Shown: one piece after another, positions 1-64,000 of the stretch | Position numbering within the stretch: position 1 is the first letter of the stretch | How the letters are laid out: each line of letters begins with the position of its first letter | NCBI GenBank assembly: GCA_016124735.1 | Contig: WGMZ01000024.1 | Span: forward strand, 1-64,000 | Reading direction: 5' to 3' | Length of the DNA: 64,000 nucleotides | Source: Bacteroidota bacterium | GTDB lineage: Bacteria > Bacteroidota > Bacteroidia > UBA8524 | Notes under the pieces: generated by a model | Database searches by the model: none | What the model saw: the letters and a program-made list of their open reading frames with translations, nothing else | Told to the model about the DNA's origin: nothing | Position numbers and translations under genes: made by a program

Positions 1-110
1 ATAAATGGCCCGCAAAACAGCAGAGCCTTCTTGTATTTCAGGGGGGTCAGTTTAACGCGGAATAGACGGGTCAATTTGACGCGGAATAGGTGGACCTCAT
101 TGCCGCGGAA

Positions 111-884
111 CTACTGGATCACTTTGCGCGGAAACTCCACGTAAGCGAGGATAAAGTCAAATGCGAATGTGACAGCTATTAAAGCAACTATTTTGAGGTA
201 TTTGGTCTTGGACTTTTCTTCAGAGAACTTATGGATTAAAAATCCTAAACCTAAAAAGATGGCTGGAATAGCTAGAATGAAAACTAATTCTAAAACACCA
301 TGTTGAAAAGCTTTATTTACCGCTTGAGCATCGAATATGGCTTGTGTTATTTTGGTGTCATCAGGGGTGAAGTCCTTGAAGAAAGCGGAAAATGCTGCAG
401 AACTGTAAAAAACAAATAGATAGATTGTCAATACGAAGAGAATCACTATTCCTATCCACAAGCTGACTTTGACAATCGATTCACCTGTTATTGTTTGTGG
501 GTTTTCTTTGATATGATCGATTTCCTGTGAAACAGCAATAATTTTCCCTTCCTCGTGGTTTAATTTTTCCTTTTCGGTGGTTATCTGAGCAGTTAAATTT
601 TTAGTTTTCGCTTCAAAGGTGCTTATTTCTTGCCTGATTTTGTTTTTCCTTTCCGCTTGCTTTATGGCATCCATCTGAATGTAACGGGAAAGCTGCATGT
701 AAACAGATTGTAATTTAGGGAGCAGTGCTTTAGATGATCCTCCAACAAATCCCGCATCCCTGGTGCCTTTTGCGGTGTAGGAGGCTCCAGATATTTGAGC
801 AATGTCTTCGCTCGCCTGATGTTGGTTGTCATCGCTCAACACTGAGCTTTTTTTATTGATGGCGAATGTTTCTTTAAGTCCCAT
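111..884 (-). CDS. hypothetical membrane protein with central coiled-coil and 3-4 C-terminal TM helices
   Basis: ORF of 257 aa. Lys/Glu-rich heptad-like segment at about residues 60-130. Hydrophobic helices (VSLWIGIVILFVLTIYLFVFY, LELVFILAIPAIFLGLGFL, IVALIAVTFAFDFILAY). A 2-nt gap to the upstream TerB-like ORF suggests co-transcription. Confidence 0.5.
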   Translation of the reverse strand: MGLKETFAINKKSSVLSDDNQHQASEDIAQISGASYTAKGTRDAGFVGGSSKALLPKLQSVYMQLSRYIQMDAIKQAERKNKIRQEISTFEAKTKNLTAQITTEKEKLNHEEGKIIAVSQEIDHIKENPQTITGESIVKVSLWIGIVILFVLTIYLFVFYSSAAFSAFFKDFTPDDTKITQAIFDAQAVNKAFQHGVLELVFILAIPAIFLGLGFLIHKFSEEKSKTKYLKIVALIAVTFAFDFILAYVEFPRKVIQ

Positions 885-886
885 AT

Positions 887-1285
887 TCAGGAGTTTTCAA
901 TGGTTGACAAAACTTCCGAAAAAGTCTTGTTGGCTTTAATTTCCTTGATAAGAAAATGGGAAATCTCTTCGGCGTTCTCAGAGCCAAACCCAAGGCGGAT
1001 GCTGGTTTCTTGAAGAAGATTTATTTCTTGATCGTCTATTTTTCCATCCGCCCAAGCTATCCTCGCCAAATTATAGAGATATTCTATCTTGTCTTCACTG
1101 GATAGAGACTCCAGATTTATCAGTGTATTTGGTGAGAAAATAGCTTCTTGTATTTCTTCCTCGGTAATACCACCTTTTTCCTTTCCAATTTCATAAAGGA
1201 GCTCAAGTTCTTTTGGATGTACCTCTGCATCTATTAATAACATTTGATACAGACCCAGAAACTTCTTTTTGTCGATTTCTTCCAT
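887..1285 (-). CDS. TerB-like (tellurite-resistance TerB / DjlA N-domain family) protein
   Basis: 132 aa. The motif LARIAWADGKIDDQEINLL matches the conserved TerB helix (A-A-D-G-x-I-D-x-x-E). Small all-helical protein. Confidence 0.55.
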   Translation of the reverse strand: MEEIDKKKFLGLYQMLLIDAEVHPKELELLYEIGKEKGGITEEEIQEAIFSPNTLINLESLSSEDKIEYLYNLARIAWADGKIDDQEINLLQETSIRLGFGSENAEEISHFLIKEIKANKTFSEVLSTIENS

Positions 1286-1761
1286 GATGTCAAATGGTTA
1301 AGGTGGAATGATCCGTTATTAATGTTTTAGACGGAAAAATCCATTTCTTCTTTTTTAACGGGAAAGTTTATTTCCCAGTCATTATTGGCCATTTCCAAAA
1401 TGGCGAGTAGGATTTCCGAAAACTTAGTCCAGTGCTTTGGAAAGAATAAAATTTCCGTTGGTGTTTTGAAAAAGATTCTGCGACATGGCTATAAAACTGA
1501 TTGGTAGGGAAGGAGATCAGGAGACTGTTGACTACGTCAACAAAAGCGAAGAAAGCGAAAAGGATCCCGCTTTGCGGGAAAAACGAATCGAACGAATTCG
1601 CTTCGCGAATAAAACGATGCTGACTGCGTCAGCAATAGAATTAAGCGAATTAAGCGAAGGAAATGAAATAAGCGTAGAAAAAAGACATCGATAAAATAAC
1701 TGTTATTTCGCTTAAGTCGCTTACTTCGTTTTTCATGCGAAGTGTGATCTGTTAGTTTACC

Positions 1762-2574
1762 CTATCGGACGAGTATATAAGTCAGCCAGTAATTATCTGA
1801 AGGTTGGGCGGCTAACATAACAATTTTGTGATCCGTCAGTTCGATTATATCGAAATTGAATAAGCCAAAATAGATCTTCTGAATGGTATATGAATAACCC
1901 CACTCGCCGACATCCGTCGGGTTGGTTTCGTTGGGACTGCATTTTGTTTTTCCACCGTGAATTTCAACAACATTATTACTTAAAAAGTGGTATTCGTTAT
2001 CCTTGTCACAATCGGCCATATCGCTAAATAAGTCGGAAGTGGTTCCGTTGGAAATTTCAATGATGGATTGTATGGTCCACGGTGCGCTCATGATAAGTGC
2101 CATTTCAGCCACTCCTCTTCGCGCCTTACCACGGATAAAAGTTATAATTTCAATGTAACCTTCATCGGTGTTTTCAAAACGGCAGACCATTTCGTTATCC
2201 GAATGCTTCAAAAGGGTGTAAGGGTCTCCGTCAAGGATAAGTACTTTCTCATCTCCGGAAAGACTCCATTCCATTATATCTGTGGAATCATCAGGTCCGG
2301 AATTGCAATGGACGTCGCCGAATTTCTTCGCGATGATATGGCTGCTCAGAAAGACCAGAGAATCATCCAGTTCACAATCGTCCGTAAACTGGTAATCATC
2401 TGTTGTATCGCCATCTTCAATCCTAACATAAGATTCAATTACCCAGGCACTACGCATCAGATAGCTTTGCATTTCAGAAGGGGTAGTGTTAAGAGGTGGA
2501 GAATCGGCGTTTTTATGGCATGCGGTCAACAGGAAGCTACACGCAGTTGCGAGCATTATAAAACTGATTTTCAT
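1762..2574 (-). CDS. hypothetical lipoprotein
   Basis: 270 aa. N-terminal signal peptide with lipobox (FLLTAC). Acidic secreted domain. No recognisable family. Confidence 0.5.
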   Translation of the reverse strand: MKISFIMLATACSFLLTACHKNADSPPLNTTPSEMQSYLMRSAWVIESYVRIEDGDTTDDYQFTDDCELDDSLVFLSSHIIAKKFGDVHCNSGPDDSTDIMEWSLSGDEKVLILDGDPYTLLKHSDNEMVCRFENTDEGYIEIITFIRGKARRGVAEMALIMSAPWTIQSIIEISNGTTSDLFSDMADCDKDNEYHFLSNNVVEIHGGKTKCSPNETNPTDVGEWGYSYTIQKIYFGLFNFDIIELTDHKIVMLAAQPSDNYWLTYILVR

Positions 2575-2653
2575 GAACTTCCGGGGTTTGGTGAGTGCCG
2601 AAGGTAGGTGGAATTATCGGTGCCGGTCGGATTTATTCTCCTCAACGTCTGTT

Positions 2654-3118
2654 TTACTCAATATCCATCACATTATATAAGCGGGCCAGGCTATGTTTTG
2701 AAAAATAACGAAAGGCCAGTTCAATGAATACAAAGCGTATCATGAGCAGTTGGATGGCAACCACGATCAGATTCATCCATGCATGCCCCTCACCGGGACC
2801 GGCAAACATGGTCAGTAAAGCGACAAGCGGAAATGCCAGAAAGATTCCGAGAATGATGCGAAAGGGTTTATTGATCGACACATCCACCTGCACTTCGTTT
2901 TCTGTCACGCTTCCGTTCAAAGCACAAAATGCGCCGGAACCAATGGCCGATGAAATCAGCGAGAATTGATTGCCATGAATCGATCCGATGAAAGATTTAC
3001 TAGTTCGTTGCGATACCAGCCGTTCGGAATATTCCGTCTGTCGCTTCAATCGCTCCAAAGCGGCCTCTGGTTGTTGATTCAGCCTGAGTAAATGGGTTTT
3101 TTCGGGAAAGAGTTTCAT
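2654..3118 (-). CDS. hypothetical membrane protein
   Basis: 154 aa ORF with 2-3 predicted TM helices in the C-terminal half. No family recognised. Confidence 0.4.
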   Translation of the reverse strand: MKLFPEKTHLLRLNQQPEAALERLKRQTEYSERLVSQRTSKSFIGSIHGNQFSLISSAIGSGAFCALNGSVTENEVQVDVSINKPFRIILGIFLAFPLVALLTMFAGPGEGHAWMNLIVVAIQLLMIRFVFIELAFRYFSKHSLARLYNVMDIE

Positions 3119-3189
3119 GGGACGAACTTAAATTTTGTTTGGGAGAAAAGCTGGGAGGAGAGCAAAAGATGCCTGCCACAAACTTGACT

Positions 3190-3921
3190 TTAAAAGTCTT
3201 CCCGATCCCAGGCCAGAACCTGAACACCAGGTGAGTAGTGAACTTTGGTGGGTTCTCCTTGAAAAAGCGTCTTGAATCCGGGATAGTGCAAATCGAGATG
3301 GAGAATTTTTGCTGTACGCAGGGGCCATTGCAGATGATGGATATCGTATTGGTTGATCTTTTCTTCGGTGTCCTGAAACAAGACATAACGCTCGGTTAGC
3401 CATCGATCTACATCTGATTTATCGGAGATGGGATTGCCCAATTCGTAACGAAGGGACAGTCTTTCTTTTGTGAACTTATTAAAAGAATTAAAGTACCCAA
3501 TCGTTCGTTTCATTTCAGAAAATCGATAAGGCAATCGAGAAATCCATTTGGCGGCCCAGGTGGAAAGCAGTTTACTGGCTTCAATGCTTAAAAAATATAC
3601 GCCGGCTTTTTTCTGATACCGGACATAGGTCCTCAGGTTGAGCGCGTGAAAATTGGAAACAGGAGGGAAGGCAGGTAAAAATCGGGGACATACATGCTTC
3701 ATGTCAAAAGCCACCAGCGATACCCAAGCATTTCCATCATGCAGGTCAATCTCCAAATTTTTAGGAACGAAAGGTTGAAGGTCTTGTAATTCAACTTTCC
3801 AATGAAGGAAAAGTACATGCATCCATTCCTGGTAGAATTTCCAGGGTTCTGTAGAAAGCGGCCAGGGACGGTGCGATGTTTCTTGTAATATAGCCGTACT
3901 GGATTGTTTATTTTCTTTCAT
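3190..3921 (-). CDS. DUF2071 (YqjF-like) family protein
   Basis: 243 aa. Contains W-P-L / LFLHW / HHLQWPL motifs characteristic of the YqjF/DUF2071 family. Confidence 0.5.
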   Translation of the reverse strand: MKENKQSSTAILQETSHRPWPLSTEPWKFYQEWMHVLFLHWKVELQDLQPFVPKNLEIDLHDGNAWVSLVAFDMKHVCPRFLPAFPPVSNFHALNLRTYVRYQKKAGVYFLSIEASKLLSTWAAKWISRLPYRFSEMKRTIGYFNSFNKFTKERLSLRYELGNPISDKSDVDRWLTERYVLFQDTEEKINQYDIHHLQWPLRTAKILHLDLHYPGFKTLFQGEPTKVHYSPGVQVLAWDREDF

Positions 3922-3962
3922 AACAGCCCTAACTCTTCAATCCTTTTAATATCACAATTACA

Positions 3963-4256
3963 TTATTCATTTACTGAAGTTAAGTAGTGAAACATTTGCA
4001 TCGCAATAAGCGAGGCAATAATCAAAGCGATAGCTAATGCAAAAACAGATTTGGCAATTTGCATTTGTTTATTCCGTGCTAAGCTCCGTTTGAGGGCCTG
4101 GAATTCCTCCGGACTGGCATGCCTGTATTTGAGCATTTCTCTTTTGTTGGCATGCATCAGGGCAGGGTCGAGCCGGAAAAATCCACGCTTTCTGCGCATC
4201 GCTTCGTTTTCACGAATGCGTGCGTTCATGTCCGATGTATGTCCAGCGAAACTCAT
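3963..4256 (-). CDS. hypothetical small membrane-anchored protein
   Basis: 97 aa. Basic N-terminal region followed by a single C-terminal TM helix (VFALAIALIIASLIAMQMF). Confidence 0.35.
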   Translation of the reverse strand: MSFAGHTSDMNARIRENEAMRRKRGFFRLDPALMHANKREMLKYRHASPEEFQALKRSLARNKQMQIAKSVFALAIALIIASLIAMQMFHYLTSVNE

Positions 4257-4573
4257 CTTCGGTTGTCTATTCCTTCACCAGTTTATGCACCGCGCTCTTT
4301 TCTCCTGTATCAATGATTATAAGATACACGCTGGCAGGAGCATCCATATCCATTTGTGCCTCACGAATAGTGCTGAAGCTTTTGGAGGAAAAACGAAAAA
4401 CAGCAAATGGACATTGTGATAGTGGGACTTTGAGACTTTGTGATGAATTTGGCCGGGCAAATAACAACCGTGTCTCCTTCCGGCGTTAGCTGAGAAATCT
4501 CTGCGTCATCGCATTAAAAAATATTCCGCAAACTTGCTGAAACCCGATACCTGAAACCTGACTCCTGCTTTCC

Positions 4574-4759
4574 TTACTTCTCACATTCCTCCAGACAAAC
4601 ACACCAGGCATCGCCGGGTTGGCAATCGGGAGTAACAGGACAGGAAGCGCAGTCTTCCGATTTGGCACATTCCTTTTTATGAGATGAAGTCGAATGAGCG
4701 TAGGCAAATCCTCCCATCAGGAGGGCAGAAGCGGCGAGACTTAAAACAATTTTTTTCAT
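4574..4759 (-). CDS. small secreted cysteine-rich peptide
   Basis: 61 aa. Signal peptide MKKIVLSLAASALLMGGFAYA. Mature region of about 40 aa with 8 Cys (CAKSEDCASCPVTPDCQPGDAWCVCLEECEK). Confidence 0.4.
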   Translation of the reverse strand: MKKIVLSLAASALLMGGFAYAHSTSSHKKECAKSEDCASCPVTPDCQPGDAWCVCLEECEK

Positions 4760-4768
4760 GATTTTACT

Positions 4769-4957
4769 TTATTTCTTTGATTGGTTCTTCTTCTGAGTAA
4801 ATGAGATGGCCAATCCCGCACCTACGGCAATTCCTAAACTGAGCCAAAGGGTCAGGTTGTCGAATGCAACACCCAGGGCAGTCCCTATGGCTGCGCCAAT
4901 TGCTAGCCCGGGAAAGACGGATTTTTTTTTCGACATTGCTACAGGTTTTAATTTCAT
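4769..4957 (-). CDS. small glycine-zipper membrane protein
   Basis: 62 aa. GxxxG/AxxxG repeats (GLAIGAAIGTALGVAF, GIAVGAGLAISF). Lys-rich C-terminus. Confidence 0.35.
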   Translation of the reverse strand: MKLKPVAMSKKKSVFPGLAIGAAIGTALGVAFDNLTLWLSLGIAVGAGLAISFTQKKNQSKK

Positions 4958-5006
4958 CTAAGTTAAGAAAACGTACTGATAAAACATCATGCTTATCCGC
5001 TTCTCC

Positions 5007-5087
5007 CATTTTGGCCTTGATTTTTTGGTTCGTTTGGAATTTATGTTGAGCGAAGTCGAAGCATCAAGACAAAATGAACATACAATA
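5007..5087 (+). repeat. dispersed repeat, copy 1 (about 80 nt)
   Basis: Near-identical (2-3 mismatches) to the reverse complement of 17664..17743. Contains the GAGCGAAGTCGAAGC motif. Confidence 0.7.
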
Positions 5088-5170
5088 AGCAAGAAATAGG
5101 ATAATTCTCTTCAATCACAAATGGTATTGAAACGGAGACTCATGTTAAATATTCTTTCGTCGGATTTCCA

Positions 5171-6595
5171 TCAATCTTCAAGAATTTGAATGGTTTTCTT
5201 AAGTAGCGGATCGCCTTTCATGTCGGGTTTCGGTTCCATGGGGTAGTTCACCTGAAGATTGACTGTGGAATAGGGACTGGAATTTCGGATATGGTATGCC
5301 ACCAAAGGCACGTCCACACGAATTTGGCTATTCGGCAAAACGAGTTGGAGGGTGATACCGGAATTGCTTCCCACAAATGCTCCTCCCGGATTTTCTCCGC
5401 TGAATTGCGTATGGTTTCGATCCTGCAATACGCTAATTACTTCTGTTGTGGTTGAATTGCAGGCACCATCGCAAAGCACAAGCATTCGTCCTTTAAACCT
5501 GTGATCCTGCGGGTATTTCAGTCCGAGCGCCGGATGCTTGAGCCAGAGAATCTGACCCTTTTCATTGCGAATGCCGGTTGGGAAGCCCGGATAGGAAGGA
5601 AGCGGAGAGAAGGGCAATTCTTTCGATATATCGCTGGTTTTTAATTGAAGGGAATGGCAGTAGATGAATGGGTCATGCATCAGGTAGCGGCAAAGTTCCA
5701 TGCCCAGTTCACTCAAGCCTCCGGTATTTCCCCGAAGATCCAGGATAAGTTTCTGTGCGGTATCAACTCCTGATTCCAGAAAGATTTGATCCAGGTCATC
5801 AAGAAAAATCTTTTTTTCCTCCGGAGTATCATCTACAGCAAAGCTGGAAACTTTGAGGTAAAATATCTCCGGACGAATCCAGTACCCTTGCACGTTGGGC
5901 GTGGGTTCTGAAGCATTGTACTGGCGTTGGAGCAGGATGTCCACACGGGTAACACCCATGAGCGAAAACTGCATAGGTTGACCATTTCTTGTTGCATGCA
6001 CGGTGTAGAATTCATGGTCGCTACCAAATCGAAGTGCTGAGTACCAGTACAAACCTGTTTGAATGGCGGCGAGTTTGCGTGCAGGGGTATTTCCATCGGA
6101 GGCGATCAGGGGAAGTATGCTGTCGACCCAATCTGAGCATGCCACCCCGTTGATGGAGTCGATTCGATCACCCACCTGAAGCTGTCCTGTTTCATCTGCA
6201 CTCTCATTCACATAGTAGGCATCACCAATTTTTATCAGATTGAAGGGCAGGTATGCTGCAGTGTTATCGTAGTAATCCATCTCGTTAGATGGTGGCAATG
6301 CCCTTGTGTGGCTGCAGGCAACGCTTGCCGCAAGTTCCATAATCAAAGCCGAAAATTCTTCGGAGCTCGCCTTTTCCGGCAATGAATCTTTTGCTTCCTG
6401 AATATTTTTCCAGATGGATGAGTCGCCATAGCGGCCGATTCCCGGATGATACATTCGAAGGGTATGTTGCAAGGAATCCAAATCTTCTATCATCTGCTGC
6501 TTATTCCAGAAAACATTGAGCGGGTTTTTCTGAGCTTTAATCAAGGAGGCCTGAAGGGTCAATACCAGCAGAATCAGGAGTATGCGTGGAAACAT
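5171..6595 (-). CDS. S41 family (tail-specific/C-terminal processing-like) peptidase
   Basis: DLRGNTGG motif typical of peptidase S41. Signal peptide if started at the internal Met (MFPRILLILLVLTLQASLIKAQ). The upstream ORF extension to 6730 is probably not translated. Confidence 0.75.
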   Translation of the reverse strand: MFPRILLILLVLTLQASLIKAQKNPLNVFWNKQQMIEDLDSLQHTLRMYHPGIGRYGDSSIWKNIQEAKDSLPEKASSEEFSALIMELAASVACSHTRALPPSNEMDYYDNTAAYLPFNLIKIGDAYYVNESADETGQLQVGDRIDSINGVACSDWVDSILPLIASDGNTPARKLAAIQTGLYWYSALRFGSDHEFYTVHATRNGQPMQFSLMGVTRVDILLQRQYNASEPTPNVQGYWIRPEIFYLKVSSFAVDDTPEEKKIFLDDLDQIFLESGVDTAQKLILDLRGNTGGLSELGMELCRYLMHDPFIYCHSLQLKTSDISKELPFSPLPSYPGFPTGIRNEKGQILWLKHPALGLKYPQDHRFKGRMLVLCDGACNSTTTEVISVLQDRNHTQFSGENPGGAFVGSNSGITLQLVLPNSQIRVDVPLVAYHIRNSSPYSTVNLQVNYPMEPKPDMKGDPLLKKTIQILED

Positions 6596-6683
6596 AGTTG
6601 ATAAGCTACAATAACCGGACTGATTTTCGATTGAATCAAAGAATTTGCATTGATTTATTAAGAATTGGTATCTTTCCCTTTCG

Positions 6684-7127
6684 ATGATGTTTTCTTTTAA
6701 GCCGCTGGAAAAGAATGAGATGGATAGCATTGCTACCTGGCGTTATGCGGATGGGAAATCGCTTTACATGCGCCCTTATTTTTTGGCGCTGAAGGAAAAC
6801 AAAAGGCTTCGTGGCCCGGGAGGCTGTGAAGGCTTTGCTGCCTATTACAAAGGACATTTGGCCGGACTTTTTGAGTTTACCATGAAAGACAAAGGTTTGG
6901 TTATTGGTCTGGCTTTGCGTCCGAATCTGGTAGGGAAAGGCCTGGGAGTTGACTTTGTGCTCCAGGGGATTCATTTTGGAATTGAATATTACGAGTACAC
7001 CGACTCTGCAATCTATCTTGATGTGGCTCAAAATAATAAAGCAGCAATAGCCGTATATCGGAGAATTGGTTTCTATGAGTTGGGGATGAATGGCAAGGAT
7101 ATTCGGATGAAGCTGGAGTTGTTTTGA
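6684..7127 (+). CDS. GNAT family N-acetyltransferase
   Basis: 147 aa. GKGLG acetyl-CoA binding motif and AAIAVYRRIGF C-terminal motif. Confidence 0.7.
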   Translation: MMFSFKPLEKNEMDSIATWRYADGKSLYMRPYFLALKENKRLRGPGGCEGFAAYYKGHLAGLFEFTMKDKGLVIGLALRPNLVGKGLGVDFVLQGIHFGIEYYEYTDSAIYLDVAQNNKAAIAVYRRIGFYELGMNGKDIRMKLELF

Positions 7128-7136
7128 TTTTCGCTG

Positions 7137-7232
7137 TTCGAAGTTCGAAGTTCGATGTTCGACTTTAGATTTTCGACTTTAGATTTTCGACTTTAGATTT
7201 TCGACTCCTGTTTCCTGACTCCAGACTCTAGA
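7137..7232. repeat. tandem repeats (GTTCGAA x3-4, then a 14-nt unit CTTTAGATTTTCGA x3)
   Basis: Direct reading of the convergent intergenic region between the GNAT gene and the FAD oxidase gene. Confidence 0.75.
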
Positions 7233-7237
7233 CTTTC

Positions 7238-8707
7238 CTACCGGTAGTGCTCATAAAACAAATTATCGAAGCGTTCTTCCGGGTCGTATTTTCTTTTCAG
7301 GGCAAAGAAGGCATCGGCTTTTGGATAGGCCATTCGCATTTTATTCGGTGAGACATGCAAGCGGTATGGCAGGTAAAAGGTGCCGTCGAGTTGAATGGCG
7401 ATATCGGTAAGTGCATTGGTAAGTTCGCGCATGGCTTCTTCATCTTCGGGAGTCTTCAATTGATTGAAGAGATAGACAAAGCCAAACACCGGTTCACGGG
7501 CGTAATTGAGGTAGGAATCGATATCCGTTTGCACAGCACGAATGGTAATATTAAGCAGATCGATTCTGGATGCTTTCAGGATAGGTTTGATGGCCCCCAA
7601 ATAGGCATTGAAATTTCGAACCGGAATAAAGTATTCGTGCAGGATGTCGGTGGAGTTGCTGTCTTTATTTTCAATCATGCTCACGGGGTCATTGAGCAAT
7701 TCATTTCTGGAAAACACGGTGTTTAAGTTGAGCTTGTTCATGCCTCGTTCCAAATCCCAGCGCAATCGCTTGCCGTATTCGCTGTTCACGCTACTGCGAA
7801 ATACCAAACGTGAAGATTCCAATTGTTGATCCTCTTTGGGTGTCATGGGCGGAATGGCTTCTGATGTTCTTTCAAAATAGTTCAGGATGGCTTCATCCAA
7901 AAATCCTTTACCGGAGATACGTAACCTCCCAAATACCAGGTCAACATTGGGGTTCTCCCGAATCATCTTTTTGTAATAATCCAGATAGTTTTTGGCACTC
8001 ACCGCCACGTATTTATACCGAAGCGCCTGGTTGCGCACTACGTGCAATTCCACGTCGAGTATGATTCCAAAAAGTCCGTATCCACCTAATACCAAATCAA
8101 AGAGTTCTTCATTTTCATCGCGACTGCAGTTCAGTATTTTGCCGTCGGCATTCATGAGGGTAAATGCTTTCACGCTGGATGCCAGGGGTGGCACATCTTT
8201 CTGCCAACCATGTCCGTTAACACTCAAAGACCCCCCCACAGAAAAGGAACTAAATGCCTGCATGATGGCAACAGAGCGGCCGTATTGATCCAGGAAATAC
8301 AAGGCGTCTTCCCAGAGTGCTCCGGAACCAATATGCAGAATATTGCGCAGAGTGTCCAGGTACATGTGCTTGTAGGGCAGCATGTTGACGACTATTCCAC
8401 CCGGGAATAGCGTATGACCGCCCATGCTGTGTTTGGCGCCAGCAAGTGAAACTTTTAGGTCGTTTTGCCTGGCATACTGCAGCAATTCCCGGAGCTGTTT
8501 TATCAAGGCCGCCGAATCTGTTTCAACCTTAATCAGGGTATCAATGGCTGTTTGGTTCAACTTGCTGGCATCGTCTGAATAGCCTTTCGGAACGCGGGCA
8601 GGCAATCCCGTTTCTTTCGATTTTGTTTTAAGCAGATGATAAGCAGGTACGGAAAACAACAATGCAATGAAGACAAGCACGGAAAGCCAGAGATATTTCC
8701 TTTTCAT
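7238..8707 (-). CDS. FAD-binding (PCMH-type) oxidoreductase, FAD-linked oxidase family
   Basis: 489 aa. N-terminal TM anchor. FAD-binding region with VSLAGAKHSMGGH (His for covalent FAD). Resembles D-arabinono-1,4-lactone oxidase-like enzymes. Confidence 0.7.
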   Translation of the reverse strand: MKRKYLWLSVLVFIALLFSVPAYHLLKTKSKETGLPARVPKGYSDDASKLNQTAIDTLIKVETDSAALIKQLRELLQYARQNDLKVSLAGAKHSMGGHTLFPGGIVVNMLPYKHMYLDTLRNILHIGSGALWEDALYFLDQYGRSVAIMQAFSSFSVGGSLSVNGHGWQKDVPPLASSVKAFTLMNADGKILNCSRDENEELFDLVLGGYGLFGIILDVELHVVRNQALRYKYVAVSAKNYLDYYKKMIRENPNVDLVFGRLRISGKGFLDEAILNYFERTSEAIPPMTPKEDQQLESSRLVFRSSVNSEYGKRLRWDLERGMNKLNLNTVFSRNELLNDPVSMIENKDSNSTDILHEYFIPVRNFNAYLGAIKPILKASRIDLLNITIRAVQTDIDSYLNYAREPVFGFVYLFNQLKTPEDEEAMRELTNALTDIAIQLDGTFYLPYRLHVSPNKMRMAYPKADAFFALKRKYDPEERFDNLFYEHYR

Positions 8708-8738
8708 GCCAATGAAGTTACAATAATGTGGTCACTCA

Positions 8739-17743: not shown

Positions 17744-18239
17744 TAAGCTTCTCCGCTCTCTGTTTTTTTCTTAACGGTCGGCCATTGCATCTGGCCTCCC
17801 TAAAAAAAACATCACTCCAACACGCGGCCCGCATTTTGGCCAGCCCACCCGCACGAAGCTTATCAATTTCTTTCATACAGTGATGTTAGCTTAAGCTGGC
17901 GTCAGCAATAGGCGCCTGGCTTCCGTCCCGAATTTGTCGGGAGGGCACCCGCTGCCTGACGGAGCGTCTGTTTTCTTCGCTGTTTGAGCGAACGAAGTGA
18001 AGCGAGTTTGAAGAAAATAGCGGAGGAAGGCTTAGCGGGTCATTGAGGAAGCAAGCGCGATTTTTTTCTTCCTTTTTTTCTAAACAAAAGGAAATAGAAT
18101 AAAGGATAAATGGATGGTGAATACCTCCGCCAAAAGGCTCAGAGGGAAAAAAAGTTCCACCACAAAGACTGAAAGCCAAAATACTTTTTATCCTATTCTA
18201 ATCAGGCTTGATTAATAGAAGTAGGTGATGCCTTCCATA

Positions 18240-18572
18240 TTAGTCCGTCAAATAAATAAGTCGGATTCCCATTTGAAGAGCAAAGTAAGCAGCCAAACAG
18301 ATCATTGGAGAATAAGAAAGGATAATATGCCAATGAAGAATCCTTGCTTCTTTCCTTAGTAATCCAGAAAGAATAAACACAAAACGAAAGGACAAAAAAA
18401 GAAAGGAAATCATTATTAAGATGATCCCCGATACACCATATCCAAAATGTTCATCAAATAAGTCACTCGCATTGTAGTGAACGGAAAGATATAATAGATA
18501 GACGCCAACTACCTGCAAGAAGAATAAGTAAAAACTTATGAATGGGTGCAGTACAATTTCTTTGATATACAA
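18240..18572 (-). CDS. hypothetical 3-TM membrane protein
   Basis: 110 aa hydrophobic ORF. Confidence 0.35.
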   Translation of the reverse strand: MYIKEIVLHPFISFYLFFLQVVGVYLLYLSVHYNASDLFDEHFGYGVSGIILIMISFLFLSFRFVFILSGLLRKEARILHWHIILSYSPMICLAAYFALQMGIRLIYLTD

Positions 18573-18682
18573 TAAACTTTTTTAGCAAAAGCGAACATAA
18601 AAAGACCAATTTAGCAAGAAATCATGGAAATGCAGTTTAGATTATTGACCTCAAACCATGACCTGAAGGTTTATCAGAAAGC

Positions 18683-18946
18683 CTAACGGGGTTTATCAGG
18701 AGGATTTACGGCTTTCATGATTCGGCTTGAGAAGATAATCAGGAAAAAGATGCCGTTCCAGATGAACAGGAAATTGGTGAAATGGGTCATGTATGCAGTT
18801 CGGCAGGGCGGACAAGGAAATCCATCGAGACAGGGTTCGCAATGGATGGTGTAAGCGTCCCAGAAGTATTTGGCCAGGAGGATGAGATTTACGAATAGCC
18901 AGGTCCAGAAGTAGAACCTACGATTCAACAGACGTGCCGATTGCAT
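18683..18946 (-). CDS. hypothetical membrane protein with CxxC-rich segment
   Basis: 87 aa. HCEPCLDGFPCPPC flanked by two TM helices. Confidence 0.35.
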   Translation of the reverse strand: MQSARLLNRRFYFWTWLFVNLILLAKYFWDAYTIHCEPCLDGFPCPPCRTAYMTHFTNFLFIWNGIFFLIIFSSRIMKAVNPPDKPR

Positions 18947-19133
18947 GGCTCAAATTACATAATTCATCGTTCATTCCGACTGAATAGGGATAAGAATAAT
19001 ACCTGAAATTTTTCTTCTCGCATTTTTTGAGGCTCGGTGGCTTATTGCGAACGAATCGTATCAATAAAAAAGCCGGCTCCCCCTCGGAACCGGCCCTATG
19101 CAGGAAACTCGCTAAAACTTCAACTGCAGGATA

Positions 19134-20492
19134 CTAATGCTGAATACTCAGCTTCTTATTAATGACGGCGTCACCCAGTGCAATACGCACCAGGTAAGTA
19201 CCGGCATACAGTGTCTTTGTATCGATATAGGCGATAGTGCTTCCTTGCCATAACCAGGATTCATGCACCATTTTTCCGTTGATATCGAAAACCTCAATAT
19301 GGTAATTGCCTTGTTGCACCATGGGAACCTGAATGGCGGTTAAATCGCCGGCCGGGTTCGGATAGAGAACCACCTCATTTTCTAATAACGCATTGACAAC
19401 GGAAGTATTGCTTGGCTTATACTCGCTTACTTGTTCATTGATGCTATTGACCTTGCCTCCGCTTACAACTCCGTAATAGGTTGGTCCGACAGCATAAGGA
19501 TAAGCAGAATTCCAGTTTTCATCTACGGTACAGAAATAAGCATAGGTGCCGTTCGGGTATTCCGGGGTCACGCAAAAGCGGCCATTGTGAATATCCAAAT
19601 AGTCTTCTTGTCCGGAATGGACAATGAATTCATAATCTTCACGGAAGGTTCCGATCGGATAGGTGCTGTTTACATCCGGACCATCTGTTACATCTGTACC
19701 ATCGTAATACGTGGTGCGTTGGGTTATGTTTCGGAGCTGATAGCCCGATTTGATCCGAACAACTCCTCCGGAACCATCCGCATTTTTATAGCCATAGGCT
19801 CCGTAAATGGGGTAACCGTCGTAGGCGTAACCAATCAAAGGGGAATGCTTGGTTTCGTCGATAATATAAAGTCCGTCGGCCGCATAAAGGTCGCATACAT
19901 TCGACACGACAACTTTATCCAAGTTGAAAGCCGACGGATTTTGGTGATGGTGGTAATTGCCCTGGGCCGGGTGCCCTTTGGAGCAATCAAAGCCAATTCT
20001 TTCTGCAATCACCGCATCTCTGTTCCATACGCCATCGCCGGAGCCCATCAGCGGACCACCCGCTAATTTCTGGTTGGCATTGTCCCAGGATGCGCCGTCG
20101 CGGTAATCAAATAAAGCGACACCGTTAATAAAGTTCCCAATATTTCCGGGCTTGGTTTTGGTCGGTGTGCCCGTATTTTTTTCCGGATTCAAAGGGAAGC
20201 GGAAAATGGCATTTTGGTTGGTGGTTACCGATGGGTTTTTGTCCAGAAAAGGTCCTGTTGGATAGGCAGGCACTCCGGTAGCCGAAATGTAGACCCAGTT
20301 GGTGGAATATTGAACTTTTTGCACATTGGCATCGTCGTTCATGGTTTGTGGAGTGGAATTCCCCTTGGTATAATAACGTCCTTTAATTCCGCTGGTATTA
20401 ATAATCCAATTGGTAATGGCCGGGTTGGATTGAGCGAGAATTTCGCTGCTTCCCAGAACTAAAATAAAGGTAAGATACAGAAGCTTTTTCAT
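19134..20492 (-). CDS. secreted T9SS cargo protein with YHYH-like domain
   Basis: 452 aa. Signal peptide. C-terminal T9SS sorting domain (VVLYPNPAGD...YLVRI). Central region with GNYHHHQNP and Gly/Tyr-rich motifs reminiscent of the YHYH family. Confidence 0.6.
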   Translation of the reverse strand: MKKLLYLTFILVLGSSEILAQSNPAITNWIINTSGIKGRYYTKGNSTPQTMNDDANVQKVQYSTNWVYISATGVPAYPTGPFLDKNPSVTTNQNAIFRFPLNPEKNTGTPTKTKPGNIGNFINGVALFDYRDGASWDNANQKLAGGPLMGSGDGVWNRDAVIAERIGFDCSKGHPAQGNYHHHQNPSAFNLDKVVVSNVCDLYAADGLYIIDETKHSPLIGYAYDGYPIYGAYGYKNADGSGGVVRIKSGYQLRNITQRTTYYDGTDVTDGPDVNSTYPIGTFREDYEFIVHSGQEDYLDIHNGRFCVTPEYPNGTYAYFCTVDENWNSAYPYAVGPTYYGVVSGGKVNSINEQVSEYKPSNTSVVNALLENEVVLYPNPAGDLTAIQVPMVQQGNYHIEVFDINGKMVHESWLWQGSTIAYIDTKTLYAGTYLVRIALGDAVINKKLSIQH

Positions 20493-20664
20493 GAGGATGT
20501 TTTGTGGGTTAGACGATGGGTTTTTACCTTTCCCTCGTTTGAAAGGAAAAAAAGCAAGCGCTCGAACAGAAAAGAACTAAAGTAAGATTTTCCCTTTCGC
20601 TTGTTTCGTTGAATGAGCGAAGCGAATTTGTAAGCTTCGCTTATACTGACGAAGTCAGAGGTAC

Positions 20665-21657
20665 TTAATTTCTCGGTGCCGCATGCTCCGGCTTGAATAC
20701 AAATGCTTCGTCGCTCAAGGTGAGCAGGAAAGCTACCAGCTCAGTTCGTTCATTGGAACTGAGATGGATTCCGTTTTTTAAAACAGGAGCAAGTGTGGTG
20801 GAGAAAGCAATTCCGAATTGATAATGATCCAAAACCTGGTAAAGGGAAGTGAATCGTCCGTCGTGCATATAGGGAAAAGTATATTTCAGATTACGCAGAC
20901 TTGGGATTTTAAATAAAAAGGAATCTTTTGGATTTAGGGTGAGGGAATAGCGACCTAAATCGTTCAGTGCCGTATCTGCCGGCAATCCGTTGTTGGCAAA
21001 TGCATAGGTGCTGAAGAGCGGTTCTGTATGGCAGGAGTTACACCGGGTTTTGAAAATTTCATAGCCCTTCCTCTCCATCTCATTGAATTCAGCTTTTCCG
21101 GCCATTACCTGGTCGTATTTGCTATTGGCAGAGATGAGGGTCAGTTGAAATTCCGAAAGTGCCTCCAGCAAATGGGCTTCGTTGATGGCGTCCACTCTAA
21201 ACGCTTTAGCAAATAATTCCCGGTAATGGTCAGATCTTTTTAATTTTCGGATGATGAAGTCCATGTCTCCATCCATCTCGATCGGATTTAAAATTGGCTG
21301 CGTATTTTGTTCCTGAAGGGAATTGGCAATGCCATCCCACATAAAATGCGACTGCCAGGCCAGATTAAAAAGGGCTGGTGCGTTGCGTGTTCCGATTTGG
21401 TTGTCGATGCCATGACTTAAGGCATGGTCAATATGGGTGAAAGAGCTGTATGGGGAATGGCAACTTTCGCAGGAAACACTGCTGTCGCGGGAAAGAATGG
21501 GGTCGTAAAAGAGGAAGCGTCCCAGTGCAATCTTTTGTGAATCCAGGGAAAGGGAAACCCTGGGTTCGGGCCAATAGTCGGGAAACAAAGAGTCCCTTCG
21601 TAGATTGAATGCACAAAGCAACACCAGCAGGAAGAAAGAAACCGCGGCTTTTTTCAT
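20665..21657 (-). CDS. di-heme cytochrome c peroxidase (CCP/MauG/MbnH family)
   Basis: 330 aa. Signal peptide. Two CxxCH heme motifs (CESCH, CNSCH). Conserved MWDG and Tyr/Met distal residues. Confidence 0.85.
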   Translation of the reverse strand: MKKAAVSFFLLVLLCAFNLRRDSLFPDYWPEPRVSLSLDSQKIALGRFLFYDPILSRDSSVSCESCHSPYSSFTHIDHALSHGIDNQIGTRNAPALFNLAWQSHFMWDGIANSLQEQNTQPILNPIEMDGDMDFIIRKLKRSDHYRELFAKAFRVDAINEAHLLEALSEFQLTLISANSKYDQVMAGKAEFNEMERKGYEIFKTRCNSCHTEPLFSTYAFANNGLPADTALNDLGRYSLTLNPKDSFLFKIPSLRNLKYTFPYMHDGRFTSLYQVLDHYQFGIAFSTTLAPVLKNGIHLSSNERTELVAFLLTLSDEAFVFKPEHAAPRN

Positions 21658-22328
21658 TCAGAATAAAGTTCGGCATTTTCAGCGAGCAATTGCATTAATC
21701 GGGCAGACTCCCTTCCGGGCGACATAATAAAGGGGTCATCCGGAAATTGCTGAAACAAGGCGTCGAGATGGAGGCGAAGCTCGTAGCGATGTTTGTTTTT
21801 GTCCATCGCAAAATGCAGGGATTGAACAGATGAATAGGGGCCCTGGTATCCTCCCAAATGCAATTCGAATTTTTTCTGTTTGTACTGTCCCTCCATCTTC
21901 AAATGGACATAGCCGGTATGCCAGGTCCAGTACATGCCTTTGATCGGATCCAGATCGCCTTTTAAAAAAAACATTTGGTTGGAAATGGTCTGACTATCCA
22001 CACCGAGTATTAATTCAAGCGAATCCGGGTAGTCCAGGTGCATGTTTTCGTCCTCGTATTCGAGTATATTTTTCTCCGATAAATCAAGAAGTTGGGGTGC
22101 CGCAATTGGAGCCAATTCCTTGTCGAATTTTTTAAAGAGCAATACGTTACTGATATAGAGTTTAAAGGTCGTCAGATGCAGGCTTTGGTTGGCTTGAACG
22201 CTTTTCAGGCTGAGGGGTTCTCCGCCTAAATAGGGGATTACCTTCAGTTCAGTTTTATAAATCGTGGGTTGAGCTTGCCAGGAAAAGCAAAGCATACTTA
22301 TCAAAAGCCATTTCCAAGCTTTGCTCAT
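21654..22328 (-). CDS. secreted protein partnered with the di-heme peroxidase (MbnP-like candidate)
   Basis: About 224 aa from the internal Met (MSKAWKWLLISMLCFSWQAQP signal). 4-nt ATGA overlaps on both sides. Trp/His-rich. Assignment to MbnP is by context and size only. Confidence 0.4.
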   Translation of the reverse strand: MSKAWKWLLISMLCFSWQAQPTIYKTELKVIPYLGGEPLSLKSVQANQSLHLTTFKLYISNVLLFKKFDKELAPIAAPQLLDLSEKNILEYEDENMHLDYPDSLELILGVDSQTISNQMFFLKGDLDPIKGMYWTWHTGYVHLKMEGQYKQKKFELHLGGYQGPYSSVQSLHFAMDKNKHRYELRLHLDALFQQFPDDPFIMSPGRESARLMQLLAENAELYSE

Positions 22329-22789
22329 GGTCTTCTTCTCCTTCCCGGATTTGGTGGCCCGGGAGAAAATAATCGGGACAATTCGTGTGTCAGTTTGTTG
22401 AAGGCTTGCATCTGTTCCGGTTTGCACAGTTTTTTGATCTCCTGAAAATGACGGTAATTTACCCGTTCAATTTCGGAGAAGTCATATCCAATTCGATGGG
22501 TCAATGAATCGAATGTTTGAGGGGCAATTTCGTCGCTTAAGTGAGCAAACAATTCATTCTTCAGACGACCGATGTCTTCTTGCAGCCTTCGCACCTCTTT
22601 GCGGTGGATTTCAATCAGATCGTCGTAGGCGGCAATCTGTTCTGCATCGAAATGCAGTTTTTCGATGATTAATTCCTTTGGTCCCTCATGGAGCATGCGC
22701 GAAGCCGGGTGAAACACCATGTAAAGGAGCAGCCCATTCCCAATCAGGAGCAAAGAGATAATACTGATGACAAATGTTTTCCTTTTCAT
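22325..22789 (-). CDS. hypothetical periplasmic protein (Spy/CpxP-like helical stress protein candidate)
   Basis: 154 aa. N-terminal TM/signal. Helical region with LTH-type repeats and a Pro/Arg tail. Encoded between the anti-sigma and MbnP-like genes. Confidence 0.4.
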   Translation of the reverse strand: MKRKTFVISIISLLLIGNGLLLYMVFHPASRMLHEGPKELIIEKLHFDAEQIAAYDDLIEIHRKEVRRLQEDIGRLKNELFAHLSDEIAPQTFDSLTHRIGYDFSEIERVNYRHFQEIKKLCKPEQMQAFNKLTHELSRLFSPGPPNPGRRRRP

Positions 22790-23073
22790 TGGTACAGGGA
22801 ATTGCTTGAATTCAGATGCATGGTGGAAATTATTTGCTCTGCATCTGAGTGTTGCTGGCTGCGTAAAGCGATAATGTTGACGGCAAGCAAAATCAATACT
22901 CCCGCAATTGCCGACCAGGCAATGGCCGGACGCACATATTCCATCTTCTCTTCCAACCTCGCTTTAATCCGGGTAAGGAGGAAAGGAGGGACCTCGCTCT
23001 TTGGAAGCTGACCCAGTGCATTCAACTGTATTTCCAGGGGACTCATTTCTGTTATGTTAGACGCCTTCTTCAT
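22786..23073 (-). CDS. putative anti-sigma factor (single-pass membrane protein)
   Basis: 95 aa. One TM helix (AIAWSAIAGVLILLAVNIIAL). Immediately downstream of the ECF sigma factor with a 4-nt overlap. Confidence 0.5.
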   Translation of the reverse strand: MKKASNITEMSPLEIQLNALGQLPKSEVPPFLLTRIKARLEEKMEYVRPAIAWSAIAGVLILLAVNIIALRSQQHSDAEQIISTMHLNSSNSLYQ

Positions 23074-23591
23074 CTTAATCCTTCGTTTTGAGTGAGTTTA
23101 TTTGCAAGATTTGCTTTTGCCCTTTGCAGCAGTGACTCCACCGCTTTTGGACTGGTGTTCAAAATCCTGGCAATTTCTTTTTGTGATTTCCCTTCCATCT
23201 TGGAAAGGAGTAAAGCGCTTTTTTGTTTTTCCGGTAGCGCTTGAATGTGGCGATAGATACGTGCCAATTCTTCTTTACCTTCCAGCAATAATCCGGGATG
23301 GTTTATAGATTGCTCCGGCAAAATCTCTCCATCTAATTCAAAGAGAGAAGAAAAAATTCCCCAGCGCCTTTTGCGTTTTTTCGCACGGTGGTAATCCAAA
23401 CAGGTATTGAGCGCAATCTTGTAAATCCAGGTACCTGTCTGCGCCTCTTCTCTGAATTTTTCCATTGAGCGGTACACTTTTACAAATACATCCTGGGTGA
23501 TTTCCTCTGCATCTTCCCGGTTTCCTGTTTGGTTCAGCGCCAGGTTATACACCATGGAAGCATGTTCCTTATAGAGTTGCTCGAGGTTCAC
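23070..23591 (-). CDS. ECF-subfamily RNA polymerase sigma-70 factor
   Basis: 173 aa. Region 2 (DAEEITQDVFVKVYRSMEKF) and region 4 HTH (SQKEIARILNTSPKAVESLLQRA). Confidence 0.85.
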   Translation of the reverse strand: MNLEQLYKEHASMVYNLALNQTGNREDAEEITQDVFVKVYRSMEKFREEAQTGTWIYKIALNTCLDYHRAKKRKRRWGIFSSLFELDGEILPEQSINHPGLLLEGKEELARIYRHIQALPEKQKSALLLSKMEGKSQKEIARILNTSPKAVESLLQRAKANLANKLTQNEGLR

Positions 23592-23619
23592 AGGACGAAT
23601 ATAGGAATAGGCCGCTATT

Positions 23620-26600
23620 TCATTTAACCACTACCATTTTCCTCGCTTCCCTTCCATAAATCTCCGGAACATACATATTCTCCATCTGCGCCGGCATCAA
23701 AGTCAGCGTTCCATCAAATTGAGGCAATAACTGAAAGTCGAAAGTATAGCTGCCCCGGGGCAATGCTTCAAAATAGATGACGATATGATCGGCGAAATAC
23801 TCGCGTCCGGTTTCTCGTCCATAACCTGCTGGTTTACTCACAATTTGAAAGCCGGAAGGGATAGGCACATTCATCACCAGGTATTTCTGGTATTCGCTCA
23901 CCTTTACTTTTACCCGCAGATTAGCGAGATTACCTGCCTGAACCTCCAACACCTCATTGGTATCACGAGAAAAGGATGTCCACACCTCGATACCCTGACT
24001 AATTGAGGTATTGCCTTCGCTTTCTATTTCTTCGATGGCAATGACACTGATATCGGCACCTTGATTTTCAATCTCGATTTCTGAACCTTCTATAGCAATC
24101 TCTCCGGAGCTTTGAATCAATTTACCATTTACCTTTACGGCAATTAGGGATCCGTTTTCTGCCAAAACTTCCTCCATCAGGGCATTTATAATCGCAGCGC
24201 GTTCGAAGGTATTGCGGCTCACATAGCCAAGTTTGTCGAATACAAAGAGACGCATGGCCTTCCTTTCTTTTTCATATCCTCCGGCTTTCTTCAGGATGGA
24301 ATAGGTCTGCATGGTCAGGCTCATGGTCGCAGCATTGAATCCCCAGCGACTGTTTCCATCCACATAGCCATGGCCTTTATTTGTGTATTTGATGGATTGC
24401 AATAAGGGCTTCACATCTACATCGAGGGCCAATTCTTGTTTCAATTGGATGAGATTGAGCTGTGCTTCCAGACTCAGGTTGAGTGTGTCCATTTGCGCAA
24501 TAAAGCCGGGATAATCCAAACGAAGCTTCACCTGATGGGCCTCCATCATCGTAAGAATACGGTCGCTATATTCCAATTGTTGAAGCTTGTTGATCAAAGC
24601 GCCAACGGCACTTCTGGCTGCTTTATTGGAATAGCCGTTTTGGTCGGCCAGCAGCAGGGCTTTGGCCACATACAATGTCATGGGAGTCTGACTGTTGCTG
24701 CCTTGGTACCAACCCCAACCGCCATCTTTGTTCTGGGCCTTTTCGAGGCGATGAATCATCTTCTCAATTTCTTTATCCGTAGTTGGTGTTTCGCCAATGA
24801 GCTGCAAGAACTTCGTTTGCCATACCAGCGCGATGAGTTTTGAAGCCGTTTGCTCGTTGCAACCGTAATGGTAGGCATTCAGGCGGTTAATTTCTTCCAT
24901 CACCAGATCGCGGATACCGCTTTCCAAACGCAGGCTTTTCTTTCTGGCGGAACTGTCGAAATAAAGGGTGGTGATTTGACCTTTATCCAATATACGGGTC
25001 TGTACTTTCCGGTCGTAAATCAGATTGGAATGAACCGGAACCGGACGCATTTCGCCATCGATATAATTTCCGTATTGAAGCGAATAATGGAGCTTCAAAC
25101 TATCCATGCCACTTTTCACCTGCAGCCATTCCTGATCACGGAAGTACTTTTTCACAGTGAGTGAATCCGAGCTCTCGCCATTTCCCAGGTCCTTTTGAAT
25201 TTTCACGGAAGTGCTGTCGCCGGTCAGGTCGCGCACATTAGCAGAAACCTCGATGCGGTCGCCAACTGTTACAAATTCCGGTACACGCAGACTTACCGAC
25301 AAAGGTTTGTAGGAACGGGTATAAGAAGTGTTAAGTACCGTTTGGCGCTTGCGGTTAATCGCCACCAAATAGTTAACCCATTTCGTTTGATCGTCAGGAA
25401 GTGTGAAGGTAAAAGCCGTTTTCCCTTCTTTGTTGGTGATGAGATTCGGTACCCAAAAACCATTGCTACGGAAGTCTTCCCGTATTTTATTGGCATTGGG
25501 GTCATTGCTCATTTCATCCATACGGTCTTTTTCGTGGATGGCACTTTCGATGGTTCTTAGTCCTTTATCTTTACTTTTTTGTTTCACATTCACACTAAAA
25601 ACTCCACTAGCCATATTGGAAATTCTATTCACAGATCTACCAGACATCATTGAGATTGACTCTTCTACCATCATTGCGTTATCATCTTCTCTGATAACTG
25701 GATTTTTGTATAGTTTCTTTTGAACATCTCCAAAGTTGTACATATACGTATAGAGAGAGTTCTCCTGGCTATTATTTAAAACGGCGTTTAGAACCAGAGA
25801 TTTATTATTCCTAAGCTCAACCTTTTCATAGGAACTAATTTGATATCCCAAACCTTTAAATTCAACCTGGTAAATCCCCTTTTGTAAACAGCAGATGGAG
25901 TAATTCCCCTCATTATCGCTAATTGCCCCACCCACAACGATGCCATCGAGCAATACCTGAATCCGCACTCCGGCAACAGCTTTTGCATGTTCTTTACTTG
26001 TTATGGTACCCTGAAGATTGGCAAAGGGCTTGTCCAAGGGCAAATAATGCGCCTGGCGCTTGTCCCATTTTCGGTAATCAATAAGTGCGCTAACCTTGTT
26101 TAAGAACGAGGTATCGGTAACACAATCAATTTGGAGGCTTAGCAATTTTTCCGGATTGATGCGCACTTCTTTGGCAAAGAAAACCTGGCGAGTAGAACTA
26201 ATAACCTGTACCCAATAGGACCCGGGTTCCATGTCGTAATGGTCAAAGTAACCCTGATTGTTCGCGACTGACAGATAGCGGGTCTTGCCATTCTGGTGGA
26301 TGAAAACCACATAGGCATAAGGACCGGGATTTAAATCGATTTGAACTTGTCCATTAACGGAACCTTTTTTCAGTGAGGAATTGTTTTCCTTTTCGAGAAT
26401 ATAAGCGTCGTAAAGTGGCACAGTTTTCTTTCCATACCGGATCAGGGTCTGGTAGTAATTGTATTTGAGCTGGCCCCAATTATTTACCTGTAGGGGCTTA
26501 GCCAATTTATCCAGCCGGATAAATGTGCGATGCAAACTATCGATAAATAATGAGTCAATCTGAAGCATCTCATCTTCGTAGGATCCGGTTATCAAGGTGT

Positions 26601-29600
26601 ACCATCCGGCTTTTAACTGCGTTAAATTTTGAAGGTATCGATTGTTGTAAAAGGAATAGGCTGGGTTTTCGAGGTTGATCATCCAACAGAAATTGGGCAC
26701 AACCGGAAAAGAGGTGTCATATTGCAAGTTGAGCAAGGCCGTTCCGCCTCCGCCGTAATAATTCTCGAAACCTGGTACTCTGCTGGTTTGAACCGGTCTT
26801 TCTGCGACTTTGATGTTCTTATTGGCTTGCTCGATACTGTCCATCAGATGGAATTGCCAGTAAATTTCCCTGGCGCCGAGCGCGTCATTGGAATCCAAAT
26901 AGCCCAAACGATTATTGGCGCTGTTCTGAAGCGAAAGCCGGGTTTTGGGGTATTGCGACACTTTCCCACTGTCAATATGGTAGATTTGATTCGGGTCGAA
27001 ATAAAAGCTGATGCTCGTATCCCGATTAATAAATGTTGCCATTCCTTCAGTTAAAGGTCCCACTACCTGATAATTGTACCAGATACTGTTGGTATAAGCG
27101 CCAAACCCATTTTGCCCGATGCTGTAATAATTGGAGTCTTGTTGGATATACCCGGGCGTGCGCATATCGTGCAGGGAGAGGAACAGCATATATTTTTCAA
27201 TCTTTTCCAATTCGGGTTCTTCGTAATATGCTTTTACCTCCCGGTATCGGATGGAAGAAGTACTGACCATTTGTGCCGTATTGATTCCAATCAAATTGTG
27301 ATGTCCGCCTTCAAACCTCACAGAGTCGAGATCGATGGTGTATTTCTCGGTCCGGATGAAAAGATGATGCAGTCCTGGGCGTACAACAAGAACGGGTCTT
27401 TGCTGCATGTAATTGACCAAAATATACCGAAGGGTATCATCTACCCACACTTCCTGTGGCCATTCTGTATTATCGTTTTCTTGCACCGCCACCTGGAGGT
27501 AGCACTGTCCGTCTTTGCTTGGAAAAGCCTCCTGATCCATTCCTTTTGGATTGTAGTAGGCCCGGTAGTTAAGGAATCGATCTAGGTGATAGTCACGATA
27601 GGCTTTTTCACTATTCGCTTGTCCGCTATGTCCTGGAAAGCTTTCATTGGGTCCCGAAATAACATAGAGAGAAATTGGTTTCGTGTGGACTTTTGGAAAA
27701 ACAGGAATATTCGGTGGATAGATAACCGGCATTTGCATGTTGATGCTGGTCCCGGTGATATTGGCATGTTTCACCGGTTTGTCAAAAAAGTCGAATACCT
27801 GCACCTCGGCACTGATTTTTTGTCCGGGGTATGCCAGTTCAGGCAAAGTATGCACGATACGTAGTGTCTGCGTTTGGGGAAGGATGGAAGTTTGGAAGAA
27901 GTACATCGCCGATCCGTTTAAATAGCGATAAAGCACTTGCACCGGATCATCTCCTTTAAGCAGCATGGCCAGGGTGTCGGAATCTCCAAATTGAACCCGT
28001 TTGCCCCGGTAATAGATTTCCCAGTTCAGATGATAATGCTCTCCATTGACCACAAAGAGGTAGAGCGAATCTTTGGTTTTCTTACCAGAAACCGAAATCG
28101 GGAAATCATTGCCCGTCACGCGAATAATATTCCGGTTGTTTTTATCGGTCACTGTTATGGCCGAATAGCGGGAAAAATCTTCGATGACATAGGGTAGCCG
28201 AGTCGCAATAATTTGGTTCTCTGAAAAATAGCGATCGATCAGATGGATGTTCACCGAATCGGAAACCGTATCCCGGTCGTTGATGTGGTAATACAAGCGT
28301 ACCGATTTATCGTCTTCGGTATACCCATAGTCCTCTTTCCAGTTCGTTCCACTGCAATAAAGATTGAATTCCTGGTAGTCGTTGTTGGGCATGGTGATTT
28401 TTACCCGCGTCCGGATTCCATGATCGATGGAAGCGAGTAATGCGTCCGGAATTCGAAGCCAGGTTTCTTTTTCCGGTTCCAAATAGACTACCGTATCCAG
28501 ATAGTGACGAAATGCCGAATCGGGAATACTCAGGTAGGGTGTATACAATTTGCCCGGACTTTCCAGATTGAAGCGGATTTCCGCCTTTGAGCCGGCGATG
28601 GGAATTTCGTTTCGATCGACCGCCGAGAGAATCAGAAAGGCGCTGTCGCCAGGAAGAAAATACGATTTGCTTAATCTGGCAGAAAGCGTAAAGTTCCTGA
28701 AAGTGTAATGCGTCACCTTGAAGTTGATGGTTTTTTGGATCATTTTGTTATGCACTGCATAGAGTGATAAATTATAGAACTCATCCAAGTGCAGACTATC
28801 GGGCACTTTCCAGTCGAAGCCAAAAGATCCGGGACTGTATTGGGTGGCGGGTAAATCCAGATGGTATCGGTTTCGCCCCTGGTTTAAGTCGATGCTCACC
28901 CGCACTGCCTTTTTGTAGGGTCTTCCTTTTTTATCCATCAAAAAGGCTTTAACATGCAAGGAATCGTTGTGCCGAAATTCGCTTTGGTTTAGCAGGATAA
29001 AACCAGGTTCGAAAGATGGCTTTGTCCGGTTTCTTCTGCCCTTCCTTTTTTCTTTCGGTTTCTTCGGACTCCGCGCATGAGGGGCAGAGGCAAAATCATT
29101 GCTTTTCAAGATGAAGAAGCCTCCGGAGTAATGAAGAATCATGGGTTCCTTTGGCAGACGCTTCCTGGTCCACTCGACGCAATGGCAATACGGCAATGCG
29201 GCGATTTTTTTATTGGCTATTTCGAGGGTGAAATCTTTCTCAAAGCCACTGGAATCGTAAATATAAACCTGCCAAACATCGTCGGTCTTATAGGCCGATA
29301 CCATAACGTCAGAAACATGCACCGCGGTAAATGAAAGATTGTTTTTCTCGTATTTGACAACGAGATAATAGCCAAACTTGCGCTGCTTTAGAAGGTATTG
29401 GTAAGCGTTCTGATTTTTTGCGATACTATCGAATGGGGCCCGGTCAAACAAGGTGCTATGTTTGAAATCATTCTCACGGAGCGCGACCACTTCCTTTTCA
29501 GAAAGTTGATAGATATAATCAAAAGTGGGTAGGGGAGCATTGAGCTGAGCCTCTGTGCAAAGGGAAATCAGCATGCTTAGGATAAAAAGTAATTTTTTCA

Positions 29601-29601
29601 T
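23620..29601 (-). CDS. alpha-2-macroglobulin family protein (large, about 1990 aa)
   Basis: Signal peptide at the internal Met (MKKLLFILSMLISLCTEAQ). Repeated beta-sandwich (MG-like) segments. Thioester-region motif YGCNEQT (CxEQ retained, Asn in place of the usual Gly). Confidence 0.75.
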   Translation of the reverse strand: MKKLLFILSMLISLCTEAQLNAPLPTFDYIYQLSEKEVVALRENDFKHSTLFDRAPFDSIAKNQNAYQYLLKQRKFGYYLVVKYEKNNLSFTAVHVSDVMVSAYKTDDVWQVYIYDSSGFEKDFTLEIANKKIAALPYCHCVEWTRKRLPKEPMILHYSGGFFILKSNDFASAPHARSPKKPKEKRKGRRNRTKPSFEPGFILLNQSEFRHNDSLHVKAFLMDKKGRPYKKAVRVSIDLNQGRNRYHLDLPATQYSPGSFGFDWKVPDSLHLDEFYNLSLYAVHNKMIQKTINFKVTHYTFRNFTLSARLSKSYFLPGDSAFLILSAVDRNEIPIAGSKAEIRFNLESPGKLYTPYLSIPDSAFRHYLDTVVYLEPEKETWLRIPDALLASIDHGIRTRVKITMPNNDYQEFNLYCSGTNWKEDYGYTEDDKSVRLYYHINDRDTVSDSVNIHLIDRYFSENQIIATRLPYVIEDFSRYSAITVTDKNNRNIIRVTGNDFPISVSGKKTKDSLYLFVVNGEHYHLNWEIYYRGKRVQFGDSDTLAMLLKGDDPVQVLYRYLNGSAMYFFQTSILPQTQTLRIVHTLPELAYPGQKISAEVQVFDFFDKPVKHANITGTSINMQMPVIYPPNIPVFPKVHTKPISLYVISGPNESFPGHSGQANSEKAYRDYHLDRFLNYRAYYNPKGMDQEAFPSKDGQCYLQVAVQENDNTEWPQEVWVDDTLRYILVNYMQQRPVLVVRPGLHHLFIRTEKYTIDLDSVRFEGGHHNLIGINTAQMVSTSSIRYREVKAYYEEPELEKIEKYMLFLSLHDMRTPGYIQQDSNYYSIGQNGFGAYTNSIWYNYQVVGPLTEGMATFINRDTSISFYFDPNQIYHIDSGKVSQYPKTRLSLQNSANNRLGYLDSNDALGAREIYWQFHLMDSIEQANKNIKVAERPVQTSRVPGFENYYGGGGTALLNLQYDTSFPVVPNFCWMINLENPAYSFYNNRYLQNLTQLKAGWYTLITGSYEDEMLQIDSLFIDSLHRTFIRLDKLAKPLQVNNWGQLKYNYYQTLIRYGKKTVPLYDAYILEKENNSSLKKGSVNGQVQIDLNPGPYAYVVFIHQNGKTRYLSVANNQGYFDHYDMEPGSYWVQVISSTRQVFFAKEVRINPEKLLSLQIDCVTDTSFLNKVSALIDYRKWDKRQAHYLPLDKPFANLQGTITSKEHAKAVAGVRIQVLLDGIVVGGAISDNEGNYSICCLQKGIYQVEFKGLGYQISSYEKVELRNNKSLVLNAVLNNSQENSLYTYMYNFGDVQKKLYKNPVIREDDNAMMVEESISMMSGRSVNRISNMASGVFSVNVKQKSKDKGLRTIESAIHEKDRMDEMSNDPNANKIREDFRSNGFWVPNLITNKEGKTAFTFTLPDDQTKWVNYLVAINRKRQTVLNTSYTRSYKPLSVSLRVPEFVTVGDRIEVSANVRDLTGDSTSVKIQKDLGNGESSDSLTVKKYFRDQEWLQVKSGMDSLKLHYSLQYGNYIDGEMRPVPVHSNLIYDRKVQTRILDKGQITTLYFDSSARKKSLRLESGIRDLVMEEINRLNAYHYGCNEQTASKLIALVWQTKFLQLIGETPTTDKEIEKMIHRLEKAQNKDGGWGWYQGSNSQTPMTLYVAKALLLADQNGYSNKAARSAVGALINKLQQLEYSDRILTMMEAHQVKLRLDYPGFIAQMDTLNLSLEAQLNLIQLKQELALDVDVKPLLQSIKYTNKGHGYVDGNSRWGFNAATMSLTMQTYSILKKAGGYEKERKAMRLFVFDKLGYVSRNTFERAAIINALMEEVLAENGSLIAVKVNGKLIQSSGEIAIEGSEIEIENQGADISVIAIEEIESEGNTSISQGIEVWTSFSRDTNEVLEVQAGNLANLRVKVKVSEYQKYLVMNVPIPSGFQIVSKPAGYGRETGREYFADHIVIYFEALPRGSYTFDFQLLPQFDGTLTLMPAQMENMYVPEIYGREARKMVVVK

Positions 29602-29873
29602 GGTTCCAACATTTAAAGAGCAGCGTATGCCTCTAATACGTCGTTTTAAAGTTAAACGTTGGAAATTAACAAATTGATAATACAACAGTGTAGCCTGATC
29701 GAATCAATTGGCAGGATGTTTCTATTATTCGACCACGGTATGCACAAAATATGCATCAGGCTATTGCACTATTCACCGTCTTGCGGAGCTGCCGGCAGTT
29801 CTGAGAATAGGATAGCCTGCAGGCAGTTCGGCGATTTCCGGTTTATTGTCTTCCGGATGTATAAGTAGCTCTT

Positions 29874-31232
29874 TTACCGGTTTATTTGAATTCGCTGATT
29901 CTGTCCCTGGAACAAGAAAATGTAGGTGCCGGCACTCAGGGCATGCACATCAATTTCTGCTTCATCTGCTAATTTCATTCCTTTCAGAACCAGTTTGCCT
30001 TGCATGGTGTAAATCCGGTATTCTCCCTGTTTTTCGTCTTTTATTATGAGCTTTCCTTGGGTGGGGTTGGGGTAGACCTGTATAGAACTTTCGTATACTT
30101 CAAAAAGTCCATTGGACAAACCAGGGATGAAAACCACATTGCTGTAAAAGGTATCCTGATTATTAACGGCTCTTAATCTGTAGTAAAAACTACTATCTCT
30201 TGAAAGAACAGAATCTACTAATTGAACGCCATTTCCGTGGGTGATATTTTGCAAAGGGGCACTAATGCTTTTGAAGCCATTAGATGTGGACCTCTCCAGA
30301 TTTATTTGGACGTTGGATGCCCAATTGCTGCTGTTGCTTGTAAAAGTGAAGACCTTGGAATCAATTTGATCCGTATTTAGGCAAAGAGAAGGATTGATGC
30401 TGTCAAACAATATAATTGGCAGCCCACAATCAAACTGGGTAACCTGTCCATTTTCGTAGCCAAGCATGCTCAATGGAAAGTAGAATATTCCGGGGTTTGT
30501 GAAATGAAGTTGATATTGTGAGTCGTTTAGTTGTACATAGGTTCCCTTTGTCCCGAGTGGATTTGACTTACTATACCCCGACTTATAAGTGCCGGGATTA
30601 CGGGAGGGCAATTTATCAGGAGGCGAGGGCACAGGGTCATGAACATCTCCAAACACATAAAATTCGTCAGATACGATTCGTATTGAATCAAAATAATTAT
30701 TCCAGTGAGGAAAAGTAAAAGTATAGGTTGAATCGGAATGCAGGAATATTGGCGGATATTCAGAAAACCGGAAGCTTATATCGCCTGGTTTTAATTTGCT
30801 TTGATCAGGTGTGCTAATACGTAATTCAGTGCCCTGGTCATTTTCGATATTATTAAAATATCTGAGACAGCAGAGGCCAGAGAAAAAAGTATAACCAACT
30901 GTTGATGCAGGTAAGTTAACTTCATTGTAGTACACACGCATTCGAATATCGATTCCGTGAATTGCGTCTCGGTAATAGGTTTGATCGTTGCGCGTAGGAA
31001 CCTGGATTACATATTGAATTGATCCATTCGTCCCCTTGTCGTATATACCAACCGTTATAAAATCATCAAATGAATTTACAGCATCTCTGATTTGAATGAC
31101 TTTAATCCGATAACGGTGCAACCCATTTCCTTGCAATCCAAGGTACTCAACAGATCCATCGGTATAGAGAATATTAGATGAAAATGCAGGCAGAACCAGC
31201 AGATTCATCAAAATTACAATCAGCTTTTTCAT
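29874..31232 (-). CDS. secreted T9SS cargo protein, hypothetical
   Basis: 452 aa. Signal peptide. C-terminal sorting domain (VYPNPTQGKL...GTYIF). Confidence 0.6.
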   Translation of the reverse strand: MKKLIVILMNLLVLPAFSSNILYTDGSVEYLGLQGNGLHRYRIKVIQIRDAVNSFDDFITVGIYDKGTNGSIQYVIQVPTRNDQTYYRDAIHGIDIRMRVYYNEVNLPASTVGYTFFSGLCCLRYFNNIENDQGTELRISTPDQSKLKPGDISFRFSEYPPIFLHSDSTYTFTFPHWNNYFDSIRIVSDEFYVFGDVHDPVPSPPDKLPSRNPGTYKSGYSKSNPLGTKGTYVQLNDSQYQLHFTNPGIFYFPLSMLGYENGQVTQFDCGLPIILFDSINPSLCLNTDQIDSKVFTFTSNSSNWASNVQINLERSTSNGFKSISAPLQNITHGNGVQLVDSVLSRDSSFYYRLRAVNNQDTFYSNVVFIPGLSNGLFEVYESSIQVYPNPTQGKLIIKDEKQGEYRIYTMQGKLVLKGMKLADEAEIDVHALSAGTYIFLFQGQNQRIQINR

Positions 31233-31274
31233 CCTTTGGTTTCTTTGTTAACAAACCAAATTAAATCAAATTGC

Positions 31275-32702
31275 CTAGTAATAATAAAAACTTAGCACTT
31301 GTTTCGATCCATTGGGGTGAATTCCTTCAATGACGATCCGTCCGCGGATGCGCTCTAAGTCGTGTATAAAGTCTTCAACTTTATTGTAGCTGGTGTTGTT
31401 GAGTTTCACAAAGATGAATCCATCCGGGATATTCATCTTACGTATCATCCCATTTTTAATGTTGGTCACACGGAAGCCATCTTCAATCCCGTAGCGGTCG
31501 CGCTCAACCTTGGAAATGCGTTCAAAATCGGCCCCTAAAATATCGCTGTGAACCAATTTATGCTTGAGCATGGCCGTGGTGCCTTCACGATTTACCAGGG
31601 TCAATTTCTTTTCGCCGCCCTTGCTCAAAGTGACGTTGATTTTGGCTCCCGGACGGTAGTAGGCGATTTGCTCATCAAAAAGTGCCTTGCTGTCGACTTC
31701 GGTTCCATTTACTTTTAAGATGACATCTCCTTCGCTGATGCCTGCATCGTGGGCCGGACCGTCTTTCCCCACATAAGCCACATAAACACCCTTGTCCTGA
31801 TTGCCAGTCCTTTTTAAAATTTCTGAAGTGATATCAACCACTTCCATCCCCGTGAAAGCGCGCTGCACTTCTCCAAACTCTTTCAGGTCTTTGATGATTT
31901 TGCTCACAATATTCACCGGAATAGCAAAACCATATCCATTGTATGCTCCGGTGCGGGAAGCAATGGCGGTGTTGATTCCAATTAAATCGCCCTTGAGATT
32001 GACCAAAGCTCCTCCCGAATTCCCGGGGTTAATGGCCGCGTCGGTTTGAATAAAACTCTCAATGGGAAACTGATTACTCACCACATTGATATTTCGACCT
32101 TTGGCACTTACAATTCCAGCGGTCACAGTGGAAGTGAGGTTAAAGGGATTTCCCACGGCCAGCACCCATTCTCCAATTTCGACCTCTTCTGAATTGCCAA
32201 ATGCAATGGCAGGGAGTCCTTCGGCATCAATCTTCAATAATGCCAGATCGGTGGAAGGATCGGTGCCAATAACCTTGGCAGGATAGACGTAACGATTATT
32301 GTTTAATATTACCTCAATGGATGTGGCTCCATCGACCACATGGTTGTTGGTGGCAATGTATCCATCTTCGCTAACGATTACACCCGATCCGGAGCTGGTT
32401 TGTTCGCCTCTTTGTCCGAAGAGATTGAACCAATCATCCCAATAAGAAGAGACCTGTGCAGGAGAAACTGTTTTGATATAAACCACACAGGGGGTGCTTT
32501 TTTTCGATGCGTCTACAAATTCTACATTCCCCAAATTGAGGCTGGATGCGCTGTAATTTGCTGAGTGGAATGCATACTGACTGCTGTCGACAGGTATTGT
32601 TTGAGATGATTCTGTCTTTTGAGACAATGAGAAAATCCAGGCTCCGCTGAAACCGCATGTCAGGGATACAATTGAGAATAGGAGGTATTTCTTCAACATC
32701 AC
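31275..32702 (-). CDS. Do/HtrA/DegP-family periplasmic serine protease with PDZ domain
   Basis: 475 aa. Catalytic triad context (TNNHVV, D..LLKI, GNSGGAL). C-terminal PDZ. Confidence 0.85.
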   Translation of the reverse strand: MMLKKYLLFSIVSLTCGFSGAWIFSLSQKTESSQTIPVDSSQYAFHSANYSASSLNLGNVEFVDASKKSTPCVVYIKTVSPAQVSSYWDDWFNLFGQRGEQTSSGSGVIVSEDGYIATNNHVVDGATSIEVILNNNRYVYPAKVIGTDPSTDLALLKIDAEGLPAIAFGNSEEVEIGEWVLAVGNPFNLTSTVTAGIVSAKGRNINVVSNQFPIESFIQTDAAINPGNSGGALVNLKGDLIGINTAIASRTGAYNGYGFAIPVNIVSKIIKDLKEFGEVQRAFTGMEVVDITSEILKRTGNQDKGVYVAYVGKDGPAHDAGISEGDVILKVNGTEVDSKALFDEQIAYYRPGAKINVTLSKGGEKKLTLVNREGTTAMLKHKLVHSDILGADFERISKVERDRYGIEDGFRVTNIKNGMIRKMNIPDGFIFVKLNNTSYNKVEDFIHDLERIRGRIVIEGIHPNGSKQVLSFYYY

Positions 32703-32747
32703 TTTTATTGTTTGAGAATCTGATCCTCAAACATACAAAAGCAATGC

Positions 32748-33938
32748 CTAGAGGGCATTGGGGTTTTCCACAATTTCTCCTTTCAGATACAATTTGGAAA
32801 CCGGGTGTGCCGGATCGTTGGTAATCACGGTGATAAATTTCGTGTCTTCGCCAACACGTCCGGATGTATGAAAGGCTACTGAAATAACGGCAGAATCGCC
32901 GGATGAAATTTCCATTTTGTCAGCTTCCACGCCCGTGCAACCGCAGGAAGGCTGAATTTTATGAATAATCAGTGGTCTTTTTCCATCATTTCTCAATACG
33001 AAGCGGGTCCTCATCGTATCGCCTTGCAGGATTTTACCGTAATTGTATTCCTGGGTATTCCAGTCACTCACAGGGTTGTGTCTTTTTCTCCGGCGGGTCT
33101 GCCTGGGGAAACGTTCCAGGATATGTGCGTTGACGTTTAATGGGACTTCCGGAACATAGGGATCATCGGTAACCAGAGTCAGGTAATGAATCATGTCGCC
33201 GTATTCGTTCACCTGCCGGGCATCGTAAATGATTTGAATGGTGCCTTCCTGCTTGGGCAGTATGACACTTCTATTATTATTCAAAAGAATGTATGCCGGC
33301 CGTCCGATAATACCTTTCAACTGAATCGGGCGATCTCCGGAATTGTACATTTTGATCTCGAAGGTATCAATATCATCCTGATACATGAAGCCAAAATCAT
33401 AGTAAGCGCTATTCATTTTTAGGTTTCCCAAATCCACCGTGTACTGGTCGGCAATGGTTTGGGGCTTGGGAATCACTTCTCCTTTCACTCCCAGATACAC
33501 TTGATACGGGATGCCGGTGTTGAAAGCAAAAATGGGCTCTTCGAAGCTTCCGCTCTTGCCTTTGGGGTTGTAGTTGACATAGATCACAACCGAATCGCCG
33601 GCCAGAAGGGTGTCTTTGCTCGCGATTACTTCCGTGCAACCGCAGGATACCATAAGCTTGGTAATAACCAAGGGGTCTTTGGCAATATTCCAACCAATGA
33701 ATTTTAAGGTCTGAACACCGTCTTCCTCATGAATGATTCCAAAATCAAGCTGCCTGTTTTTAATATACAAGCAGCCTCTTTTCATTTCATAATTCTCCGA
33801 CAAATCAATCTGTGCGAAAGAGGAGGCGGCAAATATCAGGGCCAGGAAGGAATATATATAACGGTGGTACGCTTTTAACATAATCAGCATTTTTTTCAAA
33901 AAGTATTCCATCTCTTGAACAGCAAAGATGCAAAACAC
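32748..33938 (-). CDS. DUF1573 domain protein (two repeats)
   Basis: 396 aa. Two copies of the SCGCT motif (MVSCGCTEV, IQPSCGCTGV) typical of DUF1573 beta-sandwich modules. Confidence 0.65.
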   Translation of the reverse strand: MFCIFAVQEMEYFLKKMLIMLKAYHRYIYSFLALIFAASSFAQIDLSENYEMKRGCLYIKNRQLDFGIIHEEDGVQTLKFIGWNIAKDPLVITKLMVSCGCTEVIASKDTLLAGDSVVIYVNYNPKGKSGSFEEPIFAFNTGIPYQVYLGVKGEVIPKPQTIADQYTVDLGNLKMNSAYYDFGFMYQDDIDTFEIKMYNSGDRPIQLKGIIGRPAYILLNNNRSVILPKQEGTIQIIYDARQVNEYGDMIHYLTLVTDDPYVPEVPLNVNAHILERFPRQTRRRKRHNPVSDWNTQEYNYGKILQGDTMRTRFVLRNDGKRPLIIHKIQPSCGCTGVEADKMEISSGDSAVISVAFHTSGRVGEDTKFITVITNDPAHPVSKLYLKGEIVENPNAL

Positions 33939-33979
33939 AGATGATTGAAATGCTGCCGGGGTTGCATTACTTTTGAAAG

Positions 33980-35011
33980 GTGCGGAATGATTTAATCAAT
34001 GCGGACGATGAGCACCTCGATCCCCTGGACAGGGATGTAGAAAAGGTGTTAAGACCCAGTGAGTTTGAGGACTTTGCCGGGCAGGATAAGATTTTGGAGA
34101 ATCTGAAGATTTTTGTGAAGGCAGCCAAACTGAGAGGTGAAGCGCTGGATCATGTGTTGCTTCATGGGCCTCCGGGACTTGGCAAAACCACCCTGTCGCA
34201 TATCATTGCCAATGAATTGGAAGCCGGAATCAAGATGACTTCCGGGCCCGTTTTGGAGAAACCGGGCGATTTGGCCGGTCTGCTAACCAATTTGGATGAA
34301 GGGGATGTCTTGTTTATAGATGAGATCCATCGATTGAGTCCGGTGGTGGAAGAATACCTGTATTCTGCCATGGAAGATTTTCGGATAGATATTATGTTGG
34401 AAAGCGGTCCCAATGCGCGTTCTGTGCAGCTGACACTCAACCCCTTTACCCTGATTGGTGCCACCACCCGATCCGGACTGCTTACTTCCCCACTGCGTGC
34501 ACGTTTTGGTATTACCGCGCGGCTCGAATATTATGATGCCAAGCTGCTTACCCGCATTGTGGAGCGTTCTTCCGGCATTCTGAAAAGTCCCATTAAGGAA
34601 GATGCCGCTTTTGAGATTGCCCGTCGAAGCAGAGGAACTCCCCGTATTGCCAATGCCTTGCTAAGAAGAACCCGCGACTTCGCCCAAATCAAAGGGGATG
34701 GAACCATTACCGTCGACATCGCAAAAATGGCGCTCAATGCACTGAACGTAGACAGTCATGGTTTGGATGAGATGGACAACCGGATAATTCTGACTATCAT
34801 CGATAAATTTAAAGGCGGACCCGTAGGCTTAACAACGATTGCGACGGCTGTTGGAGAAGAGGCAGGAACCATTGAAGAAGTGTATGAGCCATTTCTGATT
34901 CAGGAAGGCTATATGGTGCGCACCCCTCGGGGTCGCGAAGTAACAGAAAAGGCATACAAGCATTTGGGAAAAATGAATACCCGGGGAAATTCTGACCTTT
35001 TCAATGCCTGA
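33980..35011 (+). CDS. ruvB: Holliday junction branch migration helicase RuvB
   Basis: 343 aa. Walker [14 protein letters not shown]. Canonical RuvB sensor and winged-helix regions. Confidence 0.95.
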
Positions 35012-35943
35012 TGAATACCTTGCAACTTCAGAAAAGGAGCCAATGGCTGAAAAATATTTCCCGTGAATTGGGTTTCAGCTTTTGTGGGGTATCTGAAGCG
35101 CGTTTTTTGGAAGAAGAGGCTGGACGCTTGGAGCAATGGCTGTCTGCAAACCATCATGGCCAGATGGCTTATATGGCCAATCATTTTGAAAAACGACTGG
35201 ACCCTCGCTTGTTGGTCCCGGGTGCGAAAACGGTGGTCAGCTTGTTATTTAATTATCATAATCCGGTGGTGGCAGAAGACCCGACTGCCCCCAAAGTGGC
35301 TAGCTATGCACTGGGCCGGGATTATCACAAGGTTGTCAAGAAACGTCTGCTTCAATTAATGCAGAAATTGGAAGCTGAATACGGGCAGTTACAGGGAAGA
35401 GCTTTCGTAGATTCGGCGCCGGTCATGGAAAAGCAGTGGGCAGCTCAGTCGGGCTTGGGCTGGACGGGCAAAAATACTCTGCTGATCAACAAGCAGCAGG
35501 GAAGCTATTTCTTTCTGGCGGAATTAATCATCGATCTTGAAATGGAGGCAGATGCGCCAATCAGGGATTATTGCGGAACCTGCACAGCCTGTATCGATGC
35601 ATGTCCTACCGAGGCAATCACACCGTATCATTTGGCTGCTGAGAAATGCATTTCCTATCTCACCATTGAACTCAAAGAGGCTATACCTCAGGAATTTCAG
35701 GGTAAGATGGATGGCTGGGCCTTCGGTTGTGATATCTGCCAACAGGTATGTCCCTGGAACCGCTTTGCTCAAAAAAATAACGAAGCAGACTTTCAGCCAA
35801 AAGCCTTTTTAAACTGGACGAAGGAGAAGTGGCAGGAGATGGATGAATCTGCTTTCAATAAAGTTTTTGAAGCGACTCCTTTGAAGCGTGCAGGTTTTGA
35901 GAAGATGAAGCAGAATATCCGTTATGCTTCAGAAGGTTTTTGA
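35011..35943 (+). CDS. queG: epoxyqueuosine reductase QueG
   Basis: 310 aa. Two 4Fe-4S cluster motifs (CGTCTACIDACP, CDICQQVCPWN). Confidence 0.85.
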   Translation: MNTLQLQKRSQWLKNISRELGFSFCGVSEARFLEEEAGRLEQWLSANHHGQMAYMANHFEKRLDPRLLVPGAKTVVSLLFNYHNPVVAEDPTAPKVASYALGRDYHKVVKKRLLQLMQKLEAEYGQLQGRAFVDSAPVMEKQWAAQSGLGWTGKNTLLINKQQGSYFFLAELIIDLEMEADAPIRDYCGTCTACIDACPTEAITPYHLAAEKCISYLTIELKEAIPQEFQGKMDGWAFGCDICQQVCPWNRFAQKNNEADFQPKAFLNWTKEKWQEMDESAFNKVFEATPLKRAGFEKMKQNIRYASEGF

Positions 35944-36363
35944 TCCTCCAGCATGGCTTCCGCACTCAATTGCCCCGGAGAAAAGCGGAATCCTTCGTAC
36001 AAGGCAATACCATAAAAGAGGATGTCCATCTGACTGAAATTTTCCCGCATAAATTCGAACATCATCCCCAAAAGAACCAGGTTGAAAGTTTCTAAGTATG
36101 AAACGCCAGCTTCGTATGAACGGCGGGGTTCTGGTCCTGTCTGTATTCTGCACGGCTGGCTTCAAAGTCAGCTATCTTTTGAGTCGGTCCGCAATCGATT
36201 CCAAGTTTTGTATCAAAAGATTGGTTGATCCCTACACTGCAAAATTCGAGGTGTTCTTTACGACTCATGATTCATTTGGTTCAAAAATCAAGATAGAAAT
36301 GATTTGAAATGCGTACGTAGTAAATGCAAAAAAAAGCCCCTGAAATGGCAGACAGGGACGCCA

Positions 36364-36400
36364 GTCTCTTGTCTCTCGTCTCTCGTCTCTTGTCTCTTCT
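36364..36400. repeat. heptamer tandem repeat (GTCTCTY x5)
   Basis: gtctcttgtctctcgtctctcgtctcttgtctcttc. Followed by a GACCCC-TTCG-GGGGTC tetraloop hairpin at 36406-36421. Confidence 0.8.
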
Positions 36401-36508
36401 TTTGGGCGACCCCTTCGGGGTCCAACTTCGCCAATCTCCGAACTCAAGCTTGATCTCAAACTGAACCTCAATTCTACCCCGTCAGGATTGTATAAAACGG
36501 CAGATTCT

Positions 36509-36635
36509 TGTCTCAATGTCTCAATGTCTCAAAGTCGCAAAGTCTCAATGTCGCAAAGTCTCAATGTCGCAAAGTCTCAATGTCTCAATGTCGCAAAGTC
36601 TCAATGTCTCAATGTCTCAATGTCGCAAAGTCTCT
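36509..36635. repeat. octamer tandem array (about 16 units, WGTCKCAA)
   Basis: Alternating TGTCTCAA / AGTCGCAA units. The track ORFs 36488..36778 are translations of this repeat. Confidence 0.85.
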
Positions 36636-36671
36636 CATCTTCCTACTCATGTACTCCCTACTCAAGTACTT

Positions 36672-38150
36672 TCAATACGCACTTCCGTCCCTCCTTCTTT
36701 TGCGGATTACCAGACGTTCGCAGGTATTCAGATCGGAGTTCAATTCGGCATTTAAAACCTTATTTCCAAGTTGAATGATGATGGTCACCGTATTCGGGGG
36801 AATGCTTCCGAGATTGTGAGCATAGAGCAACAATTCATTTTCCCCTTCTTTCAGCGGGAACCAAAAGCTGTCTTTTTTGGCGGTCAGGGGTTGGTGATAA
36901 ATCAATGGTTTTCCATTGCAGTACAGCGAGATAGTATCTCCATCAATCTTCTGTGAATCCCACACCTTAACCAAAATGGAATCTTCAAAGGTAGAAATGC
37001 TTTGATGGGTAATAACTTTTCGGCTTCTATCGGGAATGTATGGAGGAGCCGTGCCGTCTTTCACCGGTTCTTTGAATACCATTAATGAATCCGGGACTGA
37101 CTCTTCTTCGAATTTCTTTCGTATCCGTTTTTTCCGAGGTTTGATCAGTATGGCAGGACGAAATACGGCCAATCCGTTCTTTGAGGTACCGCACCAAATG
37201 CTGCCATCCGGACCGAGCAGTAAGCGGGTGATTCCATCGCCCTTTACTTTTAAATCCGGCTTATAGCCACGCCAGTATTCTCCGTTATACACCGCAATTC
37301 CCGAGTTGAATTGAGTCGATATCATCACCCTGCCATCCGGAAGAATGACCAGATTATGCGCCACATAGCGTTCTTCGCCTTTGTATGAGCACATTAAATC
37401 ATGGGGGCCTCCTTTAATCACCGCCCATTTGCCATCGAAGCGATGAAGGTATCCGTCGTCCATGCATGTTCCCCATATTACTCCATTGTCGTCTTTGGCA
37501 ATCTGATAATAGGCAAAATCGCCCAACTTCCTGGGTTTCGTGGAATAGGTTCCGTCGCTTCTTTTGCTGTAGCGATACAATCCTTCACGAAAGGCTACCA
37601 GAGCGTCTCCATTGTCTTCTATGTAAATGCAAAACACATCACCAAAGCGGTCGTTCATGCTCGTTACCGTGCGGCCGTTGACAATTTGATACAGATTATG
37701 CGTGCTTTTATTCCCTCCTACGCATCCGACCAATACCACGCCTTCGGAGTTGGAGTTGATCACACTTGGCGATTCTTTGGGAATGCCTAAGGTGTCAAAC
37801 TGGTTGTAAGCAAAATTAAAAAAGAGCACATAGCCGAATTGTCCGGCAATGATATACCGGCCATGGGTCGTTTGAGTCCAATCATTCATCCACCAGCCTG
37901 AAGCCCGGCCTGATTTTGCCACATCTTCCCATCTGCCTCCCCGGGTAATACGGATTAATGGATCGCCAGTACTGCTGATCCAGATATTTTCTTCATCATC
38001 TAGATATAAATCGGTAATGAAGTTGGAAGGCACTTCCGAATTGCTGGTATCGAAGAATTGCCAGGCATATTTCTGAAATTCCAGATACTGCGCCTGCACT
38101 CCGGTGCCCAGCAACCAAAGTAAAAACAGCAATCCCCCTTTGCGATTCAT
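36672..38150 (-). CDS. secreted beta-propeller repeat protein (two-component-regulator-propeller-like repeats)
   Basis: About 492 aa from the signal-peptide Met (MNRKGGLLFLLWLLGTGVQAQ). Repeated motifs of the type IWIGT, DGxIW and GLxxY. Confidence 0.5.
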   Translation of the reverse strand: MNRKGGLLFLLWLLGTGVQAQYLEFQKYAWQFFDTSNSEVPSNFITDLYLDDEENIWISSTGDPLIRITRGGRWEDVAKSGRASGWWMNDWTQTTHGRYIIAGQFGYVLFFNFAYNQFDTLGIPKESPSVINSNSEGVVLVGCVGGNKSTHNLYQIVNGRTVTSMNDRFGDVFCIYIEDNGDALVAFREGLYRYSKRSDGTYSTKPRKLGDFAYYQIAKDDNGVIWGTCMDDGYLHRFDGKWAVIKGGPHDLMCSYKGEERYVAHNLVILPDGRVMISTQFNSGIAVYNGEYWRGYKPDLKVKGDGITRLLLGPDGSIWCGTSKNGLAVFRPAILIKPRKKRIRKKFEEESVPDSLMVFKEPVKDGTAPPYIPDRSRKVITHQSISTFEDSILVKVWDSQKIDGDTISLYCNGKPLIYHQPLTAKKDSFWFPLKEGENELLLYAHNLGSIPPNTVTIIIQLGNKVLNAELNSDLNTCERLVIRKRRRDGSAY

Positions 38151-38179
38151 TTTAAACAATATACCAATTTTCCTTTTCA

Positions 38180-39715
38180 CTAAAACTGAAAGTAAATAAA
38201 GGGCAATACATCGGCCTGAGCGACCTGCACTGCGATCCAAATGCTGATAGATACATACAAAGCCTGAACCACCAATGGAAGATTGCCATAATAATCCATC
38301 CAGCGACGAATGCGGGTATTCGGAATGAAGTGCAGGACAAAAGCCAACACGATCAGTCCGATAATTCTTTTGTAGCTAAGGAACAGCTCTTGCAGCGGAA
38401 CCTCGTTGCCTCCACCAATCATCTGACGAATAATTAATTCAGAAGTGGCAAAGTCGCTGGCCCGGAAAAAGATCCAGGCAAAACATACAATATGAAATGT
38501 AAGAATAACGCCCAGCACCTTTCTCCATTGGCTTTGTCCCGGCGGGAATTGTCGGAAAAAGAGTTTTTCAATGGCCAATACACTCCCGTGAATGCCTCCC
38601 CAGGCAACGAACTTCCAGCTGGCTCCATGCCAGAGTCCGCCTATCAGCATGGTGAGCAGAAGATTGATATAGGTTCTGATTTTCCCTTTTCTGTTGCCAC
38701 CGAGAGGAATGTACAGGTAGTCGCGCAACCATGAACTCAATGAAATATGCCAGCGTCGCCAGAATTCGGTGATGCTGCTGGATTGATATGGTGAATTGAA
38801 GTTATCAGGCAGATGAAAGCCCATCAGAATCGAAAGCCCAATGGCCATATCACTGTAGCCACTAAAATCGCAGTAGATCTGAAAGGCATAGCCATATACT
38901 CCCAACCAATTTTCAAAGGCACCGTATTGTAACGGGTTGTCGAAAACACGGTCGACAAAATTCACCGACAGATAATCGCTGATCACCACCTTTTTAAACA
39001 GTCCTCCGCATATAAGTATCATAGCCTTTCCCAAATCGGCCCTGGTCAGCTCAAGTCGCTTGTATATCTGCGGGATGAAATCGGCGGCCCGTACAATCGG
39101 GCCCGCCACCAACTGAGGAAAGAAACAAACGAAAAATCCAAAATCCAGTATGTTTTTAGCTGGAACGAGCTGCCGGCGATATATGTCTATACTGTAGCTG
39201 AGGGTCTGAAAGGTATAGAAAGATATGCCCACCGGAAGGAAAATATCCAGGTTCGAATAATCACTTCCGGTCAGTAAATTCCAGTTATGTATCCCAAAGT
39301 TGGCATATTTAAAGTAGCAGAGAATACCCAGGTTGCTGATAAGACTGAAGCTGAGATAGAGCCGTCGGATATTTTGCCGCGTTTCCCTATAGAGCAGGTT
39401 GCCAATCTGGTAATCGATCAGGGTGGAAAGTATCAGTACCCAAAAATAGAATCCGGAGCTTTTATAATAGAAGAAGAGCGAAAACAGGGCAGTGTATAAG
39501 ACCTGCAATGTCTTTTGTTTTCGGATGAGAATATAGACACCGAAAAAAACGAGGAACAACAGCAGAAAAAGTCCGCTGCTGAATACCATCGGTTCCTTGG
39601 GATTGTAAATGAAGATTTCCCTGAGTTTATGGATGTCCAGCAGCTCGGTAAGCTTCATAACCTTCAAATAAAGCGTTAAACAATAGTTGTCCCTGCAAAC
39701 GGTAACCCGAGGCAC
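38180..39715 (-). CDS. MBOAT family membrane-bound O-acyltransferase (AlgI/DltB/PatA-like)
   Basis: 511 aa, multi-TM. Conserved His region GGLWHGASWKFVAWGGIHG. Confidence 0.85.
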   Translation of the reverse strand: MPRVTVCRDNYCLTLYLKVMKLTELLDIHKLREIFIYNPKEPMVFSSGLFLLLFLVFFGVYILIRKQKTLQVLYTALFSLFFYYKSSGFYFWVLILSTLIDYQIGNLLYRETRQNIRRLYLSFSLISNLGILCYFKYANFGIHNWNLLTGSDYSNLDIFLPVGISFYTFQTLSYSIDIYRRQLVPAKNILDFGFFVCFFPQLVAGPIVRAADFIPQIYKRLELTRADLGKAMILICGGLFKKVVISDYLSVNFVDRVFDNPLQYGAFENWLGVYGYAFQIYCDFSGYSDMAIGLSILMGFHLPDNFNSPYQSSSITEFWRRWHISLSSWLRDYLYIPLGGNRKGKIRTYINLLLTMLIGGLWHGASWKFVAWGGIHGSVLAIEKLFFRQFPPGQSQWRKVLGVILTFHIVCFAWIFFRASDFATSELIIRQMIGGGNEVPLQELFLSYKRIIGLIVLAFVLHFIPNTRIRRWMDYYGNLPLVVQALYVSISIWIAVQVAQADVLPFIYFQF

Positions 39716-41066
39716 TGAAATGGACTTTATCGCGGGCTGTTAGTCCGGCATGATACCAGGAGATCATAGACCCATAACCACCCATCACCGTATTCAAATC
39801 CCAAAAAGCGGCATATCGGTTCTCTGCATAGCTCTTTATAGTAGATTGAATCATGAGGTTACGGGGGTTTTTGTAGCGGCGACGTTTGTAAGTGTCGGGC
39901 TGACTGCAAAGCAAGATGGCAGCTCCTGGGTTTTTTGCAGCCAGGGTGCTTACCAGACTGTCCATCCATCCGTAAAACTCGGTTTCGTTTAATTCCGTGG
40001 CAAAGGATTCATTTGTGCCCAATGAGTAGATGATGAGGTCGGGTTTCAGTTCACTGACTTGCTCAGTAAAATAAGCGGCCTTGCAGTAATGCGAAAACTG
40101 CGCGCCATTCACTCCGAGAGTATGATAAAGTATGCCATTGCTCCGGGTGTTTTCGAGGCTGATTCCGTAGATGATTCCCGATTGCTGTGTTTCGTTGGCG
40201 GGAAGGTGCCGAATGTATACACTGGTCGATAAACTGGGAAGTAAACATGCCACAGCCACCGGTCCATCACTTGCGGGCAGGCAGTATATGTCGTTATAAT
40301 CGATGTCTTGCTGAACAACGGGACGGTATACCACACCAACAATGAGTTTTTGTCCGGGACGAATCAAATCGCTGTGCAAATGATTCCAGTCTTTGATTTG
40401 GCTCACTGTGGTATGGCTGTTCCGGGCAATGATACCCAAATTTTCGCCGCTTCTCACGGTATGAAAGCGGTAGCCGTCCATGCTATTGCTTTGTTTGATA
40501 TCAGGGATGTCCACGCCCAGCGCCAAATCAAAATACTGACGTCCTGGCTGTCGAAAAACTGTGACTTTATCAAACTGATAATTCAAAGCTTCTTCGTCGC
40601 TTAATCTGAGATACACCAGTGCATCGGTATCGGATGAACTCAGGGTGATTCCACCCAGTCCGATAGGCAAATCCTGGTCGGGAAATACCACCCGTTTGGA
40701 ATCCCATTTTCCATAAGCGCCGGTTTTATAATCGGCAGGACCATTTGTTTTTGCAGCCCGATAGGGAAAAACAAAACCGCGTCCCGCATTCCCGAAAACC
40801 AGTTGCAACAGGCGACGCAATTCACCACTGAAATAATCAGCCTGCAAGTGCGAATCGCCAATATGAACAATGCGAACCTGCTTCCGTTTTCCTTCATTCA
40901 ATTCATTCAGTTTTCCGTAAAAACCGTCCAACGCATGGACCTGTTCAATTCTGTTGCTGTCGGTAAGCAGAAAGGGATATTCCGCATGAAGCACTGAATC
41001 GCTTTGCGCAGTTACGCTACCCATCCATCCTATCAATACTGCCAGCAGTCCAATTCCTTTCCTCAT
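39627..41066 (-). CDS. SGNH/GDSL hydrolase-fold protein with LysM domain
   Basis: 479 aa. Signal peptide. VHIGDSH (GDS catalytic Ser block). LysM segment (YRFHTVRSGENLGIIARNSHTTVSQIKDWN). DxxH-like block near the C-terminus. Confidence 0.7.
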   Translation of the reverse strand: MRKGIGLLAVLIGWMGSVTAQSDSVLHAEYPFLLTDSNRIEQVHALDGFYGKLNELNEGKRKQVRIVHIGDSHLQADYFSGELRRLLQLVFGNAGRGFVFPYRAAKTNGPADYKTGAYGKWDSKRVVFPDQDLPIGLGGITLSSSDTDALVYLRLSDEEALNYQFDKVTVFRQPGRQYFDLALGVDIPDIKQSNSMDGYRFHTVRSGENLGIIARNSHTTVSQIKDWNHLHSDLIRPGQKLIVGVVYRPVVQQDIDYNDIYCLPASDGPVAVACLLPSLSTSVYIRHLPANETQQSGIIYGISLENTRSNGILYHTLGVNGAQFSHYCKAAYFTEQVSELKPDLIIYSLGTNESFATELNETEFYGWMDSLVSTLAAKNPGAAILLCSQPDTYKRRRYKNPRNLMIQSTIKSYAENRYAAFWDLNTVMGGYGSMISWYHAGLTARDKVHFSASGYRLQGQLLFNALFEGYEAYRAAGHP

Positions 41067-42538
41067 TCTTTATTCGCTTCCATTAAAAAGTCATACAACA
41101 TATTTCCCACCGCATTCGCTCCGCGAAAATTCAGGTGGGTATAATCTTTATTGGCCAAAGGTTTTTCAGCTTCGGTCCATTCAATCATAGAGCCTTCTCC
41201 ACCCATGGCAGAATACAGATTCCAAAAAGCCACGCCTGTTTTTTTAGCCACTTTGTATTGGGTTTTCAGCACCCGGTAAACCGAAGGATCGCTTACCATT
41301 ACATCTCCTTTTTTGAATCCTTTGTCGGCTACTCCAATCAATAAGATGGAAGCTTGAGGGAAACATTTTTGATAATGCCGTACCACCCGGGTCATGGCAT
41401 GCTCGTACCAGCCATATTTCATCGTACTTGCACTAATCACATTGATGCCAAAGTGCAATACAATCAAATCCGGTTTCAGATAGGAATTAAATCCTTTGAG
41501 CATAGGGGTGGAGATGCGTGTTTGGGCCATTCCTGAATTTCCACGCAGGCTCAGGTTATCGAGAATGACGCCATTTTCGCTTTCCAAGCTGACTCCATAG
41601 AATAAGGTGTTGCCTGCCGAGTCTAATTGAATGCGCGCAAAATTGATCAGGGTGTCTTTGAGTAGAATCTGACTCACCAGGGAAGTATCATTCAAAGGAA
41701 AAGTTTGAGCCGGGTTATGGTTAAGACTCACCATAGCAATTGCCTTTTTCGAACCCTTGCCATAGAAGAGTCGCATTTGCTTCCATCCTTTTTTTCCTTT
41801 CGGTGCAGCAAAGCTGGCATACAGCGGACTTGAATTGCTGTCGGGCTCCTCAATCATGTATTCACCGTTGAGTCCGAACGGCGCCTTTTTCATCTTGGCA
41901 TTTTTCACCAGAGAAAAATATTCCCAGGGACCTCCAAATTTGTGGACCACAGTTCTGCGGAATCCTGCCGTGATTGAAATATATGGAACGAATCCTACGC
42001 CTGACCCGCCAAATAGCTTCTGGAATTTCGCACGAATGGTTTGGGTGATCAGATCGCCTTCAATCATCGAATCGCCCCAATAGGAGATCCGTACTTTTTT
42101 GCCCGGATCTTTTTTCAAAGCATTCAGCGCATCGAAGAATTTTCTCAGGTGGGCGAGGTTGGCTGTGTCGGGAATAACGGCCGAATCATTGGCAAACCAG
42201 GCTTCATCTACATAGGCCAATGGAGGTAAGCTGTCTGAAACGGTGGCAGTATCTGCCAGCAATTCGGTGCTGTCTGGTAAACTGTCCAGTTGATCGAACA
42301 CGGAGCTATCGATTGGTTCTGCAACCATGATTCCCGGATCATCCGTTTTTAAGTAATAGGTAATGAAATTGCTGTTCTTGAAATATTCGTTCAGGAAAGG
42401 AAGAAAGGGGTAGGCCCATTGCACCACCAATAGTATCAGGCAGGCGAGGAGAAGCACCAGATAGGATCGTACAACAATTCGTTGGCCCATGAGTTCCACA
42501 AAGGTATACGCCAGAGTCAGAAGCCCGAAAGAAGTCAT
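41063..42538 (-). CDS. SGNH/GDSL hydrolase-fold protein
   Basis: 491 aa. N-terminal TM. YWGDSMIEG block. 4-nt overlap with the downstream gene. Confidence 0.6.
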   Translation of the reverse strand: MTSFGLLTLAYTFVELMGQRIVVRSYLVLLLACLILLVVQWAYPFLPFLNEYFKNSNFITYYLKTDDPGIMVAEPIDSSVFDQLDSLPDSTELLADTATVSDSLPPLAYVDEAWFANDSAVIPDTANLAHLRKFFDALNALKKDPGKKVRISYWGDSMIEGDLITQTIRAKFQKLFGGSGVGFVPYISITAGFRRTVVHKFGGPWEYFSLVKNAKMKKAPFGLNGEYMIEEPDSNSSPLYASFAAPKGKKGWKQMRLFYGKGSKKAIAMVSLNHNPAQTFPLNDTSLVSQILLKDTLINFARIQLDSAGNTLFYGVSLESENGVILDNLSLRGNSGMAQTRISTPMLKGFNSYLKPDLIVLHFGINVISASTMKYGWYEHAMTRVVRHYQKCFPQASILLIGVADKGFKKGDVMVSDPSVYRVLKTQYKVAKKTGVAFWNLYSAMGGEGSMIEWTEAEKPLANKDYTHLNFRGANAVGNMLYDFLMEANKE

Positions 42539-42653
42539 TCACAAAATGTTAATAGCCTTTGTGCCCGGATTGTTTGCTTCCGGTATTCTGGTTTGGTAAC
42601 TTTGCCAAACCTTTTAAAACAACACCTGTTTTAGAATAATCAGTTTAAAATAT

Positions 42654-43298
42654 ATGACAGTATTAGTAGGAAAAAGGGCCCCTTATTTTGAGGCTGACGC
42701 CGTGGAGAACGGTGGTGATTTTGTAGAGAATTTTTCTCTGGCACAATACGAAGGAAAGAAACATGTGGTATTCTTTTTTTATCCATTGGATTTCACTTTT
42801 GTATGCCCAACAGAAATTATCGCATTTCAGAAGAGAATAAAAGAGTTTGAAGAACGTGGAACAGCGGTTGTAGGTTGTTCTATCGACTCCAAATTCACTC
42901 ATTGGGCCTGGTTAAATACCCCTCAAAACGATGGAGGAATACAAGGGGTTGAATTCCCATTGGTTGCTGATGTAAATAAGACCATTGCCAATAACTACGG
43001 TGTATTGGCCGGATACTACGATTACACCGAAGAAGGCCAGATGGTATTTATTGGCGATAATGGCAACGACGCAGTGGCTTACCGGGGATTGTTCCTGATC
43101 GACAAAGAAGGAATCGTACGTCACCAAATTGTGAACGACCTTCCGTTGGGACGTAGCATCGACGAAGCATTGCGCATGATCGACGCTCTTCAATATTTTG
43201 AGGAAAAAGGCGAAGTATGTCCGGCCGATTGGGAAAAAGGCAAAGACGGACTCGTTGATACCGCAGAAGGTATTGCATCTTATCTTTCCACTCACTAG
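42654..43298 (+). CDS. typical 2-Cys peroxiredoxin (AhpC/Tsa family)
   Basis: 214 aa. Peroxidatic Cys in FTFVCPTEI. Resolving Cys in EVCPADW. Confidence 0.9.
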   Translation: MTVLVGKRAPYFEADAVENGGDFVENFSLAQYEGKKHVVFFFYPLDFTFVCPTEIIAFQKRIKEFEERGTAVVGCSIDSKFTHWAWLNTPQNDGGIQGVEFPLVADVNKTIANNYGVLAGYYDYTEEGQMVFIGDNGNDAVAYRGLFLIDKEGIVRHQIVNDLPLGRSIDEALRMIDALQYFEEKGEVCPADWEKGKDGLVDTAEGIASYLSTH

Positions 43299-43346
43299 GA
43301 ACAGTCGACGGTCAATGGTCGATAGTCCTCAGTAAGAGTACAAATA

Positions 43347-43375
43347 ACTGACAAGACGCCTCGGGAAACCGGGGC
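43347..43375 (+). terminator. rho-independent terminator after the peroxiredoxin gene
   Basis: GCCTCGGGAAACCGGGGC hairpin followed by TTTTT. A second copy of the same element lies at 43568..43596. Confidence 0.5.
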
Positions 43376-43599
43376 TTTTTGGTTTATGGTTTATGGTTTA
43401 TTGTTTAGAGTTTTAGCGGTGTAACAGGATAGGATTTGTTGCAGGAATATATCTTTAACCCAGGTATGTACAGATGCTTTCGTTGGGATACAGAGTGATA
43501 ATTGCATCGCTCTAACACATATCGCTCAGGCCTTCCGGGCCGAGCGATTCCTGACAAGACGCCTCGGGAGACCGGGGCTTTTTGGTTTATGGTTTATAG

Positions 43600-43672
43600 T
43601 TTATTGTTTAGGGTGTCTTGTTTGTGGCGGATTGCATTATCCGGCAGCATCGCAATGAATTGCTTCCGGGGA
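43600..43672 (+). repeat. direct repeat flanking the TlpA-like cassette (left copy)
   Basis: GGTTTATAGTTTATTGTTTAGGGTGTCTTGTTTGTGGCGGATTGCATTATCCGGCAGCATCGCAATGAATTGC. The right copy is at 44945..45016. Confidence 0.7.
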
Positions 43673-43701
43673 TTATGTTTTTTGCCGGTAGTGAGTTGGA
43701 A

Positions 43702-44856
43702 CTAATTCTGTTTTTTTAATGCTTCAATTTCCATCAATAATTCAGGATTGATTTTATTGTGGTATCCCGGCTCAATATATTTCACAATACCGAAACGGTC
43801 GATTAGAATAAGTTCCGGGAAGAATTGTACCCGATACAAATTTTTAGCAGTGACCATATCGCTTTGCAATATGTCGTACCGTATGTCGTGCGAACGTGCA
43901 AAAGCATTCAAGAAGCTGTCATTTTGATTTATAACAGAGATTCCCAGAACCTGAGAATCATACCTTCGAATCAAACTGTCAAGTCGATTATTATTTGGAA
44001 TGCTGGCCACACATGGACCACAGCTAGTGTACCAAAAATCTAAAACCAAGGAAGATCTGCCCAATTGCAATATTGAGATGGAGTCACCACCTATATTTTT
44101 AAACATCAATGGAAAGAGGGTGTCGCCCACAGCAAGGCTTTTAGTGGATTCGGTCTGTGTAATTTGTTCTGGAAGAGTACTGGGATCGATATGATCTAGT
44201 ACTGCTGATTTCTTTTTTTCAAAAGAATCGATGCTTAAATAATTTAGTTTATAACAATCAGAAAAGTCTTGACCATTCCATTTCTCAGTTATTTCAAACC
44301 TGCATATATCATAGGTGGCAGAATCAATCCAGAGGTGCCTGAATCTGCTTGAAATGCGAAGGTTCAATCTTTTATCGACTTGATCAGGAAAATGAATTGT
44401 GAAGAGATAGCAACGACGTCCATTTATAAAGGTGTCTAGACGTGTAAGCGTTTTTTTATTTAGTCGAAATAGGAAAGGTTGGATGGCTAGATCATTTTCA
44501 TTCGATGGTAGAAATCCGAAGCTTTGGTTCTCAAGATTTTTTGTCGAATAATGGTGCAATTGCATGCGTGACTTCTCCAGACTATAATTCCAGGTAGTGT
44601 CTTTGTTTATTTTCGATAATTGATTGGTAAAGAGAAAATATTTGGTTTGGGCACTTTCATCGTACCAAATGATTAGGGAACTCGTATCCACATTGTATAC
44701 CCATGGGTGAATTCTTATTTCCTCAACCCGAATGGGTAAGTTTAACTTGTTATCATAATTTTTCGCGCATTTTTTGAGGATGACTTTTGAAGATTGGCCT
44801 GAAGTCAGAATAGGTGCTATAAGTACGAATTGAAAAACAAATCTGATAAGCTTCAT
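43702..44856 (-). CDS. TlpA/ResA-like thiol-disulfide oxidoreductase with N-terminal domain of unknown function
   Basis: 384 aa. Signal peptide. C-terminal thioredoxin-fold with WYTSCGPC active site. The gene is markedly AT-rich relative to its neighbours. Confidence 0.65.
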   Translation of the reverse strand: MKLIRFVFQFVLIAPILTSGQSSKVILKKCAKNYDNKLNLPIRVEEIRIHPWVYNVDTSSLIIWYDESAQTKYFLFTNQLSKINKDTTWNYSLEKSRMQLHHYSTKNLENQSFGFLPSNENDLAIQPFLFRLNKKTLTRLDTFINGRRCYLFTIHFPDQVDKRLNLRISSRFRHLWIDSATYDICRFEITEKWNGQDFSDCYKLNYLSIDSFEKKKSAVLDHIDPSTLPEQITQTESTKSLAVGDTLFPLMFKNIGGDSISILQLGRSSLVLDFWYTSCGPCVASIPNNNRLDSLIRRYDSQVLGISVINQNDSFLNAFARSHDIRYDILQSDMVTAKNLYRVQFFPELILIDRFGIVKYIEPGYHNKINPELLMEIEALKKQN

Positions 44857-44944
44857 GTACTCAAATATACATATAGTTCAATAGTGTTCATTTTATGGTT
44901 TTGCTACATGTTTTTTAATCTTAAAGCGTTGCGATGTTTTGGTT

Positions 44945-45016
44945 AATGGTTTATTGTCTAGGGTTTGTGGCGGATTGCATTATCCGGTAGCATCGCAATG
45001 CATTGCGATGCTACCG
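44945..45016 (+). repeat. direct repeat (right copy) containing a perfect 30-bp palindrome
   Basis: GGTTTATTGTCTAGGGTTTGTGGCGGATTGCATTATCCGGTAGCATCGCAATG|CATTGCGATGCTACC. The palindrome lies at 44987..45016. Confidence 0.7.
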
Positions 45017-45552
45017 GGGTTGCCGGCCGTTTTTGGTTTATTGTTTATGGTTTAAGGTTGAGCGTTTTTGCAGGGTAAATGGATGCGGATAGTGCATGTT
45101 TAAACCGGCAGCAGAAAATCCTTCTATTGGTAATAAATTCAATTAATTTTATCCGGCCAGGCGAACCTGAAAATGATTGAACATCTCTAAAACGGTCAAC
45201 CTTATTTAGGGATGTTCATGGTACTGGCGTCTGACGTCTGTTATCTGTCGTTTGGTGTAAGGTATTGGGCAATAGGTTAAAATTGATAAACTTAGGATTG
45301 GATTACCTAAGTTATTAACTTGAGTCAGTTCGAGCTTGTCGAGAACTGAAAGTGAATTAGCAGATCACTTCTCGACAGGCTCGAAGTGACTCGCACTGCT
45401 TTTCCAGTTCCTCTTAAACCCAAACTCTTAAATCCTCGCACTTGTGTCTGGTATCTGGTGTCTGTCGTCGGACATCTTAAAACACCACCTCCGCCAGATC
45501 GCGGCGAAGTAAACTTTTTAGTTTTTGACAATTCGTTGACAACTTGTACATT

Positions 45553-45585
45553 TTCCTGACAGGTTTTAAATAATCCCTGTGCTAC
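45553..45585 (+). promoter_or_regulatory. candidate Bacteroidota-type promoter for recA (TTG ... TAnnTTTG)
   Basis: TActTTTG at 45578-45585 sits about 22 nt upstream of the recA ATG, with TTG about 23 nt further upstream. Two TTGACAA direct repeats lie just upstream at 45524-45547. Confidence 0.25.
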
Positions 45586-45607
45586 TTTTGGTGAAAGAAT
45601 TTGAACT

Positions 45608-46645
45608 ATGGCAACTGCGGATAACAAAGAAAAGTTGAAAGCGCTTCAACTTACAATAGATAAACTGGAAAAGAACTACGGAAAAGGGGTCGTGATGCGT
45701 ATGTCGGATGATGCGAAGGTGGAAGGGATAAAAACAATATCTACAGGTTCCCTGGGCCTGGATATTGCCTTGGGTGTGGGAGGATTTCCTACCGGAAGAA
45801 TTATTGAAATATATGGTCCGGAATCCTCTGGTAAAACAACATTAGCCATGCATACGATTGCCGAAGCCCAGAAAAACGGAGGAATGGCTGCTTTTATTGA
45901 TGCGGAACACGCGTTTGACCGGTATTATGCGGAAAAATTGGGAATCAATACAGAGAACCTCCTGATAGCACAACCGGATGATGGAGAACAGGCTTTGGAA
46001 ATCGCAGAGAACCTGATTCGTTCGGGTGCAATTGATATCATTGTAATTGACTCTGTAGCAGCCCTTGTTCCCCGGGCTGAACTGGAAGGGGAGATGGGCG
46101 AATCAAAAATGGGACTTCAGGCCCGTTTGATGTCTCAGGCATTGAGAAAACTCACGGGGGCAATCAATAAAACCAATTGTATTTGCATATTTATCAATCA
46201 ACTGCGTGAGAAAATCGGGGTGATGTTCGGTAATCCGGAAACCACCACCGGAGGAAATGCGCTTAAATTTTATGCCTCAGTTCGTTTGGATATTCGTCGC
46301 ATCGGACAACTTAAAGACGGACTCGATGTGGTAGGTAACCGAACCAAAGTAAAGGTAGTGAAGAACAAAGTAGCTCCCCCATTCCGTGTCGTAGAATTTG
46401 ATATCATGTACGGGGCTGGTATATCCAAAGTGGGCGAAATCGTTGACCTCGGTGTGGATTTTGGAATTGTGAAGAAGAGCGGGTCCTGGTTCTCTTATAA
46501 CGATACAAAGCTCGGACAGGGCCGCGATTCAGTAAAAGAGTTGCTTCGCGATAACCCAGAATTAGCCGAAGAAATTGAACGTCAGGTGAAAGAATTAGCT
46601 ATGACTGGAAAAGTCGAGCAAAAGGTGGAAGTTGGTGAAGACTAG
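45608..46645 (+). CDS. recA: recombinase RecA
   Basis: 345 aa. Walker [14 protein letters not shown]. Canonical RecA core. Confidence 0.97.
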
Positions 46646-46666
46646 TTTATCCTTCTTATAGCCAAA

Positions 46667-46700
46667 AAAAGGGACTCAATTATTGGGTCCCTTTATTTTT
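46667..46700. terminator. bidirectional rho-independent terminator
   Basis: An A-run, then the AAGGGAC ... GGTCCCTT hairpin, then TTATTTTTT. Lies between the convergent recA gene and the T9SS cargo gene. Confidence 0.55.
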
Positions 46701-46710
46701 TATAGCATTA

Positions 46711-48321
46711 CTAATGCTGGAGAATGAACTTAAAGCTTTCTTGACGTTCCAGCTCAGCATCCTCCAGTCTCAGGAAATAAATACCATTTGGAAGTGATGC
46801 AACCTCCACTGTAAAATCGCCCTGTGAGGAGCCGGATTGAATAGTTTGTCCGTTCGAATTGTAGATCGAATAGCGGACAAGCCGTTCATCTGAGATTAAT
46901 TCAATCTGCAGGTGATTGTTGGCGGGATTGGGATATATATTGGCTAGTCGTATTTCGTCTTTCGGTAGCACAAAGTCAACCCCACTTCCAGATTTCTTTC
47001 CCTGTGAAAAGCAATTTGCGGGGATTTGAGGTTTGGTAAACCACCGGTTAAAAATATCATCGACATCATTTTGAAGTTTTTGAACACTGCCAATAGCTCC
47101 ACCTGTGTTTGTTCGGGCGTAGGCAAATAGCAATAAAAGGCGAAAAGTATCTCCTTGCATCAGACTATCCTGGCCTGTAATACCCATCATCCGGTAATCG
47201 TCTGGTTGGAAACGTGGGTCATTGTCCATGCTCCATCCATTTTGACCGGCTCCCGGCATTCCGGTAAAATGATATTGAGAGTGAGTGCCAGCAGGAAATC
47301 CAGGGGCATTGATTTCCATGCTATCGCCCGAAGTGGACAAACCATATAATGCATTCCTGAATTCAATTTCATTGTTGGGAGTACGAAAGTCACTACTGTC
47401 TGAATTTTGCATCATACATGAAGCACACAAGGGTTGATTAATAAAAACTGTTGCGAATGCAGGAGGATTTAAGCCATAACCCGTAATTCCTTCGTCATCA
47501 TTGTCTCCGTTATAAACAAAGGTCATGTTTCGACTCGTATCTGTAGCAACATAGTCATCACTATAGTTTCCCAAATCATAGTCTGAAAATACTCCAACTC
47601 TAAATTGTCTTAAGTCCTGATTCTGACTAATTATTTTGTATTGAACAAAGACATAATCATTGATTTTGTCATTGGTTGCAAATGCATATGCTTGTGCCTG
47701 GATTTGTATACCTAATGGTTTTGATTTACTCAATGCATGTGGTACCATGTCATGGTAATAAAAAAGCAAAGATTGATCCCCATAGACAAATGGATAATCC
47801 TGGTCTTTTGGATTGTAATACCCATCGTGATTCACGTCTACATAAGGGGCAAGCCTTACGGTATCTCCTTTATAAACATAGTATGTTGGCCAATCTTTTA
47901 TATCCTGAGTAATATTTGAGGTGTCTAGGTTGATTTCTTGTATATCCGTTCTTGATAGATTAAATATTCGTTGATCTAAAATTGGCGTAAAACCCAAGCC
48001 TGCGCCAGGGGGAAGTACACCTTGACCGAAATCTGTTCCCTTTTGATGATACAAGTCGACAGAAATTAATGTATCCCCATTGCTATCGATTGCATGCAAC
48101 CAAAGTGTTGCCATAAAAATTGGGGACTTTTTAATATCACCACTACCAGCGACAACTTTTGGAACATTATATTGAGAAGTACCGTTCATATCCCAAAATA
48201 AACTTCCGTTAGAAACAATACGGGCACTTACATTATTGACATCTAAATTAGTCTGTGCCTGTGCAATAAGTTGGATTGAAAGGCAGAGGAACACCCAGCA
48301 AATAAGTAATCTCCGATTCAT
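46711..48321 (-). CDS. secreted T9SS cargo protein, hypothetical
   Basis: About 536 aa from MNRRLLICWVFLCLSIQLIAQAQ. C-terminal sorting domain (IYPNPANNHL...GIYFLRL). Confidence 0.6.
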   Translation of the reverse strand: MNRRLLICWVFLCLSIQLIAQAQTNLDVNNVSARIVSNGSLFWDMNGTSQYNVPKVVAGSGDIKKSPIFMATLWLHAIDSNGDTLISVDLYHQKGTDFGQGVLPPGAGLGFTPILDQRIFNLSRTDIQEINLDTSNITQDIKDWPTYYVYKGDTVRLAPYVDVNHDGYYNPKDQDYPFVYGDQSLLFYYHDMVPHALSKSKPLGIQIQAQAYAFATNDKINDYVFVQYKIISQNQDLRQFRVGVFSDYDLGNYSDDYVATDTSRNMTFVYNGDNDDEGITGYGLNPPAFATVFINQPLCASCMMQNSDSSDFRTPNNEIEFRNALYGLSTSGDSMEINAPGFPAGTHSQYHFTGMPGAGQNGWSMDNDPRFQPDDYRMMGITGQDSLMQGDTFRLLLLFAYARTNTGGAIGSVQKLQNDVDDIFNRWFTKPQIPANCFSQGKKSGSGVDFVLPKDEIRLANIYPNPANNHLQIELISDERLVRYSIYNSNGQTIQSGSSQGDFTVEVASLPNGIYFLRLEDAELERQESFKFILQH

Positions 48322-48363
48322 GCTCCGAAAATACACGTAGATTGGAGATTTAAGAAGAAAAAA

Positions 48364-48755
48364 TCACCGATTCATGTAAAGCATGTTCCATCGATGGCCG
48401 TCCGGGTCGCTGAAACCTAAACCGTACATCCATCCATCTACCCATCCTGGCTCACCGAAAATAAATGCACCGGCATTGATAAGTCGGGTGTGCAATGCAT
48501 CGACCTCTTCCTGAGACTCCGCATCGAAGGAAAGCAGGGTTTCACAGGATTCGTTTGCATCTGTACTTTTGTTCCCGGCAAACTTCTCAAAGGTTTCTCT
48601 CGGGAAGAGCATGACTATTTAGTACCAAAACACAAGGCAAGCATAGTCGGGTTGTTTCGGTGTTCTTCGAGTTCATAGAAACCGATTTTCCGATAAAATT
48701 CACGTGAGATGGCAATGTCTCGGACAGGAAGATTTATCCAAAGCTCCTTGCTCAT
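48364..48755 (-). pseudogene. glyoxalase/bleomycin-resistance (VOC) family gene interrupted by a frameshift
   Basis: The N-terminal piece MSKELWINLPVRDIAISREFYRKIGFYELEE...GTK* (48615..48755) ends at TAG. The C-terminal piece (48364..48612, ...GFSDPDGHRW...) continues in a shifted frame. Together they make about 127 aa, typical for VOC proteins. Confidence 0.55.
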
Positions 48756-49002
48756 TTTTTTCTTTTCTCCAGCCGCGCAACGATGAGCACATAAATCCCC
48801 ATCCCTACCAGCATAAAAGGCGGCGCTGCAATCATTCCATCGTCCTAAAGGAAATAGGAGAGACTACTGCCTGTGACGATTAAAATCCCCGCCAAAAGTC
48901 CCGGGTATTTCGGTCGCCACGGTCCTTTTGGCTTAATTCTCTTCTCTTCCTTTTTTGCAATCGTTTCAGTAATGCCATGGTTAGCAAAGAGCGTGCATAT
49001 AA

Positions 49003-50697
49003 TTAAGACAGTCCGGAAATCACTCCATTCTCATCAATGGTCATGCCTTCTGATGCAGGAATGGCTGGCAATCCTGGCATGCGCATCATTTGTCCGAGTA
49101 TCGGAATGATAAATCCTGCACCTGCAGCAAATTCAAAATTCCTCACAGTGATACTAAAGCCTTCCGGACGACCCAGTTTCTTTTCATCATCTGAGAAAGA
49201 TTTCTGAGTTTTAGCCATGCAAATAGGCAATTTGTCCAACCCCAGTTTCTCAATCTTACGAAGTCCGCTGGCTGCTTCTGCAGAATATTTTACATCGGTG
49301 GCACCGTAAATTTCGCGGGCTACTGTTGCAATCTTATCTTTTACCGACATGTTCCAGTCGTAAATTTGCTTGTACTGTCCGCGGCCGCTTTCCACTTCAG
49401 CAATAACGGCATCAGCAAGTTCTGTCATTCCATTTCCTCCCTGAGCAAATCCACGGGCAACAACGGCTTTACAACCAGCTGCCTCGCATTGCTCCTGAAC
49501 AAAGCGCACTTCTTCGTCTGTATCGCTTGGAAATGCATTGATGGCAACTACTGGGTGGTAGCCATATTTCTTGCAGTTCTCTATATGCTTGGCCAGGTTT
49601 TGGAAACCGTTGCGAACGCGTTCCATGCTTGGTGTATTGTATTCTTCCGCAGGTGCACCACCATGATGACGTAGCGCGCGGATGGTGGCTACAAGGACGA
49701 TTGCTTTCGGACGCAATCCACTGGAAGCACATTTAATATCAATGAATTTCTCCGCACCCAGATCTGCACCAAAGCCAGCTTCTGTAACCACGTAATCAGC
49801 GAGCGACAAGCCCATCTTGGTGGCGAGAATGGTATTCGTTCCCTGGGCGATATTGGCAAATGGTCCGCCGTGAATAATCACCGGATTGTTTTCCAAGGTC
49901 TGAACCAGGTTTGGCTTAATGGCATCTTTTAATAGAATGGCCATTGCATTTTCTGCCTTCAGGTCTCGGGCATAAATGGCTTTGCCATCAAAGGTATTGC
50001 CCACATAAATATTTCCGAGGCGGGCTTTCAGATCCTCAAAATCATTTGCCATACAGAGAATGGCCATAACTTCTGACGCGGCCGTAATATTGAAGCCATC
50101 TTCTCTTGGAATTCCATTGGCTGTTCCTCCGATTCCAATGACGATATGGCGCAAGGCCCGGTCGTTCATATCCATCACCCGTTTCCAAACAATAGTACGA
50201 GGATCGATACCGAGTCCGAATTTCTTATTCTGAATATTGTTGTCGATCAGGGCGGCCAGCAGGTTGTTGGCCTTTTCAATCGCTGAGAAATCGCCTGTAA
50301 AATGAAGATTGATGTCTTCCATCGGCACCACCTGAGCATAGCCGCCGCCGGCAGCCCCACCTTTGATTCCGAATACTGGCCCCAGGGAAGGTTCGCGCAA
50401 TACGGCCATGGCTTTTTTGCCACGCTTGTTCAGTCCTTCATTCAACCCGATACTGGTGGTTGTTTTTCCTTCTCCGGCAGGAGTGGGGGTAATGGCAGTA
50501 ACCAATACCAAATTACTTTGTGCCAGTTTGGCTTCATTGATTAAGCTCAAGGGAAGCTTGGCCTTGTAGCGGCCGTACAATTCAATTTGCTCTTCAGAAA
50601 TCCCCAAATTTTCGGCTATATCCTTAATCGGACGCATGTTGGCTTGCTGGGCAATTTCAATGTCACTTGGAAAGGCAGATTTATTGGTACTCATGGT
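49003..50697 (-). CDS. fhs: formate--tetrahydrofolate ligase
   Basis: About 564 aa from MSTNKSAF. P-loop TPAGEGKTTTSIGL. Full-length similarity to Fhs is evident. Confidence 0.9.
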   Translation of the reverse strand, partial: TMSTNKSAFPSDIEIAQQANMRPIKDIAENLGISEEQIELYGRYKAKLPLSLINEAKLAQSNLVLVTAITPTPAGEGKTTTSIGLNEGLNKRGKKAMAVLREPSLGPVFGIKGGAAGGGYAQVVPMEDINLHFTGDFSAIEKANNLLAALIDNNIQNKKFGLGIDPRTIVWKRVMDMNDRALRHIVIGIGGTANGIPREDGFNITAASEVMAILCMANDFEDLKARLGNIYVGNTFDGKAIYARDLKAENAMAILLKDAIKPNLVQTLENNPVIIHGGPFANIAQGTNTILATKMGLSLADYVVTEAGFGADLGAEKFIDIKCASSGLRPKAIVLVATIRALRHHGGAPAEEYNTPSMERVRNGFQNLAKHIENCKKYGYHPVVAINAFPSDTDEEVRFVQEQCEAAGCKAVVARGFAQGGNGMTELADAVIAEVESGRGQYKQIYDWNMSVKDKIATVAREIYGATDVKYSAEAASGLRKIEKLGLDKLPICMAKTQKSFSDDEKKLGRPEGFSITVRNFEFAAGAGFIIPILGQMMRMPGLPAIPASEGMTIDENGVISGLS

Positions 50698-50822
50698 AGT
50701 GTTTTTAGTGGTGTCGAATATAAGCATTTAGATGACAGAGGCCGTTAAATTGGCATAAAGTGTTGGGTATTTCAGAGCAGTTCAATCCAATTGATTCTGG
50801 ATTTTGTCTACCCGCATCTTTC

Positions 50823-51254
50823 TTACTTAATCACTTCTTGTTCATCCAAAAGCTTTCCATCCCATTCAAATTCGGGATCGTATTTGATATTGGAAATAAG
50901 ATGAAGCATAATGGCACGCGAAAGACGGAAACTCACGGGCGACAATAATATCATGACTGCGATAATCACTCCGATATACCAATTGATATCCACTCCTTCG
51001 CCCAAAATGATGCGCATGGCTAAACCAATGGCTACGCTCATTGCTACTGTAATGGCATACGAAATATACATGGCACCCCAATAGAAACCTGTTTCGGGTT
51101 CGAAGCTAACTGCACATACCGGGCAATGCAGGTGCATTTCCTGGAATTTGCCAAGGCTGAAAACAGAGTGGGTAAACATTTTCCCGCGGCGGCATCGCGG
51201 ACATTTATATTGACGAAAGGCACTAAAGCCTGAGGGAGCTTTGTCTGTGCACAT
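50823..51254 (-). CDS. DUF983-like zinc-ribbon membrane protein
   Basis: 143 aa. CPRC...CPVC zinc-ribbon. Two TM helices. Confidence 0.5.
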   Translation of the reverse strand: MCTDKAPSGFSAFRQYKCPRCRRGKMFTHSVFSLGKFQEMHLHCPVCAVSFEPETGFYWGAMYISYAITVAMSVAIGLAMRIILGEGVDINWYIGVIIAVMILLSPVSFRLSRAIMLHLISNIKYDPEFEWDGKLLDEQEVIK

Positions 51255-51259
51255 AGACC

Positions 51260-51487
51260 TTAGGCCATTTGTTTTTTGCGGTTGCGGATCCAGAAGAAGA
51301 TCACTCCACCGATGAGTAAATAAGGTGCAGCAAGCAAATAGAGAATGCCATCATTCAATCCGAGACCAGCGGTAGCCCCTTCGTTATTCAGGTTGGATTC
51401 TACAGCCGTTTTGCACATTGGGCATTGAGCCAATATCCAGGCCGTTGAGAGAAGAAAAGCGACAAGAGAATATAAAATCCTTTTCAT
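51260..51487 (-). CDS. small secreted/membrane protein with CPMC motif
   Basis: 75 aa. Signal peptide. CPMC. C-terminal TM. Lies within the oxidase accessory gene string. Confidence 0.4.
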   Translation of the reverse strand: MKRILYSLVAFLLSTAWILAQCPMCKTAVESNLNNEGATAGLGLNDGILYLLAAPYLLIGGVIFFWIRNRKKQMA

Positions 51488-51503
51488 GATTCGAAGATAC
51501 AGA

Positions 51504-52025
51504 TTAATAAACGTAATAAGGTGAAATCATCACATAAACCATCACACCGGTTACCGCCACATACAACCAGATCGGGTAGGTTATCCTGGCGAGTTTTTTA
51601 TGGCGGTCGAATTGCTCACTCAATGCCCTGACATAGGTTATTAGCACCATTGGAATGATGATGATACTTAACAGAATATGGCTGGCCAGAATAGATTGAT
51701 AAAATCCTTTCATGAAACCGGTACCTCCGTAATGCGTTGTGTCGCTGGTTATATGGTAAGCAACATACATAAGCAGAAACAGAGAAGAGAGTATGATATT
51801 CGTCTTCATCAGACGTTCGTGCAATTTTCTTTTTCCCTTACGAATTGCTGTAACAGCTATAACGAGTAAAATGGCTGTCAATCCGTTGATGCTTGCGTAA
51901 ATGGGGGGCAGGAAGCTGAGATCAACTCCTGGAATTTTTAATTGAAACAATGCGGCAACAGCAAGGGGAATAATAACGGAAAGAGCAATAATTCCCTTCT
52001 TATACTTCAATTTAGTTTCTTGCAT
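51504..52025 (-). CDS. DUF420 family membrane protein (caa3-oxidase associated)
   Basis: 173 aa, 4 TM. Conserved His-containing helices (YHITSD, ASHILL). Confidence 0.55.
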   Translation of the reverse strand: MQETKLKYKKGIIALSVIIPLAVAALFQLKIPGVDLSFLPPIYASINGLTAILLVIAVTAIRKGKRKLHERLMKTNIILSSLFLLMYVAYHITSDTTHYGGTGFMKGFYQSILASHILLSIIIIPMVLITYVRALSEQFDRHKKLARITYPIWLYVAVTGVMVYVMISPYYVY

Positions 52026-52662
52026 GGTATTCTACTACGAGGGCCTTGATATCATCTGACAGACGACGCATTTCATTAAAATCGGTTGCTTTGTAAAATC
52101 CGCGAATGCGAAAATCTTTGTCAATCAAAACCGCCATATCGCTATGGATAAATGCAGTTTCCAGCGGAGTTTCCACGCTTGCAAGCAGGTAATCGTATTC
52201 TGCGGCACTGTACAGCATTTGTTTGCTTCCGGTTGCCAGGTACCAGCGTTTAGGATTGGCTCCCAGATCGTATCCGTATTTCGCTAATTCCGGAACCGAA
52301 TCCCTTTTGGGGTCTACGGTCATGGAAACAAAGCGGATATCTGGAGATTCTTTGTATTTGTTGTAGACAAACTGAAGGTTGCTCATCATCGTGGGACAGA
52401 TATCCGGGCAATGGGTGAAAAAGAAATTCGCCACATAAATTTTGCCCTGTAGATCTGACTTGCTGAAAGAATCGCCTTCCTGGTCTATAAATGAAAAATC
52501 GGAGATGGTATGATATACCGTATCTCCGATTTTGTTATCGTAGTATCGCTCACCGTAAATGGCCAATGGAGAGGAGACAATCTCGCCATCCTTCAATAAA
52601 AAAAGCCATAATGCTGGAATCGCAAGGATTGCCAAAGCGATAATAAATCCGTATTTCTTCAT
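52012..52662 (-). CDS. SCO1/SenC copper chaperone
   Basis: 216 aa. N-terminal TM. CxxxCP motif (FTHCPDICPT). Thioredoxin fold. Confidence 0.85.
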   Translation of the reverse strand: MKKYGFIIALAILAIPALWLFLLKDGEIVSSPLAIYGERYYDNKIGDTVYHTISDFSFIDQEGDSFSKSDLQGKIYVANFFFTHCPDICPTMMSNLQFVYNKYKESPDIRFVSMTVDPKRDSVPELAKYGYDLGANPKRWYLATGSKQMLYSAAEYDYLLASVETPLETAFIHSDMAVLIDKDFRIRGFYKATDFNEMRRLSDDIKALVVEYHARN

Positions 52663-52665
52663 TCT

Positions 52666-53016
52666 TTATATTGTGCTCCAGAAGTTGCCTTCATAAAGCA
52701 GTCCGAATATCAATCCAAGGATAAAAAGAACAGGGACGATAATGGACAAAGCCAGGTTCAATCTTTCATGTTTCATGTGCATGAAGTAACCAACAATGAG
52801 GTATGCCTTCACGATTCCGAACACCACGAAGATGATGTTTCTGAACATGGTTGGGTTCATAGAAAAGTAAAGGATGATATCGAGAATGGTGATCACAGTC
52901 AACCATCCGAATATCTTCCAAATTTCTTTGGTTCCGTGGCTGGCGCCAAGGTATAGCATCTCCTGATTGTTTTCGTACATCAGGGTTTCGTTATCGGTAT
53001 TTGCAGTATGTGCCAT
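52666..53016 (-). CDS. cytochrome c oxidase subunit IV (prokaryotic CoxIV family)
   Basis: 116 aa, 3 TM. GYFMHMKHE motif. Confidence 0.6.
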   Translation of the reverse strand: MAHTANTDNETLMYENNQEMLYLGASHGTKEIWKIFGWLTVITILDIILYFSMNPTMFRNIIFVVFGIVKAYLIVGYFMHMKHERLNLALSIIVPVLFILGLIFGLLYEGNFWSTI

Positions 53017-53035
53017 GTTTATTTTGGGTAATAGG

Positions 53036-53797
53036 TTAGATCAGATAGAAGAAAGTAAATACGAATACCCATACCAGATCAACAAAGTGCCAGTAGAGTC
53101 CAACTTTCTCCACCATTTCATAGTGGCCGCGTTTCTCGTAAGTTCCTTTTAATACATTGATATAAATAATCACGTTCAACACCACTCCACTGAATACGTG
53201 GAATCCGTGGAATCCGGTCACGATAAAGAAAAGTGCCGAGAAAACACCAGGTCCGGCCTGGCGTAGGTTATCGTGCCATTCATAATGTCCACCAACATGC
53301 AAGGTTTTGGCGTACTCCAGTCCGGCTGCTGAAAGCGAGAAATGATTACCATGCAAGGTGGCACCGTCGCCAATAAACTGAGTCCATTCCCAGGCCTGGC
53401 AGCTCAAAAAGGCCAGACCACCTAAGATGGTCAACAACATGTATTTAGCTACTTCTTTTTTCGCCATTCGATGTCCTGCTTCAACTGCCAATACCATGGT
53501 AACGGAGGAGAAGATGAGGATAAATGTCATCAAACTCACGAAGAATAAAGGCAGGTGAATATGATGCATGAATGGGAAGTGATTGAACACCATATCCGGC
53601 ATAGGCCATGGGGTGTCTACGTTTCCGAAGAAACTAAAGCGTTCTGCTCCGTATGAAATCAGCAGGGATGAGAAGGTAAATGCGTCGGATAGCAAAAAGA
53701 TCCACATCATTAACTTACCATAGCTGACATTAAACGGAGAGACACCGCCTCTCCATACAGATCCGGAATTGTTCGATGCTACTGGGTGTGTTGACAT
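53036..53797 (-). CDS. cytochrome c oxidase subunit III
   Basis: 253 aa, multi-TM heme-copper oxidase subunit III fold. Confidence 0.75.
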   Translation of the reverse strand: MSTHPVASNNSGSVWRGGVSPFNVSYGKLMMWIFLLSDAFTFSSLLISYGAERFSFFGNVDTPWPMPDMVFNHFPFMHHIHLPLFFVSLMTFILIFSSVTMVLAVEAGHRMAKKEVAKYMLLTILGGLAFLSCQAWEWTQFIGDGATLHGNHFSLSAAGLEYAKTLHVGGHYEWHDNLRQAGPGVFSALFFIVTGFHGFHVFSGVVLNVIIYINVLKGTYEKRGHYEMVEKVGLYWHFVDLVWVFVFTFFYLI

Positions 53798-53807
53798 TCC
53801 TTGTTTA

Positions 53808-54395
53808 TTAGCGGTTCAAAAATAAAAACAAATACAAATAAATCCAGAGTAAACCCATGAAGTGCCAATAGGTGGCCGCCATGGTAATAGTGCGCATACT
53901 CTTTTTATGAATTTCTAACTTAAAAGCTTTGTGGGTAGCGCGAATCAGCGCAATCCATCCTCCAAATAAATGGAGAAAGTGAAAGCCGGTGATGGCATAA
54001 AAGAATGAAGACGCCACATCATCTCCCGAAAAGAAGAGGTTGTTGTCGACCAGGACTTTATATCCCATAAACTGACTGATACCAAATCCAACTCCCAGGA
54101 TAAGGGTGCTGAACAAGGCTACTTTTAATTGGATAATTTCATCTCTTTTGGCAGCGAAATAGGCCCACTGCATGGTAATTGAACTCAGAATTACAATTAC
54201 CGTTGAATAGATGAATTGTTGCGGTATTAAAAACGCATTCCAGTTGCCCTCGGCTCTTCTGACAATATAGGCGGAAGTCAGAGCGGCAAATAACATGGCC
54301 GATCCGATAATAGCCAACCAGAGGTTGAACTTCTTTGGATCGAAGATGTAATTCTTTTCATCGGTTCGCGTTTGTGCTGCACTCATCATACTCAT
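53808..54395 (-). CDS. cytochrome c oxidase subunit III-like (short form)
   Basis: 195 aa. GFHFLHLFGG ... ATYWHFMGLLW. Second CoxIII-family gene, typical of Bacteroidota caa3 clusters. Confidence 0.7.
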   Translation of the reverse strand: MSMMSAAQTRTDEKNYIFDPKKFNLWLAIIGSAMLFAALTSAYIVRRAEGNWNAFLIPQQFIYSTVIVILSSITMQWAYFAAKRDEIIQLKVALFSTLILGVGFGISQFMGYKVLVDNNLFFSGDDVASSFFYAITGFHFLHLFGGWIALIRATHKAFKLEIHKKSMRTITMAATYWHFMGLLWIYLYLFLFLNR

Positions 54396-55327
54396 CAGAT
54401 TTTATCGATTACGAACGAAACCAGTACCACAGGCAAATAAAGGAAAGATGCAAACATGAGCACCTTGGCGTCTTTGTCGGAGCAGGACCGGTAGAGTTTA
54501 ATTGCATAATAAAGGAATACCATGGCAGCCGTTGCGGAAACAAATCCGGAAGCCAGTCCGGAAATTCCCAAGCTGAAGGGCAGGAATCCCATGGGGATCA
54601 AGACAAAGGTATACCACATCATTTGACGTGCAGAACGTTTCCCGCGGCCTTCAAAAGAAGGAAGCAAACGATAGCCCGCACGTTTATAATCTTCATCCAA
54701 TATCCATGCAATGGCCCAAAAATGAGGGAATTGCCAGAAGAATTGTATTGCAAACAAAGCCAAAGCAATGCTGTCAATGGCGCCTGTTACCGCAACATAA
54801 CCCAACATGGGAGGAATGGCGCCCGGGAATGCTCCAACGAATACTGCTATAGGAGATATCCTCTTTAATGGCGTATAGAAAAAGGCATAGGATACAAGTG
54901 AAGCCAGTGCAAGCCATCCGCTCAAAGGATTAAGGGTAAGACTCAGTATGCTCACTCCTGCGATTCCCAATACGAGGCAAAATAATGCAGCTTCTACTAC
55001 ACTCATGCGTCCTGTGGCAATTGGACGGTTGGCCGTGCGGTGCATCAGTTTATCGTAGTTCTTCTCAATAATTTGATTGATACCATTGGAACTACCTACC
55101 ACAAGAAATCCACCCAATACCAACCAGAACAAATCCATTAAATGGGTTGTGGGTTGAAAGGCCAACAGAAAACCCATGGCCGCAGAAAACACTACGGTAA
55201 AGGTCAGTCTCATTTTAATGAGCTGACTGTAATCGCTCAATTTTGCTTTGAGCGAAAAGGTTTCTGTTCTATTTAATTCGTTTGTGATCATCTCACATTT
55301 ATTCTTAAAGGGCTTCCTGAGAAGCAA
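54395..55327 (-). CDS. ctaB: protoheme IX farnesyltransferase (heme O synthase)
   Basis: UbiA-family. GINQIIEKNYDKLMHRTANRPIATG. The true start may be the internal Met at 55291, which would avoid an overlap with ctaA. Confidence 0.85.
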   Translation of the reverse strand: MLLRKPFKNKCEMITNELNRTETFSLKAKLSDYSQLIKMRLTFTVVFSAAMGFLLAFQPTTHLMDLFWLVLGGFLVVGSSNGINQIIEKNYDKLMHRTANRPIATGRMSVVEAALFCLVLGIAGVSILSLTLNPLSGWLALASLVSYAFFYTPLKRISPIAVFVGAFPGAIPPMLGYVAVTGAIDSIALALFAIQFFWQFPHFWAIAWILDEDYKRAGYRLLPSFEGRGKRSARQMMWYTFVLIPMGFLPFSLGISGLASGFVSATAAMVFLYYAIKLYRSCSDKDAKVLMFASFLYLPVVLVSFVIDKI

Positions 55328-56267
55328 TCTTTCTGTTTAATACCATCCACAAGTAAAACCATCCGCCGGAAATTAATGTTCCGAACAATATATGGCTCAT
55401 TTGTGCAATGGCGGGCAATTCCATCCATCTATTGGCGATTCCACTGATTATCTGAATAGCAGTGCAGAGCAAGGTTGCTGTTAGCACGCGTTTCATGATT
55501 TTTTCACTTTTGAAGCTTCGGTAACCCATAAAGGCGAGAAGCATACTCAATGCAAAGACCAATACCGATAAGACGATATGCCCGGTCAGTAAAGAGCCTG
55601 CATAAGCAATCCAATCAGGAGCCAGGTGCAACAACATTACTTCATCTACTCGTTCGCGCACCTGAGTGCCGGAAGTGATTTGGATGAGAGTAATGAGCAA
55701 GGCCAGCATACTCAGATTACGCAAAGTGATTTTATGGGATATGGCATGATGCAATCGATGCCGACGAAAAACTGACAGCATAACAAGTCCTACAACGAGC
55801 AGGGCAATGAGCATGTGGATGGTGACCATCCAACCTGCCAGATTCTTATCTACCACTACTTTTCCAATCCATCCCTGGAATCCAACCAACAAGAAAGAAA
55901 GAACTGCATATGCGGTAATTCTGGGCTCTGTCTTTCTGAATTGAAAGGAAGAAACCATGGTTATCGCAATAAAAATCCCGATCAGAACCCCGACAAGTCG
56001 GTTTACATATTCTGTCCAGGTGTGAACCACATTAAACTCTGCCACTGGTTTTCCAGGCGATGCGAAACGGGTTCGATAATCTTCGGGCAACTCGGATACA
56101 TCCGTGGGTGGAACCCATTGGTCAAAGCATTTGGGCCAATCGGGGCATCCCATTCCGGAGCCTGTTACGCGGACCCAACCGCCAACGAAGATTAGAAAGA
56201 AGATGGAGTAAACGGTTAAGAATCCGAATCTTCTGAAAAAGGCTTCTGAATACAGCTTCTTAATCAT
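55305..56267 (-). CDS. ctaA: heme A synthase (COX15/CtaA)
   Basis: 320 aa, 8 TM. CPDWPKC motif. Conserved His pairs. Confidence 0.8.
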   Translation of the reverse strand: MIKKLYSEAFFRRFGFLTVYSIFFLIFVGGWVRVTGSGMGCPDWPKCFDQWVPPTDVSELPEDYRTRFASPGKPVAEFNVVHTWTEYVNRLVGVLIGIFIAITMVSSFQFRKTEPRITAYAVLSFLLVGFQGWIGKVVVDKNLAGWMVTIHMLIALLVVGLVMLSVFRRHRLHHAISHKITLRNLSMLALLITLIQITSGTQVRERVDEVMLLHLAPDWIAYAGSLLTGHIVLSVLVFALSMLLAFMGYRSFKSEKIMKRVLTATLLCTAIQIISGIANRWMELPAIAQMSHILFGTLISGGWFYLWMVLNRKIASQEAL

Positions 56268-56282
56268 TTACTCCCGCTTCTC

Positions 56283-58190
56283 TTATCTGGCGAAACCGAA
56301 CAATTTGCGCAAAGCGGCAAATGAAACGGTTGGGCCGTCTTCTCCTTCTGAGGCCGGAACTTCTTCGTGTTTCGGCTTAGCCGGAGCTTTTTTCGGTGCA
56401 GGTTCCACAGTTTGTCCTTCATCAGGAACGTTTTGTGGAATGAAGTCTTCTTCACTGTCAGGGCGGCTGTAATCGTATGGCCAACGGTAAACGGTTGGGA
56501 TCTCACCCGGCCAGTTTCCGTGAATACGCTCAACAGGAGCAGTCCATTCCAGAGTATTGGATCTCCATGGATTCTGTGGCGATTTTTTACCACGGAAAAT
56601 GGAGTGGAAGAAGTTCCAAAGGAAGAGTACCTGTGCCAATCCACCAACGATGGCGGCAATGGTAATTAATACGTTTACATCCATCCATACGCCAAATTCA
56701 GGCAATACGGTAAACTGGTAATAACGACGTGGAACACCGGCAATTCCCATAAAGTGCATTGGGAAGAATACCAGGTATGCAGAAGCAAAAGTCAACCAGA
56801 AATGAATATAACCGAGGGTATTGTTCATGTAGCGTCCGTACATTCTTGGGAACCAGTGGTAAATACCAGCCAACATACCAAAGATGGCAGCAGAACCCAT
56901 TACCAGGTGGAAGTGAGCCACTACAAAATAAGTATCGTGTAAGTTGATATCGAGGGTTGCATTACCCAGGAAGATACCGGTCAATCCACCAGAGATGAAA
57001 AGAGATACCAATCCGATTGCAAACAACATTCCCGGCGTAAATTGGATGTTTCCTTTCCAAAGGGTAGCGAGGTAATTAAATGTTTTTACAGCCGACGGCA
57101 CCGCAATAATCAAGGTGATAACCATGAATATTTCTCCAAGGAATGGATTCATACCCGTGATAAACATGTGGTGACCCCAAACCAGGAAGGAAAGGAAGGC
57201 AATACCCAAAAGCGAAATAATCATCGCGGTGTAACCAAAGATTGGCTTACGTGCATTGGTCGCAATTACTTCAGAGGTAATACCCAATGCAGGCATCAGG
57301 ATGATATATACTTCAGGGTGACCCAGGAACCAGAATAAGTGCTGGAACAAGATTGGGCTACCGCCTGTATTATTCAACGCACCAGCGCCGTTTACCCAAA
57401 TATCGGATAAATAGAAACTGGTACCGAAGCTACGGTCGAAAATCAATAGCAAACCACCACCAAGCAATACCGGGAAGGCCAAAAGACCCAAAACAGCGGT
57501 GAAGAAGAAAGCCCAGATAGTCAAAGGCATTCTGTTCATTGACATGCCTTTGGTACGCATGTTCAGGATGGTCGAGATATAGTTGATACCTCCCAGCAAT
57601 GAGGAAGCAATAAACAGGATAATCGCAACGAGCCATAAAGTCATGCCTGCGCCCGATCCGGGAATCGCTTCAGGCAATGCCGACAGCGGAGGATAAATGG
57701 TCCATCCACCGGAAGCAGGTCCTGTTTCAAGGAACAGGGAGGCAAGCAATACCACAGATGAACAGAAGAAGAACCAGTAAGACAACATGTTCATGAATGG
57801 GGAAGCCATATCACGAGCACCTACCTGCAATGGAATCAATAAGTTCGAAAAGGTACCACTTAAACCGGCGGTTAATACGTAGAATACCATGATGGTACCG
57901 TGAATCGTAATAAGCGACAGGTAAAAATTCGGATCGAGTTTTCCATCCGGAGCCCATTTACCTAAAAGGGTATGAAGGAATCCGAAATGTTCGTCCGGCC
58001 ATGCTAACTGCAGTCTGAATAAAAGCGACATGACCATTCCGATTACCCCCATGATTATCCCTGTAATCAGGAATTGCTTGGAGATCATTTTGTGGTCCAT
58101 ACTGAAGACATACTTCCTGATGAAGCTTTCTTCGTGATGGTGATCGTGGGCATCGTGATGTAGTTCTGCGCTATGTGTTGCGTTTGCCAT
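56283..58190 (-). CDS. ctaD: cytochrome c oxidase subunit I
   Basis: 635 aa. Canonical heme-copper oxidase subunit I helices and His ligands (GHPEVYIL, HHMF). Confidence 0.95.
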   Translation of the reverse strand: MANATHSAELHHDAHDHHHEESFIRKYVFSMDHKMISKQFLITGIIMGVIGMVMSLLFRLQLAWPDEHFGFLHTLLGKWAPDGKLDPNFYLSLITIHGTIMVFYVLTAGLSGTFSNLLIPLQVGARDMASPFMNMLSYWFFFCSSVVLLASLFLETGPASGGWTIYPPLSALPEAIPGSGAGMTLWLVAIILFIASSLLGGINYISTILNMRTKGMSMNRMPLTIWAFFFTAVLGLLAFPVLLGGGLLLIFDRSFGTSFYLSDIWVNGAGALNNTGGSPILFQHLFWFLGHPEVYIILMPALGITSEVIATNARKPIFGYTAMIISLLGIAFLSFLVWGHHMFITGMNPFLGEIFMVITLIIAVPSAVKTFNYLATLWKGNIQFTPGMLFAIGLVSLFISGGLTGIFLGNATLDINLHDTYFVVAHFHLVMGSAAIFGMLAGIYHWFPRMYGRYMNNTLGYIHFWLTFASAYLVFFPMHFMGIAGVPRRYYQFTVLPEFGVWMDVNVLITIAAIVGGLAQVLFLWNFFHSIFRGKKSPQNPWRSNTLEWTAPVERIHGNWPGEIPTVYRWPYDYSRPDSEEDFIPQNVPDEGQTVEPAPKKAPAKPKHEEVPASEGEDGPTVSFAALRKLFGFAR

Positions 58191-58226
58191 GCTTATTGGT
58201 ATTGATGCGTGTTAAAATTCTTTTTC

Positions 58227-64000: not shown

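Follow-up and report, generated by a model that had tools for sequence, protein, structure and literature searches.

What might a pair of genes resembling MbnP and MbnH, whose biological role is still debated even in methanotrophs, be doing in a member of the Bacteroidota? The question is raised by a 64,000-nucleotide stretch of DNA (contig WGMZ01000024.1 of assembly GCA_016124735.1; the window), in which five co-directional open reading frames on the minus strand follow one another (Table 1). The initial annotation took these for an overlapping five-gene operon of ECF sigma factor, anti-sigma, periplasmic helical protein, MbnP-like protein and di-haem peroxidase, and suggested a stand-alone envelope-stress or metal-responsive oxidative module. 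The metal-responsive half of that suggestion holds up and is preferred here over envelope stress or peroxide on account of an additional YHYH gene, a pair of ECF-type promoter motifs and the probable placement of the helical protein in the Metal_resist family. We consider it rather probable that the locus is a six-gene ECF regulon answering to a metal, probably copper, whose products are a kynurenine-dependent Cu(I)-binding protein of the periplasm, the enzyme that matures it and a His-rich metalloprotein that is secreted, a reading in which we infer both the chemistry and the signal.

Gene layout and unit boundaries

The tetranucleotide ATGA can be read directly at all four junctions of the five reading frames, in agreement with the claim of 4-nt overlaps. 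These overlaps hinge on the choice of start codons, and two of the four vanish if the NCBI starts are adopted, which give an anti-sigma of 86 aa (start M10) and an MbnP-like protein of 213 aa. When genes were called independently in another assembly of this DNA, the five came out identical except for the sigma start (161 aa). Among relatives, the sigma/anti-sigma junction is a gap of 0–40 nt in 23 of 28 cases, and the 4-nt overlap occurs at 31 of 62 helical/MbnP and 64 of 127 MbnP/MbnH junctions.

The count of five genes has to be revised to six, with the YHYH gene as the sixth; the sole strong terminator-like hairpin comes after that gene. The 172-nt spacer between the MbnH-like and YHYH genes folds with a z-score of -2.39 and contains an imperfect hairpin which could, on weak indications, be a partial terminator; a consensus terminator scan raised no flag at this hairpin, and an Rfam scan of the region gave no credible match.

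Table 1. Features of the six-gene unit, with positions in the 64,000-nt window
Feature	Position	Strand	Remarks
ECF sigma factor, 173 aa, GTG start	23070..23591	-	Pfam Sigma70_r2 (PF04542), Sigma70_r4_2 (PF08281)
P1	23057..23085	-	-35 = 23079-23085, -10 = 23057-23063; perfect match, overlaps sigma stop codon
Single-pass anti-sigma-like protein	22786..23073	-	Longest ORF 95 aa
Membrane-anchored periplasmic helical protein, candidate sensor	22325..22789	-	Metal_resist/LTXXQ (CpxP/Spy/ZraP/CnrX-like) superfamily via relatives
MbnP-family protein, 224 aa, signal peptide	21654..22328	-	PF20243
W134-T135-W136 codons (WxW)	21921..21929	-	Invariant in 35 homologues
MauG/MbnH-type di-haem enzyme, 330 aa	20665..21657	-	CCP_MauG PF03150, 180 bits
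Y279 codon, predicted axial Tyr of E haem	20821..20823	-	Aligns with 'IDIY' Tyr of MbnH 6e1c
Imperfect hairpin, MbnH-like gene to P2	20547..20607	-	Ends GCUUGC + U7
P2 (CGAGGGA-N15-CGTCTAA)	20509..20537	-	1 mismatch; ends 16 nt ahead of YHYH ATG
YHYH-domain protein, 452 aa, signal peptide + T9SS C-terminal sorting domain	19134..20492	-	
Terminator-like hairpin closing unit	19069..19097	-	12-bp stem, then T-rich tail

The MbnP-like protein

The resemblance to MbnP/MbnH noted at the outset is supported by Pfam family, by a predicted fold that matches 7L6G only, by the WxW motif and by a Tyr at the E-haem position of the partner enzyme. An HMM search, recommended in the initial annotation, matched the 224-aa protein to the Pfam MbnP family at 100.5 bits (cut-off 27; residues 27–194), and the same family is present in 94 of 94 homologues. 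Against the TIGR04052 equivalog (MbnP_like_WxW) it scored 29.8 bits, below the cut-off of 140, with the WxW block at residues 130–163 alone aligning. Searches of solved structures with the sequence and with a 35-sequence profile brought up no meaningful match and left 7L6G undetected, and identity to the structurally characterised MbnP is 12–15%. When the AlphaFold model (pLDDT 83) was compared by Foldseek, however, the top six matches were all chains of 7L6G (probability 1.0, TM (TMq) 0.57–0.63), and the next fell to E 1e-2 and a TM of about 0.2, leaving 7L6G as the sole PDB fold match; the link to this structure is thus one of fold and not of sequence search. Judged by family profile and predicted fold, the protein is a genuine, if distant, MbnP.

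Besides the WxW motif, M132 and H157 are invariant across the 35 homologues and M202 nearly so, which gives a positive answer to the proposed check for a conserved Trp. The first Trp of this motif is turned into kynurenine in MbnP (PMC11951088), and W134 is the predicted kynurenine precursor here. M132 and H157 might serve as Cu(I) ligands alongside the kynurenine, a guess made from conservation. The mature protein contains two Trp only, both within WxW, and its earlier description as Trp/His-rich is wrong.

The di-haem enzyme

The partner protein aligns with MbnH 6e1c over its full length, N-terminal extension included, and has two haem-binding motifs (C63xxCH67 and C206xxCH210), both present in 78 of 78 relatives. 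Residue Y279 lies 17 residues past PY(M/F)HDG, where the Shewanella peroxidase 3o5c has Met in the alignment and where the N. europaea peroxidase 1iqc presumably has Met as well. By alignment alone, Tyr occupies this E-haem position in 77 of the 78 relatives. What defines a MauG-type enzyme is an E haem with His-Tyr in place of His-Met ligation (PMC11892367). The His-Met high-potential E haem of a canonical cytochrome c peroxidase is missing from this protein, in which Tyr stands at the Met site, and we therefore do not regard it as an ordinary peroxidase, the class with which the initial annotation had allowed that it might cluster.

Both NCBIfam equivalogs were missed, MbnH TIGR04039 at 194.1 against 362.85 bits and MauG TIGR03791 at 196.6 against 443.85 bits, which places the protein in a separate subfamily. 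Among its PDB sequence matches canonical peroxidases lead slightly (140 vs 134 bits). The NCBI record labels it 'cytochrome-c peroxidase'.

Sigma factor, anti-sigma and candidate sensor

The sigma factor scores 104.9 bits against TIGR02937 (cut-off 42.9), comprises regions 2 and 4 only and is followed at +1 by a conserved single-TM protein. Its GTG start is supported by the N-terminal xNLxELY, which is kept in relatives, and the NCBI call is likewise 173 aa. The anti-sigma-like protein has no match in a Pfam search; it and its relatives have in common a PPFLLTRI motif, a single TM helix and a C-terminal N.LY motif. Its functional start is probably M10 (23044-23046), which would give the 86 aa also seen in homologue gene calls, and is favoured because the ATGA start, the first ATG, precedes the -10 element of P1.

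The third protein is helical and periplasmic as first described, and membrane-anchored in addition; what had been overlooked is its probable Metal_resist identity. PF13801 matches 18 of 28 aligned family members (best 5.7e-10) and PF07813 matches six, while the window protein itself has no Pfam match at E ≤ 0.01 and neither of these two families at E ≤ 1. The best PDB match of the family profile is the LTXXQ-type protein 5ihf (E 0.026). Residues L45, E108, C122 and Q126 are invariant in the family, and H62, H114 and Q51 are kept in at least 90%. Assigned through its relatives, the protein is a candidate sensor of the Metal_resist/LTXXQ family. A sigma factor with an anti-sigma at +1 and a heavy-metal-resistance protein at +2 is an arrangement recognised among ECF neighbourhoods for metal stress (PMC7826278), and the trio in the window has the same order.

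A promoter-like motif shared by the regulatory and YHYH genes

A bipartite ECF-type motif, CGAAGGA-N15-CGTCTAA, first spotted upstream of YHYH, has exactly two matches in the 64-kb window where 0.29 are expected, and both fall within the cluster on its coding strand. One of them, P1, lies ahead of the anti-sigma gene, a position that is also filled in 31 related sources and in 14 independent metagenome loci. The P2 position, after MbnH and before YHYH, is filled in 37 related sources, 28 of which have P1 too, and independent metagenome loci add 18 further sites. Allowing up to one mismatch, 55 matches were found in 2.07 Mb, 54 of them at sigma-3'-end, after-MbnH or before-YHYH positions, against none in shuffled sequence totalling 6.2 Mb. 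Conservation is confined to the two heptamers and does not extend to the intervening spacer.

Upstream of the sigma genes, exact bipartite k-mer enumeration gave nothing beyond shuffled controls, and a position-weight scan stayed at background level in 26 of 29 regions. Combined with placement of the motif after the sigma gene, this suggests that sigma does not regulate its own gene in 26 of the 29 loci. The result is an unusual ECF layout, with a sigma-type promoter that follows the sigma gene and would drive the anti-sigma but not sigma itself, and no report of it was found in the searchable literature. Regulation does not appear to be uniform, since P2 was detected in just 11 of 49 YHYH-anchored loci and the sigma trio, upstream of MbnP/H in 28 of 66 loci, is not next door in the other 38. 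The motif is sufficiently defined to be used for regulon mapping.

The YHYH protein and its gene neighbourhood

The sixth gene product matches the YHYH family PF14240 at 193.1 bits (cut-off 25) and Por_Secre_tail at 45 bits (cut-off 27). Relatives are 55–78% identical and share many invariant aromatic and His residues, among them H174, H181-183, H216 and H302. Searches of the PDB with the single sequence and with a profile returned matches to the T9SS tail only, and the AlphaFold prediction (pLDDT 52.6) has no usable fold. In the literature, the domain has received a single prediction, as a Zn-dependent hydrolase and not as a copper protein (PMC7824862). In the searchable literature, a scope that does not extend to the neighbourhood analyses of the primary MbnP/MbnH papers, no description of YHYH with MbnP/MbnH was found, and the gene context reported here offers a first contextual clue, and a testable lead, to the function of the domain.

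MbnH adjoins MbnP in 76 of 77 related loci. Of 64 testable loci, 56 (88%) have YHYH near MbnP/H and, in the reverse search from YHYH, MbnP and MbnH lie upstream in 43 of 49 loci (88%); the MbnP proteins of linked loci share only about 30% identity with one another. Two complete clusters were recovered starting from single YHYH homologues. The exceptions include one locus that lacks MbnH and has YHYH directly after MbnP, and another in which YHYH stands alone. The Bacteroidota version is very widespread, at least 578 species-level genomes having matched the search pattern.

In agreement with the initial annotation, no methanobactin or TonB receptor gene was found among the reading frames compared: those of at least 120 aa in the roughly 12 kb to either side fall into unrelated housekeeping or other families, with no MbnB, MbnC or MbnT among them, and all window reading frames of at least 550 aa likewise belong to families other than TonB-dependent receptors. 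In five related loci, genes for a multicopper oxidase exported by the T9SS and for an AhpC/TSA redoxin are inserted past the P2 motif and separate MbnH from YHYH. MbnPH-like and AhpC_TSA genes occur together in proteobacterial copper-uptake operons (PMC9426467), and MbnPH pairs outside methanobactin operons are already known. The link to copper is drawn from these operons, from the multicopper oxidase/redoxin loci and from the MbnP fold with its WxW motif.

Proposed model

We posit that the periplasmic sensor would pick up a metal signal and the anti-sigma would be relieved, upon which sigma would fire P1 for transcription of the anti-sigma, sensor, MbnP and MbnH genes and also P2 for transcription of YHYH. 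Such a P1 layout would provide built-in negative feedback and no positive autoregulation of sigma. In the periplasm, the di-haem enzyme would act on the MbnP-like protein and oxidise its W134 to kynurenine, creating a Cu(I) site to which H157 and M132 (or M202) most likely contribute the remaining ligands. The resulting copper binder may then work with the His-rich YHYH protein during its periplasmic passage to the T9SS, most likely by supplying copper. A bolder extension, which we hold only at low confidence, is that YHYH proteins are secreted enzymes needing copper or an oxidatively modified residue, with MbnP/MbnH as loading or maturation machinery acting before the T9SS. If so, MbnP would gain a defined client, and a cofactor would be at hand for an 'enigmatic' domain present in thousands of Bacteroidota proteins, jumbo-phage baseplates and diatoms.

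Alternative explanations

The same genes could be read as a copper detoxification system, in which excess would be sensed, kynurenine-containing MbnP would buffer periplasmic Cu(I) with help from the multicopper oxidase in some genomes, and YHYH would be a separate output, such as an envelope or polymer hydrolase, that does not depend on MbnP/H. Metal_resist/CnrX-type sensors normally answer the presence of metal (PMC7826278), the multicopper oxidase that accompanies a redoxin in five related loci is CueO-like, and YHYH has been predicted to be a Zn hydrolase (PMC7824862). We nevertheless consider detoxification unlikely: the 88% linkage in both directions, and the placement of YHYH directly after MbnP even without MbnH, are accounted for more simply by a direct functional connection, the T9SS-secreted multicopper oxidase of these loci would not act in the periplasm, and analogous kynurenine-containing copper proteins in methanotrophs are copper-repressed (PMC3621798). 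A role for the di-haem enzyme mainly in modifying YHYH, or YHYH and MbnP, by installing a protein-derived cofactor as MauG does in methylamine dehydrogenase, seems quite improbable. MbnH acting on MbnP is the sole tested precedent, MbnP is always immediately upstream of MbnH, often with a 4-nt overlap, and one locus retains MbnP and YHYH without a nearby MbnH, even though MauG-type enzymes do modify proteins by oxidation (PMC11892367), the three genes tend to occur as a set and the extreme conservation of YHYH, with its many invariant aromatic and His residues, would suit a substrate.

Conventional ECF-regulated peroxide defence, with an ordinary cytochrome c peroxidase and accessory or unrelated neighbours, would agree with the NCBI name and with the slight lead of canonical peroxidases among PDB matches, yet it is rejected by the haem-ligand test and largely refuted; an obligate partner with the MbnP fold and the full-length MbnH alignment also speak against it, and we give it very little credence. 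Hardly any more credible is the view that YHYH is a mere neighbour and that the common motif reflects coincidence or coding constraint. The 172-nt gap with its possible hairpin and the location of the -35 half of P1 inside the last sigma codons could be cited in its favour, but it is statistically refuted by co-occurrence and by the motif: YHYH and MbnP/H remain together in both directions despite the low mutual identity of the MbnP proteins, and the 7+7 motif recurs with identical spacing, around an unconserved spacer, in the non-coding stretch ahead of YHYH, and the window contains no copies other than P1 and P2.

Comparison with known systems

Our preferred reading, a metal-responsive regulon built around a kynurenine copper site, finds a close counterpart in MbnP/MbnH of Methylosinus trichosporium OB3b (7L6G/6E1C), where a periplasmic WxW protein is also encoded directly upstream of a MauG-type di-haem enzyme. 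Pfam family, predicted fold and Tyr haem ligand agree, and the chemistry expected is the same, a Trp converted to kynurenine so that Cu(I) can be bound, although the low identity and the scores of both proteins below NCBIfam equivalog cut-offs set the window pair apart. Methanobactin operons differ in their methanobactin genes, TonB-dependent transporter and FecIR-type MbnI/MbnR, none of which was found here; in their place are the sigma/anti-sigma/Metal_resist-type trio and, as conserved third partner, a T9SS-secreted YHYH protein, in the phylum Bacteroidota. Because the third partner is constant and the module has a sensor and switch of its own, the role of kynurenine copper sites can be addressed in a simpler genetic setting.

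The regulatory genes resemble CnrYXH of Cupriavidus metallidurans and the groups ECF281, ECF290 and ECF291 in combining an ECF sigma, a single-pass anti-sigma and a membrane-anchored helical periplasmic protein of metal-sensor type, with sigma-dependent promoters ahead of both regulatory and effector genes. CnrY and CnrX, at roughly 90 and 150 aa, are similar in size to the anti-sigma and helical protein. Unlike in CnrYXH, the sigma gene comes first, the motif follows it and there is no efflux pump, and the helical family profile fails to reach CnrX by PDB sequence search.

In methanotrophs, MopE/CorA is a secreted or surface-exposed copper protein with a kynurenine site and a MauG-like gene next door (di-haem partners MCA2590/CorB; PMC3621798). 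The window likewise encodes a predicted copper protein with a putative kynurenine site beside a MauG-like di-haem enzyme, but the fold differs, and the secreted YHYH and kynurenine-type MbnP-like proteins are two separate proteins. The YHYH protein shares PF14240 and a conserved His cluster with tail and baseplate proteins of jumbo phages, and matches PHROG virion/baseplate families at 1e-38 to 1e-42. In phages the domain comes as a fusion with tail components and is a predicted Zn hydrolase (PMC7824862), whereas the window protein is a stand-alone T9SS cargo with an ECF-type promoter motif and copper-handling gene neighbours.

Gene order and conservation of the cluster

The gene families of this cluster occur in a conserved six-gene or three-gene architecture, with a bipartite motif at two positions. 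The five consecutive minus-strand ORFs of the initial annotation are real, with the overlapping ATGA found at all four junctions by ORF coordinates and by reading the DNA, and the same genes were recovered by an independent gene call on a second assembly of the same sequence. Start-codon choice decides two of the four overlaps when the longest ORFs are set against the starts in the NCBI record of this contig (a Bacteroidota MAG, locus tags GC180_07620-07630), which gives lengths of 86 aa for the anti-sigma and 213 aa for the MbnP-like protein; the former call is probably right, and the latter cuts into the signal peptide and is probably too short. Among relatives, 4-nt overlaps were seen at 31 of 62 helical/MbnP junctions and 64 of 127 MbnP/MbnH junctions, and a short gap separates sigma from anti-sigma in 23 of 28.

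Features of the cluster and its surroundings in the window
Feature	Coordinates	Strand	Basis or content
ECF sigma factor	23070-23591	minus	ORF call
Anti-sigma candidate	22786-23073	minus	ORF call
Helical sensor candidate	22325-22789	minus	ORF call
MbnP-like protein	21654-22328	minus	ORF call
MbnH-like di-haem enzyme	20665-21657	minus	ORF call
YHYH protein	19134-20492	minus	PF14240 193 bits, signal peptide, T9SS sorting domain
P1	23057-23085	minus	motif match
P2	20509-20537	minus	motif match
M10, internal anti-sigma start	23044-23046		Met codon
Terminator-like hairpin	19069-19097	minus	after YHYH
Two small hydrophobic ORFs	18240-18946	minus	110 and 87 aa
Giant protein	23620-29685	minus	2021 aa (longest ORF), 1993 aa (independent gene call)
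T9SS cargo	29874-31232	minus	452 aa, Por_Secre_tail only
HtrA-like protease	31275-32702	minus	trypsin/PDZ
Haem-copper oxidase subunits	56283-59918	minus	COX1, and COX2 fused to cytochrome c domain
WYL/WCX, SPFH/Band-7 and RtcB genes	8739-13584		close together

A profile of the MbnP-like family matched at least 578 loci in species-representative genomes, and among the matches listed nearly all were from Bacteroidota with a few from Ignavibacteriota. Neighbourhood counts rest on 80 retrieved MbnP-like loci, with testable loci as denominators. MbnP is followed by MbnH in 76 of 77 loci, the YHYH gene, which in the window starts 172 nt past the MbnH-like gene, follows directly in 46 of 64 (nearby in 10 more, absent in 8), and the trio of sigma, anti-sigma and helical sensor candidate lies upstream of MbnP in 28 of 66. 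A reverse search from YHYH in metagenomes found MbnP and MbnH upstream in 43 of 49 testable loci, and look-ups of single YHYH homologues recovered two full clusters. The MbnP/MbnH/YHYH triad is frequent, not obligatory. One genome from these look-ups has MbnP then YHYH without MbnH nearby (L086, 5274-7365) and another has YHYH alone (L085, 6001-7356).

The YHYH protein is far more conserved than MbnP, with identities among relatives of 55-78% compared with 25-35% in the MbnP homologue alignment, or as much as 41% for the nearest genome locus among the matches listed. YHYH has been called enigmatic and a predicted Zn hydrolase, the sole functional statement that we found (PMC7824862). Much longer YHYH proteins of about 720-830 aa, a length that implies extra domains, are encoded in two Ignavibacteriota loci, L061 (4379-6538) and L062 (7792-10278), and in L073 (9716-11884; record labelled Hyphomicrobiales). 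Contigs L001, L063 and L073 carry a Bacteroidota-type cluster in MAGs labelled Burkholderiales, Bifidobacterium or Hyphomicrobiales, which, for a cluster with hardly any other occurrence outside Bacteroidota, is probably mis-binning.

Five loci encode two extra proteins between MbnH and YHYH, a multicopper oxidase secreted by the T9SS (Cu-oxidase_3/_2 and Por_Secre_tail domains) and an AhpC/TSA redoxin. The insertion, for example at L003 9642-13491 and L014 3404-6920, lies downstream of the P2 motif. A different insertion at the same place, a 194-aa protein, was seen at L082 (7193-7777) and also in L083 and L084; the L082 protein had no credible family match. The L082 cluster was reached by way of P0136, a YHYH homologue labelled Candidatus Kapaibacterium in one source.

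The MbnP-like protein and its di-haem partner

The initial annotation compared the last two overlapping genes to MbnP/MbnH. The MbnP-like protein matches the Pfam MbnP family at 100.5 bits and misses the stricter NCBIfam MbnP model (29.8 bits, cut-off 140), and in PDB sequence searches its profiles did not reach the solved MbnP structure. In a fold comparison its AlphaFold model (pLDDT 83) matches only 7L6G, in all six chains, with probability 1.0 and TM 0.57-0.63, the next match having a TM of about 0.2. A G-M-Y-W-T-W motif and a downstream H-L-G-G are invariant among 35 homologues, and the two Trp residues of WxW are the only ones in the mature protein. PMC11951088 describes oxidation by MbnH of the first Trp of WxW in MbnP to kynurenine, and copper ligation in MbnP by His, Met, water and kynurenine. 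Some of these Bacteroidota proteins are already named 'MbnP family protein' by NCBI; the record of this contig has 'hypothetical' for the MbnP-like protein and 'cytochrome-c peroxidase' for its partner.

That partner is a di-haem CCP_MauG protein (Pfam). Canonical peroxidases score marginally above others in PDB searches, but the alignment with MbnH (6e1c) spans the whole protein. Its Y279, the predicted axial Tyr of the E-haem, corresponds to the Tyr of MbnH at a position occupied by Met in peroxidases, and 77 of 78 relatives have Tyr at this position; His-Tyr versus His-Met ligation is what distinguishes MauG-type from canonical enzymes (PMC11892367). Since it scores below the equivalog cut-offs of MbnH and of MauG alike, its sequence places it in a separate MauG-type subfamily.

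A predicted regulon with two motif positions

The first gene encodes an ECF sigma factor, in which family model matches support regions 2 and 4. The second had no family match. Common to its relatives are a PPFLLTRI motif, a single transmembrane helix and a short tail at the C-terminus that ends N.LY, features that by sequence fit a small single-pass anti-sigma. The third combines an N-terminal membrane anchor with a helical domain containing two LTXXQ-like motifs. The window protein is under Pfam thresholds; of 28 aligned relatives, 18 match PF13801 (Metal_resist) and 6 match PF07813 (LTXXQ), and the best PDB match of the family profile is an LTXXQ-type protein. A sigma factor followed by anti-sigma (+1) and heavy-metal-resistance protein (+2) is known as a metal-stress ECF neighbourhood (PMC7826278).

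Spacers before YHYH share the bipartite motif CGAAGGA-N15-CGTCTAA. Scanning the window and the 80 loci (2.07 Mb over the two strands, up to 1 mismatch) gave 55 sites, 54 of which lie at the sigma 3' end just ahead of anti-sigma (P1) or between MbnH and YHYH (P2), compared with none in shuffled sequence under the same scan. Both positions are occupied in 28 sources, and the pattern recurs in an independent metagenome set. The window contains exactly two sites, both on the coding strand, against 0.29 expected. In aligned sites the spacer varies and each heptamer is nearly invariant, the pattern to be expected of -35 and -10 elements; ECF -10 regions typically contain CGTC. YHYH is therefore predicted to belong to the same regulon as MbnP/MbnH, and in the multicopper-oxidase loci the motif stands in front of the oxidase gene.

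Because the anti-sigma ATGA start is upstream of the P1 -10 element, translation of P1 transcripts would have to begin at M10, a start that agrees with the 86-aa anti-sigma calls. No motif, only background-level scores, was found upstream of 26 of 29 sigma genes, including that of the window (23592-23740), the upstream copies being in L033 and, as a variant motif, in L021 and L053. The sigma-type promoter would thus drive anti-sigma, sensor, MbnP and MbnH, not sigma itself. This placement points to negative feedback by way of the anti-sigma, with sigma not positively autoregulated, a layout unusual for ECF systems. Regulation also varies, with many relatives lacking an adjacent sigma trio or a recognisable P2.

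Proposed function and relation to known systems

We propose that a periplasmic metal signal, most likely copper, would be relayed by the Metal_resist-type protein and the anti-sigma, releasing the sigma factor, which would then transcribe from P1 and P2. The di-haem enzyme would convert W134, the first Trp of WxW, to kynurenine, and the MbnP-like protein could bind Cu(I) and serve the His-rich YHYH protein on the latter's way across the periplasm. The type of sensor and the multicopper oxidase suggest a response to excess metal, while by analogy the methanotroph precedents (PMC3621798) suggest a response to shortage.

MbnP/MbnH pairs are known far outside methanobactin operons (PMC3621798) and also in the vicinity of copper-homeostasis genes (PMC9426467). 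Within the searchable literature, with the primary MbnP/MbnH papers outside its scope, we found no description of near-obligate coupling to a T9SS-secreted YHYH protein, of a dedicated sigma/anti-sigma/Metal_resist trio, or of the promoter motif with its position behind the sigma gene. Proximity of MbnP/MbnH pairs to copper-homeostasis genes is reportedly also covered by Kenney 2019 and Manesis 2021.

Boundaries and neighbouring genes

The only strong terminator-like hairpin follows YHYH. A possible partial terminator ahead of P2 is an imperfect hairpin, followed by a U-run, in the fold of the spacer past the MbnH-like gene. Flanking ORFs of at least 120 aa that were checked are unrelated genes, among them an alpha-2-macroglobulin-like giant and members of the mevalonate pathway, and, in agreement with the initial annotation, include no TonB-dependent receptor or methanobactin gene.

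The giant protein directly upstream is identified as a bacterial alpha-2-macroglobulin-like protein by its CarboxypepD_reg, A2M and bMG10 domains, and is not conserved beside the cluster in other loci. Its gene ends 28 nt short of the sigma start, so that the promoter of sigma itself must sit inside its 3' end. Further upstream are another T9SS cargo protein without a recognisable catalytic domain and an HtrA-like protease. The two small ORFs just past the YHYH terminator had no family matches. A copper-requiring haem-copper oxidase is encoded about 33 kb away in the same window and is not linked to the cluster. Elsewhere, a WYL/WCX-domain protein and an SPFH/Band-7 protein are encoded near an RtcB RNA ligase; WYL regulators are often tied to RNA-repair genes.

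Follow-up and report, generated by a model that had tools for sequence, protein, structure and literature searches.

Is an AT-rich gene that lies between direct repeats a foreign cassette, or an old resident of a site that is prone to recombination? The 64,000-nt stretch of DNA analysed here (the window) raises this question directly beside recA (45608–46645, plus strand; Pfam RecA 2e-137). On the other side lies prx (42654–43298, plus strand), which encodes a typical 2-Cys peroxiredoxin of the AhpC/Prx type (214 aa; Pfam AhpC-TSA 1.1e-33 plus 1-cysPrx_C, NCBIfam peroxiredoxin C 1.1e-71). Between the two, a tlpA-like gene of 384 aa runs on the minus strand (43702–44856), and an earlier note on this DNA had read the gene and its repeats as a cassette-like insertion or a recombination hotspot carrying a redox gene next to a peroxidase.

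The gene product was analysed with Pfam, NCBIfam, a PDB sequence search, an AF2 model, Foldseek and an alignment of six homologues. Pfam matches it to Redoxin (29.7 bits, cut-off 26.6) and AhpC-TSA (28.9 bits, cut-off 26), and the motif WYTSCGPC places C279-G-P-C282 within a thioredoxin fold that occupies the C-terminal 140 aa. In the alignment C279, P281, C282 and P347, the last at the expected cis-proline position, are invariant, and G280 is replaced by F in one homologue. By its fold, CxxC motif and cis-proline, the protein is a TlpA/ResA-like thiol-disulfide oxidoreductase; it resembles TlpA, ResA and DsbE (CcmG) also in its export-like N-terminus, and its sequence and fold matches are to ResA, DsbE, StoA, FetE and Bacteroides thiol-disulfide oxidoreductases (PDB profile search, 3kcm at 7.7e-10; Foldseek on the AF2 model, top matches FetE, DsbE and ResA, and also RseB/LolA). 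Unlike TlpA and ResA, it scores far below the curated NCBIfam cut-offs, which place it outside both the TlpA (Bradyrhizobium) and ResA (Bacillus) equivalogs (ResA subfamily 7.5e-10, 39 bits vs 170; TlpA equivalog 20.6 bits vs 230), and it carries an extra N-terminal domain of ~230 aa. This domain is tentatively LolA/RseB-like, as judged from a weak AF2 model that was built from six sequences only (pLDDT 58.5). The N-terminus is hydrophobic with an invariant Q21-S22 after SG, which fits the 'Q-rule' of Bacteroidota signal peptidase I, and the protein appears to carry an N-terminal export signal. Finally, TATATTTG (44862–44869, minus strand), 5 nt upstream of the ATG, matches the Bacteroidota -7 promoter box TAnnTTTG and is a candidate promoter element of the gene. 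The idea of a redox partnership with the peroxiredoxin was rejected as unlikely, because the predicted compartments differ (the tlpA-like protein apparently exported, Prx of the cytoplasmic 2-Cys type), the two genes are convergent, and relatives keep prx without the tlpA-like gene.

The gene belongs to what is, by its homologues, a narrow family confined to one uncultured Bacteroidota clade. A search of 5.8 billion proteins gave 5 full-length homologues, and a second, of 1.84 billion representatives, gave only 3 clusters with E < 1e-160; similar proteins of ~380–400 aa can be matched over their whole length at E ~1e-20. Each of the six homologues whose context can be read adjoins recA, and five of them are located between recA and prx, all with the same orientation (the window, L007, L001, L012 and L016); in L017 an AdoMet decarboxylase gene takes the place of prx. 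When the locus is compared among relatives, as had been proposed, the gene proves patchy: it is present in six loci including the window and absent from four, namely the ingroup relatives L009, L005 and L019 and the outgroup L013. In the empty slots of L009 and L019 the prx terminator stands 4–20 nt from a conserved block upstream of recA, and in L009 prx is ended by the same hairpin as in the window. The gene thus shows a presence/absence polymorphism, and relatives that lack it have the empty site intact. Around it, prx retains 89–93% amino acid identity across all relatives, and the conserved recA upstream block (CTCCGCCA ... TTTTTGACAATTCGTTGACAACTTGT ... TACTTTTG; 45489–45607, plus strand), which was recognized by comparison of relatives, is 82% identical to that of L009 and alignable in all relatives.

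Within this slot the content varies, which supports the part of the earlier interpretation that spoke of a recombination hotspot. L007 has an IS110 element, found in this relative only, together with its own 64-nt hairpin-bearing direct repeats around the tlpA-like gene, the IS110 lying beside the repeat equivalent to that of the window. The same structure is present in three separate contigs (L007, L008 and L018). L005, a near relative of L007, has no tlpA-like gene and retains one copy of the L007 flanking repeat, which resembles copy 2 over its entire length. The L005 junction is not a textbook crossover inside the repeat, and its alignment neither proves nor excludes a repeat-mediated deletion. 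The repeats occupy the same relative positions around the gene in the window and in L007, with spacings of 1343 and 1317 nt, and both contain perfect palindromes, of 34 nt in the window and 20 nt in L007, whose arms are separated by zero or 2 nt. The notion of one conserved element flanking the gene across lineages was nevertheless dropped, since the window repeats align to those of L007/L005 no better than shuffled sequences do. No flanking repeats of this kind were found in L001 and L012 by scanning, or in L016 and L017 when read by eye.

The other part of that interpretation, a foreign cassette, is not supported. The AT-richness itself is real: with 36.9% GC the tlpA-like gene ranks last among 46 ORFs (mean 44.3%, z = -2.8), and its GC3 is likewise 36.9% (z = -2.2). 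However, every orthologue is lower in GC than its own locus and flanks, so that low GC is a trait of the family, and codon usage, the check that had been called for, ranks the gene 13 of 46 and gives no sign of an outlier. The family occurs beside recA only. TlpA identities fall into the same three groups as those of the flanking genes (59–68% within L001/L012/L016/L017, 29–38% between groups), and neither relationships conflicting with the host's nor unrelated contexts are apparent in these comparisons. A Pfam scan of the 46 long ORFs in the 64-kb window matched none of them to an integrase, transposase or recombinase family. The dN/dS of the gene is 0.11–0.20, vs 0.01–0.06 for recA, prx, GDSL491 and FTHFS, which indicates a functional yet weakly constrained gene; its dS is 1.3–2.1 vs 0.5–1.0 for the neighbours, which could reflect older alleles, though saturation and codon bias can also yield a raised dS. 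The weak constraint and an amino acid composition poor in GARP residues (z = -1.8) would account for the AT-richness. Taken together, the matching groups, the dN/dS, the AT-richness of all orthologues, the ordinary codon usage and the absence of mobility genes from the scanned ORFs fit vertical inheritance, and an old, fast-evolving resident of the prx–recA slot rather than a newly inserted foreign cassette.

What, then, are the repeats? All of the elements below lie on the plus strand, and the positions reported for them earlier deviate by no more than about 10 nt. Module A (43348–43411; terminator scan and repeat-family search) begins with the predicted intrinsic terminator of prx, made up of the hairpin GCCTCGGGARACCGGGGC and T5, and continues with (GGTTTAT)n and TGTTTAGRGT; here the hairpin at 43358–43375 and T5 are followed by (GGTTTAT)3 and TGTTTAGAGT. 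The observation that terminator and GGTTTAT motif occur twice holds, as a second copy, A', lies at 43551–43614 (terminator scan, repeat search and self-BLAST). The two copies are 95% identical over 64 nt, differing at 3 of 64 positions within unlike flanks, and this DNA identity implies recent copies or copies kept alike by conversion. Both were scored as terminators (7-bp stem with 6 G-C pairs, then T5) and, with a G+C-rich stem-loop directly followed by a T-run, are predicted intrinsic terminators. They resemble the tandem or duplicated terminators that lie behind highly expressed genes in that G+C-rich hairpins and T-runs are stacked on the prx/recA strand, between genes that are convergent or adjacent. 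The locus differs from such terminators in that the duplicates are 95% identical in DNA and one pair brackets a whole gene. A degenerate third module at 45002–45065 is 67% identical to A over 64 nt; within it A'' (45030–45065; repeat search) comprises T5 and GGTTTAT-type heptamers, a degenerate copy of the tail of A. At two mismatches or fewer, GGTTTATGGTTTAT has 11 matches, every one of them in the locus, against 0.68 expected.

Between A and A' lies a unique spacer of 139 nt, U1 (43412–43550), which was examined by self-BLAST, against the relatives' loci, with Rfam and by folding. It holds two hairpins, at about 43493–43512 and 43513–43540, and has no second copy in the 64-kb window, no match in the relatives and no Rfam hit. 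As a gene it was rejected: no convincing Bacteroidota-type promoter, credible ORF or homologue was found.

The direct repeats that bracket the tlpA-like gene are likewise real. Repeat B (43594–43690; repeat search and alignment) lies directly downstream of the tlpA-like stop codon, and B' (44937–45040; repeat search, palindrome scan, alignment and fold) lies upstream of the gene. Without gaps, 43594–43663 and 44937–45006 match over 70 nt at 83% identity; a 44-nt core (43620–43663 and 44963–45006) is 95% identical (42/44), and the likeness runs on to about 43690 and 45040 if a 5–7-nt gap is allowed. B' has the order heptamers, core, a perfect 34-nt palindrome (17+17 nt, 44984–45017; the longest of the window), GGTTGCCGGCCG and T5. 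Its hairpin (dG -39.3 kcal/mol, z = -3.9, then U5) looks like a plus-strand terminator, although its T-run begins 12 nt past the palindrome stem. B has the order heptamers, core GTTTGTGGCGGATTGCATTATCCGG, left palindrome arm, shortened right arm and T6; the right arm has suffered a deletion of 5–7 nt, the fold is weak (z = -0.8), and the copy is degenerate as a terminator.

The repeats are local. The B core has 2 matches in the window against 0.00 expected, and A, B and U1 have zero copies outside the locus in 64 kb (self-BLAST, word size 7, E up to 1). The search for further flanking repeats that had been suggested was extended to two public collections, in which the core gave one chance match, in the planctomycete Stieleria, among 185,579 species genomes (the source MAG not among them) and no matches in JGI metagenomes. 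An Rfam scan of 42400–45800 at E up to 1 left the repeats unmatched; its sole match was a sub-threshold chance one (27 bits vs a gathering score of 65.6) to the inverted repeat at 45235–45390. As an observation apart, the small repeat GAGCTTGTCGA is common to the window and several L019 sites.

Heptamers are not restricted to these modules. Directly after the prx stop codon, sequence reading reveals the plus-strand array GTCGACG GTCAATG GTCGATA GTCCTCA (43304–43331); nearly all relatives have an array at the same position, six of them with the unit GACCATR. Two arrays of the GTCT type (45226–45257 and 45443–45477, plus strand; sequence reading, repeat search and comparison with relatives) enclose an inverted repeat with 28-nt arms (45322–45392), and the whole of 45226–45477 belongs to DNA that is extra relative to L009. 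In total the window has six strict period-7 or period-8 arrays, all intergenic, and shuffled sequences have none. With at least three tandem copies of a 5–11-nt unit and enrichment outside genes, these arrays are, by their sequence, long simple-sequence repeats (LSSRs). Heptamer repeats of this sort form a described class (PMC4679880, citing Mrazek 2007); like other LSSR/heptanucleotide repeats, cyanobacterial STRR and TAACTGA repeats, those of the window have 7–8-nt units in 3–16 copies and are strictly intergenic, and relatives differ in both the number of copies and the sequence of the unit. Unlike them, there is no single genome-wide heptamer and many different units occur at different sites, and in the locus the heptamers directly follow terminator T-runs.

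We can now weigh how the gene came to lie between such repeats. One explanation is that the gene and one hairpin-bearing repeat form an excisable and insertable cassette, with recurrent gain and loss of the gene at a single site of the chromosome. Integration would take place at the repeat, by a site-specific recombinase whose gene lies elsewhere or by a Campbell-type event through homology; it would leave direct repeats on either side, and excision would leave a solo repeat. The patchy presence in two clades (window vs L009; L007 vs L005 and L019) speaks for it, as do palindromic flanking direct repeats at equal relative positions in two lineages, the solo copy in L005, a TlpA identity far below that of the neighbours with a higher dS, and the 34-nt perfect palindrome, whose length is that of a lox- or FRT-type site. 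The arrangement also recalls integron cassettes (attC), with a single gene between palindromic repeats and an empty site with one repeat in a relative, but it lacks an integrase, a cassette array and, as judged by reading the sequence, the R''/L''...L'/R' attC architecture or GTTRRRY core; the gene apparently has its own promoter, and the repeat is absent elsewhere in the searched data. We consider this explanation unlikely, given a scan of 46 long ORFs in 64 kb without a recombinase, a repeat with no further copy in the window or the two scanned collections, a gene family never found away from recA, four gene-bearing relatives (L001, L012, L016 and L017) without such flanking repeats, TlpA groups that agree with the flanking-gene groups, a candidate promoter box belonging to the gene, and a palindrome whose spacer is symmetric, so that the site would have no polarity. 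That the hairpin repeats are recombination sites for excision and re-integration at a fixed site by recA, as a minimal single-gene cassette with no adjacent recombinase and a parallel origin from unrelated repeats in two lineages, is in our judgment quite improbable. The observation of paired but unrelated repeats in the window and L007 nonetheless counts against the reading that we favour below, in that a recurring insertion/excision mechanism would explain their like positions and unlike sequences more naturally than coincidence.

Alternatively, the repeats could be operator sites at which a dimeric transcription factor co-regulates the tlpA-like gene, prx read-through or recA, two copies staying alike because they bind the same protein. 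Perfect palindromes with zero or 2-nt spacers, copies that are alike within a genome and unlike between genomes, and the retention of the hairpin upstream of recA in L005 in spite of the missing gene would all suit this role. There is little to expect of it, however, as the right arm of B is partly lost, B' stands upstream of both genes, about 130–160 nt before the start codon of the tlpA-like gene and about 590 nt before recA, and the element is absent from L009, L019, L001, L012 and L016, which retain recA and prx. None of the published Bacteroidetes SOS boxes (CTAA-N5-TTAG, GGA-N5-TCC; PMC8565304) occurs in 43299–45607. Slimmer still is the chance that the repeats (B/B' and A/A') belong to a dispersed set of extragenic palindromes of the REP/BIME or MITE type, two copies of which happen to flank the gene. 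The repeats are intergenic and contain hairpins, as REP/BIME sequences do, an IS110 element has inserted right beside the corresponding repeat of L007, Logan contigs break at the hairpins, and GAGCTTGTCGA recurs in L019. The IS110 family targets REP-like sequences. Unlike REP/BIME, though, the repeats are not dispersed: there are two copies only, both in the locus, with none beyond it in 64 kb (word size 7, E up to 1) and no matches in public collections, and the L007 palindrome is confined to two flanking sites among 15 loci. Finally, part of the structure, especially the A-U1-A' duplication, might be a misassembly, considering that the source is a metagenome-assembled genome and that the second assembly (Logan contig L003, run SRR10063242) spans only about 43513–45013, so not the A-U1-A' duplication, and stops inside hairpins. 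This is most improbable: A and A' show 3 mismatches in 64 positions and have unlike flanks, the independent assembler reproduces the order A'-B-gene-B', and the analogous L007 structure recurs in three contigs.

The reading that we favour, and hold to be slightly more probable than not, is that locally duplicated plus-strand terminator/hairpin/heptamer modules surround a resident gene and render it deletion-prone. As part of this reading, and with the same modest confidence, the gene would encode a TlpA/ResA-like thiol-disulfide oxidoreductase that is exported and has an additional, possibly LolA/RseB-like domain at its N-terminus. The gene would be lineage-specific and vertically inherited, subject to weak purifying selection and evolving at several times the rate of its neighbours. 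The repeats would represent not the ends of a mobile element but local duplicates of plus-strand terminator-like modules that share one plan, a G+C-rich hairpin, a T-run and then slippage-prone GGTTTAT heptamers, with A, A' and B placed downstream of prx and B' and A'' between the tlpA-like gene and recA. They may have arisen by unequal recombination or slippage at heptamer arrays, which the genome carries in many intergenic regions, and their putative role would be to halt prx read-through before it enters the convergent tlpA-like gene in antisense and reaches recA. The nested direct repeats B/B' and A/A'/A'' could permit deletion of the gene by recombination, and such repeat-mediated deletion would explain the relatives without the gene, one of which has a solo repeat. 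Simple parsimony does not decide the matter, as one gain with two to three losses is about as costly as three gains and the outgroup L013 is without the gene.

These observations carry the lesson that an AT-rich gene between direct repeats is insufficient to call a horizontally acquired cassette. If the gene did excise and re-insert at its repeats, the locus would be an unusually simple cassette system, which we consider unlikely on present evidence. What the relatives suggest instead is a long-resident gene under weak constraint, set in unstable intergenic DNA. The locus provides an example of how nested direct repeats can be built from short tandem heptamers together with duplicated hairpins of terminators, and of a coincidence between such repeats and recurrent loss of a gene among relatives. 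A third point that it illustrates is that, in this uncultured lineage, the slot beside recA forms a small variable region.

The prx gene (42654–43298, plus strand) is followed directly after its stop codon by a short heptamer array (43304–43331, plus strand) and then by module A (43348–43411, plus strand), in which the hairpin GCCTCGGGAAACCGGGGC precedes T5, three copies of GGTTTAT, and TGTTTAGAGT. Beyond a unique 139-nt spacer, U1 (43412–43550), the whole of module A recurs with 95% identity as A′ (43551–43614, plus strand), which continues straight into repeat B (43594–43690, plus strand), ending 11 nt from the stop codon of the tlpA-like gene (43702–44856, minus strand, 384 aa). Repeat B′ (44937–45040, plus strand) is located ∼80 nt upstream of the tlpA-like start, and 3′ of it lies A″, comprising T5 and further GGTTTAT-type heptamers with 67% identity to A. 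B and B′ align over 70 ungapped nt at 83% identity, with 42/44 matches in a 44-nt core; if a 5–7-nt gap is allowed, the similarity extends through CCGGGG up to the T-run. The longest palindrome of the window, a perfect 17 + 17 nt (44984–45017), lies inside B′, and part of its right arm is deleted in B. Motif counts at the locus are far beyond chance (11 observed vs 0.68 expected, and 2 vs 0.00 expected), no module has a further copy elsewhere in the 64-kb window, and the A′-to-B′ stretch is recovered in a second assembly, the Logan contig of run SRR10063242. These results confirm the earlier note's observation of an AT-rich gene among direct repeats and duplicated terminator modules.

The hairpin-plus-T-run modules A, A′, B, and B′ all share the orientation of prx and recA. 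A terminator scan predicts A and A′ to be canonical terminators, B′ has a folding energy of −39.3 kcal/mol (z = −3.9) with U5 after it, and fold analysis shows B to be degenerate as such a module. Two stable hairpins are present in U1, for which the relatives offer no homologue and Rfam no match; it lacks a credible ORF and might represent either a small RNA or a remnant. Logan contigs (both ends of L003, which is the SRR10063242 contig, and one end each of L009 and L006) tend to stop within or beside palindromic hairpins and repeats here, and such elements of the prx–recA intergenic region appear to break de Bruijn-graph assemblies.

Related loci were found by homology to the tlpA-like gene or the neighboring GDSL esterase, or through the conserved recA promoter; flank-gene identity sorts them into three groups plus outgroups. 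In group 1 the gene is present in the window and missing from L009. Group 2 comprises L007, which has the gene and an IS110 element, L005 and L019, which lack the gene, and L010, which is rearranged and uninformative; L019 was assigned by intergenic sequence, and L008 and L018 duplicate the L007 sequence. All members of group 3 (L001, L012, L016 with RecA at 99%, and L017, placed by TlpA sequence only) carry the gene, with an AdoMet decarboxylase gene instead of prx in L017. Of the outgroups, L013 lacks the gene and the L015 contig stops after prx. Wherever present, the gene adjoins recA in the same orientation. TlpA identity tracks the three groups, at 59–68% inside group 3 (where RecA compares at 99% and GDSL491 at 91%) and 29–38% across groups. 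In the closest pairs dN/dS is 0.11–0.20 for the tlpA-like gene vs 0.01–0.06 for recA, prx, GDSL491, and FTHFS, values which indicate a functional, weakly constrained gene that is evolving several times faster than its neighbors. Both patterns fit descent in place. By simple parsimony one gain with 2–3 losses costs about the same as three gains; we favor loss, since three gains would have to share one site and one orientation and to come from otherwise unknown donors. A gap of 4–20 nt separates the prx terminator from the conserved block upstream of recA in L009 and L019, an arrangement that may equally reflect deletion followed by erosion to two functional elements or a site that was never occupied.

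The earlier note listed AT-richness among the features suggesting an insertion. None of the 46 ORFs in the window is lower in GC than the gene, at 36.9% (z = −2.8; GC3 z = −2.2), and amino-acid composition explains part of the deficit (GARP fraction z = −1.8). In distance from pooled usage, its synonymous codons rank only 13/46, and the orthologues in L001, L007, L012, and L016 are likewise 2–6 GC points below their own loci. Low GC appears to be a trait of the family rather than a sign of recent arrival.

Residues 250–367 of the protein match Redoxin and AhpC-TSA above the Pfam cut-offs; the best NCBIfam match is ResA, far below its cut-off, and PDB sequence and fold searches match ResA, DsbE, StoA, FetE, and several Bacteroides thiol-disulfide oxidoreductases. 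In the alignment of homologues, the CGPC motif and a proline downstream of it are kept (G is F in one member). The hydrophobic N-terminus followed by an invariant Q-S suggests, on inspection, that the protein is exported. The first 230 residues form a helix plus antiparallel-sheet domain in a low-confidence model (pLDDT 58.5), with weak Foldseek matches to RseB, LolA, and LolB. When 1.84 billion representatives were scanned in full with HMMER, only three clusters of the narrow family emerged; the many ∼380–400-aa proteins matching full-length at ∼1e-20 argue that the two-domain layout itself is common. A functional tie to the neighboring, cytoplasmic peroxiredoxin is unlikely. An aa3-type cytochrome c oxidase cluster (51504–59918; COX1, COX2 with a cytochrome c domain, COX3, COX4, CtaA, CtaB, SCO1/SenC, DUF420) lies 7 kb away. 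Some bacteria use TlpA proteins to reduce Sco and CoxB, and by analogy with TlpA of Bradyrhizobium a link to this cluster is conceivable, although relatives that retain the cluster without the gene count against it.

Six strict 7–8-nt tandem arrays occur in the window, all intergenic, vs none in shuffles, and others are present in relatives; they are a general trait of the intergenic DNA of this genome and belong to a described slippage-prone repeat class (PMC4679880). A conserved string in L019, TTTTT(T)GTTTAGAGT 3′ of the prx terminator, suggests an origin for the window array, in which GGTTTAT seems to have multiplied between the T-run and GTTTAGAGT. Nearly all relatives have an array right after the prx stop codon. 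The unit GACCATR (3–5 copies) is shared by six genomes, L009, L001, L012, L019, L017, where it sits at the place where prx would end, and the outgroup L013; the window, L016, and L005 have other units at the same place, and L007 merely a short GCGACGA/ATCGACA remnant. Conservation of position while the unit turns over points to some role for the array in the 3′ UTR of prx. GTCT-type arrays (45226–45257 and 45443–45477) flank a 185-nt segment holding an inverted repeat with 28-nt arms (45322–45392), the core of which, GAGCTTGTCGA, recurs in L019 as four tandem 25-nt copies 3′ of prx (1152–1240) and once more 6 kb away (7391). Insertion of a small, clade-wide repeat element into an array may account for the segment. 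Elsewhere, 36361–36670 is a large intergenic array of (GTCTCTT)x5 then (TGTCTCAA)x16, and (GTTCGAA)x4 plus (GATTTTCGACTTTA)x4 occupy the entire gap between two convergent genes at 7128–7237.

Group 2 bears on the possibility of a true excisable cassette, which we regard as unlikely. In L007 direct repeats (64 nt, 80% identical, each holding the palindrome GTACGCGAT-TC-ATCGCGTAC) bracket the gene at a spacing of 1317 nt (1343 nt in the window). One copy of this repeat also occurs in L005, a near relative lacking the gene, where it sits between recA and the prx terminator, so that L007 and L005 look like an occupied and an empty site. The parallel is weakened on three counts: the L005 copy resembles the L007 upstream copy from end to end, which does not make for a clean crossover junction; sequence comparison detects no similarity between the window and L007 repeats; and flanking repeats are absent from L001 and L012 (scan) and L016 (read from sequence). 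A Pfam scan finds no integrase or transposase among the 46 long ORFs of the window, and no attC-like architecture is present at the locus. Separately, the DNA separating the tlpA-like gene from recA in L007 carries a transposase gene of the IS110 family (3351–4379; also L008 and L018), within a GTCTGG octamer array that runs on at both sides.

That the repeats are operator sites is improbable; the published Bacteroidetes SOS boxes, CTAA-N5-TTAG and GGA-N5-TCC (PMC8565304), are both missing from 43299–45607. Membership in a dispersed REP-like family is slightly more improbable still, with no dispersed copies in the window, two public collections, or, for the L007 palindrome, the collected relative loci, and no Rfam family at the locus; an assembly artefact is very improbable. 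On balance, the most probable explanation is that terminator and heptamer modules were duplicated locally around a resident, fast-evolving gene. From the anatomy, they would have been copied by unequal recombination at heptamer arrays, and the nested direct repeats would make the gene easy to delete. The modules may also serve as stacked terminators between prx, presumably a highly expressed gene, and its neighbors recA and the convergent tlpA-like gene. Of the earlier proposal, the recombination hotspot is thus supported, as the slot varies among relatives, while the inserted cassette is not.

Upstream of recA, the block TTTTTGACAnnnCGTTGACAACTTGT (45520–45550), a double TTGACA, is conserved clade-wide, with its last few bases varying in L012 and L016. 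On the opposite side of recA, a T9SS-tailed 541-aa protein (46711–48336) is also highly variable, with 39–45% identity in L001, L007, L019, and L020, absence from L005, and small ORFs in its place in L012 and L016. Thus recA lies between two fast-changing slots.
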